Source of the DNA: Clostridia bacterium
GTDB lineage: Bacteria > Bacillota > Clostridia > Oscillospirales > CAG-272
DNA length: 64,000 nucleotides
Assembly (NCBI GenBank): GCA_017504205.1
Contig: JAFVRO010000017.1
Span: 11,743 to 75,742 of the forward strand
Reading direction: 5' to 3'
In this document: piece by piece, positions 1 to 64,000 of the stretch
Numbering within the stretch: the stretch's first letter is position 1
How the letters are laid out: each line of letters starts with the position of its first letter
Position numbers and translations under genes: made by a program
Notes under the pieces: model-generated
The model's database searches: none
What the model was told of the DNA's origin: nothing
What the model saw: the letters and a program-made list of their open reading frames with translations, nothing else

Positions 1-2
1 AG

Positions 3-3000
3 GTGGAAATTAATCACCTCGTAAGCATTGTTGGTAACTTCGAGACCTCACGCAAGGCGTTGATAGAATGTCAGAACGCGGATTGCTGGAAGGATATTAA
101 GATCGTCGCAATAAGCCTTGAAACACGCGCAATGCTTGAGCGCGCCTTCAAGCCTGCGGCAGAGGCTCTTGCAAGCCTCTCAGAGCTTTTGGCAAGTCTC
201 AACGAGCAAACCAATGCAGGACTTGCACCCGGAGTATCTGAGCTTGACGGCTTTAAGACACTCGTTGATGCCATAGTAAAATATTCCGATCTTCCCAAGG
301 CACTTATGTCCCGAAGCAACGAGGATCTTGACACTCTTGCACAGAGTGCGATAGTTCTCAAAGATACCTTCGAAAGGGAACATAGAATAGTAGACGAACT
401 TACTGCTGCCTTTAATACCATCGATATTGATTTCAACGCGTGGCTTGATCGCCTGACAGAACTTTACAACGCATACCGTACCGTAACCACGGGACTTCCT
501 GCGGCAGAGACGCCCGATGCCGCCGCCCTTGCCGCACTCGTATCTTCCGCGTCGGAGAATATCGGTATATGCACCGACCTTAAGACGTTGGCACAGGATA
601 TGGATAAGGAGGAGGCAGATTTTGCATCTCTCACCGAAATATTCAAGACCACCGATCCCTCCAAACCTGAGGTGCTTTCCTCCAAGCTTGAATACAGACG
701 CCTTATGTCAAGCGTCATAACACTTGCAAAGGACGCAATGCGCATAGCGAAATTTATTACGGTAGATCCCGCCGATACCGAAAGATGTACCAAGGCATTT
801 GAGGCGCTTAAGGACTTCTCAGGTGATATATCAAGATTTGCGCGTATAAAGAGCGAGCTTTCAAAAAGATGGCGCAGTGAGATCTTCTCAGCAGACCTTA
901 AAGAGATCTACGATAGATTTACTTCAAGATATACCGAACTCTTTAATCCCTACGACGAGGACTTCCGCCGCGACGCGAGATACTTGAGAAGCTTTGCCAA
1001 GGAGTATGTCAATATTGCAGACATCAGCTCTTTTGTGACCGACCTTCAGAATATATTTGAGGTCGCAAAATGTGAGCGTATGCTCAGAGATAAGGGCGAA
1101 ATATATGCCGATCTCTTCGGAAGCATATTCAACGGCATAGATACCGACCTTGAAATTCTCAAGCTTTCGGTCAACTATTCGTACTCACTTAACAGACTCT
1201 TCGGCGGAAACGTCCCCGAAAGAATACGCAATATGCATCAGAACGGACTTGCCCCGTCTATCGTCGCAAGATTTGTCAATGCAGGTAATATTGATATTGC
1301 CGACAAGACCGACAAGCTTACCGCGATGCTTGATAAGGTTTCCTTTAACTCAACAAATGCTGCAGGCTTATCGGTAACCGATAAGATAACGGGCTATACG
1401 GACAAACTCAGCGCTGTTTGTAACGAGACCGTCAAGTCTTATTCCGACTCGGGCGTATTGGCAGACAAGGATCCCGCACAGGTGCTTGCCTGCGTTAAAG
1501 ACTACCTTGGACTAGGCGGCTATCTAACAACCGTGTATTCAAATATAGGTGTTGATAGAGTAAACACGCTGATTGGTATTCTTGGGGATGCTTACCAAGG
1601 TGATAGAACTGATTGGGATAGTGTTATTTCCTCAATTGAAAAAGCGAAAGCGCTCGCGGATGAAACGTGCGCAGATCAGTGTGTCTCTATCCTTTCGGGC
1701 GCAGACTCCGTTTCCGATCTCGTAGCCCTCTGCACCTCCGCAAAGACGGCGTGTGATAGCATAAACGCAACCGTCGGTGCCGCAACGGATATGTTCTATA
1801 ACTCCGAAAATCTTACCGCTATGAGCGTTCAGGAGCTTGGAGCAAGACTTACCGCGTGCCTTGAGTCCTTTACCTCACTCAGAGCTATAGTCGATTACAG
1901 GGCCTCCAAGAGTGAGATGACAAACGCAGGACTTGCGGCGTTTGCGAATGCCGCGGAAAGAGAAAACTGTGTTGACGGTATTGTGAAGGCGTTCAAGGTC
2001 GAGCTTTATAAGCTTTGGCTTGACGGTCAGCGCAAGCACCATAACGTTACCTCTATCCCCGACAGAAGTCGCCATAACGCTATCAACGAGGAGTTCGAAA
2101 CACTCGACTCCGCACAGTTCACCGTGGCAAGAAGACGCATCAGAAAGAAGGTTCTCGACGGTATCCCCAGCGTTACTAACCCCACTCACGAAATGCGCCT
2201 GCTTCTTGAAGAGGTAAACAATTCCAAGCATTCCTATTCGATACGAAGACTTCTCAAGCATACAGTCGACGTGCTTCCGCTTCTCAAGCCTTGTATGATG
2301 ATGTCACCGCAGTCCGTTTCATTCTACCTTGAAAGCGCCGGCAGTGACAAATCATATAAATTCGATATGGTAGTCTTTGACGAGGCATCCCAGGTGCTTC
2401 CCGAACACGCAATAAGCGCGCTTATCAGGGCAAATCAGGCGATAATTGTCGGAGATACCAAGCAGATGCCGCCGTCTCAGCTCTTTATGCTCGGCGCATC
2501 CGATACCGAAAGTCAGAATACCATCACCATCGGTGAGGGCGGCGTAGTTACCGTTGAAAGCAATGGGCAGTCCGAGCAGACCGCATCGTCCAATCAACCC
2601 TCAGCACTCGATCTTGCGCTTCAGGCATCGGGCAAAAAGGACGAGGACGACGGACTTCTCAGTACCGACAACTCCGCCTCTATCCTTGAGGAGACAAAGA
2701 ATGCTCTCGACTCCTACTCCCTCATCTGGCACTACCGCAGCCGCTACGAGCAGCTTATCTCCTTCTCCAATGACAGATGGTACCATAGCCTCGTCACATT
2801 CCCCGAAGCGGTTACAGGCGAAAGAGATACGGGCGTTGAGTATATCAAGGTCACCGACGGTATGTATCGCGGCGGTTCAAGCATGCGAAATAACCCCCGT
2901 GAGGCGGTCGAGTGCGTAAAGCAGATCATCCGCCATATGAACCTCTATCCCGACAGATCCCTCGGCGTTATCGCGATGAACGTCTCTCAGGCAGAGCTTA

Positions 3001-3863
3001 TCGAGAATATCCTTCTTAAGTTCCGCGCCGCAAATACCGAATACGAGCCCTTCTTCAGTGAGGACAGATCCGAACCCTTCTTCATCAAGAGCGTGGAAAA
3101 TATCCAGGGTGACGAAAGAGATACCATTATCTTCAGTACCACCTACGGCCTTGACGAAAACGGCAAGTTCAAAAAGATATTCGGTTCACTTTCCGCCCCG
3201 GGAGGAGAAAGACGACTCAACGTTGCCGTCACTCGCTCCAAGGGTAACTTCAAGGTCGTAACAAGCCTTACTCCCGAAATGTTCGGCTCGTCCGAGTCCC
3301 TGACGAATGAAGGCACGAAGATCCTTTACGAATATATCAAGTACGCCCGTGATATCGCTCCCCGTCCTATGGCAGAGAACTTTACCGAGGTCGGAGATGA
3401 AATAATTTACACACCCGATATCGCTCAGGATACCGATACTCAGGACGTTACCTTCGTTCAGACCGCAGATACCGCTCAGGACGCAAATGCGGAAGCAGAG
3501 CAGACGCCTGAGTTCGTAGCTCCCAAAACTGCAACGGATTCAGTTGTTGGGCTTATAGGCGAATTCCTTGAGTCACAGGGCTATAAGATCAGATACAGCG
3601 TCGGTAACTCACTTAAATATACAGTAGATATCGCTGTCTGCGATCCCGACGACGAAAGTCACTATATCGCAGGAATCGAATGCGACGGATACGTCTACGG
3701 AAGAGCCCGTACTGCCCGCGACAGAGACAGACTCAAGCGTCAGGTGCTCCGCAGAATGGGCTGGAATATGTACCGTATCTGGTCAACCGACTGGATAATC
3801 GATAGCGAGACCGAGAAAAACGAGCTCGTTAAATATCTTTCAGGCCTCAGACAAAGCGTCTGA
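3..3863 (+). CDS. Upf1-like SF1 DNA/RNA helicase (5'-truncated at window edge) with C-terminal DUF559/MTES-type endonuclease-like domain
   Basis: The ORF is open to the window edge. Helicase motifs present: KPCMMMSPQSV, FDMVVFDEASQ (motif II), IIVGDTKQMPPS (III), IQGDERDTIIFS (V), RRLNVAVTRSK (VI). Walker A must lie upstream of the window. After an acidic linker, the C-terminal ~100 aa (YTVDIAVCDP..IECDGYVYG..ARDRDRLKRQVLRRMGWNMYRIWSTDW) looks like the restriction-endonuclease-like module of DUF4011-family helicases. Confidence 0.8.
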   Translation: MEINHLVSIVGNFETSRKALIECQNADCWKDIKIVAISLETRAMLERAFKPAAEALASLSELLASLNEQTNAGLAPGVSELDGFKTLVDAIVKYSDLPKALMSRSNEDLDTLAQSAIVLKDTFEREHRIVDELTAAFNTIDIDFNAWLDRLTELYNAYRTVTTGLPAAETPDAAALAALVSSASENIGICTDLKTLAQDMDKEEADFASLTEIFKTTDPSKPEVLSSKLEYRRLMSSVITLAKDAMRIAKFITVDPADTERCTKAFEALKDFSGDISRFARIKSELSKRWRSEIFSADLKEIYDRFTSRYTELFNPYDEDFRRDARYLRSFAKEYVNIADISSFVTDLQNIFEVAKCERMLRDKGEIYADLFGSIFNGIDTDLEILKLSVNYSYSLNRLFGGNVPERIRNMHQNGLAPSIVARFVNAGNIDIADKTDKLTAMLDKVSFNSTNAAGLSVTDKITGYTDKLSAVCNETVKSYSDSGVLADKDPAQVLACVKDYLGLGGYLTTVYSNIGVDRVNTLIGILGDAYQGDRTDWDSVISSIEKAKALADETCADQCVSILSGADSVSDLVALCTSAKTACDSINATVGAATDMFYNSENLTAMSVQELGARLTACLESFTSLRAIVDYRASKSEMTNAGLAAFANAAERENCVDGIVKAFKVELYKLWLDGQRKHHNVTSIPDRSRHNAINEEFETLDSAQFTVARRRIRKKVLDGIPSVTNPTHEMRLLLEEVNNSKHSYSIRRLLKHTVDVLPLLKPCMMMSPQSVSFYLESAGSDKSYKFDMVVFDEASQVLPEHAISALIRANQAIIVGDTKQMPPSQLFMLGASDTESQNTITIGEGGVVTVESNGQSEQTASSNQPSALDLALQASGKKDEDDGLLSTDNSASILEETKNALDSYSLIWHYRSRYEQLISFSNDRWYHSLVTFPEAVTGERDTGVEYIKVTDGMYRGGSSMRNNPREAVECVKQIIRHMNLYPDRSLGVIAMNVSQAELIENILLKFRAANTEYEPFFSEDRSEPFFIKSVENIQGDERDTIIFSTTYGLDENGKFKKIFGSLSAPGGERRLNVAVTRSKGNFKVVTSLTPEMFGSSESLTNEGTKILYEYIKYARDIAPRPMAENFTEVGDEIIYTPDIAQDTDTQDVTFVQTADTAQDANAEAEQTPEFVAPKTATDSVVGLIGEFLESQGYKIRYSVGNSLKYTVDIAVCDPDDESHYIAGIECDGYVYGRARTARDRDRLKRQVLRRMGWNMYRIWSTDWIIDSETEKNELVKYLSGLRQSV

Positions 3864-3900
3864 TCTAAACCTTTACATTTATGAAAGGAACGGTTAAGCT

Positions 3901-5757
3901 ATGTTAATTAACGATATAGAAAACGAAATAAACGCTCCGATTGGCACGGAAGATACTGCTGCGTCCGATTGGTCGGACGAGTGGGAGAGCGACGGTAACG
4001 AGGACCGTAGTGTCGGTGAGCAGGAGCCGATATCTGCCTCTGCGGATAATAAGCTTACTCCTACGTCCGCTACCTGGATCAATACTGACTCCGTCGAAAA
4101 TGAGGACGACGGTGCAATAGTCTCCGGAACAGTACTCTGTAACGAGTATCGCGTTCTCAAGCCCATGAACGTAAATACGGGCGAGGCAAGCCTTTATACC
4201 TGTGTTAAGGCAGACGCATCGTCTGATACGAAATACGTCGCAAAGGTGTACCGTCGCTTGCGCTCCGTTAAGCCCGAGGTGACACAAAAATTGCTCTCAA
4301 TGAACTCACCGTATGTAGCACCTCTGTACCTTGTAGGTGAGCACAGAGGCTTCTCGGTCGAGATCATCCCATACTACGCTCAAGGCTCTCTTGCAGGTGC
4401 GACCATCAGCGCGGACGATCTGAAAAGCTTCGTAATTCCCGCACTCAACGAAGGTCTCCACGCCCTTCATACCAACGGTATCATACATAAAGATATCAAG
4501 CCTTCAAATATAATGCTTAACGATACCAATGACGGCGTGGTTCTTATAGACTTCGGTATAAGCTCGGTAAAAGGTCCCGAAAGCACCGTCGTGGTTACAC
4601 AAACGGGTATGACCCCGGAGTATTCCGCCCCCGAGACCTTCAGAAATATCTTCCTTGAAGAGAGCGACTACTACTCTATGGGTATAACCCTCTACGAGCT
4701 TTTCTGCGGAACTACTCCGTTCAAGGCATCGGGCGCATCCCCCTTCTCAAATATGGGCGAGGACGAGATAGCTCAGCTTGCCTTCACGAATAAACTGCCT
4801 TTCCCGCCGGAAATGCCCAAGGATCTGCAAAACCTTATCAGCGGACTAACCTATTTTGATATTTCAAACCGTAAGGATAAATCAAATCCCGATAGAAGAT
4901 GGACTTACGATGATGTAAAGGCGTGGCTTGACGGCTCCTCTCCGCTTCTCCCCGGAGATAGCGGATTTGATCCCGGCGCTATGCCCGCATTCGACTTTGG
5001 CGGTAAACAATACGATACCCTCGAAGGAATAATAAACGCCCTTGCCTCCGACTGGGAGCAGGGCAAGAATACCGTGTTCGGTAAACGCGACCTTCTCAAA
5101 GAGTATTTTGATAAGGTAGCTCCCACAAAATCAAAGATCTGCGAAAACGCGACACAAAGTGTGCGAGGCGGAGCTGACCCCGACGTAGCCTTTTCAAAGC
5201 TTCTCGGAGATCTGTCTCCCTCAAGTCCCGCCCTTTATTGGAAGGGAAACTCATATACCAATGCCAAAAAGCTCGGCGAAAAACTTTTTGATCTGCTCGA
5301 CAATAACGCCGATACGTCCTCTGAGTCGGATCTCATCTCATCAGGCGCGCTTGAAGCGTACTTTGAAAGAGTATACTCAGGCAACAATGAGGCAATAGAC
5401 GCGGTTAAAAGCGCACAGAAGATGCTCACCTCCGCTAAGGATGACTCGGCAAGAAAAGCCGCTCTTTACAGTGTAGCATACCTCACCACGGGTTATATGA
5501 AGGTGAAGATAGCGGATAAGGAGTTCACGAGCGTAGACGAGATCGCCGCCTATATGCGCGCTCTTGCAGATACCTCGTTTGACGCGCTCCGTGAATTTGC
5601 TTACAGTATCGTTGACGTAAGCCTCAACGTCTGCCCGCAGCTCAGAGGCTGGGCGCTCGTTACGGATAAGACCGCAGATATCGAAGCGTGGGAAACCAAA
5701 TTCGGCATGAAGGGAAAAGCTCCCTCCAAAAAATCCCGTACTAAACAAAAGCCATAA
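3901..5757 (+). CDS. Soluble Hanks-type Ser/Thr protein kinase with uncharacterised ~300-aa C-terminal domain
   Basis: Kinase motifs present: YVAKVY (catalytic Lys), HKDIKPSNIML (catalytic loop), DFGIS, TPEYSAPE. The Gly-rich loop is degenerate. No TM segment or PASTA repeats. Starts 37 nt after the helicase stop. Confidence 0.85.
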   Translation: MLINDIENEINAPIGTEDTAASDWSDEWESDGNEDRSVGEQEPISASADNKLTPTSATWINTDSVENEDDGAIVSGTVLCNEYRVLKPMNVNTGEASLYTCVKADASSDTKYVAKVYRRLRSVKPEVTQKLLSMNSPYVAPLYLVGEHRGFSVEIIPYYAQGSLAGATISADDLKSFVIPALNEGLHALHTNGIIHKDIKPSNIMLNDTNDGVVLIDFGISSVKGPESTVVVTQTGMTPEYSAPETFRNIFLEESDYYSMGITLYELFCGTTPFKASGASPFSNMGEDEIAQLAFTNKLPFPPEMPKDLQNLISGLTYFDISNRKDKSNPDRRWTYDDVKAWLDGSSPLLPGDSGFDPGAMPAFDFGGKQYDTLEGIINALASDWEQGKNTVFGKRDLLKEYFDKVAPTKSKICENATQSVRGGADPDVAFSKLLGDLSPSSPALYWKGNSYTNAKKLGEKLFDLLDNNADTSSESDLISSGALEAYFERVYSGNNEAIDAVKSAQKMLTSAKDDSARKAALYSVAYLTTGYMKVKIADKEFTSVDEIAAYMRALADTSFDALREFAYSIVDVSLNVCPQLRGWALVTDKTADIEAWETKFGMKGKAPSKKSRTKQKP

Positions 5758-5768
5758 CCGCAAGAGAG

Positions 5769-6737
5769 GTGACTAAATTGAAAAAATACAAAGTATGCCC
5801 GCTTTGCGAGGAAAAAAACGAGCCCGACGCATTGGTTTGCTCGGTGTGCGAGCTTCCGCTTGACGATGTCGAGCCTATTGAAGAAGGGGAGGAAAATGCT
5901 CCCGATACGCCTGTGAACCCGGAGCCCGAAACAAAATCTTCAACGGAAGAAGCGACCACTCCCGAAGCTCCCGTAACTGAAAGCGAACCTGAGATAAAGC
6001 CCCTTCACGTTATAAGTGATGACGATCTCGATGCTCTTCTTGATTCAAGCTGGGATGCCACTGAGTCAGAGCCCGAATCCAAGCCTGAGCCCGAATCCAA
6101 GCCTGAGCCCGAATTCAAGCCTGAGCCCGAATCCAAGCCTGAGCCCGAACCGGCACCGAAACCCGACCCCAAACCCAAGAGCGCACCGAGGAAAAAGCCC
6201 CAAAAGGAAATTGAAGATTCCGGAGTTTCCTTCGCAGACAAAAAGCGCTCAACGGGTAACGCTTCATACGTTATAAACTGCGATTGCGGTCACGCGAATC
6301 CTTTCGGAAGCATTCAATGCGAGGTTTGCGGCGAATACATCGGTAATCTGAGACCGCAGATGGTACGCTCTGATGGAGATAGCACCGCTACCGATACCGC
6401 AGTATTCCTTGTCGAGGCTGAGGAGATCACCGCATACGTCGAAATGATGGATATCCCGGGGAAGGACGTTATCGTCATCGGAAGACAGACCAACTTCAAA
6501 AAATATCTCGAAAATAAAACCTACGTCAGCCGTAAGCACCTCCGCTTATTCATTAAAGAAGGAAAGCTTTACGCAGAGGATCTTGGCTCAACCAACGGTA
6601 CGTTTATCGACGGTGCGCGCTTAAGACCTAAAACAACGGTTCTTCTGAAGGACGGAGCAAGATTCGTACTCGGGGGCCTTGGATCAGGCGATGGCGCAAG
6701 ATGCGTTGCCGCATTTACCGTGCGCCGTGTAAACTGA
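5769..6737 (+). CDS. Double zinc-ribbon / PEPESK-repeat / FHA-domain protein
   Basis: Contains CPLCEEKNEPDALVCSVCELP and CDCGH..CEVCGEY zinc ribbons. The C-terminal FHA signature is VIGRQ..YVSRKHLRL..DLGSTNGTFIDG. Starts 12 nt after the kinase stop. An alternative TTG start at 5778 has better spacing from the GAGAGG RBS. Confidence 0.85.
   Translation: MTKLKKYKVCPLCEEKNEPDALVCSVCELPLDDVEPIEEGEENAPDTPVNPEPETKSSTEEATTPEAPVTESEPEIKPLHVISDDDLDALLDSSWDATESEPESKPEPESKPEPEFKPEPESKPEPEPAPKPDPKPKSAPRKKPQKEIEDSGVSFADKKRSTGNASYVINCDCGHANPFGSIQCEVCGEYIGNLRPQMVRSDGDSTATDTAVFLVEAEEITAYVEMMDIPGKDVIVIGRQTNFKKYLENKTYVSRKHLRLFIKEGKLYAEDLGSTNGTFIDGARLRPKTTVLLKDGARFVLGGLGSGDGARCVAAFTVRRVN
6069..6150 (+). repeat. 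In-frame 18-bp tandem repeat (gagcccgaatccaagcct, about 4 copies) encoding PEPESK units
   Basis: Direct reading gives units at 6069, 6087, 6105 (one substitution, gaattc) and 6123, degenerating after 6141. Confidence 0.9.
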
Positions 6738-6838
6738 CCGCGTGACATCTTAAATTATAAGTTTGGAATATTTTCATCAATAAAGGTAATATTGGCATAA
6801 GTTAAAAAAAAATAAAACAAATTTGTGCATTTTGCATA

Positions 6839-6867
6839 TTGCATAATTTGATATAATATGCTATAAT
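6839..6867 (+). promoter_or_regulatory. Putative sigma-A promoter of the LytTR regulator gene
   Basis: TTGCAT - 17 nt - TATAAT. It is preceded by reiterated TGCAT motifs (gtgcattttgcatattgcat). Confidence 0.5.
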
Positions 6868-6909
6868 ACGCACGAACAGAACGAAAAACGAAAAACGGAG
6901 AGATTTAGT

Positions 6910-7617
6910 ATGTTCAAGGTAGCCATTTGCGATGATAGCCGAGCAGGCATTTCGGATCTGGTCATGTGGATCCGGGAGCTTGCAGACGAAATATCGTTGG
7001 AGGCGACCGTTGAGGTCTTCAGAAGTTATAAGACATTATTGAAAGCTATGTCCGAACAGGAATATAAGCTTTTGATATTGGAAACTTCAATGGGAGACAG
7101 TAGTGGAATAGAATTTGCCCGTAGACTCAGACGTGGCGGGTTCCGTGCGGAGATAATTTTCTACACAAAGGATCCGGAAGCCGCGCTTGAGGCTTATAGT
7201 GCCTATCCCTCTGCTTATGTACTAAAGCCCGCCTCAAAGAAGAAATTCAGAGAGCCGTTTCGCTATGTAACAGAGAAATATCGCAAAAAGCCATCCGTCG
7301 TATTAAAAACGCGGGAGGGTGAGCGTGTTTCAGTAAGCGTCGAAAACATTTGTTATGTAGAGGTGTTTCGTACTGAGCTCGATGTGCATTGTGTCGACGG
7401 AGTTGAGGTATACGTCGGATCACTTTCCGAGGTGCTTCGTCAGCTTCCGCAAGCGCAATTCTATCGTTCACACCGAAGCTTCATCGTAAATCTTGAGTTC
7501 GTTTCCCGAATAGGAAAGTACTTCTTTACAATGTTGAACGGTGATAAGGTCGCCATCGCAAAGAATCGATACGCCGAGGCAAAGGCGAAATTCGAGGACT
7601 TTGTGGGTAGTGTTTGA
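6910..7617 (+). CDS. LytTR-family response regulator (REC + LytTR), orphan, with atypical receiver
   Basis: N-terminal REC features: ICDDS acidic pair, IIFYT, YVLKP. The C-terminal LytTR region is ICYVEV..FYRSHRSFIVNL. The phospho-acceptor position reads LLILE(58)TSMGD, with codon GAA at 7081-7083. RBS is GGAGAG. Confidence 0.85.
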   Translation: MFKVAICDDSRAGISDLVMWIRELADEISLEATVEVFRSYKTLLKAMSEQEYKLLILETSMGDSSGIEFARRLRRGGFRAEIIFYTKDPEAALEAYSAYPSAYVLKPASKKKFREPFRYVTEKYRKKPSVVLKTREGERVSVSVENICYVEVFRTELDVHCVDGVEVYVGSLSEVLRQLPQAQFYRSHRSFIVNLEFVSRIGKYFFTMLNGDKVAIAKNRYAEAKAKFEDFVGSV

Positions 7618-7917
7618 AAGGAGGGCTAAACCGACAGACAATATCCTGTCGCAAAACAAAAGCTTAATAGCAAAGTGGCGCGGCAAGAACGGTGCCTTAA
7701 AAGTCTGAACGGGCTTAATGTACCGGAAGGTTCTGCGCACGGTGAAAAACCGAAAATTGCACTTAGTGTGCAGATCGCAACTCAACAGACGCAAAATCGC
7801 AAAAAAAGCGACAAGTTGTCCCATTCGTATCAAATATGACCCGTTCATACTAAAGTATGGAAAAACAAAAGGAAATAGTGTACAATAGTACCACAAAACT
7901 AATTTAGGAGGCTAATT

Positions 7918-9597
7918 ATGCTTAAATCCAATAACAAATTTACAAGCGCAATAAAGAGCATTGCTATCGTTCTCGCATTGGTTGCAGTGCTTGTAATGAG
8001 TCTTGCAGGTTGTACAGACGAAGAAGCTCGCCAGATGGCAACAGACGCCGCTAATAAGGCAAACGCAGCTGTTACTCAGGCACAGCTCAATGATGCTGTA
8101 TCCGCAGCTCTTGCAGATTACGCTAAGAAGACCGACGTAATGACCCAGGACGGCGTTGCTACCGTAGTTACTGATGCTCTCAAAGACTACGCTAAGACCG
8201 CTGACGTTCTCACAATGGCTCAGGTAGAGACCGCTATCAAAACCGCTCTCGCTGACCGCTACACCAAGACTGAAGTTGACGCTCTCATCTCCGGCCTTAA
8301 GACAGAGCTCCAGAAGCTTGTTAACGATCAGGCTACCGAACTCAAAAACTATGCTGATGGCAAGATTGACATCGCTACATGGAACGAGCTTACCGGTACA
8401 TACCAGGATCTTGATAACACCAAGACTGTTGTTGGTGCTTGCAAGGCAGTAGACTATTTGCTCGCTACTGTTGAGGCTAACAAAGCAAGCTACACCAAGG
8501 CTAACTATGATCTCGCAGTTTCTCTTTGCGAGGCTGCAAAGGTTCGCTACATCAGAGCTACCACCCTTGGCGATCTCAATGTTGATGAACTCGAGAATGA
8601 AATTGATGAAATTCCCACCATCTACTCTGAGGCACTCGCAGTTGCTGCTCTCATGGCAGAAATCCCCGTTCCTATGACCACTGCTGATGCTCACCAGGAA
8701 GCTCTTAAGAAGGCAGAGGATGCTTTCGCTAAGTGGCTCAATGATTACCCCACCGCTACTGAGGACATTTTCAAGTCCAAGGTTTCCGGCGAGAAATATG
8801 ATGGCGAGGAGCTCCTCGGCAGAACCGAATATGCAAGAACCAAGCTTGACACTATCCTTGTTCCTGCATACACTGCACTCAACAACGAAATTGAAAAGTA
8901 CATCACTGATGGTAAGGGTATTGCTCTTCCCACAACCCCCGATGCAGCTGCTATTCTTGATTCCGTAGTTGCTAAGGTTGTTATCGGCGATGAGCTTGCT
9001 CTCGGAAACATTTTCAAACTCTACAATGACTTCGTAGGTGTTGTTCACGTAGGTCTCAACAGCTACACTGAAGATACTTTCAACGATAACAACGGTTCCG
9101 CAGACAACAGAATTCCTTATTGGTCTGTAGTTGAGGCTTGCTTCGAAGCTCTCAATGTTGCAAGATTCAACGAGTTGAAGACTCTTCTTATCGCTGATAT
9201 CAACGGTGAGATGAAGGAAATCGTAAAAACTCTTAAGGACAGAGCAGATAACATGGAGAATGACATTCTTCGTAACGCTATCGCTACCCTTGAGCACGAT
9301 ATGGTATCTTGCATCAACGATCTTGTATATGACGCTAATAAGTACACCGGTGCTGATTACCAGAAGAGATTTGAGGTTGCAGCTGCACATGTAGCTAATA
9401 TCTCCGCTGCTATTACCGACACTGAAGCAACCGGTACTACCGAAGCTACCGTTGGTGTTCTCCAGACACTCGTTAATGACTATGATGCACTTATTACTGC
9501 TGGCAAGACCTATGCCGAGGCTAACGCAACCCTTGAGGCTGCTATCGAGGCTGCTATGACTAAGGTTGAGAGTGCTGTTGCATATCCTGCAAACTAA
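7918..9597 (+). CDS. Ala-rich all-helical lipoprotein of unknown function
   Basis: Strong RBS (TAGGAGG). Signal peptide with lipobox SLAGC. Repeated DYAK(K/T)xDV / YTKTEVDAL motifs. Codon choice looks biased, and a strong terminator follows. Confidence 0.75.
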   Translation: MLKSNNKFTSAIKSIAIVLALVAVLVMSLAGCTDEEARQMATDAANKANAAVTQAQLNDAVSAALADYAKKTDVMTQDGVATVVTDALKDYAKTADVLTMAQVETAIKTALADRYTKTEVDALISGLKTELQKLVNDQATELKNYADGKIDIATWNELTGTYQDLDNTKTVVGACKAVDYLLATVEANKASYTKANYDLAVSLCEAAKVRYIRATTLGDLNVDELENEIDEIPTIYSEALAVAALMAEIPVPMTTADAHQEALKKAEDAFAKWLNDYPTATEDIFKSKVSGEKYDGEELLGRTEYARTKLDTILVPAYTALNNEIEKYITDGKGIALPTTPDAAAILDSVVAKVVIGDELALGNIFKLYNDFVGVVHVGLNSYTEDTFNDNNGSADNRIPYWSVVEACFEALNVARFNELKTLLIADINGEMKEIVKTLKDRADNMENDILRNAIATLEHDMVSCINDLVYDANKYTGADYQKRFEVAAAHVANISAAITDTEATGTTEATVGVLQTLVNDYDALITAGKTYAEANATLEAAIEAAMTKVESAVAYPAN

Positions 9598-9640
9598 GTT
9601 ATAACAAATAACTGAAGAAGGTAACACCTTCTGAATAATA

Positions 9641-9675
9641 AAAGCCTACTCACTTCGGTGAGTAGGCTTTTCAGT
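9641..9675 (+). terminator. Rho-independent terminator
   Basis: aaagcctactcac-ttcg-gtgagtaggcttt forms a perfect 13-bp stem, followed by a T-rich tail. Confidence 0.85.
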
Positions 9676-9750
9676 TAATATTTGGTTTAATATTTGGCGT
9701 ATAATAATTATAAAAGTCATTCAAACACCATCTGTCCGTCACATATCCAC

Positions 9751-9779
9751 TTGACAAATGCACGTTTGAATGATAGAAT
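9751..9779 (+). promoter_or_regulatory. Putative sigma-A promoter
   Basis: TTGACA - 17 nt - TAGAAT, with TGn immediately upstream of the -10. Confidence 0.55.
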
Positions 9780-9856
9780 ATATTTATAAAAATAAATGCC
9801 TACACTATTAGCTTAAAAGACCAAACTATTAACAGATTGGATGGTACCCTCAATTA

Positions 9857-11512
9857 ATGAAACGTAAAATTTTAACCGCATTATTTGCAATACTCGCACT
9901 TTGCTCAATGCTGACTGTCTCCATGATCGGTTGCAAAAAGGATTCTGACCGCACCGATAAAAGCCCTCACGAGACCTTCGCAGGCTACGTCGACGACTCA
10001 ACCCCCGACTCCGATACACTGCCCGAATATAGTGAACCGTCGGACAGTACCTTAGACGATGAGCCGCAGGATTCGGCTGAGCCCTCCGTACCTACCGATA
10101 CCTCGGAGCCAACCGACCCGATTCAGCCCCCCACAAGTGAGCCTGTTGAGTCGGAAACCAACGATTCCTCGGTGGATACACCGGAGCCACCTTCAGATAC
10201 TGAGACCCCCTCGTCCGACCGCAATGACGTTGAAAACATCCTCCATGCCTCCGAGCAGATATCAACCCTTTTTGAGTCGATAATCGAAGGCGCTTTCCCT
10301 GAGGTAGATATGATCCGCGAGCTTCTCAGCGTCCACGAAGGACAGCTCGCAATTGACCTCAATAAATTCAATATACTCGGTGCTGACCTTCTTGGTGGAA
10401 AAACCTTAAACCTTTCCGGTGTTACCAAGCACGACGGAACCGAGTACCTTATAGACGGAACCTTGTCCTCGATGCAAAACTCCCCTCGCGTGCTTCTCAT
10501 ACTTGACCGAGACGGAAATCTTTTGCTCCACTTCCCGGATGTCGATAAAAATACTTACGTCAACGTGCTACCGGAAAGCAACCTCGGCAATTTTGTGACA
10601 CTAATTAAGGCTTACCTTGCTGTCTTTGGAAGCAATACTCCCGCATCTCCAACCGAGTCCCCCTTTGATACCTTCCCGTACGATATTATCCCATACCTTA
10701 TAGGCGGACTTGGTGATTATATCAGTGATAAGGGCATTGAAAATGAAACCGTAGTTATTGAACGCTTCGGAAATACCCTTAAGGGCGTTTCCAAACTTAC
10801 CGTTTCCGCCGGTTCGGAAGGCTCATTGGTATATTACGTTAAAGATTCCGCAGTCTACGGTATGGAGATCAATTCCTCGTATCTGTCACTTGAAATAAGT
10901 ATTCTTCCTGCTGAAAATACGTTGTATTCCGTCACACTGAGTGCGACAGTTGGTGATTCCGAGCCCACAACCTATACAGTATCGGGCAGACATTTCACTG
11001 ACGGTACTACATTACGTGGAATGATTCAGCTTGATGCCGGAGATCTGATCTCATCAGTACTCCAAACAATCGCGAAGGATGCAGAGGTCGCGCTTGCTTT
11101 CTCATACAATAACACCGTTGCGGAAAACGGAAGCGCTGCGCTTGAATATAACATCGGATTTCTCATAGATCCGGACGGTATGGCGTTTGAGATAACGGTC
11201 CCACTGACTGTTACCAAAACCGAAACAGAGAAGGGAACCTCTCTTACCGTTACCTCAAAGGCAGACCTTATGGGTATGATAAGCATTGACCTCAGTATCC
11301 GCCTGGACGTCGAAAAGCGTTCAAAGCTTGAGGTGTATATCGAAGTTCCCACGGCAGCACAGACCGTTCTCAACGTACAGAACCCAGATGATACTGCAGC
11401 CATAAGCGCACTTATTGACTCTGTCAAAGTCTCGTATCCGGAACTTGCCGATCTCATAGCTTCATTTAAAAGCATTGATCAGATGATCCCCCCTCTGCCA
11501 AAACAAAAATAA
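9857..11512 (+). CDS. Lipoprotein with acidic Pro/Thr/Ser-rich linker, unknown function
   Basis: Signal peptide with lipobox-like SMIGC. Low-complexity segment EPSVPTDTSEPTDPIQPPTSEP. No recognisable catalytic motif. Confidence 0.7.
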   Translation: MKRKILTALFAILALCSMLTVSMIGCKKDSDRTDKSPHETFAGYVDDSTPDSDTLPEYSEPSDSTLDDEPQDSAEPSVPTDTSEPTDPIQPPTSEPVESETNDSSVDTPEPPSDTETPSSDRNDVENILHASEQISTLFESIIEGAFPEVDMIRELLSVHEGQLAIDLNKFNILGADLLGGKTLNLSGVTKHDGTEYLIDGTLSSMQNSPRVLLILDRDGNLLLHFPDVDKNTYVNVLPESNLGNFVTLIKAYLAVFGSNTPASPTESPFDTFPYDIIPYLIGGLGDYISDKGIENETVVIERFGNTLKGVSKLTVSAGSEGSLVYYVKDSAVYGMEINSSYLSLEISILPAENTLYSVTLSATVGDSEPTTYTVSGRHFTDGTTLRGMIQLDAGDLISSVLQTIAKDAEVALAFSYNNTVAENGSAALEYNIGFLIDPDGMAFEITVPLTVTKTETEKGTSLTVTSKADLMGMISIDLSIRLDVEKRSKLEVYIEVPTAAQTVLNVQNPDDTAAISALIDSVKVSYPELADLIASFKSIDQMIPPLPKQK

Positions 11513-11551
11513 AGCATTATTCGTGCTTTAGAATTTCTGAATATATCAGAT

Positions 11552-11585
11552 GCCGTCCGCATAAATTAAATGTGGACGGCATTTT
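11552..11585 (+). terminator. Rho-independent terminator
   Basis: gccgtccgca-taaattaaa-tgtggacggc forms a 10-bp stem with one G-U pair, followed by attttc. Confidence 0.7.
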
Positions 11586-11602
11586 CAAAAGGGAGGGATA
11601 GT

Positions 11603-12136
11603 GTGAGCGAAATTTATCTGACCAAAATCCGGAAAAACTCGTTCAGGATAGGTATGGGATCAACGCTTGACGTAACAGTCACCCGAGCGATGATTGAAAA
11701 ATACCCGATTCTTGACGCCCTGTGCTCGGAAGTAATAAACAACTGTGAAGAATACGCCTTGAAAGCACTTGCTCCGGTTTTGAAAGCAGAAAACGCAGGT
11801 AAACCGAGCAGATATGAATATTCGGTCAACATATCATGCACCGGGCATGATGAATATCGCATACTGTTCCTGACCTTACAAGTCATACTTAAGCGCGCAG
11901 GGACGCCAATCAAGAGCACTACCTTCTCCTGCGCCGCCGATAGTGAGACGGGATACCTTATCTCAGATAAATACTTCTTCTCTCACTTTGTAAAGCTTTC
12001 TGAAGATCTCAAAAAGGATCATAAAATACGAAAGCAGCTTATCAGAGGCAAGCTTGCCTGGTTTGCGTCTGACGGTTCCAATATTCGCCTTGAGAACGGT
12101 AGGCTTATTGGCGAGCTTGTAAAGCCCACCGCTTAA
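11603..12136 (+). CDS. Hypothetical protein
   Basis: The GTG start follows a GGGAGGGA RBS. The ATG at 11570 given in the ORF track lies inside the terminator. No motif recognised. Confidence 0.5.
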   Translation: MSEIYLTKIRKNSFRIGMGSTLDVTVTRAMIEKYPILDALCSEVINNCEEYALKALAPVLKAENAGKPSRYEYSVNISCTGHDEYRILFLTLQVILKRAGTPIKSTTFSCAADSETGYLISDKYFFSHFVKLSEDLKKDHKIRKQLIRGKLAWFASDGSNIRLENGRLIGELVKPTA

Positions 12137-12167
12137 AAAGAGTATGCTAAATATTTATAAATATGTA

Positions 12168-12196
12168 TTGAATTTCTTTATTCCCCGTGTTATAAT
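12168..12196 (+). promoter_or_regulatory. Near-consensus sigma-A promoter of the V-ATPase-like cassette
   Basis: TTGAAT - 17 nt - TATAAT with an extended TGn (gtgtTATAAT). Confidence 0.6.
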
Positions 12197-12240
12197 AAAA
12201 AGAGTATAATTGATATTTGTAAAAAATCAGGATAAGGACG

Positions 12241-12570
12241 GTGAGCCCTGTGCCTCAGAATGCAATAGTAATCATATTAAATACCGAAAAAAAAGCGGCT
12301 CAGATGATAGCGGATGCCAAAGCTTGCGCCGAGGAACTTGTATCCTCAGCAAATAAAGCAGGGGAGACAAGCCTAAGCGAATTTGAGGCTAAGCGCCGTG
12401 CCGACGGCGAAAGAACGGTTCAGGAGATAAGACAAAGCGCAGCGGAGCTCGAGTCAAGAAGCGAAACGGAGGCTATGTCCCGCGCCGCAGAACTGAAAAG
12501 CGCAGCAGAACCGAGAATGCACCTGGCTATAAAGGAAATAATAAAGGGGATAATGGAATCATGCCGATGA
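12241..12570 (+). CDS. Ala/Glu-rich coiled-coil protein, V/A-ATPase peripheral-stalk (G/H)-like
   Basis: The call rests on size (109 aa), heptad-like AEE/AKA composition and first position in the V-type cassette. It overlaps the next ORF by 10 nt. Confidence 0.4.
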   Translation: MSPVPQNAIVIILNTEKKAAQMIADAKACAEELVSSANKAGETSLSEFEAKRRADGERTVQEIRQSAAELESRSETEAMSRAAELKSAAEPRMHLAIKEIIKGIMESCR

Positions 12571-13586
12571 CGGAAATGCCGGAATTTGCGGAAATGACGG
12601 AAAGCGCAGAGAAGCTCCTTACCGTTGTATGCTATGAAAGAGACCTCGATGCTTTACTTGCGCGTTTGATGTCCCTTGATGGAATCAAGCTTCTGGCTAC
12701 CGAAGAGCCGTCTCTGCCAAATGAAGTTTCCCGTCCGACTCCTGATAAGACCGCACTTGCTGACTATACCGAGCTACTGTCGCTTGCGGACAAGGCTATT
12801 GAATATCTGTTGCCCTACAAAGCAGAGTACCGTCCTACCGCCGGGACGGGGGCTTTCGGCGGCACGTCGAAATTAAACTCTGAGCAGATCAGAAGGGCGG
12901 AAAAGATAATACAAAGCATATTGGAAATCAAACGCCTCCTTGATGGCATAGAATCGGAGGAAAAGAAAGCCGATCGGATAATAGGCATACTCTCCCCCTG
13001 GGCATCATATACCGAAAACGTAAGGATCACAGAAACTGCAAGCACTCGCATATTTTACGGAACGATTCCCACCGCGTGCGATATTGGCACACTGTCACCC
13101 GGGAATGATCTCACAGATATCCTTGTAATAAATGATGACGGACATCAAAAATATATCCGCGCGGTATGTCACATCTCGTGCGCAGACAGTGTTCGCTCAT
13201 CTCTTGATTCGCAAGGATTTGTTCCCGAATCCTTCAGTAACATAAACACCTCACTGAAATCTACACTTATAAACGCGCGGAAAAAGCTTATGCAGCTTGA
13301 AGCCGACAGAATCAGAAGTGATATGATGCTTGCGGATTACTCGGAACATATGTCAGAGCTTGAGGAGTACAGAGCCTTTATTGCCGAAAGGATCGCGGTT
13401 GAGCTGGCAAAATCGGAATTTGTATATTTTGATAAATATGTCTGCTTTAAATGCCGACTCCCCGAAGACTCGGCACTGTCAGCACAGACCTATCTGCGCC
13501 ATAAACTGTGTGCCTTCGAGCTTGCCGATATTCCCGATGCTATTACCGCACCGTCAAGGCGCAGAGCAAAAAGGCAGAAGGGATGA
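12561..13586 (+). CDS. V/A-ATPase subunit I-like protein, cytoplasmic N-terminal domain only (no membrane domain)
   Basis: The N-terminus KLLTVVCYERDLDALLARLMSLDGIKLL resembles the start of subunit I. The protein ends at 341 aa with the basic tail SRRRAKRQKG. No hydrophobic helices are present. Confidence 0.55.
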   Translation: MPMTEMPEFAEMTESAEKLLTVVCYERDLDALLARLMSLDGIKLLATEEPSLPNEVSRPTPDKTALADYTELLSLADKAIEYLLPYKAEYRPTAGTGAFGGTSKLNSEQIRRAEKIIQSILEIKRLLDGIESEEKKADRIIGILSPWASYTENVRITETASTRIFYGTIPTACDIGTLSPGNDLTDILVINDDGHQKYIRAVCHISCADSVRSSLDSQGFVPESFSNINTSLKSTLINARKKLMQLEADRIRSDMMLADYSEHMSELEEYRAFIAERIAVELAKSEFVYFDKYVCFKCRLPEDSALSAQTYLRHKLCAFELADIPDAITAPSRRRAKRQKG

Positions 13587-13617
13587 TCACGATAAATAAA
13601 ACTGTTAGGAGAGCCAT

Positions 13618-14274
13618 ATGACGGGCATTGAAAAAATAACGGAAAAAATCATTGCCGACGCAACCGCCGAAGCAAAAAAAATAATTGACGGTGCCGAAAG
13701 GGAAGTACTTGAAATCAAAGCTAAATACTCAGCCAAGGCAGATCTTGTGTCTCGTGCCATAAAGGAAGAAACCGAAAGAACTTGCAGCGAAATAATCGAG
13801 TGCGCAAAGGCTCAGGCAACGGTTACAAGACGCGATACTGTTCTTCGCGCAGAAGCGGATGTTATAGACGATGCCTTCGATCGCGCCCTTGCGGAGATAC
13901 TCTCATTTTCAAAGGAAAAGTACGGCACAATGCTTGCGATAATGCTTTCAAAGCTTGTGCGCGAATGCCTTGAATCCTCAAAACGTTACAAGGATGCGGC
14001 AGAACAGCCCATAGAGATCATTCTTAATTCCCGTGACCGCGAGATTTACGGACAAGCACTGCTCGAAGAGCTGCGCCGCCTTGACACAGTAAAGATCAGC
14101 GCCGCCGATTTTGACCGTATAACCGTTTCGAAAATTACCGCTGATATAAAGGGCGGGGTGATATTGAAATGTGGTAATATTGAATATAACTCATCTCTGG
14201 AACTCTTATTCCGGGAACTTCGCCCCGAACTTGAGGAGAACGTTTATTCCATACTGTTTGGAGAGCGGAACTGA
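13618..14274 (+). CDS. V/A-type ATPase subunit E
   Basis: IEKITEKIIADATAEAKKIIDGAEREVLEIKAKY N-terminal coil; the C-terminal IKGGVILKCGNIEYNSSLELLF...ILFG is typical of subunit E. Confidence 0.8.
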   Translation: MTGIEKITEKIIADATAEAKKIIDGAEREVLEIKAKYSAKADLVSRAIKEETERTCSEIIECAKAQATVTRRDTVLRAEADVIDDAFDRALAEILSFSKEKYGTMLAIMLSKLVRECLESSKRYKDAAEQPIEIILNSRDREIYGQALLEELRRLDTVKISAADFDRITVSKITADIKGGVILKCGNIEYNSSLELLFRELRPELEENVYSILFGERN

Positions 14275-14307
14275 GTACCCGAAAAAGTATAAACGAAAGG
14301 ACAAAAA

Positions 14308-14826
14308 ATGGTAGAGGGAAGAATATCGTCACTTTCAGACGGAATAGCTTTGATAGAGAATATGCGTGGTGTCGCACTCCATAGCACCGTTCGTGTCGGC
14401 AAATCTCGGATACCGGGCACTGTTATAGCTATCAATGGCGATACCGCCAAGGCACTTCTTTTTGATAATTGGCAGGACTTACTCATAGGTGACAGAGCCG
14501 TAAGCGACAATATTCCGTTGTCAGTGGAGCTCGGCCCGGGACTTATAGGTCATACCTTCGACGCTCTGCTTCGTCCGATCGGTAGCAGAGATAAAAACGA
14601 AGGCGCACTGAATAAACGTAAGCGTTGGGTGTTCGTCCCAAAAAGGGATTTCGGAGACAGAGTATGCTCAGGTGACATCGTCGGATATGTCCGCGAGACT
14701 CTTTCCGTAAGACATGCCATAACCGTTCCCCAAGGACTCTGCGGAACGGTAGTTGAACTGAATTCCGGTAGTTTCTGCGTGAACGATCGAATAGGGAAAA
14801 TAAAAAAAGCTGATCTGGAACAATAG
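14308..14826 (+). CDS. V/A-type ATPase subunit A-like, N-terminal fragment (beta-barrel plus V-specific bulge)
   Basis: LSVELGPGLIGHTFDALLRPI and the following bulge region (W.F.P...GD.V..GDIVGYV.E....H.I.VP) are A-subunit hallmarks. The ORF stops at TAG 14824-14826 just before the nucleotide-binding domain. Confidence 0.75.
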   Translation: MVEGRISSLSDGIALIENMRGVALHSTVRVGKSRIPGTVIAINGDTAKALLFDNWQDLLIGDRAVSDNIPLSVELGPGLIGHTFDALLRPIGSRDKNEGALNKRKRWVFVPKRDFGDRVCSGDIVGYVRETLSVRHAITVPQGLCGTVVELNSGSFCVNDRIGKIKKADLEQ

Positions 14827-14879
14827 TAGATATATCTCTGCTTCAGCTCCATGATCTGAGCGCACGCCGTTCCTCGGGA

Positions 14880-15821
14880 ATGCTTGCTCCGTCTAAAAAC
14901 GTTTTTTGCGGACTTCTTGCCACAGACGTCTTTTTTCCAATAGAAAAGGGCGGTGTTGCACTTATTGTCGGAGATACGGCTTCTTCAGCCTCAGATATGC
15001 TTACGCGCCTGACTCTTGAGTCAGATTCAGACGTAAATGTAGTCGTCCTGTGCGGCAAAAGCCTTAATGTGATCTATTCGCGGCTTCGGGAATATAAAAC
15101 TCATATGGCGCGCCAAAAGACCGTGTTTATCCTTAGCCCTCAAAGTGATAGATTTGAGATGCGAAAAAAATCACTTGAAAGCGCCTTTGCCGTCGCAGAA
15201 TATTTCAGAGAAACGGGGCTTAACGTGCTGCTCTCAATAGACACCATTAATGCAATTCTGGAGCTTGCACCTAAAAACGCAACACTGTCTTGCCTGACAG
15301 ACCTTTTAAAGCGCGCCGCAAGAACAGAAAGTGCGGCAAAAAACGCGTCCTATGCATCCCTTACCGTAGTAACAACCGCTTCTCAAAGTCTTGTCGCAGC
15401 CCTGGAGCAAATAAAGTCGTCTGTTGGCACATATATAGAACTTGAATGCGAGAATTGCTACCCCACGAACGGCTCAATTAACTTTGATGGTTCATTCTCG
15501 AAAAGCAATTGCAGAAATGCATCAGCCGACGGGATAGTACATGCGTTGATAAACATCTCGGACGGCAAAGACAGTGAGAGCGCATATCTTGCGCGCCTTG
15601 CTCTTAAAGCTATCCTGAATGCGGATTTTTTATCCGCACACGCCAAAGACGTATTTGATGCTCAAACACTTGTCTCCTCAGAACGCGCCTTCCTTGACAG
15701 TGTTCTGCGCCTTTGCCGCGAGGCAGAGCGCTCTCCCACCAAATGCCGTCAGGTGCTTACCGACATACTATCCCTTTGCGAAAATATAACGCCGGAAATA
15801 ACGGAAGGAACAATAACGTGA
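14880..15821 (+). CDS. V/A-type ATPase subunit A-like, nucleotide-binding and C-terminal part, with degenerate active site
   Basis: LLATDVFFPIEKGGVALIVGDTASSAS aligns by eye with L.TGQRV.D..FP..KGG....GPFGSGKT, so Walker A is lost. CGKSLNV replaces CGERGNE. The frame is open from 14814, upstream of the ATG. Confidence 0.7.
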   Translation: MLAPSKNVFCGLLATDVFFPIEKGGVALIVGDTASSASDMLTRLTLESDSDVNVVVLCGKSLNVIYSRLREYKTHMARQKTVFILSPQSDRFEMRKKSLESAFAVAEYFRETGLNVLLSIDTINAILELAPKNATLSCLTDLLKRAARTESAAKNASYASLTVVTTASQSLVAALEQIKSSVGTYIELECENCYPTNGSINFDGSFSKSNCRNASADGIVHALINISDGKDSESAYLARLALKAILNADFLSAHAKDVFDAQTLVSSERAFLDSVLRLCREAERSPTKCRQVLTDILSLCENITPEITEGTIT

Positions 15822-17068
15822 TTAAATACAGAGAATACAGAACCGCCGTATCATTAACCGAATATTTGCTTACCGTGAGCGATGTAGACTCCGCCCGAAT
15901 CGGTGAGCTCTGCGAGGTAATCTCCAATAATAGCGCAGAGCCACAGTATGCTACGGTGATAGCCCTTGACGGACGAGCCGCTATGCTGCGCCTGCACGGA
16001 AGCGCAAAGTCACTCTCACTTGAAAATGTTTGCGTAAGGTTTACCGGCAGAACACCCACACTTGCGGTGTCGCAAAGTATGCTCGGAAGATGCTTCAACG
16101 GATTCGGCGAGGTTGCTGATAACGGACCAAGAATTATATGCGGAAAAAAAGCCGAGGTATATACACCTCCCATCAGCCCTGCGGAAAAGAGCTGTCCCAC
16201 CGAGATGCTTTCAACGGGATTATCCGCCATAGACGTGATATCCCCCATTCTTAAAGGACAGAAAATGGCTATTTTCAGTGGGCACGGTATTCTGTACGAA
16301 AATCTGCTTGTCAGAATATCTAAATCCCACGGCAATTCCACCTCTGCTCCAATAATTATTTTTGCAGGCATCGGACTGAATGACAGAACTGTGGAAATGA
16401 TAGATCACGCGGTAGTACAAATGGGTATCCTTGACCGAACCGTTCGCATTGTAAGCCGTGCCAATGAACCGCTTCCGGAGCTTCTTGCAACTCCACATAC
16501 CGCAATGACCGTGGCAGAGTATTTTGCTTTGGAGCATGGTGCCGACGTCATCGTGCTGATGACCGATATGGCAAGTTATGCCGAGGTGCATCGCACGGTA
16601 GCCATCGACGCGGGAGAGGCAATGGCATCTAATGGATATCCCGTAACTCTTTCCCCCGACCTTGCCGCAATAGCGGAAAGAGCAGGAGTATACAGAAAAA
16701 ATAACGGCTCAGTGACATTGATAGCCGCGATGACCGCAGACACATCGACCCCGGTAGCCGAGATATTGCGCCGCGTGACGGATAGTAGAATTACACTGTC
16801 ATCGGAGCTTTATAAGCACGGAGTAAACCCGCCGATCGACCCGCTACATTCCTTCTCCGCGCTCAGAAAGAATGCCAAAAACGCCCCCGTTGATACCGTA
16901 ACTGCGGAAAAGCTGCTTGCACGTTACGCCGAAGCCGTTTCGGGAACGGACTCGCAATTCGGTTTTGCAAAGACAGTACTCGATAAGCTTGTCTCCCAGG
17001 ATATGCGTTCCTTCAGACAACCTGAACAGATAGCGGGTATAGTTGAAGCACTGATGTCAATGGAATAA
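15818..17068 (+). CDS. V/A-type ATPase subunit B-like
   Basis: The GTG start overlaps the A stop (GTGA) and follows a GGAAGGA RBS. Motifs: KYREYRT, STGLSAIDVISPILKGQKMAIFSG, GSVTLIAAMT, NPPIDPLHSFSAL. Confidence 0.8.
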   Translation: MIKYREYRTAVSLTEYLLTVSDVDSARIGELCEVISNNSAEPQYATVIALDGRAAMLRLHGSAKSLSLENVCVRFTGRTPTLAVSQSMLGRCFNGFGEVADNGPRIICGKKAEVYTPPISPAEKSCPTEMLSTGLSAIDVISPILKGQKMAIFSGHGILYENLLVRISKSHGNSTSAPIIIFAGIGLNDRTVEMIDHAVVQMGILDRTVRIVSRANEPLPELLATPHTAMTVAEYFALEHGADVIVLMTDMASYAEVHRTVAIDAGEAMASNGYPVTLSPDLAAIAERAGVYRKNNGSVTLIAAMTADTSTPVAEILRRVTDSRITLSSELYKHGVNPPIDPLHSFSALRKNAKNAPVDTVTAEKLLARYAEAVSGTDSQFGFAKTVLDKLVSQDMRSFRQPEQIAGIVEALMSME

Positions 17069-17077
17069 CAGTAAAAC

Positions 17078-17112
17078 GGGCCGTCTCACACAAGTGTGAC
17101 AGCCCTTTCATT
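17078..17112. terminator. Imperfect hairpin between convergent genes, variant of the gggctgtctca...gacagccc family
   Basis: gggccgtctcacac-aa-gtgtgacagccc followed by tttc. Confidence 0.55.
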
Positions 17113-17113
17113 A

Positions 17114-18289
17114 TTACTTCCTATCGGGTATACCCCGAGCGGAGGAGCTTTTTTTTGTAACCTTCTCGCCTGCTACAGATGTTTCCTTTGGACGGTGAGT
17201 AGCTTTTGGGGTGCTCCTGATCGCCTGACTTCCTTCGGTCACGATTTTTGCAAACGTCTTGAGAAATACCTCTCTGTGCTCCGGCGGTATGTTCAATACC
17301 GCTTTTATCAGAGCGTTTCTGTTTTTTGAAAGTTCGGTCAGTGAGGTACTTCCCGAGGATTCAAAAATACTGAACATTGCCTCAACAAGCTGACGCTTTT
17401 CTTCCTCGTTCATTTGTGATATGATAGCTTTGACGGTTTTGTTAACAATGAGACTGTCACGCGACATGGAATCAAGCGTTACAAACCTCTTTCCCAATAC
17501 ATCCCATGAAAAACCGTCGTGCTGAAGCAGACCTACAGAGCGACTTTTCACGATGCGATAGACTCCGTCGTGCTCAAATAGCATACCCACAATGGATGCC
17601 TGCGGAATTATTCCCGTGATCCTGTCTTTGATACGCCTGTAACCGTCCGAATTTATTATTCCGCTTCCAAGCCCCGGTCCGTCATAGTTGTAGATACCGC
17701 GTATACGGCGCTGAATATCCTCACCGACGCCGGCACCGGCATAGAGTGAAAGATTACCGCCTTTGCTGTGTCCTCCGATGATCAGTTCTCCGTCGGATTG
17801 AGCCGCTATTTTCTCAACGTATTCCTTAGCTAAAACCTGAGAAGGAATCGGAGACGTGAATACCATATTGAAATCCTCACGCCACCCGACAATACTGTCA
17901 TCCGTTCCCCTGAAAGCAATAAATACCGTGCCGTCAGGAAGTATTATCGAAAGCGCACAGAATTGCCTCAACTCCTCACGGTCGGTTCTGTTGACAAATC
18001 CGCTGAGCCGAAGCCCCGAAAATCTTGCGGATTCTGCCATACGCTTCGCCATTACCTTGATCTGCTCGGGTATAATGTATCCGATACGCTCTTCCTCAGG
18101 ATGAATTTCAAAAAATCTTCGCACCGCCCACGATACTGTGACACCGTTTTGAGTGAATTCCGTGGGGACTATATCAAAAAAATCAAGAAAGCAGAACTCT
18201 GAAAATATCAGTCCGTCAAGCTCGTTGAATGGAGATGCCTCAAAGCTAAGATCACATCTCCAATCTATATAATCAATAATATTACTCAT
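17114..18289 (-). CDS. Mbeg1-like (DUF2974) alpha/beta hydrolase, lipase-like
   Basis: NIIDYIDW start, FRGTDDSIVGWREDF, and the nucleophile elbow GHSKGGNL. Confidence 0.75.
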   Translation of the reverse strand: MSNIIDYIDWRCDLSFEASPFNELDGLIFSEFCFLDFFDIVPTEFTQNGVTVSWAVRRFFEIHPEEERIGYIIPEQIKVMAKRMAESARFSGLRLSGFVNRTDREELRQFCALSIILPDGTVFIAFRGTDDSIVGWREDFNMVFTSPIPSQVLAKEYVEKIAAQSDGELIIGGHSKGGNLSLYAGAGVGEDIQRRIRGIYNYDGPGLGSGIINSDGYRRIKDRITGIIPQASIVGMLFEHDGVYRIVKSRSVGLLQHDGFSWDVLGKRFVTLDSMSRDSLIVNKTVKAIISQMNEEEKRQLVEAMFSIFESSGSTSLTELSKNRNALIKAVLNIPPEHREVFLKTFAKIVTEGSQAIRSTPKATHRPKETSVAGEKVTKKSSSARGIPDRK

Positions 18290-18334
18290 AACCTGAACCT
18301 CCGTATACCGAATTCGGTCGCTGATTATATTATA

Positions 18335-19372
18335 TTAATTATTTGCAATAATATCAAGCCTTATAACGAATAAAGTTCCCTTGCCGGGCGTACTTTTTAT
18401 ATCTATACTGCCATTCAGTATATTTATTATCCTGCCAACGATGGGCATACCGAGTCCCGAGCCCTCCGCTTTTCTTGAAGAATCCCCCTGATAAAATTTG
18501 TCAAAAATGTGAGATAGCTGCTCCTCGTTCATTCCGATACCGCTATCTTGTATTTCCACAACCGAAATACCGTTATCAACATATCCCTTAACGGATATCT
18601 CACCACCATGTGAGCTGAACTTGATGCAGTTTGACAAAAGATTGATCCATATCTGAGAGGTCAGGTCAAAATTAGTATGTACTTTTATTGCATCAAGATC
18701 TATTGTCAACTCAATATCCTTTGCGCTCCATTGCTTTTCAAGTAACAGAATGCACTGACGAAGCTGCTCGTCAAGCATAAAGTCCTTTTGGTCACTTATG
18801 ATATTTTGGTTTTCAAGCTTGGATAAAAGAAGCACGTTGCTCGAAAGATTAGTGAGACGATCCGCCTCTGCAATTATAATATCAACGTATCCGTTTCGGG
18901 TCTCCTCGTCAAGATCGCCGTTCTTCAGCTGCTTTGCAAACCCCCTGATTGACACAATGGGAGTCTTGAATTCGTGGGAAAAATCGTTAATAAAGCTCTT
19001 TTTGAAAAGCTCTATTCCACCAAGCTCCTGAGCCATACTGTTAAACGACCGTTCAAGAGCCGCAAATTCACTGTTTGCTTTTTCGTTGACTTCAATGTGA
19101 ACATCAAAATTGCCTTTTGCTATTTCCTTGGTAGCATTGATAAGACGGCGTATCGGTTTAATATATGAGTTGCTCACGATAGAAGCGATCAGCATAGCAA
19201 TAACTATGTTAATGAGAAGCGGCAGTATTATGAAAAGCGTAGGGGAATGCGGCTTGATGATGCCAAGAGTGCTCAGGATTATCGTGGTGGCGGCAGAAAA
19301 TGCCCCCGCCATGAACATGCATATGAACATCAGTATCAAAAGGAAGGACTTTAATGACTTGATCCTGTTCAT
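18335..19372 (-). CDS. Sensor histidine kinase (2 TM, HAMP, HisKA, HATPase_c)
   Basis: H-box FSHEFKTPIVSIRGF and G-box GSGLGMPIVGRI. It overlaps the upstream response regulator gene by 4 nt. Confidence 0.85.
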   Translation of the reverse strand: MNRIKSLKSFLLILMFICMFMAGAFSAATTIILSTLGIIKPHSPTLFIILPLLINIVIAMLIASIVSNSYIKPIRRLINATKEIAKGNFDVHIEVNEKANSEFAALERSFNSMAQELGGIELFKKSFINDFSHEFKTPIVSIRGFAKQLKNGDLDEETRNGYVDIIIAEADRLTNLSSNVLLLSKLENQNIISDQKDFMLDEQLRQCILLLEKQWSAKDIELTIDLDAIKVHTNFDLTSQIWINLLSNCIKFSSHGGEISVKGYVDNGISVVEIQDSGIGMNEEQLSHIFDKFYQGDSSRKAEGSGLGMPIVGRIINILNGSIDIKSTPGKGTLFVIRLDIIANN

Positions 19373-20043
19373 CTCTTCGGCACCGCCTTGTAGCCAAGTC
19401 CCCTGACCGTGACTATTTCAAAGTCATTACTGCTTTTGAATTTGTCTCTTAACCTGCTGACGTGTACGTCAACCGTGCGCTCGTCGGATTCACTGTCCAT
19501 ATCCCAGATCTCATCCATCAGCTGACGGCGTGTAAATATCTTGTTCTGGTATGAAAGAAGCTTGTACAGAAGCATAAACTCCTTCTGCGGAAGCTCAAGC
19601 GAGCCTGACGGCGAGGAAACCGTGAGGGAATCGTAATAAAGCGTAGTCTGACCGATAGTCAGCTTGTGCTCGTTAACGATCTTTGAACGGCGAAGAAGCG
19701 CACCTATGCGTAATATCATCTCCTCCTCGTCCACGGGCTTTTTCATATAATCGTCAGTTCCAATGAGAAAGCCTCTGTGAACGTCTGCAGGGGTCTCGCG
19801 TGCCGTAACCATCAATATCGGTACGTTGCATCCCGATGTGCGCAGAATATTGGTAAATTCATAACCGTCTATGCGCGGCATCATAATATCAAGCACTACA
19901 AGGTCAATATGATGATGCTCCATCAGCTGAAGTGCCTCGGCTCCGTCACATGCAGGAATCGGCTTGTATCCGTACCGTACAAGTATTGCCTCCATAAGCT
20001 TTCTTGAATGAGGATCGTCCTCAACTACAAGTATGTTGAACAT
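19369..20043 (-). CDS. OmpR-family response regulator
   Basis: REC features: VVEDD, DLVVLDIMMP, MVTA. Winged helix: VDVHVSRLRDKF..TVRGLGYK. Confidence 0.9.
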   Translation of the reverse strand: MFNILVVEDDPHSRKLMEAILVRYGYKPIPACDGAEALQLMEHHHIDLVVLDIMMPRIDGYEFTNILRTSGCNVPILMVTARETPADVHRGFLIGTDDYMKKPVDEEEMILRIGALLRRSKIVNEHKLTIGQTTLYYDSLTVSSPSGSLELPQKEFMLLYKLLSYQNKIFTRRQLMDEIWDMDSESDERTVDVHVSRLRDKFKSSNDFEIVTVRGLGYKAVPKR

Positions 20044-20265
20044 GTTTTTTTACCTCCGATGTTTTGTATTTATATTGCTTTTTATAGTATATCCGTAAAT
20101 TGTTAACTCAGTTATAACTGGAATAAGGAATAAAATGAAGTCTTGAAAAAAGTAAAATAAATACGGTATAAATATCGGTGTCCGTTGTTGACTTAGTGTT
20201 TTTCGTATGTTATAATAATTACAATGCCGTATTATACGGTAATATGCTTGATAATAGGAGTTAAT

Positions 20266-20910
20266 ATGGAAAAATTAAAGCTCGCCTCTGAAAACAGAGG
20301 ACGTTTTATTGTAATGGAAGGTATAGACGGTTCAGGAAAGACCACTCAGATAAAAATGCTCGCTAAAAAGCTTGCGGAATGCGGAAGAAAGACTTATATC
20401 ACCGCAGAGCCCACACAGTCCGTAACTGGGGGACTGCTCCGCGACGCACTTTGCGGTTATACCAAGAGAACCGCCTGCGAGCTTGCGGCACTGTTCGTCA
20501 TTGATAGAATAAACCATAACGTAAACCCCGCAAACGGGATCAAAAAGCTTCTGCTTGACGGCTTTGATGTTATCTGCGACAGATATTATTATTCCTCCCT
20601 TGCATATCAGGGAAGCGAGACGGATTTCGATTGGGTAAAACGAATGAATATAGACTGTCCCGAAATAATGACTCCCGATATCTGCATTTTCCTTGATGCT
20701 TCCCCCGATCTTTGTATAGAACGTATTTCAGGTGAAAGAGCAGTGGTTGAAATATATGAGAAGAAGGCGACTCTTGAAAGATTCCGTGAAAGATATTTTC
20801 AGGTGTTCGATATGCTGAAGGACACGGACAATATCGCAGTGGTAAGCTCCGAGAGCTCAGCCGAGGCAACCGCAGACCGCGTATTCGCGGCAGTCAAAAC
20901 TATTCTTTGA
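20266..20910 (+). CDS. tmk: Thymidylate kinase
   Basis: FIVMEGIDGSGKTTQ P-loop and DRYYYSSLAYQ. The ATG at 20266 has an AGGAG RBS; the ORF-track start at 20224 lacks one. Confidence 0.9.
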   Translation: MEKLKLASENRGRFIVMEGIDGSGKTTQIKMLAKKLAECGRKTYITAEPTQSVTGGLLRDALCGYTKRTACELAALFVIDRINHNVNPANGIKKLLLDGFDVICDRYYYSSLAYQGSETDFDWVKRMNIDCPEIMTPDICIFLDASPDLCIERISGERAVVEIYEKKATLERFRERYFQVFDMLKDTDNIAVVSSESSAEATADRVFAAVKTIL

Positions 20911-20924
20911 TTACGGAGCAGGAT

Positions 20925-22169
20925 ATGAACAAAAGAATACGTCCAACACCGCAGCTGCTATTGGTTGCCGTTCTGCTGGCGCTTTGCATCGTGCTTCCTT
21001 TCGCGCTCCTTGCGTGTGATACTCAACCGCCCGAAGATACCGATCCGTCCGATAGCTCATTTGATACGCCCGAGGAAAGCACATCGGATGTTTTCAGCGA
21101 GTCGTATACCGATACCGAGCCTGAGGATACTCAGGACTCCGAAACTGAAAGTGAGCCGACAGAAACCGAGCCCGTAGAGACAGAACCCGTAGAAACAGAA
21201 CCGGTCCCCGATAACATTATTCACGGCTTTGAGGTCGATCTCGAGATGGAGAAGGCACTTGGCTTTGATTTTGAGATCCGCGATGAGCAAATGATGGCTC
21301 ACGGTAACGTCTGGCTCAGAACCGAGCCGTCGACCCAAAAGGGAGATGCTTCAAAGGTCGAGATACTTTATAGTAAGACCGAGATAAGAAGAATAGGCTA
21401 TTCCGAAAAATGGAGCAGAGTAGTTTACAAAGGCAGGGTCTGCTACGTTTCCTCTTCATATCTTGTCGAATACGCCCCTCAGAATGATAAAACCGACATA
21501 TATTATGAGGGGAAGGGCAAGAACAAGGATATAGTCATAGTTATCGACGCAGGGCATCAGCTCTTCGCTATGAACGATACTGAGCCCAACGGCCCCGGCT
21601 CTGATGAAATGAAGGTTAAGGTAACCTCAGGCACGGTTGGCGTTGCGACGGGAATCTGGGAATATCAGCTTAACCTTGACGTAGCTCTCCTCCTGCGTGA
21701 TCTCCTCCTTGACGAAGGATATAGCGTGGTTATGATAAGAGAGACTAATAATGTTACCATCAGCAATGTCGAAAGGGCAGAGATCGCAAATAGATACAGA
21801 GCCGCCGCATTTGTGCGAATACACGCGAATTCTTCCGCAAACGCCAATACCAAGGGCGCGCTTACGATCTGTCAGACGCCGAACAACCCATATAACGCCG
21901 ATATCTACAAAGAGTGCCGCGGACTTTCCAAAAATGTTATTGATGAGTTCTGTCGCGCAACGGGCTTTGAAAATGACGGCGTTTGGGAGAACGATACTAT
22001 GACCGGTATAAATTGGTGCCGCGTTCCGACGACCATCGTCGAAATGGGATATATGTCCAATGCGTCCGAGGATAAAGCGATGGCAACCGAGGAGTTCAGG
22101 AATAATGCCGCCAAAGGTATTTTTGCAGGGGTTGTAAAATACGTTCAGGCAAATCATGTGTTCGGATAA
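20925..22169 (+). CDS. N-acetylmuramoyl-L-alanine amidase (Amidase_3) with TM anchor, acidic TEPVE repeats and SH3-like domain
   Basis: IVIVIDAGHQ, RIHANS and MGYMSN motifs. SH3-like segment VWLRTEPS..KWSRVVYKGRVCYVSSSYL. Confidence 0.85.
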   Translation: MNKRIRPTPQLLLVAVLLALCIVLPFALLACDTQPPEDTDPSDSSFDTPEESTSDVFSESYTDTEPEDTQDSETESEPTETEPVETEPVETEPVPDNIIHGFEVDLEMEKALGFDFEIRDEQMMAHGNVWLRTEPSTQKGDASKVEILYSKTEIRRIGYSEKWSRVVYKGRVCYVSSSYLVEYAPQNDKTDIYYEGKGKNKDIVIVIDAGHQLFAMNDTEPNGPGSDEMKVKVTSGTVGVATGIWEYQLNLDVALLLRDLLLDEGYSVVMIRETNNVTISNVERAEIANRYRAAAFVRIHANSSANANTKGALTICQTPNNPYNADIYKECRGLSKNVIDEFCRATGFENDGVWENDTMTGINWCRVPTTIVEMGYMSNASEDKAMATEEFRNNAAKGIFAGVVKYVQANHVFG

Positions 22170-22212
22170 AGCGATCCGCCGGAGTATACATAACACCGAC
22201 TTAGATATAAAC

Positions 22213-22245
22213 GGGCTGTCTCATTAAGACAGCCCTTTGAATTTT
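22213..22245 (+). terminator. Rho-independent terminator (copy A of a repeated hairpin)
   Basis: gggctgtct-catta-agacagccc followed by tttgaatttt. Confidence 0.7.
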
Positions 22246-22376
22246 GCCCCAAGTCTTAATAAAATATTTGAGTGATTTTAAAAAAACTCACCGATTAATA
22301 TTGATTATTTTTCAAAAAAGTGATATACTTACTGTGTATGGAAATATACCAAATAAAAACCACGGAGGTACTTGCA

Positions 22377-22739
22377 ATGACTAATGCAGAACAAAACAAT
22401 TTGCTCGAAATATTTGATTATACGGGCGAGGGATATAACCGCACAATGAATTACGGAGAATGGAGAGTTGCCTTTTTGAATTATGCCCCCAGATTCGATG
22501 CCGATAACTTTTCCAAGATGGAACGTCATCTTCTTACGGACGAGGTCTTCGTTCTCCTTGAAGGAACGGCTACGCTCGTTATAGGCGAAGAAAGAGAATT
22601 CATCGAAATGGACAAGCATAAGCTCTACAATGTAAAGAAAGGCGTGTGGCATCAGATACTTGTCAGCCGCGACGTAAAAATACTTATAGTTGAAAATCAT
22701 AACACTGATCTGTCAAACAGCGAATATCTTGAGTTCTGA
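22377..22739 (+). CDS. Small cupin-like protein
   Basis: The ATG follows a GGAGG RBS. EVFVLLEGTATLVIGE..LYNVKKGVWHQI resembles a cupin beta-barrel. Confidence 0.45.
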   Translation: MTNAEQNNLLEIFDYTGEGYNRTMNYGEWRVAFLNYAPRFDADNFSKMERHLLTDEVFVLLEGTATLVIGEEREFIEMDKHKLYNVKKGVWHQILVSRDVKILIVENHNTDLSNSEYLEF

Positions 22740-22827
22740 GACACTTCAATAAACTGATATCAGCCCCCATATAGTGAAAAAACTTTCACATTTTTTGAAA
22801 AAACGCACTAAAAATACTCAATAACTC

Positions 22828-22856
22828 TTGACTTATTGAACTAAAAATAGTATAAT
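22828..22856 (+). promoter_or_regulatory. Putative sigma-A promoter of the RpiR sugar cluster
   Basis: TTGACT - 17 nt - TATAAT. Confidence 0.55.
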
Positions 22857-22895
22857 AAGTGTGTATATGAAAAATAATGTAATTGTGGGGTGTTT

Positions 22896-23759
22896 ATGGG
22901 ACAGTGTTGCTTGCGGATCAAGGATATTTTGCCAAGACTTTCGACCGGCGAGGCTGCAGTGGCAAGCTATATTCTACAAGATCCAAAAAAAATTACGGAT
23001 ATGTCAATATCCGAGCTCTCAAATGCGTGCTCGGTCAGCGCTGCTACGGTAGTCAGGTTTTGTAAAAGCATAGGATGTAAAGGCTTCAAAGACCTTTGCG
23101 TGCAGTTGAGCCTTGATATCAAAACCGGACAGCATACCGTACTTGAATACTCGGAAATAAGCCCGGGTGCGGCGACAGACGCTATTATCAACGCAGTTAA
23201 GGATAATGCTGTAAACAGTATAAATAATACGCTTAATATTCTTGACCGTACCACAATAGAGACGGTGGTTGATTATATTTGCGATGCCACCCGTGTCGAT
23301 TTTTACGGAGCAGGCGCGTCAGGTCTTTTGGCTCTTGATGCACAGCATAAGTTCATTCGGATCGGTAAGTGCTCGATAACCTCCGAAGCCCTGTCATTTC
23401 AATTTGTTTCCGCCGCATCACTCAAGCCCGGAGACCTCGCAGTATTTATTTCTTACAGCGGTGAGACCCAAGATACCATAGATGTAGCCAAGATAGCAAA
23501 AAATACCGGTGCTACAACGGTAAGTATTACAAAGTTTGGAAAAAACACTCTGTCGGAAATGACCGATTATTCACTGCATATCGTCTCAAACGAAGGCTTT
23601 GTGCGCAGTGGCGCAATGAGTTCGCGTATTTGTATGCTTACGTTAATTGACATAATATTTTCTCTTACAGTCAGCCGTACTTACGATCAGGTCAAGACTA
23701 ATCTTGATAAAACATTCGAGTATATGCTGAGTAAGAAAACAGTAAATTTCACTTTATAA
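22896..23759 (+). CDS. MurR/RpiR-family transcriptional regulator (HTH_6 + SIS)
   Basis: LSTGEAAVASYILQDP..ISELSNACSVSAATVVRFCK forms the HTH. The SIS domain shows FYGAGASG..VFISYSGET. Confidence 0.85.
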   Translation: MGQCCLRIKDILPRLSTGEAAVASYILQDPKKITDMSISELSNACSVSAATVVRFCKSIGCKGFKDLCVQLSLDIKTGQHTVLEYSEISPGAATDAIINAVKDNAVNSINNTLNILDRTTIETVVDYICDATRVDFYGAGASGLLALDAQHKFIRIGKCSITSEALSFQFVSAASLKPGDLAVFISYSGETQDTIDVAKIAKNTGATTVSITKFGKNTLSEMTDYSLHIVSNEGFVRSGAMSSRICMLTLIDIIFSLTVSRTYDQVKTNLDKTFEYMLSKKTVNFTL

Positions 23760-23803
23760 AAAACTTATATTCAACAAAAATCAGTTGAGGAATAGGAGGA
23801 AAT

Positions 23804-25234
23804 ATGAATCTATTCAGAAAACCTAAGGTTGGCGTCATTTTGATCGGCGCTAAAAGATTTAAGCCCCTCGGTGAAGGAACCGCAGACGGAACCTATGAGG
23901 AGCGTAAGGCTATCGAGGCTCAGAATTACATAAATAAATTCTCTGAGTTTGCTGACATCGTGTTCGACGGTCCCGTTTACGAGCGTGAAGAGGCAGAGGC
24001 AGCAGCAAATAAGTTCTACAACGAAAAAGTCGACTGCGTTCTTGCTATCTTTATGTCATGGGCAGAGGACTTTGCGTGGATACGCTTCCTTCGTGAGCTT
24101 CCCAATATGCCTTTGCTACTTGCTTCTATCGTAAGAGACTCACTCTCTATCACTGACACCAACGACGAAAATCAGTTTGTTGACTTCCTCTCCGCAGGAG
24201 CTCTCGTTGGTTTCCAGGAGGCATCAGGCTCATTCCGCAGATTTAACAGACCTATGAGCGATATCTATATCGGTACTCTCGATATGGTAGCTGCAAAGCT
24301 TAAGGTATTCGCATCTGCCGCTAAGGCACGCTCAATTCTCCGTGCATCCAAGATCAGCCTTCTCTCGTGCTACAACGAGGCAATGTGGGCAACCTACGTT
24401 GATCCCTACAACATCTTTATGAAAATAGGTCCCGAGATACACTTCCTTTCCGTTATGGAGCTTGTTAACGAGATCGAGAAAACTCCTATGGAGCTTGTTA
24501 AGAAGATATCTAAGGAACTTTGCGAAAAATATCAGGTATATCATAACGTAGACTACGATAAGCTTGATGCATCCGTCAGAGCTACTTATGCTATGGAGCA
24601 GATCGCAGCAAAAGAGGGAACTGACCTTCTCGTTCTCAACGATATCGATACCGTCCTCTTTGCAAACGTAGGACTCCGTCCCGGCTTTGCTCCCACAGAC
24701 GCAAACACCGAGCTTGTAACTGTTCCCGAGGGTGATATCGGAGGCGGACTTGCAACGTACATCCTTCAGATGCTCACCGGAGAGATCGCCAACTTCATCG
24801 AGCCCTTCTACATAGACCACGAAAGAGGTCTGTTCGTAGCAGGACACGCCGGCCCCAATAACTACCACGCATGCCCCGAAAATGTCATCATCGCCCGCGA
24901 TGAGAGATTTGCAAAGAGCGGCTGGAAGTATGCAGGCGCACCCTTCGCATGGTATGTATTCCCCGAAGGCGAAAAGACCATGCTCCATATGTCCGAGAAG
25001 GACGGCAGAATGAAGATGGTAGCAACCGTAGTAGAGTGCGTTCCCACGAAGCACTATCTTGCAAGCTACTCACACGCAGAATTCCGTCATAAGACACTTT
25101 CACCCGAGGAGCTCTTCTCCAAAATCGTTACTAACGGCGTAACCCAGCACTACGGAATCGCTCCCGGTAACGTACTCGACGAGCTTGAGGCACTTGCAGA
25201 CATGCTCGATTTCGAATTCGTTCGCATCGACTGA
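23804..25234 (+). CDS. L-fucose/L-arabinose isomerase-superfamily sugar isomerase
   Basis: AGGAGG RBS. VGVILIGAKRF N-terminus and TVPEGDIGGGLATYILQMLTG, which resembles the catalytic Glu/Asp segment of this superfamily. Confidence 0.55.
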   Translation: MNLFRKPKVGVILIGAKRFKPLGEGTADGTYEERKAIEAQNYINKFSEFADIVFDGPVYEREEAEAAANKFYNEKVDCVLAIFMSWAEDFAWIRFLRELPNMPLLLASIVRDSLSITDTNDENQFVDFLSAGALVGFQEASGSFRRFNRPMSDIYIGTLDMVAAKLKVFASAAKARSILRASKISLLSCYNEAMWATYVDPYNIFMKIGPEIHFLSVMELVNEIEKTPMELVKKISKELCEKYQVYHNVDYDKLDASVRATYAMEQIAAKEGTDLLVLNDIDTVLFANVGLRPGFAPTDANTELVTVPEGDIGGGLATYILQMLTGEIANFIEPFYIDHERGLFVAGHAGPNNYHACPENVIIARDERFAKSGWKYAGAPFAWYVFPEGEKTMLHMSEKDGRMKMVATVVECVPTKHYLASYSHAEFRHKTLSPEELFSKIVTNGVTQHYGIAPGNVLDELEALADMLDFEFVRID

Positions 25235-25282
25235 TAACCACTGAAATCAAAAAATTAGTTTACATATAAGGAGAAAATCATC

Positions 25283-27082
25283 ATGAGTTTTATGTTCAAT
25301 CCCTTTCCCTACGACGATCCCAACGCGTATAACCAAATTGAAAACAACGGTATATGCCTTTGCGGAGTAAAGCAGGGAAATGATGCAGTTGCTGCAAAGC
25401 TCGCTGACCTTGTAAAAGCACCTGCAATCATCGCAATCGACGGTTATGCAACTGCACCCTTCGATACTATCGTGTCCCTTTTCAAGGACGTTAAAGCAAT
25501 CAACGTATCCGGTATTTTCAAGGATGCTGCTGTACTCAAGGAAATGTTCGCTGAGAACCTTCCTATGGACAAGGTAAAGGATCCCGTGCTTCTTTACGGT
25601 AAGCTCTTCAAGGACGGATACAGAGCACTCTTTGACGACGCTAAGTTCGATGCTCTCTGCAAAGAGCTCGAGGCTAACACCGGCGTTATCGTTCTCTACG
25701 GCAACGGCGCACTCTGCGACGAGCTTCGCAAGTATGCAACCGTCAGAATTTTCGCAGACGTAACTCCTAAGAGGGCAGTTCTCAATATTAAGAAGGGCGG
25801 ATACAAGAACTTCGGTGCTGACGAAGAGATCCCCTTCAAGGCAACAATGAGACGTTGCTACTTCGTAGACTTCGAGACCGCATTCTCACTCCGTTGCAAG
25901 CTTCTTGCTAACAAAGAGCTTGACTACTACATAGCATGCGACGATCCCGAGAACCTCCAGCTTCTCCCCTTCGAGACTCTCGATGCAGTTACATCCCGCG
26001 CACTCGATTACCCGATCCGTCAGAAGCCCGTATATCTTGAAGGTGTATGGGGCGGCTACTATGTAATGAAGTACCGTAACCTTCCCGACACAATGAAGAA
26101 CTGTGCATGGGTATTCGATATGATTCCTATGGAAGTAAGTACCGTTATTAAGATGGACGGCTATACCTTTGAGTTCCCCTACTACGTTCTCGTAGCAGCT
26201 CATGGCGAAAAGCTCATGGGTCAGCAGTGCCTCAAGGACTTCCACGGCTTCTTCCCGATCAGATTTAACTATGACGATACCTTCCACGCAAGCGGAAACA
26301 TGTCCATTCAGCTCCATCCCGGTGAGAAATTCGTAACCGAAGAGAACGGCGAGCTTGGCAGACAGGACGAGAGCTACTATGTAGTAGTTACCGGTCAGGG
26401 TGCTAAGACCTACCTTGGCTTCAACAACGGCGCTGACGTTGACGAATTCGTTTCCGAGATCAAGAGAAGTGAGATCGACCACGAGCCTGTTGACTACCAG
26501 AAGTACGTTTACGGCGTAGAGAGCAAGCCCGGTACTCAGGTTATGATCCCTGCAGGTACCATCCACGCTTCAGGTCAGAACCAGGTTATCCTTGAGATCG
26601 GTTCACTCACGGTAGGATCCTACACCTACAAGATGTATGACTACGTCCGCAAGGACCTCGACGGCAACCCCCGTCCTATCCACAGCTACTACGGCTCACT
26701 CAACCTCAACCACGCCATGACCGAGGATTATGTTCTTGCTAACCTCGTAAACGGCAGAAAGGGTGTTATCCGTCAGGAGGCTGACGGCTGCGAGATGATC
26801 GTTGGTGAATGCGACCAGCTCTACTTCTCACTCCGTAACCTCTGCTTCGGTGACTACATGACCGACAATACCAAGACCTACGGTGAGACCGGCGACTTCC
26901 ACGTTCTCGCACTTATCGACGGCGAAGACGTAACCGTTCGCTCCAAGGCTGACCCCTCACTCTCATTCAAGATGAACTACCTTGACATAATCGTTGTTCC
27001 CGCTAATATGGGTGAATACGAGCTCGTAAACGGCAAGCCCGGAACGAAGATCGTTATCCACAAGACAATGCTTAAGAGATAA
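25283..27082 (+). CDS. Type I phosphomannose-isomerase (cupin) family protein with extra N-terminal domain
   Basis: MSIQLHPGE and IPAGTIHASG resemble the PMI type I metal-binding motifs. At 599 aa it is much longer than a canonical PMI. Confidence 0.5.
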   Translation: MSFMFNPFPYDDPNAYNQIENNGICLCGVKQGNDAVAAKLADLVKAPAIIAIDGYATAPFDTIVSLFKDVKAINVSGIFKDAAVLKEMFAENLPMDKVKDPVLLYGKLFKDGYRALFDDAKFDALCKELEANTGVIVLYGNGALCDELRKYATVRIFADVTPKRAVLNIKKGGYKNFGADEEIPFKATMRRCYFVDFETAFSLRCKLLANKELDYYIACDDPENLQLLPFETLDAVTSRALDYPIRQKPVYLEGVWGGYYVMKYRNLPDTMKNCAWVFDMIPMEVSTVIKMDGYTFEFPYYVLVAAHGEKLMGQQCLKDFHGFFPIRFNYDDTFHASGNMSIQLHPGEKFVTEENGELGRQDESYYVVVTGQGAKTYLGFNNGADVDEFVSEIKRSEIDHEPVDYQKYVYGVESKPGTQVMIPAGTIHASGQNQVILEIGSLTVGSYTYKMYDYVRKDLDGNPRPIHSYYGSLNLNHAMTEDYVLANLVNGRKGVIRQEADGCEMIVGECDQLYFSLRNLCFGDYMTDNTKTYGETGDFHVLALIDGEDVTVRSKADPSLSFKMNYLDIIVVPANMGEYELVNGKPGTKIVIHKTMLKR

Positions 27083-27175
27083 GCAGCAACGAAACCCCAA
27101 AGGGACTGCTGTAATTCAGCAGTCCCGTTCTTTATAAAACAATAATCCCGATATAATATTTCGGAGGAACTTACA

Positions 27176-28102
27176 ATGACAACAGCAAATACTAAAAAAA
27201 CAAGATATATCCTCTCCTTTGATGCAGGCGGAACCTTCCTCAAAAGCGGTATCTTCAAATATGACGGTAAGCTTGAGCTCGTAGAAAATTCCAAGCTTCA
27301 GGAGCCTGTCAACTCTAACGGCACCAAGGAGCAGGTCTATACCGCCTATATCAATCTTCTCAAGGCTAACAAAGCATTTGCAGACAATGCAGGCTTTGCA
27401 TTTGATTGCGTAAGCGTTGATACCCCCGGTCCATTTGATTATGAGGGCGGAATGAGTATGATGACTCATAAGTATACCGCTATCTATCAGATCCCTCTCC
27501 GTCCCTGGTTTGCAGAAGTGCTCGGCGATATCCCCGTTTACTTTATGCATGACTCCTTCGCGTTTATTTACGGCGCAGCTCAGGAATCCGAGAACAGTAA
27601 GGGACGTATCGCAGGCGTTATGATAGGCACAGGTCTTGGCTTTGCACTCCTTATCGACGGAAAGGTTCAGAAGAGCGAAACCGGAGGACCTGCAAGAAGC
27701 ATTTATCGCGCCCCCTACGGCGAAAGCACCGCAGAAGATCACGTCTCAGCACGCGGACTCGTATACCGCTATAACAGAGATAAGCTTCCCACCGACCCCG
27801 ATTGCGCAAACGCTAAGGAAATCTCCGAGCGCGCATCAGAAGGCAACGCAACCGCTATCAAAGTATATAAGGATACGGGCGTGATCGTTGCAGACGTAGT
27901 CAAGGATATACTTGCAGAGTATGAGATCGAGGAGTTCATCTACGGCGGACAGATCTCAAAATCATTCTACCTCTTTGAAGACTCGGCAACCGAGGCGTTA
28001 AAGGGCGTTCCTACCCTTAAAACCGTTCGCGCCGCAAAAAATATCGACGACGTTCACCTTATCGGTTCTGCCGCAGGTATTCTCTCAACGTTTGAAGACT
28101 AA
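27176..28102 (+). CDS. ROK/ASKHA-family sugar kinase-like protein
   Basis: ILSFDAGGTFLK phosphate-1 motif and VMIGTGLGFALLIDGKV. No ROK Zn-Cys motif is seen. Confidence 0.55.
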   Translation: MTTANTKKTRYILSFDAGGTFLKSGIFKYDGKLELVENSKLQEPVNSNGTKEQVYTAYINLLKANKAFADNAGFAFDCVSVDTPGPFDYEGGMSMMTHKYTAIYQIPLRPWFAEVLGDIPVYFMHDSFAFIYGAAQESENSKGRIAGVMIGTGLGFALLIDGKVQKSETGGPARSIYRAPYGESTAEDHVSARGLVYRYNRDKLPTDPDCANAKEISERASEGNATAIKVYKDTGVIVADVVKDILAEYEIEEFIYGGQISKSFYLFEDSATEALKGVPTLKTVRAAKNIDDVHLIGSAAGILSTFED

Positions 28103-28121
28103 TTATTAACGGAGGCGACTT

Positions 28122-29204
28122 ATGTCATACGAACTCAGCAGCTCAGTAATAAAGCAGATAGAAAAATTCTGTAAGAACAAACCGAATATAACACTTACGG
28201 TCGGAATACTCGACGGAAATGAAGAGAACTATCTTTCCTTTACGGACGGCGGCTCTCAGCTTGAACGGGATACCTCGGACAAGGCGTACGAAATCGGATC
28301 TATTACCAAGGTGTTTACCGCAGTGCTGATGGCGAAGCTTATCAGAGACGGTAAGGCTGAGCTTACGACCTCGATCGCTCCGTATATCGGCGTTAAAAAT
28401 ACGCAATATTATTATCCCACGCTTGAAAGGCTTGCCTCACACACGTCGGGGCTTGGCGATGCCCCACTGTCCGCTATCAAGCTTATAGGACAGGTTGTGT
28501 CCGGCGTTGGCAGAAAAAAGAATATCTATTCGGGCATAAACGGTAAAAAGCTTGAAAAAAAACTCCGTGAGTTGAACCTTGCTCCTACCTCATATCCTAC
28601 AAAGTATTCCCACTACGGTATCGCCACCCTCGGATACGTCCTCGGCAAAATTGATGGCAGAGGCTATAAGGCCGCTATCGAAGAGCTTTGCTCAAAGGAT
28701 CTTGGACTTGAGAATACCGTCTACGGTCTGCCTTCGACAGAATGCGGACATACCGCTACCGGAAGCGAATTCCCGGGCTGGGTGTGGACAGAAAAGGATG
28801 CCCTTGCCCCCTCGGACTGTCTGGCATCGACCGCTCGCGATATGATAAAATTCGCAAGAGCTAACCTTTCCGATGAATTCGATTGGATGAAAATATGTCA
28901 CGAGGTACGTTCTGAGTATGACGATTACGATAATTTCGGATTTGGCTTTATCATCAGAGCCGATAACGGTGTACTTTGGCACAACGGATCAACAGGCGTA
29001 TATAGCTCCTTCCTCGGCATAGACAGAGCTACGGGAAAGGCTATAGTTCTGCTCTCTGACTATGAGCATAAAACGGGAGAGAGCGGAGTCGACCGCATAG
29101 GATTTGAATTCCTTTGTCCCAAGCCCGTCAAGGCTGAAGATGATGAGTATGAAGAAGGCGACGAATACGAGGACGAGGAAGATTCTACCGAGGATAACGA
29201 ATAA
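28122..29204 (+). CDS. Serine hydrolase, beta-lactamase/PBP4* family, with acidic tail
   Basis: SITKVF (SxxK) and HTSGL motifs. C-terminal DDEYEEGDEYEDEED tail. Confidence 0.75.
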   Translation: MSYELSSSVIKQIEKFCKNKPNITLTVGILDGNEENYLSFTDGGSQLERDTSDKAYEIGSITKVFTAVLMAKLIRDGKAELTTSIAPYIGVKNTQYYYPTLERLASHTSGLGDAPLSAIKLIGQVVSGVGRKKNIYSGINGKKLEKKLRELNLAPTSYPTKYSHYGIATLGYVLGKIDGRGYKAAIEELCSKDLGLENTVYGLPSTECGHTATGSEFPGWVWTEKDALAPSDCLASTARDMIKFARANLSDEFDWMKICHEVRSEYDDYDNFGFGFIIRADNGVLWHNGSTGVYSSFLGIDRATGKAIVLLSDYEHKTGESGVDRIGFEFLCPKPVKAEDDEYEEGDEYEDEEDSTEDNE

Positions 29205-29216
29205 CAAATCAAAAAT

Positions 29217-29247
29217 GTCCCCACCGTGTGCGGTGGGGGCATTTTTT
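29217..29247. terminator. Bidirectional hairpin terminator between convergent genes
   Basis: ccccaccg-tgtg-cggtgggg followed by cattttttt; an A-run precedes it for the opposite strand. Confidence 0.7.
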
Positions 29248-30784
29248 ACGCAGATCTTTTATTGACCAGCGCAAGGAAGAAAATTGTCAGCATTGCTATG
29301 GAAATTGAACACCCGATGATCCCCGCAGTAACCGATACGGGGCGCGTCTCTTGCGTTGCCTGTACCTCAGGCTCTGTGCTCAGCCTTTCGTCAGGATCCG
29401 TTAAAGCATCTGTTACGTCGGTCATGTGGACGGTTTCGTGTATGGACGGCGCTTTGGGAAGCTCATAAGCCTCAAACAGTGCCGTTACGGTAGCGTCTCC
29501 CGTGGCGGCTGTGGGAAGCTCATCCCAGCCAACAAAAACGTAAAAGTATTTCTCGTCCTGCTCTCTGTGCGGAGAGGTCGGCGGATTTATACTTTCCATA
29601 TATTCAAGTCTTACTGACTCAATAATACTTCCATCGTAATTCCTGAATTCTACGGTGTAAACCGCCTTTTCCCATACGGCGTAAAGCTCAAGATTGCCGT
29701 TCAGAGTGTGCGTCTGTCCCGGAAAGTATACGATACTATCATCAGATACAGATGCCCATCCTTTGAATACGTGTCCTTCAAGCACAGGAATTGCGGTGGA
29801 AAGGGAAATGCTTTGTCCTTCCCGTACCGTTTGATCCGCACCTGAAAACTCACCGCCCCGCGCGTCATAGCTTATAACGAATTTGTCGTACGCGACGAGA
29901 TGCACATGTTTCATGGATATCCATCCCTTTTGTCCCTTGTAAGTTATCCTACCCCATCCATTGTCAATTTCTTCGACCTCTACCATAGTGCCTCGCGGCA
30001 AGGAGCCGATCATAGCATACGAGGTCGCAGGTCCGGATCTGAAATTCAACTCGGTGTCTGTTACATAATCTCCACCTCCGCTGTTGGAGGCAGAATAGTC
30101 GATGCGCCTGTCCTCATTTTCCTTGTAGTCGGGAATACCGTAGCCGACAATATAACTGTCATTCAGACGGTAGGAACGTATCCCTACCTCGCCACTTGTG
30201 TTTCCCTCAACGGTGTATACCTTTGAGCCGTCGGTGTATAAAACTATACCAACGTGTGATGAGGCACGGTTAACGTACGCATCCTTAAAAAATATAACGT
30301 CACCAAGACTTGGCATGTGACCGGAGGACCTCGTTTTGTAGGTGGAGCTTTGCTTGAACCACGTTATCCAGTTGCTGCAGCTCAAGTAAGACTTAACAAC
30401 GCTGTCATCAACACCCGCCTGCCTCATACACCACGAAACAAACGCGGCACACCAGGCATATCCATACTTGGCATCAATCGTCCCGAAGGCGTAGTTGTAT
30501 TCAACGTAGTTTCCGCTCCCTTTGGTGTTGGAGCCATTGAAGTCGTATGTACCGTTCCCCTCGTGATACCCAAGCTGAGACATAGCAACCATCGCAACGT
30601 CAGTTGGTTGGTCACCCGTCAGTTCAAGAGACGTGAGATTTGAGTAGAATCTTCCCGTTTTGTAGTTGGCTGAAACTCTTGTCGACGGCGTGAGTGCAGA
30701 CGCACCCGTAATAAATACCGCACAGCAAATGAGTATAGCCGCAAGCGCGGAAAGCCACCTCAAACAAAACCCATTAGCTTTCAT
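29246..30784 (-). CDS. Secreted CHAP-domain peptidoglycan hydrolase with SH3b domain, Listeria-Bacteroides-type repeats and C-terminal TM anchor
   Basis: Signal peptide present. CHAP motifs YAWCAAFVSWC and SHVGIV. SH3b segment LNFRSGPATSYAMIGSLPRGTMVEVEE. Repeats with EGHVFKGWA / YVFVGWD. Hydrophobic C-terminus. Confidence 0.8.
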   Translation of the reverse strand: MKANGFCLRWLSALAAILICCAVFITGASALTPSTRVSANYKTGRFYSNLTSLELTGDQPTDVAMVAMSQLGYHEGNGTYDFNGSNTKGSGNYVEYNYAFGTIDAKYGYAWCAAFVSWCMRQAGVDDSVVKSYLSCSNWITWFKQSSTYKTRSSGHMPSLGDVIFFKDAYVNRASSHVGIVLYTDGSKVYTVEGNTSGEVGIRSYRLNDSYIVGYGIPDYKENEDRRIDYSASNSGGGDYVTDTELNFRSGPATSYAMIGSLPRGTMVEVEEIDNGWGRITYKGQKGWISMKHVHLVAYDKFVISYDARGGEFSGADQTVREGQSISLSTAIPVLEGHVFKGWASVSDDSIVYFPGQTHTLNGNLELYAVWEKAVYTVEFRNYDGSIIESVRLEYMESINPPTSPHREQDEKYFYVFVGWDELPTAATGDATVTALFEAYELPKAPSIHETVHMTDVTDALTDPDERLSTEPEVQATQETRPVSVTAGIIGCSISIAMLTIFFLALVNKRSA

Positions 30785-30900
30785 TATATCATCCTTTCTT
30801 TAGTTTATATGTCGCATACAGGTGTTGTGACTCGATTATAACATATGAAAAACTCCTTGTAAACCCCGTTTCAGGCGTTTTTGACGTGTAATTTATTCCA

Positions 30901-30947
30901 AAAAAGTATAAAAAAGGACCCGGATCCAATACTTTGTATCCGAGTCT
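30901..30947 (-). terminator. Putative rho-independent terminator of the CoA-ligase gene
   Basis: On the minus strand: agactcggat-loop-atccgggtc (one mismatch) followed by cttttttatactttttt. Confidence 0.5.
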
Positions 30948-30982
30948 TATATAATTTTCCTTTTACGGAAAACTCTGCCGTA

Positions 30983-32692
30983 TTATTTAATACCTTGACG
31001 GATGATCTTCTTCGAGGTCGTCTTGGGGAACTCCTTGTCAACAAACTCGACCTTCTGGATTCTCTTGTATCCCGTAAGCTTCTTGTTGAGTGCGGTAATC
31101 TTCTTGCGGATCAGCTCCTCAGCTTCCTCCTTGGATGTGTCGCCAAGAACTACCGAGTTAGGATAGCATACCGCTACAAGCGTGATCGCATCACTGTCCT
31201 CAGCCTTTCTGCCAACAACTACACATTCAGCAATCTCCTCGATCTGTCCAAGATATTCCTCGATCTCCTCGGGGAATACATTTTTACCGTTTTCCATAAC
31301 GATAACGAACTTCTTTCGACCGGTAATGTAAATGTAACCGTCTTCGTCCATATATCCGAGGTCGCCCGTTCTGAAATAACCGTCTTCAGTGAATACTGCA
31401 GCAGTCTCCTCAGGATTGTTGTAGTATCCAAGCATTACGTTGTCACCCTTAACGATGATCTCACCCTGCTTGTATCCCTTGTCGGATTCAGTTCCATCAT
31501 AATCTATCTTGACGTGACAGCAGCTTACCGCAGGACCAACCGATGAGGGCTTCGGCGCAAAGTATGGGCTGACCGAAATGAGAGGTGAGCATTCAGTGAT
31601 TCCGTATCCCTCATAAATGGAAATACCGAATTCCTTGAACTTATCTACCATATCGGGGTTGAGGGGCGCGCCTCCGCTTACGATCTTGTTGAGTCTGCCG
31701 CCAAATGCCGCAACTACATCCTTGAATATCTTCTCGCGTATATCAATTCCAACCTTACGAAGCGTCTTGGAAAGGGTGATACCTCTCATAAGATTCTTGT
31801 ACTTGCCCTGCTTCTTGGCGGTTTCAATGATCTTTTTATACATCGTGTTGATGAACAAAGGAACGAGAATAAGTCCCGTAGGCTTGAAAAGCGCGAAGTT
31901 CTTAAGCACCTTGCGCAGACTGTCGTTAATGCAGATCTCCATACCGTAGTTTGCTCCTGCAAGCATACAGCAAAGCTCATAGGTGTGATGTATCGGCAAT
32001 ACCGAAACCAGCACATCATCAGGGAAGAACTCAACGCATTCGCACGCAGAGTTAACTGCGGCACATACGTTCTGCTCGCAAAGCATTACGCATTTGCTCG
32101 TTCCCGTGGTTCCTGACGTAAAGAGCATTACGGACATTCTTCTCATGTCCTCGGGGTCGGGAAGCTCATATCCCTCCGCGACCTTTGTCTCGCCAAGCTT
32201 TAAAAGCTCTTTGAAGGATATAGCCTTTTCGTCAGATTCAAAAGCGCAGTCCGTAGGATCTACCATAATGAATTTTTTGAGAGTCGCGTGCTCCTTTACC
32301 ATAGGCTCAAGCTTTTGGTTGAAACTCTTGGAAAAGATAATAGCCTCTGCCTCAACTCCCGTGAGGAATCCGTCTATCTGGGATATCTCAAGCTCCTTGT
32401 CCATAGGAATGGCAACACCGCCCATTGCGATTACCGCAACGTAGGACGCAACCCATTCGGGAGAGGTCTCCCCGATGATCGCAATCCTCTTTCCCTTAAG
32501 TCCAAGCGCCGTAAGACCCGCGGCCTCCTTTACAACCAGATTTGAAAAATTTTTATAAGTGAGTGTAGCGATGTTCTTGTCCGTGTCGTAGTATTTAAAC
32601 ATTATCTTGTCGCCGTGCTCGGTAAGCTTGAGCGCAAGGTGCTTGATACTGTCGACCTTAGTAAATATTCTTTCCGTCTTCTTGGGCTTCAT
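30983..32692 (-). CDS. Long-chain fatty-acid--CoA ligase (AMP-binding family)
   Basis: LFTSGTTGTSKCVML, YGITE and TGDLGYMDEDGYIYITGRKK motifs. Confidence 0.85.
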   Translation of the reverse strand: MKPKKTERIFTKVDSIKHLALKLTEHGDKIMFKYYDTDKNIATLTYKNFSNLVVKEAAGLTALGLKGKRIAIIGETSPEWVASYVAVIAMGGVAIPMDKELEISQIDGFLTGVEAEAIIFSKSFNQKLEPMVKEHATLKKFIMVDPTDCAFESDEKAISFKELLKLGETKVAEGYELPDPEDMRRMSVMLFTSGTTGTSKCVMLCEQNVCAAVNSACECVEFFPDDVLVSVLPIHHTYELCCMLAGANYGMEICINDSLRKVLKNFALFKPTGLILVPLFINTMYKKIIETAKKQGKYKNLMRGITLSKTLRKVGIDIREKIFKDVVAAFGGRLNKIVSGGAPLNPDMVDKFKEFGISIYEGYGITECSPLISVSPYFAPKPSSVGPAVSCCHVKIDYDGTESDKGYKQGEIIVKGDNVMLGYYNNPEETAAVFTEDGYFRTGDLGYMDEDGYIYITGRKKFVIVMENGKNVFPEEIEEYLGQIEEIAECVVVGRKAEDSDAITLVAVCYPNSVVLGDTSKEEAEELIRKKITALNKKLTGYKRIQKVEFVDKEFPKTTSKKIIRQGIK

Positions 32693-32895
32693 CGTTTAGT
32701 CTCCAATCAATAAATTTTAAAAATTAACTTTTTGTGCTTGACAAGCGTCCGCAAATGTGTTAATATCTTTTTGAATACGGTACCAACTTGCGGAATCATA
32801 CCCACAAATTGGCATACAAACTATATTATATATTACTTTTACAACTTTGTCAAGTGAAAAGTGCATTAACTAATTAAATCGGAGTATAAATTATT

Positions 32896-33498
32896 ATGAA
32901 CAAAATAAAATGGAAGGGCGGAGCGCTTATAGCTCCGCTTCCCGCAGTAATGGTCAGCTGTGCCGATAAAGACGGAAATCAAGCCAATATAATAACCGTT
33001 GCATGGACGGGAATAATCAACACCGTACCGCCTAAGACTTATATATCCGTAAGACCTAAAAGACACTCGTATAGTCTTATAAAAGAAAGCGGAGAGTTTA
33101 CTATCAATCTCACGTCCGCAGCTCTTGCAGGATCAACGGATTTTTGCGGAATGTATACCGGTCGCAAGGTGGATAAATTCAAAAAGTGCGGACTTACCGC
33201 GCAGGAGGGCTCTGAAAACCGTTGCCCCATGATAGCAGAATGCCCGATAAGCCTTGAATGTAAGGTCACGGATGTTATACCAATGGGAACTCACGATATG
33301 TTCCTTGCCGATATAGTTGCAACCCACGTCCGTGAGGATCTTATCGACGCGTCGGGAAAGCTGCACATGGAAAAAGCAGACCTTATGGCGTACGCACACG
33401 GCGAATACTTCGCACTTGGTAAAAGACTCGGTAGCTTCGGCTTTTCCGCCGTTAAAAAAACCAAGAAGCAAGGTAAAAAGCCGGGCGTCGGAAAATAA
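32896..33498 (+). CDS. Flavin reductase-like (FMN-binding split barrel) protein
   Basis: NIITVAWTGIINTVPPKTYISVRPKRHSYSLIKESGEFTINL is typical of the flavin reductase domain. Basic C-terminal tail. Confidence 0.75.
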   Translation: MNKIKWKGGALIAPLPAVMVSCADKDGNQANIITVAWTGIINTVPPKTYISVRPKRHSYSLIKESGEFTINLTSAALAGSTDFCGMYTGRKVDKFKKCGLTAQEGSENRCPMIAECPISLECKVTDVIPMGTHDMFLADIVATHVREDLIDASGKLHMEKADLMAYAHGEYFALGKRLGSFGFSAVKKTKKQGKKPGVGK

Positions 33499-33542
33499 TA
33501 ACAAGGTGCAGAGACGGATATGCCCGGCTCTGCACCGCTCTG

Positions 33543-35099
33543 TTAATTGAAATGTATGCCCGTAGCTTTCTTACTTGTCACCACGATAGGAAGCTCACTT
33601 GTAAAACGTATTCCAAACGGTGCGTTCTCGGGAATACCGCGTTTTTTTATGGTAAAGCTGTTGTGTTTCACCGTATCGTGATCAACGTCATCGCCGGTTA
33701 CATTTATGCGCCGTAGAGTAAGCTGGGGAACGGTTGTCAGGATCCCACGTATTGCCTGCGGTCTGCCGTCAAAGAAAAGCTCAATCCAGATCTTTGTCTC
33801 AAGATGCGTCATGTTGAGAATAGAAAACTCAAAGTCCTCAGGACATGAGGAGTTGAGGTCGGAGAATACCCAGGTACGCGCACCGTTTGAACACTCTCCT
33901 CTGCGTATCTTTTCATCAAGCTCACGCCTTTTGCAGTCGGGTGCCTTGTAGGGAAGGGTGATCGTACGTTGCGTCGCGCCTGTGATGAACTCCTTAACAC
34001 AAGGCATCATCATAATGTGCTTGGGTGCGCGACGGAATGTGCTACATGATACAAAGCCGGTTGTCTCGTGGGTGGGGAAGAGGCAGACCTCGGGGCGGAT
34101 TAACTCATATCCGCATATTTCCCCTTCGGGACTTCCGCTTCCAAAGCCGTGATGGGGAATCTGCAGAATATCGGATTTCAGATACGTTCCGTGCTTCTTT
34201 GCAATCTTTGTCGTACTGAAGGCAGCGTCGGAGGCCCATAAAATTACCTGACCGCCAAGCTCCATACGAACAATTACGGAGGTCGCATTTATGTGCTTGG
34301 AACGGTGTATCGTGTCATCCATGCATGAAAGGATCTCGCATTTTGCATCACCAATCTGATATTGCTGGCCCGTGTGAAGCGTGTAAAGTGGTGCGCCACT
34401 CTGCTCGATCAACTCGAATAAACGGTCGATTTGGGTATATCTTAAAGGCGCATCAGGAGCTTCGGCTGCAGGAACTAATGCAGGATAATGCTCTGTATCG
34501 TCGGCATTTGGGAAGTTCAGCATAAATCGCTGAATATCAACAAGGTCAGAATACCTCGGTAAGAATTCAAGTATACCGTGAAAATGATCACTGTGTGGAT
34601 GCGTGATTATCCAGGATGCTATAATGGGTTTCTTAAAGGGAGAGCCGTCAACAAGACATTTGAACAGTTTTTCAGACTCCTCTTCATAATTGTATCCGCC
34701 GTCGATAACTATAAATCTTCCGTCGGAAAGTCGGATAACGTAAGAGCAACCGTATAACAAGAGCTCGACCTGCGTTATCTGAGGCTCAACGATAGGCTTG
34801 CCCGCAACGTCCTGATATGAGTGATATATGCTTTTTTCGTCGCGGACTATCATAAGCTCCTTCAACTGCGAGTAATAGTTCATAAAGAAAGCGCAGTCGC
34901 CGTCAACGAAGGATGCATACCAATGCGTATCCCTTTTAAAATATTCTTTTTGTGCATATCCGTTTTTTACGAACAGATCCCAATAAGCGTTGAATAAGTC
35001 GTCTTCAGCCTTTGATATGACAAAGACACGGGATGAATCGTTTTCACGGTTATCTGCATATACGGTTTCACCAAATGCCGGAATAATGATTTCTTCCAT
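33543..35099 (-). CDS. MBL-fold metallo-hydrolase family protein with additional N- and C-terminal domains
   Basis: WIITHPHSDHFHG (HxHxDH) and a later IPHHG motif. Confidence 0.7.
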   Translation of the reverse strand: MEEIIIPAFGETVYADNRENDSSRVFVISKAEDDLFNAYWDLFVKNGYAQKEYFKRDTHWYASFVDGDCAFFMNYYSQLKELMIVRDEKSIYHSYQDVAGKPIVEPQITQVELLLYGCSYVIRLSDGRFIVIDGGYNYEEESEKLFKCLVDGSPFKKPIIASWIITHPHSDHFHGILEFLPRYSDLVDIQRFMLNFPNADDTEHYPALVPAAEAPDAPLRYTQIDRLFELIEQSGAPLYTLHTGQQYQIGDAKCEILSCMDDTIHRSKHINATSVIVRMELGGQVILWASDAAFSTTKIAKKHGTYLKSDILQIPHHGFGSGSPEGEICGYELIRPEVCLFPTHETTGFVSCSTFRRAPKHIMMMPCVKEFITGATQRTITLPYKAPDCKRRELDEKIRRGECSNGARTWVFSDLNSSCPEDFEFSILNMTHLETKIWIELFFDGRPQAIRGILTTVPQLTLRRINVTGDDVDHDTVKHNSFTIKKRGIPENAPFGIRFTSELPIVVTSKKATGIHFN

Positions 35100-35177
35100 A
35101 TTCTATTTCCTTTCTGTCGAATAGCAAGAACAATAATTCGGACTTATATATCCTTGTCCAAGCAATTAATTAACAAA

Positions 35178-35206
35178 AGTATATCACAATTGCCAAGTCT
35201 TGTCAA
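35178..35206 (-). promoter_or_regulatory. Putative promoter for the MBL-fold gene (proximal copy)
   Basis: Minus strand: TTGACA - 17 nt - TATACT with TGn. Confidence 0.55.
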
Positions 35207-35279
35207 TAGACAATCCGCGCTTCGAACAGTGCCGTAAATGTGATAATATTTCTTTTTTTAGATAATTTGATAATATATC

Positions 35280-35308
35280 TTGAAAAAAATATACATATAT
35301 GATAAAAT
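35280..35308 (+). promoter_or_regulatory. Putative promoter, distal copy, for the flavin reductase-deoD-deoB-mtlD block
   Basis: TTGAAA - 17 nt - TAAAAT with TGn (atgaTAAAAT). Confidence 0.5.
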
Positions 35309-35371
35309 AAAGTGAATAATTGCGTTGCACATCATATACTGAATACAGACGCATCGCATTTAATTAACAAA

Positions 35372-35400
35372 AGTATATCACAATTGCCAAGTCTTGTCAA
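35372..35400 (-). promoter_or_regulatory. Duplicate of the minus-strand promoter (distal copy)
   Basis: Same sequence as 35178-35206, shifted by 194 bp. Confidence 0.5.
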
Positions 35401-35487
35401 TAGACAATCCGCGCTTCGAACAGTGCCGTAAATGTGATAATATTTCTTTTTTTAAGTAATTTTTTTTAAGTAATTTGATAATATATC

Positions 35488-35516
35488 TTGAAAAAAATAT
35501 ACATATATGATAAAAT
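35488..35516 (+). promoter_or_regulatory. Putative promoter, proximal copy
   Basis: Identical TTGAAA - 17 nt - TAAAAT, about 95 nt upstream of the ATG at 35613. Confidence 0.55.
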
Positions 35517-35612
35517 AAAGTGAATAATTGCGTTGCACATCATATACTGAATACAGACGCATCGCATTTATTTGTGCGTACCTCATGTAAATTACAGTCT
35601 GGAGTGATTATT

Positions 35613-36158
35613 ATGAACAATATGGATTTTTGCCCTGAGCGCGACGGCTTTGTAAGTGTAGACCCATATAAGCTGACGGACCTCAACCCCTTTTCCAAAA
35701 TCGGTAAGGAGTGGATGCTCATAACCGCAAAGGATGATAAAAACGGAGCAAACGCAATGACTGCAAGCTGGGGCGGCGTAGGCGTGCTCTGGAATAAGCC
35801 CGTAGCCTTTTGTTTCGTGCGGCCTCAGAGATATACATTTGGACTGACCGAAACGCAGGATACGGTTTCACTGTGCTTCCTCGGCGAGGAATACCGACAC
35901 ACGCATAAAATATTCGGTTCCGAAAGCGGAAGGGATACTGCCAAGATCAGTAAAGCTGGCGTAAGTCTTAAGTTTGAAGGCGATACCCCCGTGATAACGG
36001 AGTCAAACACCGTTCTCATCGGACGCAAGCTTTATTGCGACTATTTGCGCGATGCCTCCTTTACCGACACCGAGGTCAGAGACAAATGCTACCCCGAAAA
36101 GGACTATCACAGAGTATACGTTTACGAGATAGTAGCCGCCTATATCAGAAAACAGTAA
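35613..36158 (+). CDS. Flavin reductase-like domain protein
   Basis: The ATG follows a GGAG RBS. NAMTASWGGVGVLWNKPVAFCFVRPQRYT is typical of the family. The GTG at 35520 in the ORF track lies inside the duplicated promoter unit. Confidence 0.7.
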   Translation: MNNMDFCPERDGFVSVDPYKLTDLNPFSKIGKEWMLITAKDDKNGANAMTASWGGVGVLWNKPVAFCFVRPQRYTFGLTETQDTVSLCFLGEEYRHTHKIFGSESGRDTAKISKAGVSLKFEGDTPVITESNTVLIGRKLYCDYLRDASFTDTEVRDKCYPEKDYHRVYVYEIVAAYIRKQ

Positions 36159-36210
36159 ATTAAGAATAAAAGAATTTATACTATAAACTATAAAATAAAG
36201 GAGAAATAAA

Positions 36211-36933
36211 ATGTCACTTTCTTATCCTACCCCCCACATAAAAGCTGAGCCCGCACAGATCGCCAAAACTGTGCTTATGCCCGGCGATCCCCTTCGTTCA
36301 CAGTTTATCGCCAAGACCTTCCTTGAAAACGCAGTTCTCTTTAATAACGTAAGAGGCATTCAGGGATATACCGGAACCTATAAAGGAGAAAAGGTCTCCG
36401 TTATGGCAAGCGGAATGGGTATGCCATCTATCGGCATATACAGCTATGAGCTTTATTCCGCGTTTGGCGTGGAAAACATTTTCAGAATAGGCTCTGCAGG
36501 AGCACTCAGAAAAGAGGTCAATATCCGTGATATCGTTTTCGGTATGGGTGCCTGCACAAACTCCGCATACGTCAATCAGTATAACCTCCCCGGCTCATTC
36601 GCTCCCATTGCAAACTTCAGACTTCTCAGAGAAGGCGTTGAAATAGCTGAAAAAATGGGCCTGCGTTATCATGTCGGTAACCTCGTTTCATCCGATACTT
36701 TCTATAACGACGATAACTCTGTAAACGATAGTTGGGCAAAGATGGGCGTGCTTGCAGTTGAAATGGAGGCGGCAGCACTCTATATGAACGCCGCAAGACT
36801 CGGCAAAAACGCACTCGCTCTCTGCACCATATCCGATAGCCTCGTAACCCACGAAGCCCTCAGCGCAGAGGAAAGACAGAACACTTTCACGGAAATGATG
36901 GAGCTCGCTCTTGAGCTTGCTATAAAACAGTAA
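36211..36933 (+). CDS. deoD: Purine nucleoside phosphorylase
   Basis: TPHIKAEPAQIAKTVLMPGDPLRSQFIAKTFLE..NVRGIQGYTGTYKGEKVSVMASGMGMPS is collinear with E. coli DeoD. Confidence 0.9.
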   Translation: MSLSYPTPHIKAEPAQIAKTVLMPGDPLRSQFIAKTFLENAVLFNNVRGIQGYTGTYKGEKVSVMASGMGMPSIGIYSYELYSAFGVENIFRIGSAGALRKEVNIRDIVFGMGACTNSAYVNQYNLPGSFAPIANFRLLREGVEIAEKMGLRYHVGNLVSSDTFYNDDNSVNDSWAKMGVLAVEMEAAALYMNAARLGKNALALCTISDSLVTHEALSAEERQNTFTEMMELALELAIKQ

Positions 36934-36938
36934 ATGCT

Positions 36939-38117
36939 ATGAAAAAAAACGGTATTAAAAGAGTTTTTCTCATCGTCCTTGACAGTGTCGGAGTAGGTGA
37001 GCTTCCCGATGCCGAAAGGTTTGGCGATAAAGGCTCGGACACGATGAGAGCGATCTTTGCATCGCCCAAATTCCATATTCCCAACCTTTTGAAAATGGGA
37101 CTTGGAAATATAGAAGGAATAGATTACCTTGAAAAGACCGACCTGCCCCTTGCCGCAGTTGCAAAGATGGCAGAGCAGTCCAACGGTAAGGATACAACAA
37201 TAGGACACTGGGAAATAGCAGGTGTTGTTTCAGAAACGCCGCTTCCCACATACCCCGATGGATTCCCATCCGAGGTGCTCGATGAATTCACAAGACAGAC
37301 CGGCAGAGGAGTACTTTGCAATCTTCCGTATTCCGGTACGGACGTAATAAGAGATTACGGTGAGGAGCATATAAAAACAGGAAAGCTTATCGTCTATACT
37401 TCAGCAGACAGCGTTTTTCAGATTGCCGCCCATGAAGACGTGGTGGACGTTGAAACGCTTTATGAGTACTGCCGTATCGCACGAAAAATACTTGTCGGTA
37501 AGCACGCCGTGGGAAGAGTTATAGCCCGTCCCTTCGTTGGTAAGTATCCGAATTTCACACGAAGCGCAAAACGTCACGATTTCTCCGTAGAGCCTCCAAA
37601 GCCTACCATGCTTGATAGGATCAGAGATGCCGGACTCGATGTGATCTCTGTGGGAAAGATAAACGATATATTTGCAGGTAAGGGAATAACTGAGTTCACC
37701 TATACCCATTCCAACAAAGAGGGAATGGAGCTTGCCTCCGAATACGCCGAAAAGAGCTTTACGGGACTTTGCTTTGTGAACCTCGTTGACTTTGATATGA
37801 CCTTCGGTCACAGAAACGACGTTGACGGATACGCAAACGCATTGTCAGAATTTGACCTCTGGCTCGGTGAGTTCTGTAAAAAGATGAAGGATTCGGATGT
37901 TTTAATCGTTACTGCAGATCACGGATGTGATCCATCCACATCCAGTACAGATCATTCACGCGAATATACGCCGCTTGTTATCTTTGGCAACAAGATACTC
38001 CCCGTAAATCTCGGCGTACGAGCTACCTTCTCTGATATCGCCGCAACTGTAACAGATATCCTTGGAGTGCCTGCAACCGATGACGGCACCTCCTTTGCAG
38101 ATGACATCATAAAGTAA
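36939..38117 (+). CDS. deoB: Phosphopentomutase
   Basis: RVFLIVLDSVGVGELPDA, GKDTTIGHWE and VTADHGCDP motifs. Confidence 0.9.
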   Translation: MKKNGIKRVFLIVLDSVGVGELPDAERFGDKGSDTMRAIFASPKFHIPNLLKMGLGNIEGIDYLEKTDLPLAAVAKMAEQSNGKDTTIGHWEIAGVVSETPLPTYPDGFPSEVLDEFTRQTGRGVLCNLPYSGTDVIRDYGEEHIKTGKLIVYTSADSVFQIAAHEDVVDVETLYEYCRIARKILVGKHAVGRVIARPFVGKYPNFTRSAKRHDFSVEPPKPTMLDRIRDAGLDVISVGKINDIFAGKGITEFTYTHSNKEGMELASEYAEKSFTGLCFVNLVDFDMTFGHRNDVDGYANALSEFDLWLGEFCKKMKDSDVLIVTADHGCDPSTSSTDHSREYTPLVIFGNKILPVNLGVRATFSDIAATVTDILGVPATDDGTSFADDIIK

Positions 38118-38144
38118 TCTTATTAAACAGGAGAAAAAATAAAA

Positions 38145-39371
38145 ATGAAAGCAAAAGCAGTTATGTACGGAGCGGGAAATATCGGTAAAGGCTTTATCGG
38201 CGAAATATTTTACCGCTCCGGATATCACACTACGTTTATCGACGTAAATCAGTCAACGGTCGATCTGCTCAACAGAGACCGCAAATATCCGATTTTCGTA
38301 ACCAACGATACTGAATATCTTACCGAATGGGTAGAAGATGTAAGCGCTGTAAACGGAACTGATCGGGAAGCAGTAGTTAATACCATCGCGGAATGCGACA
38401 TAATGGCGACCGCCCTCGGAGCAAATATATTGCCCATTGTCGCCCCAATAATTGCATCTGCAATATCAAAGCGTAAATTACTTGACGGTCGCCCTCTCAA
38501 TATCTTTATTTGCGAGAATCTTATAGGCTCAGGCAAATATCTTCACGATCTTGTAAAGCCTCATATTGATGATCCGGATGTTGAATATTTTGAAAATATG
38601 ATAGGCTTCGTCTCGGTCTGCGTGGGAAGAACAGTCCCAAAAACCCCTGAAAGCATAGCGGCTGAATATCCGCTTGCCGCTTGCACCGAGCCATATTGCG
38701 AGCTTCCCGTTGATGCTGACGGCTTCAGACCCGTAGGCTGTGAAATGCCTCCGCTCGTCGGACTCGTCCCGTTCTCACCGTTTGAGTTCTTCATAGAAAG
38801 AAAGCTCCTCATACATAATATGGGACACGCCCTCACGGCATATCTTGCACACCTGAAGGGGCATAGCAGTATCACCGAGGCAATGTATGATGCCGAGATC
38901 AAGTATATCCTGACGCGCGCCCTGATAGAATCCGCACGCGCCCTCTCAAAGAGACATAACGCTCCCCTTGACGATTCCCTTGAGTTCGTCGAAGAGCTGA
39001 TGATCAGATTTGAGAATAAAATGCTTGAGGATACACCGCTGAGAGTCGGCAGAGACTCAAAGCGTAAGCTTTCCGCAAGCGACAGATTGGTCGGTGCGTT
39101 CAACTGCGTTAAGGAGCAGGGCGGCGTTCCCGCACATATCGCAGTCGGTATCGCCGCAGGCTATCTGTTTGACGATCCCGCCGATCCTATCAGCGTCGAG
39201 GTCTCATCGTATGCCAAGGCGTACGGCCTCAGAGCCGCACTTGAAAAGTATAGCGCTATTACCGCTGACGAGGACGTAAACCTGATAGAGACTTTCTATT
39301 GTATGCTCGTGGAAAAAGCTCCGTTTTCAAGCTTTGTTGACACTCTTGCAAAACTGAAAAATTCTCACTGA
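38145..39371 (+). CDS. mtlD: Mannitol-1-phosphate 5-dehydrogenase family protein
   Basis: YGAGNIGKGFIGEIF, NIFICENL, ERKLLIHNMGHALTAYL and GRDSKRKLSASDRL are collinear with E. coli MtlD. Confidence 0.75.
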   Translation: MKAKAVMYGAGNIGKGFIGEIFYRSGYHTTFIDVNQSTVDLLNRDRKYPIFVTNDTEYLTEWVEDVSAVNGTDREAVVNTIAECDIMATALGANILPIVAPIIASAISKRKLLDGRPLNIFICENLIGSGKYLHDLVKPHIDDPDVEYFENMIGFVSVCVGRTVPKTPESIAAEYPLAACTEPYCELPVDADGFRPVGCEMPPLVGLVPFSPFEFFIERKLLIHNMGHALTAYLAHLKGHSSITEAMYDAEIKYILTRALIESARALSKRHNAPLDDSLEFVEELMIRFENKMLEDTPLRVGRDSKRKLSASDRLVGAFNCVKEQGGVPAHIAVGIAAGYLFDDPADPISVEVSSYAKAYGLRAALEKYSAITADEDVNLIETFYCMLVEKAPFSSFVDTLAKLKNSH

Positions 39372-39375
39372 CTAT

Positions 39376-39417
39376 CCCCCGATCCCGCTAAAAAATAGTG
39401 GGATCGGGGGCTTTTTT
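39376..39417 (+). terminator. Rho-independent terminator
   Basis: cccccgatccc-loop-gggatcggggg followed by ctttttt. Confidence 0.85.
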
Positions 39418-39428
39418 AAAAAATAATA

Positions 39429-39457
39429 TTGAAAAAGATAAAAAACAATGATATAAT
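39429..39457 (+). promoter_or_regulatory. Putative sigma-A promoter with ~160-nt leader upstream of the ABC-2 transporter
   Basis: TTGAAA - 17 nt - TATAAT with TGn. Confidence 0.55.
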
Positions 39458-39620
39458 TACTTTAATGTGCCATAAGTGAGTATCAGTTGTGCGTGATATA
39501 AAAGTAAATAATATTCCAATATTATAATACCCAATCCGGAGTGGCAAAATTTGATCCCGAAATTTTTAAGACGGTGCTTAGTCAAAAAGCAGCGTATGAG
39601 GAAAGACACAAGGAGAACAA

Positions 39621-40397
39621 ATGGAAGTAATTTTAAAAGCGACAGGACTCCGTAAAACCTTCGCATTATCTAAAAAGCAACAGCGTCTTGAAAAATCCGA
39701 TAAAAAAATAAAGGTAGCGGTCGACGGCCTCTCCTTTGAAGCGTATAAGGGTGAGATTTTCGGCTTGCTGGGCCCGAACGGTGCCGGTAAGACCACAACG
39801 CTCCGTATGCTCTCGACCCTAATCAAAGCGGATGAAGGAGACGCTATCGTCAACGGTCATAGTATAAACACCGAGCCGGACAAGGTAAGACAGAGTATCG
39901 GCTTCCTCACAAGCGAGCTTAAGCTTGAGGAGTTTTTTACCCCTAACTATCTGTTTGACTTTTTCGCTACACTTCATGGTATCAGCAGCACCGAGTGCGC
40001 TGCCCGTAAAAAGACTCTCTTTGAACGCTTCGGTATAGACAAATTTGCGGAGGTCAAGGTCGCAAATCTTTCAACAGGTATGAAGCAGAAGCTCTCTATT
40101 GCCGTCTCCATCGCCCATGATCCGGAGATCATCATCTTTGATGAGCCTACAAACGGACTTGATGTTATAACATCCAAGGTCGTAACGGACTTTCTGATAG
40201 ATCTGAAAAGAGAAGGCAAGACTGTAATTCTGTCCACACATATTTTCTCTCTTGCGGAGAAGCTTTGCGACAGAGTAGGTATCATTATAAACGGTAAAAT
40301 GATAACGTGCGATACCCTTCAGAATATCTGCGCTGATACCGATCTTGAAACCAGATTCTTTGAAATATACGAAAAAGAAATGGGGGGACAGGTATGA
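39621..40397 (+). CDS. ABC transporter ATP-binding protein (ABC-2/NatA-like)
   Basis: GLLGPNGAGKTT, LSTGMKQKLSIA and IIIFDEPTNGLD motifs. Confidence 0.9.
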   Translation: MEVILKATGLRKTFALSKKQQRLEKSDKKIKVAVDGLSFEAYKGEIFGLLGPNGAGKTTTLRMLSTLIKADEGDAIVNGHSINTEPDKVRQSIGFLTSELKLEEFFTPNYLFDFFATLHGISSTECAARKKTLFERFGIDKFAEVKVANLSTGMKQKLSIAVSIAHDPEIIIFDEPTNGLDVITSKVVTDFLIDLKREGKTVILSTHIFSLAEKLCDRVGIIINGKMITCDTLQNICADTDLETRFFEIYEKEMGGQV

Positions 40398-41587
40398 AGA
40401 GTAATATTCTCACAATAATGAAAAAAGAGCTTGCCCGCTTCTTCGGTGACAAAAGACTCGTCCTGACTACACTCGTCATCCCCGGACTTATGATCTACCT
40501 CATCTATTCCCTTATGGGAAGCGGTATGATGTCGGCGTTTGCTCCCTCAGAGGATCAGATTTACAATGTTTTAGTTACCTCTCCGTCAGAAGAATTTGTT
40601 GCAGCGGCCGATCAACTGAAGCTTGAGATCACGGAAGCCGATATCGGTGATATCGATTCAATAAAGCAAAAGCTCAGAAACGGTGAGATAGATCTGTACG
40701 TTGTTTTTCCTGAGGATTTTGACCAAAGTATAGCAAGCATACGCGTAGGAGAAGCGCCGGACGAGCCCCTTGAGCTTGAAATGTATTACAGTAGCACAGA
40801 GGTCAACTCCTCTGCCGCCGCTGATATAGTATTTTCATACCTCGACGGACTTGAAGAAAGCCTTTCAAATCTGTTTAATATCAATAGCGGAAGCGCACAG
40901 TACGATGTTGCAACAGACGAGGATGCAACGGGAATGCTATTCTCAATGCTTATTCCAATGCTTTTGATCATGTTCCTCTTCAGTGGATGTATGGCGGTAG
41001 CACCTGAATCTATTGCCGGAGAGAAGGAAAGGGGTACGATCGCAGCTCTCCTTGTTACTCCTCTTAAGCGCGGAGACCTCGCAATCGGAAAAATACTTGC
41101 CCTCAGTATAATAGCGCTTCTCAGCGGAGCATCAAGCTTCGTTGGTACTCTGCTCTCACTTCCCAAGCTTATGGGAGGCGATATGGTTGAATTGGCAGGC
41201 ATTGACGCAGGCGTGTACGGAGTGACCGAGTACCTGACATTGCTCGTTGTTATGCTGACGACCGTGCTCGTTATAGTTGCAATTATCTCTATAATCTCAG
41301 CATATTCAAACAGCGTCAAGGAGGCAACGACCTATATAACCCCTCTTATGATAGTGGTTATGCTCGTAGGTCTTACCTCAATGTTCGGCAACGGTGCCCC
41401 CACAAATCCCGTACTGTACCTTATCCCGATCTATAATAGTGTACAGTGTATGAACGGAGTTTTCTCATTCAGCGGAAGTCTTATTAATACTGTAATAACC
41501 TCAGTTGCCAATATCGCCTATACCGCAATTCTCGTCGTAGTCCTTAAAAAGATGTTCGACAGCGAAAAAATAATGTTCAGTAAATAA
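40394..41587 (+). CDS. ABC-2 family permease (NatB-like)
   Basis: 4-nt overlap with the ATPase gene. One N-terminal TM, a large extracytoplasmic loop, then 5 or more C-terminal TM helices. Confidence 0.75.
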   Translation: MKSNILTIMKKELARFFGDKRLVLTTLVIPGLMIYLIYSLMGSGMMSAFAPSEDQIYNVLVTSPSEEFVAAADQLKLEITEADIGDIDSIKQKLRNGEIDLYVVFPEDFDQSIASIRVGEAPDEPLELEMYYSSTEVNSSAAADIVFSYLDGLEESLSNLFNINSGSAQYDVATDEDATGMLFSMLIPMLLIMFLFSGCMAVAPESIAGEKERGTIAALLVTPLKRGDLAIGKILALSIIALLSGASSFVGTLLSLPKLMGGDMVELAGIDAGVYGVTEYLTLLVVMLTTVLVIVAIISIISAYSNSVKEATTYITPLMIVVMLVGLTSMFGNGAPTNPVLYLIPIYNSVQCMNGVFSFSGSLINTVITSVANIAYTAILVVVLKKMFDSEKIMFSK

Positions 41588-41617
41588 GTCTCAAATCAAG
41601 CGAAAGGAGATGATATT

Positions 41618-42544
41618 ATGGCAGACGTGTGCTTGCTTGGCACGGTGGGAACTATTCCTCGCGTAGATAGATATTTGTCATCAGCGCTTTTTCGTCATAA
41701 CGGACGTTCCATACTGTTCGATTGCGGAGAGGGAACTCAGCTTGCAATAAAAAAAGCAGGATTTTCATTCAAGTCAATAGATGTCATCTGCCTGTCACAT
41801 TTCCACGCCGATCACGTCACGGGGCTTGTCGGATTACTTCTGACAATGGGCAATGAGGGAAGAACAGAGCCCGTCACCGTCATAACTCCCATCGGCGGTA
41901 CGCATATACTTCGCTCTATTCTCATTATCGCAGATCTTGCGTTTGAGCTTGACGTAATAGAAATTGACCCGTCACACGACCGGGAAAACGCCGTAGTAAC
42001 AATTTGCGACGGAAACCTGTCCGTGTACGCCGCATGCGCTACCCATTCCGTTCCGTGCATAGCTTTTTCGGTCTATGTCAGACGTGACGGAAAATTCGAT
42101 CCCGAAAGAGCTCGCGCACTCGGCATTCCTCAAAATCAGTGGAACGAGATCAGAAAAAAAGGCTGCACGGAGTACGGCGGAAGGATATATTATCCCGATG
42201 ATGTGATGAGTAATGAGCGCCGCGGAATCAAAGTATCTTATGTTACAGATACAAGACCGAGCGAAAACCTTGAAAAACTCGTTAAGGGCTCGGATCTGCT
42301 TATCTGCGAGGGAATGTTCGGCGACGAGGAAAAGCGCCACCGTGCAGAAAAAAGCGGCCATATGCTATTCTCGGAAGCGGCAACGCTTGCAAAGCATGCT
42401 AAGTGTGACCGCTTGATACTGACCCACTTCAGCCCGTCTATGCCCGAGCCCGAGGAGCTTTTGCAGAACGCAACGGATATCTTTGAGAATACCGTCTGTG
42501 GAACGGACGGCATGACCGTAACGGTAAATTTTATTAATGAATAA
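41618..42544 (+). CDS. rnz: Ribonuclease Z (MBL fold)
   Basis: LLGTVGTIP, LFDCGEGTQ, SHFHADHVTGL and LTHFS motifs. Confidence 0.8.
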   Translation: MADVCLLGTVGTIPRVDRYLSSALFRHNGRSILFDCGEGTQLAIKKAGFSFKSIDVICLSHFHADHVTGLVGLLLTMGNEGRTEPVTVITPIGGTHILRSILIIADLAFELDVIEIDPSHDRENAVVTICDGNLSVYAACATHSVPCIAFSVYVRRDGKFDPERARALGIPQNQWNEIRKKGCTEYGGRIYYPDDVMSNERRGIKVSYVTDTRPSENLEKLVKGSDLLICEGMFGDEEKRHRAEKSGHMLFSEAATLAKHAKCDRLILTHFSPSMPEPEELLQNATDIFENTVCGTDGMTVTVNFINE

Positions 42545-42568
42545 TATATCTGAAAGGATACAATTAGT

Positions 42569-44428
42569 GTGATCATCAAAACCGATTCAATGCGAAAATT
42601 AGAACATGACGTCGACCTATGTATCGTGGGCGGCGGTATGGCTGGCATGATCGCCGCAATAAGCGCTGCCAGAGAGGGAGTAAAGGTGCTCCTTATGCAA
42701 GACAGACCCGTGCTTGGCGGTAATGCCTCCAGCGAGATCCGAATGTGGATAAGAGGCGCCAGGGGACTTCATAACAGAGAAACAGGAATACTCAGTGAAA
42801 TTGAAGAGGAGAATATATACAAAAACCCTGAGGTCAACCACTCCATCTGGGATAGCGTGCTCTGGGGAAAGGTGAAAGCAGAGAAAAATATTACGCTTCT
42901 GCTCAACTGTACTTGCGTCGACGCAGATACTGAAGACGGCGTGATAAAATGTGTAAAGGGCTGGCAGCTTACCACCTATACCTGGCATGTTGTCAGAGCA
43001 AAATACTTTGCAGACTGCTCAGGCGACTCCGTGCTGGCTCCCGTGACGGGTGCGCTTTACAGAGTCGGCAGAGAAGGAAATGCCGAGTTCAATGAAACCA
43101 TAGGCCCAAGAGTATCCGATAAAAAAACAATGGGAAATACCTGCCTTATGCAGGCAAGAGAAACCTCCCGACCTGTAAAATTTATTCCTCCGGAATGGGC
43201 ATACGTTTATGAAAACGATGAGGACTTCGACGTAGTCGTAGGAGAAAGTGCTAAAAAAGACACGGACGCAGACGCAAACTGCGGGGAACAGGAGAAGGCT
43301 AAGGCAAAAAAAGCGCGTAGAACGCACGTTCTCGGCACTGCAGGCACCAATTTCTGGTGGATGGAGCTTGGCGGTGAGGATGATACCATCCACGATGCCG
43401 AGGAGATCCGTGACGAGCTTCTGAAGATCGCCTTCGGTATTTGGGATCATATCAAAAACAGAGGCGATCATAACGCAGAAAACTGGGAGCTTGAGTGGGT
43501 AGGATTTCTTCCCGGCAAGCGCGAAAGCCGCAGATACGTTGGAGCGCATATACTTACTCAACACGATATAGAAGCAGGCGGCAAATTTGACGACGTAGTC
43601 GCACACGGCGGATGGCCTATGGATGACCATCATCCTGCAGGCTTCAAAGCATCATCGGGTGAGTCTCCCACGCTTTTTCACCCCGCACCGTCACCGTACG
43701 GAATTCCTTACCGTTCTTTGTATTCCAAAAATATTAAAAATTTGTTTTTCGCAGGCAGGAATATCAGCGTAACTCACGCAGCTCTCAGCTCGACGCGAGT
43801 TATGGCAACCTGCTCGGTTATAGGTCAGGCTATGGGAACCGCCGCCGCTATGTGTATCAATCTCGGCTTATCACCCGATGAAATATACACTAAGGAGATT
43901 AAAACACTTCAGAAAAAGCTTCTCGACGCAGGCATGCTTATCCCGGGAATGTCAAGAGAAATTCCTGAGCTTACCCTTAAAGCAAAATGTAACCTTGAGC
44001 CGTCGGACATATCACTGCTCTTCAACGGCATAGAACGACCGGATAAGGCGGGAACGGTAAATTATGTCTCGCTCCCGAAGGGCTCAGATATAACCCTTGA
44101 GTTTGAACAGGAAACCGAGCTTACCGAGCTTCGTCTTATGTTCGATCCGGATTTTTCAAGAAAGTCGATCTCAGGTAACAAAAAACTTAAAATGTTCACA
44201 TTACGCTCCAGCAGGGAATTCGAATTTGATCCTATCAAGGTAGCAAGTACTCTCGTTAAAGCCTTTGAGGTTATAGCAGACGGAAAAACCGTTTATTCAA
44301 CGGATATGAACCATAACTCTCTCGTCCGCATAAATCTTACAGGTATCAAAGCAAAGCGCATCACTGTGAGATTTCTTGAAACCAATGGATGCGAGGAGAT
44401 ACATGTATTCTCCTGCGACGTAAGATAA
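42569..44428 (+). CDS. FAD-dependent oxidoreductase (FAD_oxidored family)
   Basis: DLCIVGGGMAGMIAAISAAREG dinucleotide-binding motif and FFAGRNISVTH near the C-terminal FAD segment. Confidence 0.7.
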   Translation: MIIKTDSMRKLEHDVDLCIVGGGMAGMIAAISAAREGVKVLLMQDRPVLGGNASSEIRMWIRGARGLHNRETGILSEIEEENIYKNPEVNHSIWDSVLWGKVKAEKNITLLLNCTCVDADTEDGVIKCVKGWQLTTYTWHVVRAKYFADCSGDSVLAPVTGALYRVGREGNAEFNETIGPRVSDKKTMGNTCLMQARETSRPVKFIPPEWAYVYENDEDFDVVVGESAKKDTDADANCGEQEKAKAKKARRTHVLGTAGTNFWWMELGGEDDTIHDAEEIRDELLKIAFGIWDHIKNRGDHNAENWELEWVGFLPGKRESRRYVGAHILTQHDIEAGGKFDDVVAHGGWPMDDHHPAGFKASSGESPTLFHPAPSPYGIPYRSLYSKNIKNLFFAGRNISVTHAALSSTRVMATCSVIGQAMGTAAAMCINLGLSPDEIYTKEIKTLQKKLLDAGMLIPGMSREIPELTLKAKCNLEPSDISLLFNGIERPDKAGTVNYVSLPKGSDITLEFEQETELTELRLMFDPDFSRKSISGNKKLKMFTLRSSREFEFDPIKVASTLVKAFEVIADGKTVYSTDMNHNSLVRINLTGIKAKRITVRFLETNGCEEIHVFSCDVR

Positions 44429-44443
44429 TCGCATAAAAAGAAA

Positions 44444-44478
44444 GCACTCTCCGCAAAAATGCGGAGAGTGCCTGTTTT
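44444..44478. terminator. Bidirectional rho-independent terminator
   Basis: gcactctccgc-aaaaat-gcggagagtgc forms an 11-bp perfect stem, flanked by A-rich sequence on one side and T-rich on the other. Confidence 0.8.
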
Positions 44479-44495
44479 ATTGGATTATGTCGTGA

Positions 44496-44762
44496 TTATT
44501 CTTCAACAACGTCCTCAACGACCTCAACCTCAACGTCCTCAGGATTGCAGAGCTCACACTCACAATCACAGTCGTCATCAAGATCAAGCTCGCAGATGCA
44601 ATCATCGTCATAGTCCTCAAGAGCGAGCTTGCAAGCGATGTGCTTCTCATAAAGCTTAACGAGGAAATATGCAACTGCACAAGCACCTGCAACGGCAGCA
44701 ACGGTGATAGCGATTATCTTGCCGTAGTTGGTTGTCTTCTTTTTTGTCCAAGGAAAATTCAT
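44496..44762 (-). CDS. Small membrane-anchored Cys/Asp/Glu-rich protein (88 aa)
   Basis: RBS GAGGAGG, 5 nt, then ATG. Lys-rich N-terminus, one TM helix (IIAITVAAVAGACAVAYFLV), then DYDDDCICELDLDDDCDCECELCNPEDVEVEVVEDVVEE. Confidence 0.55.
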   Translation of the reverse strand: MNFPWTKKKTTNYGKIIAITVAAVAGACAVAYFLVKLYEKHIACKLALEDYDDDCICELDLDDDCDCECELCNPEDVEVEVVEDVVEE

Positions 44763-44800
44763 AGTTTACCTCCTCATAGAATATATTTTTTTCCAAGATT

Positions 44801-44829
44801 AGTATATCATTTTTTTGCAAAAAATGCAA
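44801..44829 (-). promoter_or_regulatory. Putative promoter of the small Cys-rich protein gene
   Basis: Minus strand: TTGCAT - 17 nt - TATACT with TGn. The spacer contains the near-palindrome catttttttgcaaaaaatg. Confidence 0.45.
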
Positions 44830-44912
44830 TACCCTTTTCGAAAATATTTTTTGCCAAGCAAAAAAGTTATATTCAGTTATTATTTTGTTTTGAATTTTAA
44901 AAATTGACAGGC

Positions 44913-46232
44913 TTAAAGTATGTTCGGAGCGATCTTTCGCTTGATCTGAGACCTGTAAACAAAGTTGACCATCAGATAAAACATAGTGCGTCCGGGATGC
45001 TTCAGAAACCGCTTGTGGAAAATAGTTCTTTTCAGAATCGCAGGAACGGTGTATAGCTTGTTGTATACCTCCCAATAGCAATCCGTAACCTCTTGGGCAG
45101 TCATATTCGGTGTGTCAAGCACCGAGATGGACGGTTTGTACTTAAAGTAATCGTAATCCGTGATCTTGCCCTTTTCCTTCATCTCCTTGAAAAGATCCGT
45201 GCCGGGAATGGGAGTCAGACAGTAAAACTTCGGTGCTATTATGTCGGTTTGCTTGATGAACTTAACCGTCTCCATAAGAGACTCCCGTGTATCATGCTCG
45301 GCACCTACTATCATCTCACTTGCCACCTCAATGCCTGCCGCATTGACCTTTTTTATTATCTCAATGTATCTCTTCGGATCGCACCAGCTCTTGTGGAAAC
45401 TGTCAAGGTTTGCCTTGGATATGCTCTCAAGTCCAAAACTCAGCGTGTAGCAGCCACTGTCTGCAACCGCACGCAAAAGCTCCTCGTTTTCGGCAATCTG
45501 TATCGCGCACTGACTCATCCACTTCATCTTCAAAGGCTTGATCCGTCTGCAAAGCTCAAGCATGTACTCCTCGTCTGCTACTATGTTGTCGTCAATCAGC
45601 AGAAACTTTTTGAAGCCAAGACTCTTGACGTGCTCAATATCACGTACCACCTCATCAATAGAGCGTTTCAGATACTTGTTGCGGTAGATGCAGTAAATGG
45701 AACAGAACTTGCAACTGTTAGGACATCCTCTTCCCGCTTGAACGGGCAAAAAGTCACCGATCCTTTTGTCAAGAACGAGATCGTAGCGAGGCGTGGGAAG
45801 CTCAAGCTTTGTTATGGGCTGCTCGTAAAAAGGCTTTACGCATCCGTGCTCAAGATCGTGACAAACCTGCTTGATAGTCTCCTCGGAGTCTCCTATCATT
45901 ACGAAGTCACAGTACTCCTTGGCAATTTCGGGAACAAGGCTTACCATAGGTCCACCCATAAAAACGATCTTTCCGCGTTTTTTGAATTCGATCGCAATAT
46001 CCTTGCCGCGATTTGCCGCGTGTCCCATTCCGCCAATACCTATTACGTCCGCGTCCGTGTCGTACGGTATGTCCTCGATCGTTTCAATGCAGATCTCGCA
46101 GCTCCATCCTTCGGGGAGAAGTGAGGCAAGTACAGGGTAAGCAAGACCTACAAAATAAAGCTTTCTTTTCTTGACTATCCGCCCCCTGTCATCGTATATC
46201 GACGGCTGAATAAACAGTATCTTTTTGTTCAT
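44913..46232 (-). CDS. B12-binding-domain radical SAM protein
   Basis: N-terminal Rossmann-like B12 domain (KILFIQPS.., DADVIGIGGM). GRGCPNSCKFCSI carries the CxxxCxxC motif. Confidence 0.85.
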   Translation of the reverse strand: MNKKILFIQPSIYDDRGRIVKKRKLYFVGLAYPVLASLLPEGWSCEICIETIEDIPYDTDADVIGIGGMGHAANRGKDIAIEFKKRGKIVFMGGPMVSLVPEIAKEYCDFVMIGDSEETIKQVCHDLEHGCVKPFYEQPITKLELPTPRYDLVLDKRIGDFLPVQAGRGCPNSCKFCSIYCIYRNKYLKRSIDEVVRDIEHVKSLGFKKFLLIDDNIVADEEYMLELCRRIKPLKMKWMSQCAIQIAENEELLRAVADSGCYTLSFGLESISKANLDSFHKSWCDPKRYIEIIKKVNAAGIEVASEMIVGAEHDTRESLMETVKFIKQTDIIAPKFYCLTPIPGTDLFKEMKEKGKITDYDYFKYKPSISVLDTPNMTAQEVTDCYWEVYNKLYTVPAILKRTIFHKRFLKHPGRTMFYLMVNFVYRSQIKRKIAPNIL

Positions 46233-46241
46233 AGCTCCTCC

Positions 46242-47582
46242 TTACCTGTTCGGCGCGATTATAAGCTTTATGTACTGTAACGCTATCGTGACAGCCCCAC
46301 GGCGCACACGCCGATATATGCTTTTACCGTATCTTTCCTTGATGTACCTTCTGCCGCGTGCCGAGGCAGACGTCTTTAAATACGCACGCAAAATGTTGTA
46401 GTAAAACGCTCTGCGTGACATATTCAGCGGCTCCATTACCGCGTGTGCCATATCAAATAGCTCATACCTGTCCTCAGCGGTTGTGATTTTGTCCTTCATT
46501 TTTTCGTAAAATGGAGTCCCCTTTATGGGCGTTATCGGCTGAATGTTAACCATCGGATGCTCAAAGCCGTTGAGATACCCGATCAGAGTATCAAAATCCG
46601 AGCGCACCCAATCAAAGCCGACGATAAGTCCGCTATAGCATTGAAGTCCGTGCTTTTCGAGAATTCTGACCGCTCGGTTGTTGATCTCCACACTCGTCCG
46701 CTTGTTGTAGTCGCTCAGTTCACCTGATTTGAAGGACTCAATACCTACGAAAAACGCGTCAAAGCCGCAGGACGCAAGAAGTTCGATCATATCCTCGTTT
46801 TCCGCAATAAAATCCGCACGACCGAACGCAATATAGGTCTTTTTTATACCGCGCTCCTTGACGAGACGGCAGAACTCAATTATGCGCTCACGCCTGAAAA
46901 GGAAATTATCGTCAACGATAAAGACGTTCTCCTCCTCGATCTCATCAAGCTCGTTTATCACATCATCAAGATCACGTTCAAAATACCGTCCAAGCCGCGT
47001 ACAAAAGCAAAACTCACAATCGTAGGCACAGCTGAACGAGGTCTTGATGGTCGCACATCTGTCGTGATATATGTAATTGTAATGCCCTCTGTACCGCGCA
47101 GTCTTGTGACGCGCCGGATGCGGAAAATCAAACGCCTGACACTTTGGAGCGCCCCCGAGCATCATCAGCTCATCCCGTGTAACACCGTCCTCAATGCCTT
47201 TGATGACACCCTCAAGCGCGTACATTCCTCCCGTGAGTATGCAGTCTATGTAGGGACTTTCAAAATCCGACGGTACCACCTCGGCGTGTACGCCGCCGAC
47301 CAGAACTTTTATATCGGGATAATGCTTCTTGACGTATTCCGCGTATCCCTTGACAATTCCAACGTGTACGAGATATGACGTGAACGCCACCGCGTCGTAT
47401 TTCTTTGCCTTGAGAGCGCGCGAAAGGCTCTTGTCTATAACCAAGTCCACAATGTCTGTTTCGTGTCCCATCCGTTCAAGAAGTGCCGCAACGTACTCAA
47501 GCTCCAACGGCTCGCACATCATAAAGCTCTGAAGATTTATAGAGCTTTTGTGCGGACACGGGCGTATCAATAAGATATTCAT
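46242..47582 (-). CDS. B12-binding-domain radical SAM protein (second, divergent paralog)
   Basis: NILLIRPCP.. and YDAVAFTSY in the B12 domain. SFSCAYDCEFCFC carries the CxxxCxxC motif. Confidence 0.85.
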   Translation of the reverse strand: MNILLIRPCPHKSSINLQSFMMCEPLELEYVAALLERMGHETDIVDLVIDKSLSRALKAKKYDAVAFTSYLVHVGIVKGYAEYVKKHYPDIKVLVGGVHAEVVPSDFESPYIDCILTGGMYALEGVIKGIEDGVTRDELMMLGGAPKCQAFDFPHPARHKTARYRGHYNYIYHDRCATIKTSFSCAYDCEFCFCTRLGRYFERDLDDVINELDEIEEENVFIVDDNFLFRRERIIEFCRLVKERGIKKTYIAFGRADFIAENEDMIELLASCGFDAFFVGIESFKSGELSDYNKRTSVEINNRAVRILEKHGLQCYSGLIVGFDWVRSDFDTLIGYLNGFEHPMVNIQPITPIKGTPFYEKMKDKITTAEDRYELFDMAHAVMEPLNMSRRAFYYNILRAYLKTSASARGRRYIKERYGKSIYRRVRRGAVTIALQYIKLIIAPNR

Positions 47583-48592
47583 TCCTCATCCTCCCTGAAT
47601 ACTCTGAACTCAGTTTTAAGCGGCTTGAACTCAATAAACGGCGCTATAAGCTTGCAAAATCCGTTGATTATGGGACTGCTGTGGTGAAGCGCCGCCCAAA
47701 GCTCCTCGTAATGACATCCGAGCTTGAGCTTGGTATCGTCTGCGGTCTGACCGAAGTCAATAGTCTTGAAGCCGCCGTCTATGCCGTATCTGATTATCTC
47801 ATAAAGCATCCTGTGATAAACGGGATATTTTTCATTGTACTCCTGATCAACTCCAACAAATTCAAATATCAGTTCACTGCCGTTTTCAAGAAGCTGAACG
47901 AATCCCACAACGTGACCGTCAAGCTCCGCCACGAACATCTTGAACATATCCCCTCTGAAATAATTCGCACTGAGTGTCTCGATTTTTATGCGGGATTTGC
48001 GCTGTATGCTGAGATACATCTCATACATCTCATCGGTAAATTCCGTGCGGTTGTCAATATAGCGTATGGATATGTCTTGGGCTCGCTTGAATACCTTTTT
48101 GGCGTGATTTCTGTAATGACTGCGAAGATGCAAAAGATAATCGTCAAACGATGAAAAGCTCAGATCAAGAATGCACTTGGAGCAGGTAAGTCCCGTAGCA
48201 TATCCCGGTGCATTTTCGTCGTTAAGGTTCAGGATCATTTTGTATCCGCGTATACGCCGTATCTCGTCGAATACCTCGTCACGAAGCTTGCCGAGTATTA
48301 TTCCGCTTGCAGTAACGCTCATCGGAAGATAAATAAGAGTAACGCTTATCCTGAAGCTTATCGGCGTGAACATAGCTACATTGTAGCCGCGACGCTTATA
48401 TGCTATAAAGCAGGAATCAAGCTTATCCCCATCGTAAAACAGATAGTACGCAGGCGTATAGTCCGCCTCCGTCCTCTCAATAAACTCAAGAAATTTTCTG
48501 TTAAGATATATGTTCCCGTTTTGTGCTGCAAGTCCGTCCCATTCGGAAGGAAGCTCGCAGGCACGTTCAAGTTTAACCTTTTTTGTTGCCAT
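47579..48592 (-). CDS. GNAT-fold (FemAB/CelD/BioF2-like acyltransferase family) protein
   Basis: The C-terminal HVVGFVQLLENGSELIFEFVGVDQEY..YHRMLYEIIRYGIDGGFKTIDFGQTADDTKLKLG resembles Acetyltransf_6-type domains. 4-nt overlap with the downstream radical SAM gene. Confidence 0.45.
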   Translation of the reverse strand: MATKKVKLERACELPSEWDGLAAQNGNIYLNRKFLEFIERTEADYTPAYYLFYDGDKLDSCFIAYKRRGYNVAMFTPISFRISVTLIYLPMSVTASGIILGKLRDEVFDEIRRIRGYKMILNLNDENAPGYATGLTCSKCILDLSFSSFDDYLLHLRSHYRNHAKKVFKRAQDISIRYIDNRTEFTDEMYEMYLSIQRKSRIKIETLSANYFRGDMFKMFVAELDGHVVGFVQLLENGSELIFEFVGVDQEYNEKYPVYHRMLYEIIRYGIDGGFKTIDFGQTADDTKLKLGCHYEELWAALHHSSPIINGFCKLIAPFIEFKPLKTEFRVFREDEE

Positions 48593-49646
48593 CGGTAAAA
48601 TATACTCCGTATTTTCTGTGCGCCGCGCCGAAAAAATGCTCGTTTAGCCTCCTTGACGGCAGATTGTTGTCCCAGACGAAATTGGTCTCTACATACTTGA
48701 ATTTTTTACCCGTGATGAAGCTGAATTCCTCTATCAAAGCAAGTGTTGCCGCATATGAAAGCGATCCTACCGCATTGAGCTTGGCGGTATCGATCCTACT
48801 CCGCTTGAATACATAGGACGCCGCTATCTCCGCCATAGAGCAAACACGCCCCGTGCGAAGCATCCGATTGTAATCGGGATGCCAGAACAGAAATCCTATC
48901 TCGCGGCCGTTACCGTCAAGCGCAAAGATCAGATTTTTGCACCCCAGAAACGGCTTCATATCCTTCATAAGCTCAAAAAAATGTCCCTCGTCCGTTGGAA
49001 ACCATAAATAAGTTTTCGATATAGTCTGCTCGCAAAGACGGCGCATTACCTCCGTCTCCTCGGCAAAATGACTCATGTCAGCATATCTTATGGATATCTT
49101 ATCGCTCGCCCGCGACCTCTTGCACTCAAGTATTTCTTCAAGTCTGCTCTTTTCCGCCCGATAAGTTGAGAGCGTAACGCACTCAAACTCTTTGAAGTAT
49201 TCCGCATAATACGGCTTGTTGTAAAGACTGTCAAAGGAGTTGACGTAATCAAATCCGTCCGTGAGTATGCCGACACCGTAACTCAGATGTCCGTGCAGAC
49301 CTATTACCACTCTCTTTGCACCGTAATGTACGGCTCTTTCGTCGGCAAGCCGAAGCAAGGCATTAACCGCATCCTGTACATTTTCAAGCGCATCAAAAAA
49401 TGCAACCTGAAGATAGGGAAGTCGGGGATTGTAAATGAACAGAGCCTGAGCAAGCACCGTCTCACCCTCGCATACCGTCGCGATCTCGGTAGCACACCTG
49501 CACGCAAATTCAGTTTGCTTGAAGAGCAGACTGTCAAGCACGAACTCACTTGTGCTTACATAGTTTGCATCTCCTTTGTAAAGCTCTGCTCTGAACTTCT
49601 TGAATTCTTTGGCTCTTTTTACATTGTATAAGCTTGATGCCGTCAT
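48573..49646 (-). CDS. Hypothetical protein, possibly GNAT-fold acyltransferase-like
   Basis: Similar size and position to the neighbouring GNAT-like gene, which it overlaps by 20 nt. No catalytic motif recognised with confidence. Confidence 0.35.
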   Translation of the reverse strand: MTASSLYNVKRAKEFKKFRAELYKGDANYVSTSEFVLDSLLFKQTEFACRCATEIATVCEGETVLAQALFIYNPRLPYLQVAFFDALENVQDAVNALLRLADERAVHYGAKRVVIGLHGHLSYGVGILTDGFDYVNSFDSLYNKPYYAEYFKEFECVTLSTYRAEKSRLEEILECKRSRASDKISIRYADMSHFAEETEVMRRLCEQTISKTYLWFPTDEGHFFELMKDMKPFLGCKNLIFALDGNGREIGFLFWHPDYNRMLRTGRVCSMAEIAASYVFKRSRIDTAKLNAVGSLSYAATLALIEEFSFITGKKFKYVETNFVWDNNLPSRRLNEHFFGAAHRKYGVYFTDGNKKG

Positions 49647-49671
49647 GCTATCGCCCCCGTTTCATGTATCA

Positions 49672-49700
49672 ATTATATCATAGCGCATATTATTTTGCAA
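49672..49700 (-). promoter_or_regulatory. Putative promoter of the GNAT/radical SAM operon
   Basis: Minus strand: TTGCAA - 17 nt - TATAAT with TGn, about 25 nt upstream of the start codon. Confidence 0.5.
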
Positions 49701-49718
49701 GTAGATTACCTGAAATAC

Positions 49719-49747
49719 TTGATTAACGGAAGGAAATGTAGTATAAT
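49719..49747 (+). promoter_or_regulatory. Putative promoter of prmC-cdd
   Basis: TTGATT - 17 nt - TATAAT. Confidence 0.5.
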
Positions 49748-49787
49748 TAAAGAAGAGAAGCATTAAGTAAACGTGAACGGAGAAAAA

Positions 49788-50618
49788 ATGTCAGACAATA
49801 TAACCTATACAGAAGCCGTAAGGATATTGCGCGATGCAGGTATTTCGGACGCACCCTTTGAGGCAAGACTTATTATCAGCACCGTATGTGACGTATCACT
49901 TGCAAGCATACTTGGCGATCCCGATAAAACGTATGAGAATCAGACGCTTATAAATGCAATAAAACTGCGTGCCACACGCTACCCTTTGCAATATATACTT
50001 GGTGAGGTCGGCTTCCGTGATTGTACCTTCAAGGTCACGGAGCATACACTGATACCACGCCCGGATACCGAGTTGCTCGTCGAATACGCCGTAACGCATA
50101 TCCCGAATAACGCCCGAATAGCGGATCTTTGCACAGGAAGCGGATGTATTGCCGTATCGACCCTTGCAGAGCGTCCCGACATTTCGGCGATTGCAACCGA
50201 TATCGATCCCGAAACCCTTGAAGTAGCAGCGCATAATGCAACAAAAAACGGCGTATCAGACCGCCTTACTCTGTTGCTCGATGACGTAAAGCATCCAGAC
50301 CGTATTTCAGAATATGCCCCCTTCGACGTAATACTTTCAAACCCACCGTATATTCCGTCTATGGATGTCAAAGGACTTGAAGAAGAGCTGAAATACGAGC
50401 CGCATATCGCGCTCGACGGCGGAGATGACGGTCTTGACTTCTACCGCGCTATTATTACACACTACATCCCTTTGCTGAAGGAAAACGGCTTCCTTGCCTT
50501 TGAAATAGGATACGATCAGGAAAAAGCAATGCTTTTGCTTGCACAGAGGCACTCGCTGAAATGCCAAATAATCAAGGACTACGGCTCAAATCCCCGCGTC
50601 GCCGTCCTTACACGCTGA
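49788..50618 (+). CDS. prmC: Release factor glutamine N5-methyltransferase
   Basis: PLQYILGEVGF, DLCTGSGCIA and ILSNPPYIP motifs. The ATG at 49788 has a GGAG RBS. Confidence 0.85.
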   Translation: MSDNITYTEAVRILRDAGISDAPFEARLIISTVCDVSLASILGDPDKTYENQTLINAIKLRATRYPLQYILGEVGFRDCTFKVTEHTLIPRPDTELLVEYAVTHIPNNARIADLCTGSGCIAVSTLAERPDISAIATDIDPETLEVAAHNATKNGVSDRLTLLLDDVKHPDRISEYAPFDVILSNPPYIPSMDVKGLEEELKYEPHIALDGGDDGLDFYRAIITHYIPLLKENGFLAFEIGYDQEKAMLLLAQRHSLKCQIIKDYGSNPRVAVLTR

Positions 50619-50633
50619 GAAAGAGGTATAAAA

Positions 50634-51074
50634 ATGAGTATTGAAAATAAAAACGCCGCTATAACCCCGACTGAATTGATTGATTATGCTAAGCAGGCCA
50701 TGAAGAAGGCTTATTGCCCGTATTCGGGATATAAAGTAGGAGCTGCACTGCTTACGAAGGACGGCAGAGTATTCACGGGCTGCAATATTGAAAACGCATC
50801 CTTTACCCCCACCGTCTGCGCGGAAAGAACCGCCTTTTTCAAAGCCATAAGTGAGGGAAATACCGACTTTTCAGCAATCGCAATCGTAGGAGGCAAGGAC
50901 GGCGTGATAAGTGGAGTCTTTCCACCCTGCGGAGTGTGCCGTCAGGTGATGTCAGAGTTCTGCGATCCCCGGACATTCAAGGTGTATCTCGGTACGGAAA
51001 CCGACGAATACAAGTCCTTGACTCTTGCCGAGCTTCTGCCGTACGGGTTCAGTAAAAGTAACGTAAATATTTGA
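50634..51074 (+). CDS. cdd: Cytidine deaminase
   Basis: CAERTAFFKA and PCGVCRQVM zinc-binding motifs. Confidence 0.9.
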   Translation: MSIENKNAAITPTELIDYAKQAMKKAYCPYSGYKVGAALLTKDGRVFTGCNIENASFTPTVCAERTAFFKAISEGNTDFSAIAIVGGKDGVISGVFPPCGVCRQVMSEFCDPRTFKVYLGTETDEYKSLTLAELLPYGFSKSNVNI

Positions 51075-51083
51075 CAAAGAAAC

Positions 51084-51112
51084 GGGCTGTCTCATTAAGA
51101 CAGCCCCTTTGG
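51084..51112 (+). terminator. Rho-independent terminator (copy B of the repeated hairpin)
   Basis: gggctgtct-catta-agacagccc followed by ctttgg. Same sequence as 22213-22235. Confidence 0.7.
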
Positions 51113-51124
51113 TTATGTATATTT

Positions 51125-51955
51125 TTATGCTTCTTTTGCTTTAAAGCCTTTTATCCATTCAAGCGAGAGCTGTGCCCATCCGGCGGCACGCGGTACGATC
51201 ATGCGCGGCTTTCCTGAGCAGGTCAGCTCGTTGCAGAGCGAAAGTCCGTGAGGACCTTCGGGATAAATGTGCAACTCAAACGGTACGCCATGTGCTCTGA
51301 GCGCCGATGCCATAAGTAGGGAATTTTCTACAGGGACGGATCCGTCACTGTAGGTGTGCCATAAGAACGCGGGCGGTGTGGTTTCGTCAACGTGAAGCTC
51401 AAGCGAGAATACGTCCTTTTCCTCCTGAGTTGGCTCGACACTGCTGCACAGTCTGCGTATTGAGCCTTTGTGAGCCTTGGGACCCGCAGTTATAACAGGG
51501 TAGGAAAGCACCATACCCGTCGGACGGTTGATTCCCTCGGGGCAGTCACCAAGTGCCGCCCGAACCGTAGGATGATTCCAGAAAACTCCCGCCGATGCCG
51601 CAAGATGTCCTCCTGCCGAAAAACCAACGGTGAACACTCTTTCAGGATCAATATTGTATTTTTCCGCATTTTCCCTGACGTGCTTGATAGCAAGCGCTAC
51701 CTCGATGATAGGGGCAAAGTTCTTAGCGTTTTCTTTGACGGAATACCTGAGAATAAATGCGTTGAGTCCTCCGCTCAGATAGTGCAACGCAATCGGCTCT
51801 GACTCTCTCTCGGAGCAAAATCCGTATGCGCCACCGGGACAAACGATTATCGCCGGTCTTGGCGGCATTGCAAGCTCAGGTGAATCATCGTTAACGTACG
51901 TTGTCAACGTGCAATCGGGATATCTTTCGTCAAGAATAAATTTTTCGTGTAGCAT
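51125..51955 (-). CDS. Alpha/beta hydrolase (acetyl esterase/lipase family)
   Basis: CPGGAYG oxyanion region and the GFSAGGHLA nucleophile elbow. Confidence 0.75.
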   Translation of the reverse strand: MLHEKFILDERYPDCTLTTYVNDDSPELAMPPRPAIIVCPGGAYGFCSERESEPIALHYLSGGLNAFILRYSVKENAKNFAPIIEVALAIKHVRENAEKYNIDPERVFTVGFSAGGHLAASAGVFWNHPTVRAALGDCPEGINRPTGMVLSYPVITAGPKAHKGSIRRLCSSVEPTQEEKDVFSLELHVDETTPPAFLWHTYSDGSVPVENSLLMASALRAHGVPFELHIYPEGPHGLSLCNELTCSGKPRMIVPRAAGWAQLSLEWIKGFKAKEA

Positions 51956-51975
51956 AGCTTATTCCTCCGTTTTTA

Positions 51976-53931
51976 TTATATATTTAGCTCCTCGTATATT
52001 TCAAGCAGCCTTTCTTCAATTTCTTCTATTCGCACACCTATTTCAGCGGCACGAACGTAGTCCGATGCGGCGCTTCCGTAAAGCTCTTTGTTAAGAGCCT
52101 CAAGCTCCAACTCGAGCGACTCCTGCTCCTTTTTCATTTTCTCAAGTCGCCTTTGCTCACGCCTGGCATCCGCCGCTTGCTTTTTGTTCTGCAAAAATTG
52201 CTCTTTTGCCGAGCTTACCGCAACGGGTGCCTCATCAGCTTCGCCTGCTTCGGTCTCACGCTCCGCAAGCCTGAGTGCCTGCACCTCCGCATATCCGTTG
52301 CCTGCCGTCACTACCGTGTAGTCAAGCAGATCCCCAAATTTTTTCTCCGGTGGATCAAGGAAGAATATCCTCGTTGCAAGCTTGTTGATAAGGTATCTGT
52401 CATGCGAAATGATGACAACGGTTCCGTCATATTCGGCAAGTGCATTTTCAAGCACCTCGCGCGACGATATGTCAAGATGGTTGGTAGGCTCGTCCAATAT
52501 CAGCAGATTTGCCGGTGACAGTATCAACTTGGCTATAGTAAGTCGTGCCTTTTCACCTCCGCTGAGCACCGACACCGTCTTGAAAACGTCATCGCCAAAG
52601 AACCTGAATGCCCCAAGAGTGTTGCGTACCTCGGTCTCCGTCAGACGCGGATAAGCATCCCATAGCTCGTCAAGCACTGTTTTGGAATCTGTAAGACCGC
52701 GGTTGGTCTGATCGTAATAGGCGATCTCAAGATTGTATCCTTGCTCAAGTACACCACTGAGTGGCACAAGCTCTCCCAACATTAGCCTGATAAGCGTTGT
52801 CTTTCCGCATCCGTTTGGCCCGAGAATAAATACACGCTCTCCGCGACGTATTAAAAAAGATACGTCCGAGAAAAGTCGCCTTCCGCCAAAGCCCATGGAT
52901 ATGCCCGAGGCACGGATGACCTCCGTACCGCTCTGCATCTTCTGCGTAAAAGAGAAGTGAATCGCCCTCTCCTCGTTCTCGGGACGTTCTATTTTAACCA
53001 TTTTGTCAAGCATCTTCTGTCGGCTCTCTGCGGCGATTATGTTTCTTTCGCGGTTCCACGCCCTCTGCTGAGCAATATACGCCTCCTGCCGTGCGATTTC
53101 TGCCTGCTGCTCACGGTAATGCTTCTCCGTGACTCTGCGGTCAAAGTCTCGCTTCTCCTTACTTACGGTGTAGTTGCCGTCGTAAAGATGCGCTCTGTGA
53201 AACTCTATCTGCAGAGTCTTGTTCGTTACTCTGTCAAGGAAATATCTGTCATGTGATACTACAAGCACGCATTTTTCGTACGATGCTATAAAATTTTCAA
53301 GCCAAGTCAAAGTCTCAATGTCAAGATGGTTGGTAGGCTCGTCAAGCAGCAAAATGTCGGGCTCCCGGCAGAGCTGTCTGCAAAGAGCTACTCGCGTACG
53401 TTGACCGCCGCTGAGTGTGGTGAGCGGTTGCCTCATCGACTCCGCATCAAATCCCATTCCGGCGAGTATTGACTCACATCTTCCCTTATATTCAAGACCT
53501 CCAAGTCTTGCGTACTCCTCGTGCTTTGCTGCATATTCATTGGCAAGTCTGCTTTTTTCGCGTTCGTCAAGCCCCGATAGCTCCGTTCTCGACAGCACGC
53601 TTTCGAGATATTCAAGTCGCTTCTCGATGGCGATAAGCTCACCGAACGAGGAGTACAAACACTCAAGCGCACAAAGCCCTTCCGAGCCATCGGGAATTTC
53701 AAATGCATCCTCTTGGCGAAGCATGCCTACGGTCGTGCTCCTGGCTATGAAAACTTCGCCCTCCTCCGGCTCCTGCTCGCCCATTATCACCTTGAACAGT
53801 GTGGACTTTCCGCTTCCGTTTATACCCACGATGCCAACGTGATCCGATTCGTTAAGCGAAAAGGATACCTTTTCCAGAAGCGTGAATGTGCCGAATCTTA
53901 CCGTTACGTCACTTAGTGAAATTACAGTCAT
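51976..53931 (-). CDS. ABC-F family ATPase (two NBDs plus C-terminal coiled coil)
   Basis: [12 protein letters not shown] / [11 protein letters not shown] / [11 protein letters not shown] in the first NBD and GPNGCGKTT / LSGGEKARL / [11 protein letters not shown] in the second. No TM domain. Lys/Glu-rich C-terminus. Confidence 0.9.
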
Positions 53932-54084
53932 TTTATATCCTCAAGAATTGTATTACTAACAATTTATTATAACAGAAATCTCAACTTAAATCAATACGGA
54001 AAAATAAATTTTTTCTCAAGGTATAGAAAACCGCCTTTCTGCAGATATTATTTATGCAATCATTTTACAAAAGAGGGAATTATA

Positions 54085-54264
54085 ATGATGAAAACAAAAC
54101 TTGCCTCAACAGTTCTTGCGGGTGTCGCAGTCGTTACTGCCGCCGGTGCCGTAGCGGTTGCCGGCAGTAAAAAGCATAAGGCTAAGAAAATGGCGCGAAA
54201 AACGGGTAAGCAGCTCGAAATGGTCGGAACCGTTATTCAAAGCATTGCTTCAATGACTAAGTAA
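54085..54264 (+). CDS. Small hydrophobic/basic protein (59 aa), below the ORF-track cutoff
   Basis: AGAGGGA RBS. MMKTKLASTVLAGVAVVTAAGAVAVAGSKKHKAKKMARKTGKQLEMVGTVIQSIASMTK. A hairpin terminator follows immediately. Confidence 0.35.
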   Translation: MMKTKLASTVLAGVAVVTAAGAVAVAGSKKHKAKKMARKTGKQLEMVGTVIQSIASMTK

Positions 54265-54268
54265 AAAA

Positions 54269-54310
54269 GCAAGACGTCTTGTCAGCGCAAGGCGTCTTGC
54301 TTTCATATTT
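54269..54310 (+). terminator. Rho-independent terminator
   Basis: gcaagacgtcttg-tcagcg-caaggcgtcttgc followed by tttcatattt. Confidence 0.6.
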
Positions 54311-54344
54311 AACCGTTTTTTAACAATTTACCGCATATTCCCTC

Positions 54345-54374
54345 TTGACGAACATATGTTCAATGGTGTAAAAT
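54345..54374 (+). promoter_or_regulatory. SOS promoter with embedded LexA box
   Basis: TTGACG (-35), then CGAACATATGTTCA at 54349-54362, which matches the Firmicutes LexA consensus CGAACnnnnGTTCG. A TAAAAT -10 sits at 54369-54374. Confidence 0.7.
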
Positions 54375-54402
54375 ATAGATAGTTTAAAGAAGGGGTGACG
54401 AA

Positions 54403-54675
54403 ATGACTTATGAAAGAATACCGCTTGCGGTTCAGGTGGTGATCAGACGCGACGGATCAATAGTACCGCAAAAGGTAATGTTTGAAAAAACGCCATACCA
54501 TATCACCTCTATAGTCTCAGTAAAACGCTTCTGCCCCCGTATCGTTCCGTGCATAGCTCCCGTCGAATATACAGTGGTTATAAACGGTATACTGAAGCGC
54601 ATATATTACGAATCCGATACTAACAAATGGTTTTCCGTTAAAGAAAGGAACGAAAATGATCCCCAAGCCTACTAA
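54403..54675 (+). CDS. Hypothetical 90-aa protein, first gene of the LexA-box operon
   Basis: GGGGTGA RBS. Overlaps dinB by 20 nt. No motif recognised. Confidence 0.5.
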   Translation: MTYERIPLAVQVVIRRDGSIVPQKVMFEKTPYHITSIVSVKRFCPRIVPCIAPVEYTVVINGILKRIYYESDTNKWFSVKERNENDPQAY

Positions 54676-55876
54676 AGACAGATTTATTCTTCACAGTGAT
54701 CTGAATTGCTTTTTCGCATCCGTTGCAACCGTCCTTGAGCCACGGTATCGCGGACTTCCCATAGCTGTGTGCGGAGACAGTGAGCAAAGACACGGAATAG
54801 TACTTGCCAAAAGTGAGGCGGCAAAGAAAATGGGAGTAAAAACGGGTATGGTAACCTGGCAGGCAAAACAGCTATGCCCGGACCTCATATCAGTGCCACC
54901 GGAATACGAAGCATACGAAAAATTTTCAAGGCTAACCAGATGCATCTATGCAAGATATACCGATTATATAGAAGCCTTCGGTATAGATGAGTGCTGGCTT
55001 GATATAAGCAATATCGCAAATAATATCACCTCCGCTACTGAAATAGCAAACGAGATACGCAACGCCGTCAGGGAGGAGCTCGGGCTTACGGTAAGTATCG
55101 GAGTGTCCTTCAATAAGACCTTTGCAAAGCTTGGTTCTGATATAAAAAAGCCCGATGCCGTTACCGCCATACCGTATGAAAGCTTCAAAGAGATAGTCTG
55201 GCCCTTGCCCGTGGAAAGTATGCTCGGCGTCGGACGTTCAACGCAGCAAAAGCTCTCAACCTTCGGTGTTCATACGATAGGTGAGCTTGCAGCAATACCG
55301 CTTGACCTGCTTGAGTATAAATTCGGCAAAATTGGCACGGGACTCTGGCTCTGTGCTAACGGCCTCGATACATCCCCCGTCGTGCAAAAGGACTTTTTAT
55401 ACCCCATTAAAAGCGTTGGACACGGAAGCACCGTTGCAAAGGATCTGACATCAAACCAACAGGTCTGGCATCTGATGCTTGCGCTTTCTCAGGAGATAGG
55501 AGCAAAGCTCCGTAAGCATGAAAAGCTGGCGCGAGGAATAGCCGTCGATATCAAAACCAATGACTTCGTACATTTCAGCTGGCAGACACAACTGTCTGCC
55601 CCCACAGACAATACGCAAACTATTGCCTACGAGGCGTATCAGCTCTTTCTTGAGCGTTACCGCTGGCAAACCCCTATCCGCTCCGTCACCGTACGGGCGA
55701 TCAACCTTACCGAGGCAGATACCCCCACTCAGCTTGACGTATTCACCGACTCCTCTCAACGTGTAAGGGAAGAGAAGCTCGGCAGAGTCATAGACGGCCT
55801 GCGCGACAAATACGGCGACGGTATAATACGCAATGCCGTATTGCTTGAAAATATGTATCCCGATGACGAACAATAA
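54656..55876 (+). CDS. dinB: DNA polymerase IV (Y-family)
   Basis: ILHSDLNCFFASV, GIDECWLDIS and SIGVSFNKTFAKLGSD motifs. Confidence 0.9.
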   Translation: MIPKPTKDRFILHSDLNCFFASVATVLEPRYRGLPIAVCGDSEQRHGIVLAKSEAAKKMGVKTGMVTWQAKQLCPDLISVPPEYEAYEKFSRLTRCIYARYTDYIEAFGIDECWLDISNIANNITSATEIANEIRNAVREELGLTVSIGVSFNKTFAKLGSDIKKPDAVTAIPYESFKEIVWPLPVESMLGVGRSTQQKLSTFGVHTIGELAAIPLDLLEYKFGKIGTGLWLCANGLDTSPVVQKDFLYPIKSVGHGSTVAKDLTSNQQVWHLMLALSQEIGAKLRKHEKLARGIAVDIKTNDFVHFSWQTQLSAPTDNTQTIAYEAYQLFLERYRWQTPIRSVTVRAINLTEADTPTQLDVFTDSSQRVREEKLGRVIDGLRDKYGDGIIRNAVLLENMYPDDEQ

Positions 55877-55948
55877 ATACCGAAAAAAGCAAGCAACAGG
55901 ATCAAGATGTCCCGTATGCTTGCTTTACTATTTATATTTTGAACCGCT

Positions 55949-57799
55949 TTAGTTAAGACGCTTGAATGTAAGTATTACTTTAAACAGATCTCCGTCAATC
56001 GCAAGCCTGAATGTACCGCCCTGAAGCTCGGTAAGACTTTTTGCGATGGATAATCCAAGCCCGTGTCCCTCGGAGTGCCTTGACTTGTCACCTCGGATAA
56101 ATCTTTCCGTCAACTCATCCTCGGAAATGTTAAGCTCATACTTTGAGGTGTTCCTGAAAATAATGCGAACATCATTGTCATCTGTTTCAAGATTGAGATA
56201 CACTCTTGTGCCGGGTTGAGCATATTTGTATATGTTGCTTAACAGATTATCAAATATTCTCCAAAGGTGACGTCCGTCGGCAAGGATATATACCTCGTCG
56301 TCCGCGTGCGAGGTTATAAGCTCAAGCGAAACGGACGAAAGCTTTTCGCGGTATTCTCCCGCGGTCTGTGAGATAAGCTCATAAAGCCCACACGGTATTG
56401 CGTGTACCTCAAGGATTCCGGACTGCGCCTTTGATGCTTCTACAAGATCAGTAGTCAGCTTTTTTAGCTTGGCAGACTGCCTTTCGAGTATCTCGATGTA
56501 TTCTCTTGCCCGCTCATTGCCAATATCCTCTCTTTTGAGCAGATCAATGTAACTTACTATTGAGGTGAGCGGAGTCTTGAGATCGTGGGATACATTCGTA
56601 ATAAGCTCCGCCTTGAACCTCTCGTTTCTGATACGCTTGTCAAGAGCCGCAGAAAGACCGTTGTCTATATCGTTGAGTGCCTCCGCCGTACGCCTGCTTG
56701 CTCCGAACATAAGATGCATATCTATTTTTTGGCCCAGCGAACCGCCCGACATTCTGTTTATTGCCGCCCGTATTTTCTCAAGATTTAACGAAAATACCGC
56801 AACCGCCGCCGTCAACAGAAGCCATACGGCAACAAAAACTATAAGCCCTATGGAAGGTCTTAACAGTATTATCATTATACCGCCTATGAGAAGCGCTACC
56901 ATAAGCAGAATGGATCTGTATACCAGCGAAATGTTTTTGAATACATAGCAAGCTCCGTTCCATACTGTAACCGCAGCACGCCATAAAAGCTTCAACATGT
57001 AAACTATTACATTGTTTTTGATCACAGTGCCGAGCCTGCTTCGTACCACGACGCTTATAAGGAAAAACAGCACCAATAAGTAATTGAGCAGTGCCACCGC
57101 CACGATCAACGGAATGTTACGCGCACCGAAAACGTAACGCACCTCAATATAAGCCAACAAAATGTAAAACGCAACTATAATATCCGCAGGAATGCGGTCA
57201 AAGAGTGTAAGACGTAGTTGTCCTTTTTCATCTCTTGCTCCCGCAACCGTCATAAGGTATACAAGTATAAGCACACTCAGAACAGTAAAAACAAGGCAAA
57301 TGACCGCCACAAGATATTTGTTGTTATAGCTTACGGTTATAAGTCTGTTCGCCGCATAAATTGAGTCCTCATACTTCATATCTGCGCTGATATATCCGAC
57401 AAGCTTGTACTCAATACTGTCTAAAAACGGATCGTTTGAATTGGTTACCTCGCTTGCCTTAAGCACTCGCACACACCGTACAAGATAATCCTGACCTTCG
57501 TAGTTGCTCGCAAGCTCATTGCCGAATTCATCGTAGATCGTAACGCAGTAATTGGTGTAGCCTAAAAATACGTCAATGTCAAAGCTCTCGTCGTTATGAT
57601 AGTTATTTGCAACCTCGAAGATTTTCTCCTGGAGCTTTTTCGTCAGATAATTCTCACGCACCTGTCCCAAAGGTTCAATGAAAAAGTTGGAGTTCACCAT
57701 AAATATGACGGCAAATAGCATAACAGTCGATATAGCTACAGTTATCATACTGAGTATGATTGCAACGGTTTTGATAAATACCGTGTTGGTCCGTCTCAC
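55949..57799 (-). CDS. Sensor histidine kinase with multi-TM N-terminal domain
   Basis: H-box VSHDLKTPLTSIVSYIDLL and G-box GHGLGLSIAKSL. Several hydrophobic helices in the N-terminal half. Confidence 0.85.
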   Translation of the reverse strand: MRRTNTVFIKTVAIILSMITVAISTVMLFAVIFMVNSNFFIEPLGQVRENYLTKKLQEKIFEVANNYHNDESFDIDVFLGYTNYCVTIYDEFGNELASNYEGQDYLVRCVRVLKASEVTNSNDPFLDSIEYKLVGYISADMKYEDSIYAANRLITVSYNNKYLVAVICLVFTVLSVLILVYLMTVAGARDEKGQLRLTLFDRIPADIIVAFYILLAYIEVRYVFGARNIPLIVAVALLNYLLVLFFLISVVVRSRLGTVIKNNVIVYMLKLLWRAAVTVWNGACYVFKNISLVYRSILLMVALLIGGIMIILLRPSIGLIVFVAVWLLLTAAVAVFSLNLEKIRAAINRMSGGSLGQKIDMHLMFGASRRTAEALNDIDNGLSAALDKRIRNERFKAELITNVSHDLKTPLTSIVSYIDLLKREDIGNERAREYIEILERQSAKLKKLTTDLVEASKAQSGILEVHAIPCGLYELISQTAGEYREKLSSVSLELITSHADDEVYILADGRHLWRIFDNLLSNIYKYAQPGTRVYLNLETDDNDVRIIFRNTSKYELNISEDELTERFIRGDKSRHSEGHGLGLSIAKSLTELQGGTFRLAIDGDLFKVILTFKRLN

Positions 57800-57822
57800 G
57801 GCAAAGCCCCCCTCTCTTATCC

Positions 57823-58524
57823 TTATATGGATTCCATTTTGTACCCTTGTGCCCAGACTACCTTTATGTATCTCGGGTCAGCCGGATCAATCTCGATCTT
57901 TTCGCGTAAATGACGTATGTGTACCGCTATCGTATTTTCCTCACCGTACGGCTCATTCTTCCAGACACTTTTATATATCTGCTTGCTTGAAAATATCTGC
58001 CCCGGGCTCATCATAAAGAGCTTCAGTATTTCATATTCCGTATTTGTCAGCGAAACAGGTCTGCCATCTACCGATACATATCGCTTTTTATCGTCAAGCT
58101 CAATCTCTCCGACACGCAGTATGCTGTCGCGGCTCTCATCCATATGTCCGCCGAGCTTCGTGTATCTGCGCAACTGCGACCGTACCCTGGCAATAAGCTC
58201 TGCGGGGTTAAAAGGTTTTGTGACGTAATCGTCCGCACCCGCCTCAAGACCTTCGACCTTGTCGGCATCCTCGCTCTTCGCCGTCAGCATTATTATCGGC
58301 ACATTGTATTTTTCGCGCAGTATCTTCATCGCGGTGATACCGTCCATCTCGGGCATCATTACGTCCATCAGTATCAACCCAACAGAGTCCGCATGCTTTT
58401 CATATTCTTCTATCGCCTGACGCCCGGTATACGCCACAAAGGTATCAAATCCCTCCGCCTCAAGGTATATCCCGATCGCCGCTACTATATCTCTTTCATC
58501 GTCACAGATCAATATTCCCTGCAT
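57823..58524 (-). CDS. OmpR-family response regulator
   Basis: ILICDDE, LILMDVMMPEMDG, MLTAK, and the wHTH IAVHIRHLREKIE..VWAQGYK. Confidence 0.9.
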   Translation of the reverse strand: MQGILICDDERDIVAAIGIYLEAEGFDTFVAYTGRQAIEEYEKHADSVGLILMDVMMPEMDGITAMKILREKYNVPIIMLTAKSEDADKVEGLEAGADDYVTKPFNPAELIARVRSQLRRYTKLGGHMDESRDSILRVGEIELDDKKRYVSVDGRPVSLTNTEYEILKLFMMSPGQIFSSKQIYKSVWKNEPYGEENTIAVHIRHLREKIEIDPADPRYIKVVWAQGYKMESI

Positions 58525-58672
58525 TTTATTCGTTCCTCTCTTTTTTTCACGCGCTCCGATTCTGATGTGTAATGATAATAGCGCGCCTTGAAAATATTAT
58601 ATAATAATTGAATCAAAAATGCAATAGTTTTTTAAAATAAAAAAGGAAGAGGTGCGTCCTCTTCCCAAAGTA

Positions 58673-59473
58673 TTATTTTTTTCTGTAAATAAAGCTTCTT
58701 CCGACCTTCTCTCCCTTTTCTACTGTCCCAAGTTCGCAAAGCACAGAGAGCAGGGAATAGGGGGCTATGCCTTTAGAACCAATAAGACGCGAATACTCTG
58801 ATGCAGTAAAACTTTCAGGCAGATCAGGCGGTAAATAGTACTTAAGATAATCCTCGGACGTATTAAGCTCGATAACGTCTATGAGAGATAACGGATATCG
58901 TTCAACTCTGCTTGAGCCGAGCTTTCCGCCTCTTCCCCAACCGTCAAGCATGCGGTATTCCTCTGCTTCTATAACGGGTAGCATTATCCTGAACCTTTCA
59001 TTCCTGATGAAGGGTATCATTGCATACAGATCGCGCGCAATTGAAAAAACATTTTCCTTTTTCGGTGACCGGTGTCGCTTGGATACCACACCGCTACCGG
59101 GATCTATCCACGCCACCCACTTGATTTCAATAAGCGGATGTACTACTACAAGTTCAAGCTCCGTTCTCTCAAGTAAAAATTCGATTTTGCTCTTTAGTGG
59201 ATAGAGGGATGCAGTCTGTATTTCGTAAACCGTGTTTCCGGTAAGCACGTCCGCCACAAAGCCGCGCCGTCCGCGCCTTCCTTGGGATTCGGAAGGCTCT
59301 CCGTTGACCTTTATTTCGTAGCATTCAGGATCGTCGCATACGAACCTTTTAAGCGTAACGTGAAGCCGCTTTTCCGCGTACGTTCCGATTCCGTCATCTA
59401 CCTTACTGTATTGCACCAGCTCCTCGGAGCATATCCGTGCAAATCTTAATTTCATATGCTCAGTTATACTCAT
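58673..59473 (-). CDS. Hypothetical protein, CoiA-like / PD-(D/E)xK nuclease-like
   Basis: EKRLHVTLKRF and FVADVLTGNTVYEIQT resemble the H..LK and D..EIQ core of CoiA-type nucleases. 4-nt overlap with the upstream ABC gene. Confidence 0.35.
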   Translation of the reverse strand: MSITEHMKLRFARICSEELVQYSKVDDGIGTYAEKRLHVTLKRFVCDDPECYEIKVNGEPSESQGRRGRRGFVADVLTGNTVYEIQTASLYPLKSKIEFLLERTELELVVVHPLIEIKWVAWIDPGSGVVSKRHRSPKKENVFSIARDLYAMIPFIRNERFRIMLPVIEAEEYRMLDGWGRGGKLGSSRVERYPLSLIDVIELNTSEDYLKYYLPPDLPESFTASEYSRLIGSKGIAPYSLLSVLCELGTVEKGEKVGRSFIYRKK

Positions 59474-61347
59474 GTCGCAATCCCCGCATACTGTGTGTTG
59501 TAGAGCTTGAAGTATTCACCCTTGCGAGCAAGTAGCTCTTCGTGATTTCCCGCCTCCGCGATAACTCCGTTTTTGAGTACGACTATAACGTCCGCGTCAA
59601 TGATGGTCGAAAGACGGTGCGCAATAATCAGTGAGGTGCGGTTTTTCATCAAAGATACCATCGCCTGCTGAATGTGCATCTCAGTTCTCGTGTCAACGCT
59701 TGATGTTGCCTCGTCAAGAATAAGTATCTTGGGATCTGCAAGAACCGCACGCGATATTGATAAAAGCTGCCTCTGTCCCTGACTCAGATTGCTTCCGGAC
59801 TCCGTAAGCATCGTCTGATATCCGTTTGGCAAGCGTTCAATGAATATGTCCGCCTTCGATGCCCTTGCCGCCTCTCGCATCTCCTCATCGGTAGCCTCAA
59901 GACGGCCATATTTGATGTTCCTTTCAATGGTATCCGAGAATAGCACCGTGTCCTGAAGCACTATGGCTATCATTTTTCTGAGCGTGCTCTTCGGGATCGT
60001 GTTGATGTCAATGCCGTCAACCGTTATGCTTCCGCCGTCAAGATCGTAAAATCTCGTCAGAAGGTTGACTATGGTGGTCTTTCCGGATCCCGTAGCACCG
60101 ACGATCGCTATCTTCTGCCCCGGCTTTACCGAAAGATTGAGTCCCTTCAGCACAGGCTCGTTGGGGTTGTATCCAAAGCGGATATCCTTGAATTCAATAT
60201 ATCCCTTTATCGACTCAACGTCGATCTCTGTATCGCCCTCGTCCGTCTCTACCGCAGAGTCCATTATCTCAAAAATACGCTCAGCGCCTGCAAGAGCCGT
60301 AAGTATCTGCGAGTAAAGATTGGCTATCTGGTTTATCGGACGTGTGAATTTTTTTGAGTAACCGAGTAGCTTCTGAATGCTTCCAACGTCAAATGCGCCG
60401 CGAATTGCAAATACTCCTCCAAATACCGCAATCAGCAAATATTGCAGATTGCCTATTATGTTCATACACGGCCCCATAACGCCACCAAGCGCACCGGCTT
60501 TTATACCCGCCTTTTTTAACTCACCGCTGAGCCGTGTGAATTTTTCAACCTGCTCCGGCTCCTTGCCGTAAGATACAACGGTCTTGTAGCCCGTTACCAT
60601 TTCCTCAATATGCGAGTTGAGTTCACCGAGCAGCCTCTGCTGCTTGACATAGTACCTGCGCATAAGCTTTGCAAGCCCGGTGGAGGTAAGAACAGTCAGA
60701 GGAACGGTAACAAGCGCGATAAGCGTCATCTGCCAGCTGATGCCAAGCATAAGCACACCTGCTCCCAAAAGCGTGATAATACAGGTGAAAAGTGATGACA
60801 AAGACTGCGAAATGGCATTCGAAACATTTTCAACGTCGTTGGTCATTCGGCTCATAATGTCACCGTGCCTGTGAGTGTCCGTATATTTTATCGGCAGACG
60901 TGAGATCTTTTTGAAAAGATCGTTTCTGAGCGAAAATACAGTCGCCTGCGAAAGCTTGGCGGAAAGCACACCCATAACGTAGTTTATGATGGAGTTGAGA
61001 ACGTATACCACTGCCATTGCCGCAAGTATCTTCAACATAAGCTCAAAATCAACAAAATCGAAAATTGAGCTGATACTACCGTCATCATTTATAATTTCGG
61101 AAAAATGTATCGTGTTTATAGCTTCACCCTGAAGCCAGGGACCTGCAAGATCAAAAACAGTAGTAAAAAGCACGGAAATAAGCAATACTATTACAAGCAA
61201 TCGGCTTTTTCCTATGTATGTCATCAACCTGCCGACCGTCTTACCGAGGTTTTTGGGCTTTTGCGCATTCATTCGTCCACCCATAGGTCCGCCTCTTCCG
61301 GGTCCTCCCGGACCTGCCGTGACTATAGGTCTTCTGTCATTGTTCAT
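59470..61347 (-). CDS. ABC exporter, fused permease/ATPase (heterodimer partner 2)
   Basis: The ATG at 61347 (MNNDRRP) follows a GGAGG RBS. Six TM segments, then GATGSGKTT, LSQGQRQLLSI and ILILDEATSSVD. Confidence 0.85.
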   Translation of the reverse strand: MNNDRRPIVTAGPGGPGRGGPMGGRMNAQKPKNLGKTVGRLMTYIGKSRLLVIVLLISVLFTTVFDLAGPWLQGEAINTIHFSEIINDDGSISSIFDFVDFELMLKILAAMAVVYVLNSIINYVMGVLSAKLSQATVFSLRNDLFKKISRLPIKYTDTHRHGDIMSRMTNDVENVSNAISQSLSSLFTCIITLLGAGVLMLGISWQMTLIALVTVPLTVLTSTGLAKLMRRYYVKQQRLLGELNSHIEEMVTGYKTVVSYGKEPEQVEKFTRLSGELKKAGIKAGALGGVMGPCMNIIGNLQYLLIAVFGGVFAIRGAFDVGSIQKLLGYSKKFTRPINQIANLYSQILTALAGAERIFEIMDSAVETDEGDTEIDVESIKGYIEFKDIRFGYNPNEPVLKGLNLSVKPGQKIAIVGATGSGKTTIVNLLTRFYDLDGGSITVDGIDINTIPKSTLRKMIAIVLQDTVLFSDTIERNIKYGRLEATDEEMREAARASKADIFIERLPNGYQTMLTESGSNLSQGQRQLLSISRAVLADPKILILDEATSSVDTRTEMHIQQAMVSLMKNRTSLIIAHRLSTIIDADVIVVLKNGVIAEAGNHEELLARKGEYFKLYNTQYAGIAT

Positions 61348-63088
61348 TCTCCGCACCTCCTTTTCCCATCTGTGAATTGTAAATGTCAACGTATGCCGTG
61401 CATCTTTGCATCAGAACATCGTGCGGAGCACAGTCAACTATTGTTCCGTTATCTATAACCGCGATCAGATCGGCACTCTGAACACTTGCAATTCTTTGCG
61501 CGATCATAATTACCGTCGTGTCCTTCAGCTCCTCACGCAAAGCAACGCGTAGCCTTGCCTCGGTAGCCAGGTCAAGCGCTGACGTGCTGTCATCAAGAAT
61601 TATAACCTCGGGACGGCGTACAAGCGCTCTTGCAATAGATGTTCTTTGCTTCTGACCGCCTGAAAGTGATGCGCCCTTTTCCGCAATGTAGGTGGAATAC
61701 CCGTCATTAAATCCTGTGATAAATCCGTCCGCCTGTGCCACATTTGCCGCAGATACGATCTCCGCATCGGTAGCATCCGGCTTGCCCCAGCGTATGTTGC
61801 CCGCTATCGTGTCGGAGAAAAGCTCACTCTTTTGCATAACGAAGCCTATCCGTTGCCTCAATTCCGATAGCTTGTAGCTCTTTATCGGTATACCGTCAAA
61901 CAGTATCTCTCCGCCCGTAACGTCATAAAATCTTGGGATCAAAGATACGAGCGAGGTCTTGCCTGAGCCCGTAGCACCGATTATGGCAAGTGTCTGTCCG
62001 CGCTTTATGCTCAGATTGATATCGTGAAGAACCGGACGTCCCGTGGTATTCGGATAACTGAAGCTTACATCCTTGAATGAGATCAGTACGTCGCCGTTGT
62101 TCTCCTTCTTGACACCGTCAGTATCATTCTCACCGTCAACGATCACGGGCTCACAGTCAAGTACTTCAAGAATTCTGCGCGCCGACGCAGCTGCACGCGA
62201 TATGGACTGAAACATGTTACTGACCATCAGTATCGCCATCAGTATCTGCGTCGCATAGGTGATAGCCGCCATAATTGAGCCGGGTCCAATCGCCTCTGCC
62301 TGCGCTTCAAGTCCGCCAAAATAGATTATGGCAATGATCGTCAGGTTCATAACTATCATGAATATAGGCGAAAGAGTAGCCATCAAACGCTGTACTTTCA
62401 AGGTCGTGTTCTTCAGATCACTGTTTGCACCGTAAAAGCGCTCGTTTTCATAGTCCTCGCGGACGTACGCCTTTATCACGCGCGCACCCGTTACGTTCTC
62501 CTGAACTACGGAATTGACCTTGTCAAGCTTGTACTGCACCGTTCCAAAAAGCGGAGTGGCTTTCCTGAGTATTATCACCAAGGCAAGAACGAGGAAGGGC
62601 ATAGCACACGCTACCGCAATACTGAACGTCGTGTTAAGCTTGAGTAGGAACACTATCCCGCCAAGAAAGAAAATTGGCGCGCGTATGCACATTCTGAGTA
62701 TCATCGCAACCATTTCCTGCACCATCATAACGTCGTTTGTAAGCCTCGTTACGAGTGAGCCCGTGGTGAACTTGTCCGTTTGCTCAATAGAAAGTGACAT
62801 AACACGCTTGAAGACGTCGCACCGCAGATCGTTACCGAAGGATTGCGCCGCTTTCGTAGCAGTGAATGCACAAAGCGAGCCCATAATTCCGCCGATTACT
62901 ACAAGCAAAAGCATCAGAAGCCCCGTTTCTATTATGAGACTAAGATTTTTCCCGATAACGCCCTCGTCAACGATCTTTGACATAAGATCAGGCTGGAACA
63001 GATCCATCGTTACCTCTCCCACCATCAATAGCGGCGAAAGCACCGCAATAAACCAATACGGCTTTAAATATTTGATTAGCTTTTTCAT
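61337..63088 (-). CDS. ABC exporter, fused permease/ATPase (heterodimer partner 1)
   Basis: Six TM segments, then GATGSGKTS, LSGGQKQRTSIA and VIILDDSTSALD. Confidence 0.85.
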   Translation of the reverse strand: MKKLIKYLKPYWFIAVLSPLLMVGEVTMDLFQPDLMSKIVDEGVIGKNLSLIIETGLLMLLLVVIGGIMGSLCAFTATKAAQSFGNDLRCDVFKRVMSLSIEQTDKFTTGSLVTRLTNDVMMVQEMVAMILRMCIRAPIFFLGGIVFLLKLNTTFSIAVACAMPFLVLALVIILRKATPLFGTVQYKLDKVNSVVQENVTGARVIKAYVREDYENERFYGANSDLKNTTLKVQRLMATLSPIFMIVMNLTIIAIIYFGGLEAQAEAIGPGSIMAAITYATQILMAILMVSNMFQSISRAAASARRILEVLDCEPVIVDGENDTDGVKKENNGDVLISFKDVSFSYPNTTGRPVLHDINLSIKRGQTLAIIGATGSGKTSLVSLIPRFYDVTGGEILFDGIPIKSYKLSELRQRIGFVMQKSELFSDTIAGNIRWGKPDATDAEIVSAANVAQADGFITGFNDGYSTYIAEKGASLSGGQKQRTSIARALVRRPEVIILDDSTSALDLATEARLRVALREELKDTTVIMIAQRIASVQSADLIAVIDNGTIVDCAPHDVLMQRCTAYVDIYNSQMGKGGAENEQ

Positions 63089-63591
63089 AAATCCTCACTC
63101 TCTTTTCTGCAACCGTGTGGCGAGCGGTCGTCATAAACACCATGCTCCGTGAAATTATTCCGAATCTTGATCAGAATACCCATAAGCCCCGCAAGCTCGT
63201 CTTCACTTAATCCTTCAATAGCCATGCGGTCTATCTCCTTTATTTGAGATAGCTTGCTGTCATGCTCGGCGCGTCCCTTATCAGTGATAAATACTTTGAT
63301 GGCTCTCATATCCTTCGTGTCTGCCTCACGCCTGACATAACCAAGACTCTCCATTTTTCCGAGAGTTACACTGACCGTAGGTGGCTTAAGATGTGTCATC
63401 TGTGCTATCTCAAGCTGCGTTAATCCATCGTTATGTGCCAATATTATGAGTATCAGACGGGCACTGTGCTGAGAAAGTAACGAGCCGGGATTGTCCCGAC
63501 TTCTGATCGCCCGCTCAAATAGACGCGAGATTTCGTTTATCACCATCAATGGCGTAACCTCTTTCTTGCGCCTCGCATTGTTTTCTTGCAT
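63085..63591 (-). CDS. MarR-family transcriptional regulator
   Basis: LTQLEIAQMTHLKPPTVSVTLGKMESLGYVRR forms the winged helix. The ATG at 63591 follows an AAGGAG RBS; the ORF-track start at 63606 is TTG. 4-nt overlap with the ABC gene. Confidence 0.8.
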   Translation of the reverse strand: MQENNARRKKEVTPLMVINEISRLFERAIRSRDNPGSLLSQHSARLILIILAHNDGLTQLEIAQMTHLKPPTVSVTLGKMESLGYVRREADTKDMRAIKVFITDKGRAEHDSKLSQIKEIDRMAIEGLSEDELAGLMGILIKIRNNFTEHGVYDDRSPHGCRKESEDL

Positions 63592-63610
63592 GGTCTGCTC
63601 CTTCAAAATT

Positions 63611-63630
63611 AATTAGTTTATAAACTAATT
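63611..63630. promoter_or_regulatory. Perfect 20-bp palindrome, candidate MarR operator
   Basis: aattagttta|taaactaatt. It overlaps the predicted -10 of the marR-ABC operon promoter. Confidence 0.5.
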
Positions 63631-63656
63631 GTATCGCATTTTCTTTGATTTTTCAA
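63628..63656 (-). promoter_or_regulatory. Putative promoter of the marR-ABC operon
   Basis: Minus strand: TTGAAA - 17 nt - TACAAT. Confidence 0.5.
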
Positions 63657-63846
63657 TAGACGATCTCCGTATTTACATATATTTTACTTTTTATCAAATT
63701 AATTTCATAATATATCATCCAAAGTAAAAAATACCACCGATAATATAAAATATTGTTAAACATCAAACGCTAATAACGGGAAAACATATATATAGCCGTT
63801 AATGCAAAAAGAACGGCAACAGCAACACGGAGACAGGAATATAATA

Positions 63847-64000
63847 ATGTTACAGAATAAAGCGCGAAAAATATCGTCATTTGCTCTTATCGTGGCAGTG
63901 CTTATCGTATCCTTCGGAACACTTGGCGTAAGTGCCGCAAGGAAAACGGACGAGGTACTGCTCGGCGGCGTTCCGTTTGGCGTGAGATTTGAGCTTGAGG
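63847..64000 (+). CDS. SpoIVB-like (S55 peptidase) protein, 3'-truncated at window edge
   Basis: Signal-anchor SSFALIVAVLIVSFGTLGVSA, then VLLGGVPFGVRFEL, which resembles the LGGxPFGIK start of the clostridial SpoIVB PDZ region. Only 51 codons are visible. Confidence 0.4.
   Translation, partial: MLQNKARKISSFALIVAVLIVSFGTLGVSAARKTDEVLLGGVPFGVRFELE

Follow-up and report, generated by a model that had tools for sequence, protein, structure and literature searches.

A promoter and five close-set genes, all on the plus strand, occupy positions 12168-17068 of the window (the entire 64,000-nucleotide stretch of DNA that was analysed, from an uncultured gut Clostridia bacterium) and encode a reduced V/A-type ATPase cassette: subunit G, the N-terminal domain of subunit I (I_N), and the subunits E, A and B (Table 1). 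Homology to V/A-type subunits is established for all five proteins, and we regard the cassette as probably the remnant of a V/A-type operon, putatively expressed and vertically inherited, of which the stator alone is left and which seems to be retained as a non-catalytic assembly; by stator we mean the head (A and B), the peripheral stalk (E and G) and the soluble collar domain contributed by subunit I. From the sequences we infer that such a complex would be incapable of ATP hydrolysis, rotation and ion pumping, and that its retention may reflect a structural or regulatory role that does not depend on nucleotides. The preliminary description of this DNA had preferred a retained, repurposed non-catalytic assembly to simple decay, and synteny, open reading frames and dN/dS ratios of 0.085-0.25 fit this reading better. 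No description of such cassettes was found in the published literature.

Table 1. Features of the cassette and its immediate surroundings (positions in the window)
Feature	Position	Strand	Basis
p188, candidate system member	11570..12136	+	directly 5' of the cassette throughout the syntenic clade
sigma-70-type promoter TTGAAT-17-TATAAT, extended -10 (TGTTATAAT)	12168..12196	+	10/12 consensus matches, TG before -10
subunit G-like coiled coil, 109 aa, GTG start	12241..12570	+	V-ATPase_G 2e-5, nine-sequence profile
I_N, soluble N-terminal (collar) domain of subunit I/a, 341 aa, basic tail	12561..13586	+	profile search, AF2/Foldseek
subunit E, 218 aa	13618..14274	+	vATP-synt_E PF01991 1e-11, above cut-off
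degenerate A subunit, 503 aa when intact; split here into 14308-14826 and 14880-15821	14308..15821	+	PF16886, PF00006
B subunit, 416 aa, GTG start overlapping the A stop (GTGA)	15818..17068	+	NCBIfam, 3vr2_D alignment
hairpin between the convergent B and Mbeg1-like genes	17078..17105		dG -15.8 kcal/mol, z -4.4 vs shuffles

The promoter form TTGAAT-17-TGTTATAAT is kept in three related species as well as in the more distant lineage L007; identical hexamers are found 5' of G in L001, L005/L006 and L007, with spacers of varying sequence. Intergenic gaps do not exceed 33 nt, leaving no space for K, C, D or F within the cassette, start and stop codons overlap and Shine-Dalgarno sites are present, which confirms the initial observation of a promoter followed by tightly packed ORFs. 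The proteolipid K/c, the membrane half of I, C/d, D and F, already reported as missing, are indeed absent from the locus; this holds for the window, for five more same-taxon assemblies and for four other species, and no assembly of the locus carries K, C, D or F contiguously. The hairpin behind B likely is a bidirectional terminator; a terminator-like site lies at the same place on the minus strand. Homologues of the upstream gene p188 precede G in L001 (42% identity) and L006 (30%), and the match to p209 of L018 is weak and collinear (hhalign E 0.019); searches of Pfam, NCBIfam, PADLOC and PDB gave no match for p188. Comparison with the equally placed 187-aa protein of L012 revealed no similarity.

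The stalk and collar proteins were recognised with differing ease. Subunit E matches its Pfam family above the cut-off, in agreement with its original assignment. The coiled-coil protein scores below the curated cut-off of Pfam V-ATPase_G, and a profile built from nine cassette G proteins matches the solved chains of yeast subunit G (4dl0_K, 5e-10) and T. thermophilus G (9e-6), in line with the earlier G/H-like assignment; the NCBI version of this protein is 106 aa long. For I_N, neither Pfam nor NCBIfam yielded a match, and a sequence-only search against PDB chains returned nothing relevant. Profile searches align it with the first ~320 residues of canonical V_ATPase_I proteins of 637-680 aa (E 1e-10 to 1e-13), and its AF2 model (pLDDT 89, pTM 0.82), built on a 58-sequence alignment (a three-sequence alignment gave pLDDT 51), has as its best Foldseek matches T. 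thermophilus subunit I (6r0z_N, 2e-10) and the I_NT crystal structure (3rrk, 8e-10). In canonical homologues, 5-9 transmembrane segments are predicted beyond about residue 345; I_N stops where these membrane helices start, and no hydrophobic helix or transmembrane segment is predicted in it, so that the preliminary description of a subunit I N-terminus without membrane helices, ending in a basic tail, is upheld.

The A subunit carries the V-specific bulge domain (PF16886, ATP-synt_ab_Xtn, 6e-16; PF00006, 1e-16), and its closest relatives are canonical V-type A subunits of Clostridia. Aligned to canonical A, its Walker A motif is absent, GPFGSGKT being replaced by GDTASSAS in the window and by GDTSACAS in L001, i.e. 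the Gly-Lys-Thr of the P-loop is gone in the window clade; the catalytic segment GCGERGNE reads LCGKSLNV, with loss of the Glu, and about 16 residues are deleted after Walker B, of which the Asp is still present. All canonical A matches (117/117) retain both Walker A and the catalytic Glu. Both degenerate motifs and the bulge had been pointed out from the start, and the alignment excludes that an intact P-loop was merely mis-registered. The B subunit begins at GTG 15818 and not at 15713; it was rightly called as B, matching E. hirae NtpB (3vr2_D) at 4e-65 and the NCBIfam model of V-type subunit B at 5e-80, which is under the cut-off, as all cassette scores are far under the cut-offs of the NCBIfam V-type models. 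Its P-loop position holds the usual non-catalytic substitute SGHGILY, and the Arg finger (R350 of E. hirae B) is replaced by Ala, SLSRL aligning to SFSAL. The most eroded or deleted parts of A and B are the C-terminal, rotor-contacting domains. The exact B protein is deposited at NCBI as MBR2370804.1.

The single frame break in A, as described previously, does exist in the window (lesion at 14810-14816, the frame break being placed at 14814-16); as a property of the system, it does not hold. It is private to the window's assembly, and five other same-taxon assemblies, 99.9% identical, encode an intact A of 503 aa (P0229), which is present on 9 other contigs. The status of the frameshift was settled through cluster members; scanning metagenomes with the fused A, and with a degenerate DNA pattern spanning the frameshift, gave no matches. 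Among the six same-taxon assemblies, 7.5 kb of sequence differ by frameshifts alone, of which one lies in A (the window) and another in B (2/6). Frameshift alleles hence segregate in this taxon, and there must be at least some conditions in which the cassette genes are dispensable.

A syntenic histidine kinase led to carriers among the GTDB species representatives; a word-indexed profile search seeded with five I_N sequences gave three matches, and a profile scan of genome contigs with the I_N alignment gave no confirmed locus. The five-gene cassette is found with conserved flanking synteny in four further species (L001, L005, L018, L019), where the orthologues, far from being riddled with stops, have all ORFs open; the ORFs are intact in L013, too. 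Ratios of dN/dS are 0.12-0.24 between the window and L001 and 0.085-0.25 between L018 and L019 (dS 0.6-2.5), and should be read as approximate, dS being saturated in several comparisons. All five cassette genes are under purifying selection, which answers in the affirmative the initial question of whether relatives share the cassette with dN/dS below 1, and they evolve two to ten times faster than the flanking housekeeping genes. The ratio of E is 0.14 between the window and L001 and 0.085 between L018 and L019, being the lowest of the cassette in the latter pair only.

Similar reduced cassettes occur in at least six more metagenomic lineages (L007, L008, L010, L011, L012, L098). Nine cassette A subunits form a monophyletic group with 86% bootstrap in a neighbour-joining (NJ) tree, in which long-branch attraction is possible. 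Together the lineages span a gradient from catalytically intact proteins over those having lost only the Glu and those having lost the P-loop to the absence of A and B. The catalytic Glu is gone from 8/9 cassette A proteins; in L010, L008, L011 and L019, A has an intact Walker A without it, and L098 keeps the complete catalytic site (Walker A and Glu) without local rotor genes, which rules out that the Glu is missing in every reduced cassette. In the NJ tree, L098 (Glu kept) is sister to L008 (Glu lost) with 100% bootstrap. A and B shrink across lineages from 571 to 423 aa and from 459 to 337 aa, respectively; L010 still has D after B, and in L012 only G, I_N and E remain. A further I_N-only candidate (P0176 of L099) was rejected, as it is a canonical subunit I split over two ORFs.

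The order of events suggested by these related cassettes would begin with the loss of the rotor and membrane genes, followed by relaxed catalytic constraint, under which the catalytic Glu would have been lost several times independently; later, some lineages would have shed the C-terminal domains of A and B, or the two genes as a whole. Since A/B domains or genes appear to go last in some lineages, the conserved core most likely consists of E-G and I_N, to which the dead A/B ring would add an accessory platform, and we count the gene content of L012 and the low dN/dS of E in L018/L019 in favour of this. Speculatively, the basic tail of I_N, situated where the membrane anchor formerly started, may tether the assembly to an anionic surface, for instance the membrane. 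For the family as a whole, we give roughly even chances to a transition from rotary ATPase to pseudoenzyme, i.e. a stator-only V-type family (G, I_N and E, in some cases plus A and B), in which rotor and membrane parts were lost first and catalysis repeatedly, kept by selection for a new, rotation-independent function centred on E-G and the collar. Counting against our interpretation are the faster evolution than that of the neighbours, the segregating frameshifts and the intact site of L098; given the latter, some family members may still be ATPases with partners encoded elsewhere.

The retention of partner-binding surfaces (the N-terminal regions of A and B, E-G and I_N) could also suit a module with an accessory or regulatory part to play towards a canonical V/A-ATPase whose genes lie elsewhere in the genome; as a spare or decoy stator, it would capture components of the rotor or the membrane sector, or E-G, and thereby influence how the real pump assembles or how active it is. 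The persistence of D in L010 and the proximity of cassette A to canonical Clostridia V-type A subunits are in line with this, and the complete site of L098 without rotor genes nearby invites partners in trans; however, it is the rotor-contacting C-terminal domains of A and B that are most eroded or deleted, and no such regulator is known in bacteria, so that we consider such a module unlikely, if the least so of the alternatives. All canonical V-type A subunits checked for linkage to the same MAG via NCBI accession blocks (10/10) belong to other MAGs. Slow decay, with non-functional genes yet to gain stop codons, could be read from the stepwise erosion of catalytic residues, the shortening of A and B, their absence from L012, the frameshift alleles of A and B within the window's taxon and the faster evolution relative to neighbouring genes. 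Five ORFs staying open in five species despite dS above 1, dN/dS of 0.09-0.25 in two independent pairs and the conservation of promoter, ribosome-binding sites and start/stop overlaps nevertheless speak against it, as neutral sequence this diverged would teem with stops and indels; decay is largely refuted for the lineage as a whole, and we deem it rather improbable as an explanation of the cassette.

Still less probable, in fact very much so, is a complex that remains an ATPase by means of non-canonical catalytic residues or of another nucleotide site, for example in B. The Walker B Asp of A, the intact Walker A of four lineages and the complete site of L098 could be invoked in its favour. 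Against this stand the P-loop and Glu losses in A of the window clade and the substituted P-loop and missing Arg finger of B; in F/V-ATPases, loss of the P-loop Lys/Thr, the catalytic Glu or the Arg finger alone is established to abolish or drastically slow hydrolysis. That K, C, D and F were dropped by misassembly, finally, might be suspected of a window from a MAG with one assembly-private lesion (in A), yet this artefact has a negligible probability and is refuted by six independent same-taxon assemblies and four species showing the same contiguous order with gaps of at most 33 nt.

Compared with the operon NtpFIKECGABD of Enterococcus hirae and the V/A-ATPase of Thermus thermophilus, the G, I N-terminal domain, E, bulge-containing A and B of the putative stator remnant are homologous and in the same relative order, the likeness extending to the fold of I_N (T. 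thermophilus subunit I) and to B (NtpB); the bacterial V/A-type enzymes differ in that they have K/c, the membrane half of I, C/d, D and F, and in that their A has the Walker A Lys/Thr and the catalytic Glu and their B the Arg finger. Another naturally reduced A/V-type enzyme is the A-type ATP synthase of Nanoarchaeum equitans. N. equitans has subunit D of the rotor together with the membrane subunits a and c, and neither E nor G; the cassette is the opposite case, the stator being retained and rotor and membrane parts being gone. The A3B3 core of N. equitans (PDB 5bn3-5bn5) is thought to be non-functional (Mohanty et al. 2015, as cited in PMC6349945). NEQ263 appears in the match list of the window's B.

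Clusters derived from rotary ATPases in non-bioenergetic use are represented by the Mycoplasma F1-like X0 ATPases (Type 2, the gliding motor; Type 3, linked to MIB-MIP), and the cassette has weak NCBIfam matches to MMOB1660/1670 and MSC_0618/0619. These ATPases require an intact Walker A lysine for function (bioRxiv 10.64898/2025.12.04.692339) and are F-type derived and membrane associated, whereas the cassette is V-type derived and has lost this lysine. FliI-FliH-FliJ (SctN-SctL-SctO) likewise combines a soluble relative of the F/V head with a stalk-like protein (FliH, resembling b/delta/E) and has no proteolipid rotor. Secondary NCBIfam matches of the cassette to FliI/SctN and SctL/FliH were obtained, the best family matches being V-type A and B. 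FliI, however, is an active homo-hexamer with FliJ as central stalk, while the cassette has distinct A and B, the bulge and an I_N collar; no secretion genes are present within the window. Free eukaryotic V1 after reversible disassembly also is a catalytically silent, soluble A3B3 head with E-G stalks (cf. PMC8804929), differing from the cassette in that it keeps D, F, C, H and an intact site, is reversibly silenced and leaves subunit a in the membrane. PADLOC, searched for anti-phage defence, gave no match for p188, G, I_N, E, A or B; an unrelated helicase upstream matches its model PDC-S37.

Rotary ATPases are textbook machines, the parts of which make sense only together. If our interpretation is true, the stator in itself serves a function that selection can act on, one that outlives rotor, membrane sector and active site. 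The lineages would then line up as natural intermediates (intact, Glu lost, P-loop lost, A/B lost) on the way from multi-subunit enzyme to pseudoenzyme, and would offer a modern counterpart to the modular origin from F/V-type parts that has been proposed for the flagellar/T3SS FliH-FliI complex. In public annotation, E alone is named (V-type ATP synthase subunit E at NCBI), the remaining cassette genes being listed as hypothetical; metabolic reconstructions could therefore miscount such loci for or against the presence of a V-type ATPase.

The V/A-type ATPase-like cassette at 12168-17068 (+), comprising genes for G, I_N (the soluble N-terminal half of subunit I), E, A and B, is real, conserved and unexpected: the locus encodes stator parts only, and its active site is dismantled. 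ORF, promoter and start-site analysis resolve it as one compact transcription unit, in which intergenic distances of -10, 31, 33 and -4 nt leave no room for another gene. The promoter hexamers upstream of G are kept in the window, in two further species with a syntenic cassette (L001, L005/6) and in the more distant L007, while the spacer sequences vary. Under the NCBI locus tags IKA82_02140-02165, E alone carries a name, the remaining genes being listed as 'hypothetical protein'.

Features of the window cassette, with Nei-Gojobori dN/dS for two species pairs
Feature	Position	Strand	Details	dN/dS, window vs L001	dN/dS, L018 vs L019
p188, upstream of G	11570-12136	+		0.18	
Promoter-like site	12168-12196	+	TTGAAT-17-TATAAT, TG preceding -10		
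G	12241-12570	+	109 aa	0.17	0.12
I_N	12561-13586	+	341 aa	0.13	0.16
E	13618-14274	+	218 aa	0.14	0.085
A, split in window assembly	14308-14826 plus 14880-15821	+	172 + 313 aa	0.14 (N part), 0.24 (C part)	0.23
B	start GTG 15818	+	416 aa, identical to NCBI MBR2370804.1; GTGA overlap with A stop; GGAAGGAA ribosome-binding site 5'	0.12	0.25
Hairpin	3' of B, ahead of convergent Mbeg1-like gene		dG -15.8 kcal/mol, z -4.4		

I_N (341 aa) had no match in Pfam, NCBIfam or PDB sequences, and it contains no hydrophobic segment. An exhaustive profile search returned 106 relatives, of which those of 637-680 aa are V_ATPase_I proteins aligned over their first ~320 residues only (E 1e-10 to 1e-13). The AF2 model from a 58-sequence alignment (pLDDT 89, pTM 0.82) found as its top Foldseek matches T. 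thermophilus subunit I (6r0z_N, 2e-10; TM 0.57-0.60) and the crystallised cytoplasmic domain of subunit I (3rrk). Profile, model and missing hydrophobic segment thus agree with the preliminary description, which had taken this ORF for a subunit I-like N-terminus ending before the membrane helices; it ends at a conserved Pro, where canonical I runs on into 'PVLLxNN...FE...MYS' and the first membrane helix. Speculatively, its basic tail (SRRRAKRQKG), the basic character of which is kept in L001 and L005, could mediate peripheral membrane association. Among the other proteins, E lies above the Pfam threshold (vATP-synt_E, 1e-11) and the single G below it (V-ATPase_G, 2e-5); a profile from nine cassette G proteins matches solved subunit G chains of yeast (4dl0_K, 5e-10) and T. 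thermophilus (9e-6). Judged by its matches (NCBIfam V-type B, 5e-80; E. hirae NtpB, 4e-65), B is unambiguously a V-type B. For A, the searches recovered PF16886, the V/A-specific bulge (6e-16), along with half of the nucleotide-binding domain. All NCBIfam scores are far under the curated cut-offs, the cassette proteins being very divergent family members.

Alignment of the window A to a canonical Clostridia A (P0016) bears out the degenerate motifs read earlier from the sequence: GDTASSAS stands in place of the Walker A GPFGSGKT, and LCGKSLNV in place of the catalytic GCGERGNE. In addition, ~16 residues are missing after Walker B (SRWAEALRE...EEMPGEEGYP) and the C-terminal domain is short and hardly alignable. 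The Arg finger of B (E. hirae B R350, SLSRL) is aligned with Ala, and the B P-loop is the usual non-catalytic substitute. In F/V-ATPases, each of these losses in A and B is incompatible with normal hydrolysis. Every one of the 117 canonical A subunits among the top matches has both motifs intact, and the degenerate motifs are themselves kept between the window and L001. We infer that the cassette product is a non-catalytic assembly.

I_N led to orthologous loci in two more species, L001/L002 (I_N 56% identity) and L005/L006 (34%), in which the order G-I_N-E-A-B is kept, A is intact (503 and 483 aa), and a Mbeg1-like gene, a histidine kinase, a response regulator and Tmk are neighbours as in the window. 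Two further carriers, L018 and L019 (each bearing the label 'uncultured Lachnospiraceae bacterium'), emerged when GTDB species representatives were searched with the syntenic histidine kinase; their layout is lipoprotein, p209 (in the place of p188), G, I_N, E, A, B, then Mbeg1 and HisKA. At the dS of 0.6-2.5, neutral sequence would be riddled with stops. Between the window and L001, flanking genes with recognisable Pfam domains have a dN/dS of 0.01-0.10 in seven of eight cases (LytTR regulator 0.13), and the two upstream lipoproteins have 0.12 and 0.35. The cassette genes are under purifying selection and their expression signals are conserved. With ORFs open, dN/dS at 0.085-0.25, and promoter and degenerate motifs conserved across species, retention, as had been favoured at the outset, prevails over simple decay; nor are the missing subunits (proteolipid K/c and rotor subunits C/d, D and F) an assembly deletion, since other species and assemblies have the same cassette content. 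For the lineage, both of these readings are thus ruled out.

The single frame break noted in the preliminary description is present in the window, between 14814 and 14823, but it is not a property of the system. A 90% identity cluster of A fragments includes a 503-aa member (P0229) present on nine contigs; five of its loci (L013-L017, assemblies of the window's own taxon, each from another sample) match the window at 99.92-99.96% identity along as much as 7.5 kb. At 14810-14816, the window reads GCTGATCTGG and all five read GATGA--CGG, the sole difference from the window in three of them. Because all five near-identical loci differ there, the lesion is either a private mutation or an error of assembly. 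In the other two (L014 and L017, independent assemblies), B is shortened to a 329-aa call by the loss of 1 nt at window position 16043; this frameshift and the one in A account for every polymorphism seen across the 7.5 kb. Such strain-level frameshifts, together with the fast evolution of the cassette genes, speak for an ongoing decay, one of the two main rivals of a retained non-catalytic assembly; the cross-species data speak against it. The other main rival has the cassette acting as a modulator of a canonical V-ATPase whose genes lie elsewhere in the genome. Within the retained assembly, an E-G/I_N sub-complex may form the functional core and the dead A/B ring an accessory, because E and G are kept in every lineage examined, dN/dS of E is lowest in L018/L019, one locus (L012) does without A and B, and the frameshifts fall in A and B.

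Other short, helix-free I_N proteins from the profile search lie in similar cassettes outside the syntenic clade, and with those of the clade they make up a graded series in how much of the active site is left.

Gene content and catalytic residues of cassettes in the wider family and the syntenic clade
Locus	Genes	Walker A	Catalytic Glu of A	B Arg finger
L098	G-I_N-E-A550-B441	intact	kept	kept
L010	I_N-E-A541-B459-D...	intact	Thr	kept
L008	G-I_N-E-A571-B410	intact	Ala	kept
L011	G-I_N-E-A423-B	intact	Met	beyond contig end
L007	G-I_N-E..., contig ends			
L012	p187-G-I_N-E only, unrelated genes next			
L019		intact	Leu	B C-terminus deleted
L018		Lys to Arg	Ser	B C-terminus deleted
L005		Lys to Arg	Tyr	Glu
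window, L001		lost	Lys	Ala

A neighbour-joining tree, to be read with long-branch attraction and a narrow canonical sample in mind, places nine cassette A proteins and 24 canonical ones on opposite sides of a split with 86% bootstrap support, groups the five syntenic species at 100% and pairs L098 with L008 at 100%. The most economical reading of these sequences is a single loss of the rotor and membrane genes, followed by a relaxation of catalytic constraint and several separate losses of the Glu. In L010, the ORF after B (4123-4236) starts MAELHVTATRTELKKLQVRYQTARRGHKLLKDKRDGLT, which we take to resemble the N-terminus of rotor subunit D, and the contig ends there; if it is D, this cassette (no K, C or F, I truncated, Glu replaced by Thr) would still retain it. 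The L012 cassette (GCA_964638045.1, 5081-7884) is cut down to G, I_N and a 228-aa protein that is E-like but without Pfam match, A and B being absent; it adjoins a PemK toxin gene and lies downstream of dlt-like genes (PP-binding, MBOAT). In L008/L009, the end of B is overlapped over 14 nt by the gene for a zinc-ribbon-like protein of 97 aa (L008 5630-5923), which has four cysteine pairs of the CxxC type and could be an extra lineage-specific component. A further candidate, L099, was rejected as a canonical subunit I split over two ORFs.

The V/A-type ATPase operon is the clear ancestor of the cassette, yet most defining features of that family are absent from it. The A-type enzyme of Nanoarchaeum equitans retains its rotor and membrane subunits but is not known to have E or G, a retention pattern that is the reverse of the cassette's. 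It is the nearest natural precedent, and its structure (PDB 5bn3) is among the matches to the window B; PMC6349945 presents it as reduced and probably inactive. The Mycoplasma F1-like X0 clusters are repurposed rotary ATPases, but they require an intact Walker A lysine (bioRxiv 10.64898/2025.12.04.692339), whereas Walker A is lost in the window A; FliI-FliH-FliJ is a soluble relative, yet catalytically active. Full-text literature searches turned up no description of stator-only V-type cassettes. The cassette is rare and so far confined to uncultured gut Clostridia.

No cassette protein matched the PADLOC defence models, and outside the syntenic clade the neighbours vary between lineages, so that no consistent functional partner emerges there. 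A possible exception is p188, directly upstream in the syntenic clade, for which no relatives were detectable outside this position. It is preceded by two ~555-aa predicted lipoproteins without Pfam match (7918-9597 and 9857-11512, +; LAGC and IGC lipoboxes); the first has a homologue at the same place in L018 (E 5e-34), making the lipoprotein-p188-cassette block syntenic across distant carriers. A 571-aa antisense ORF (7912-9627) mirroring this lipoprotein is probably a composition artefact. Further upstream, a block at 3901-7617 (+) that is kept in L001 at 79-90% identity codes for a 618-aa Ser/Thr protein kinase, an FHA-domain protein that starts with a zinc ribbon, and a response regulator of the LytTR type; a large helicase at 3-3863 (+; AAA_11/AAA_12 and MTES_1575 restriction-endonuclease-like domain), its ORF extending past the window start, scores 5e-191 against PDC-S37, a candidate anti-phage system, and is syntenic in L001. 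Elsewhere, a pair of B12-binding radical SAM enzymes encoded side by side may, with the GNAT-like acetyltransferase and the unannotated 357-aa protein that follow (44913-48592, -), form a small modification or biosynthetic cluster, and a CHAP-SH3-Flg_new (Listeria-Bacteroides repeat) protein (29246-30784, -) is likely a secreted cell-wall hydrolase. The thymidylate kinase (20266-20910, +) shares 98% protein identity with that of L001 (17682-18326) at a dN/dS of 0.013 and a dS of 0.9, neighbouring genes being 78-95% identical, a case of unusually strong constraint.
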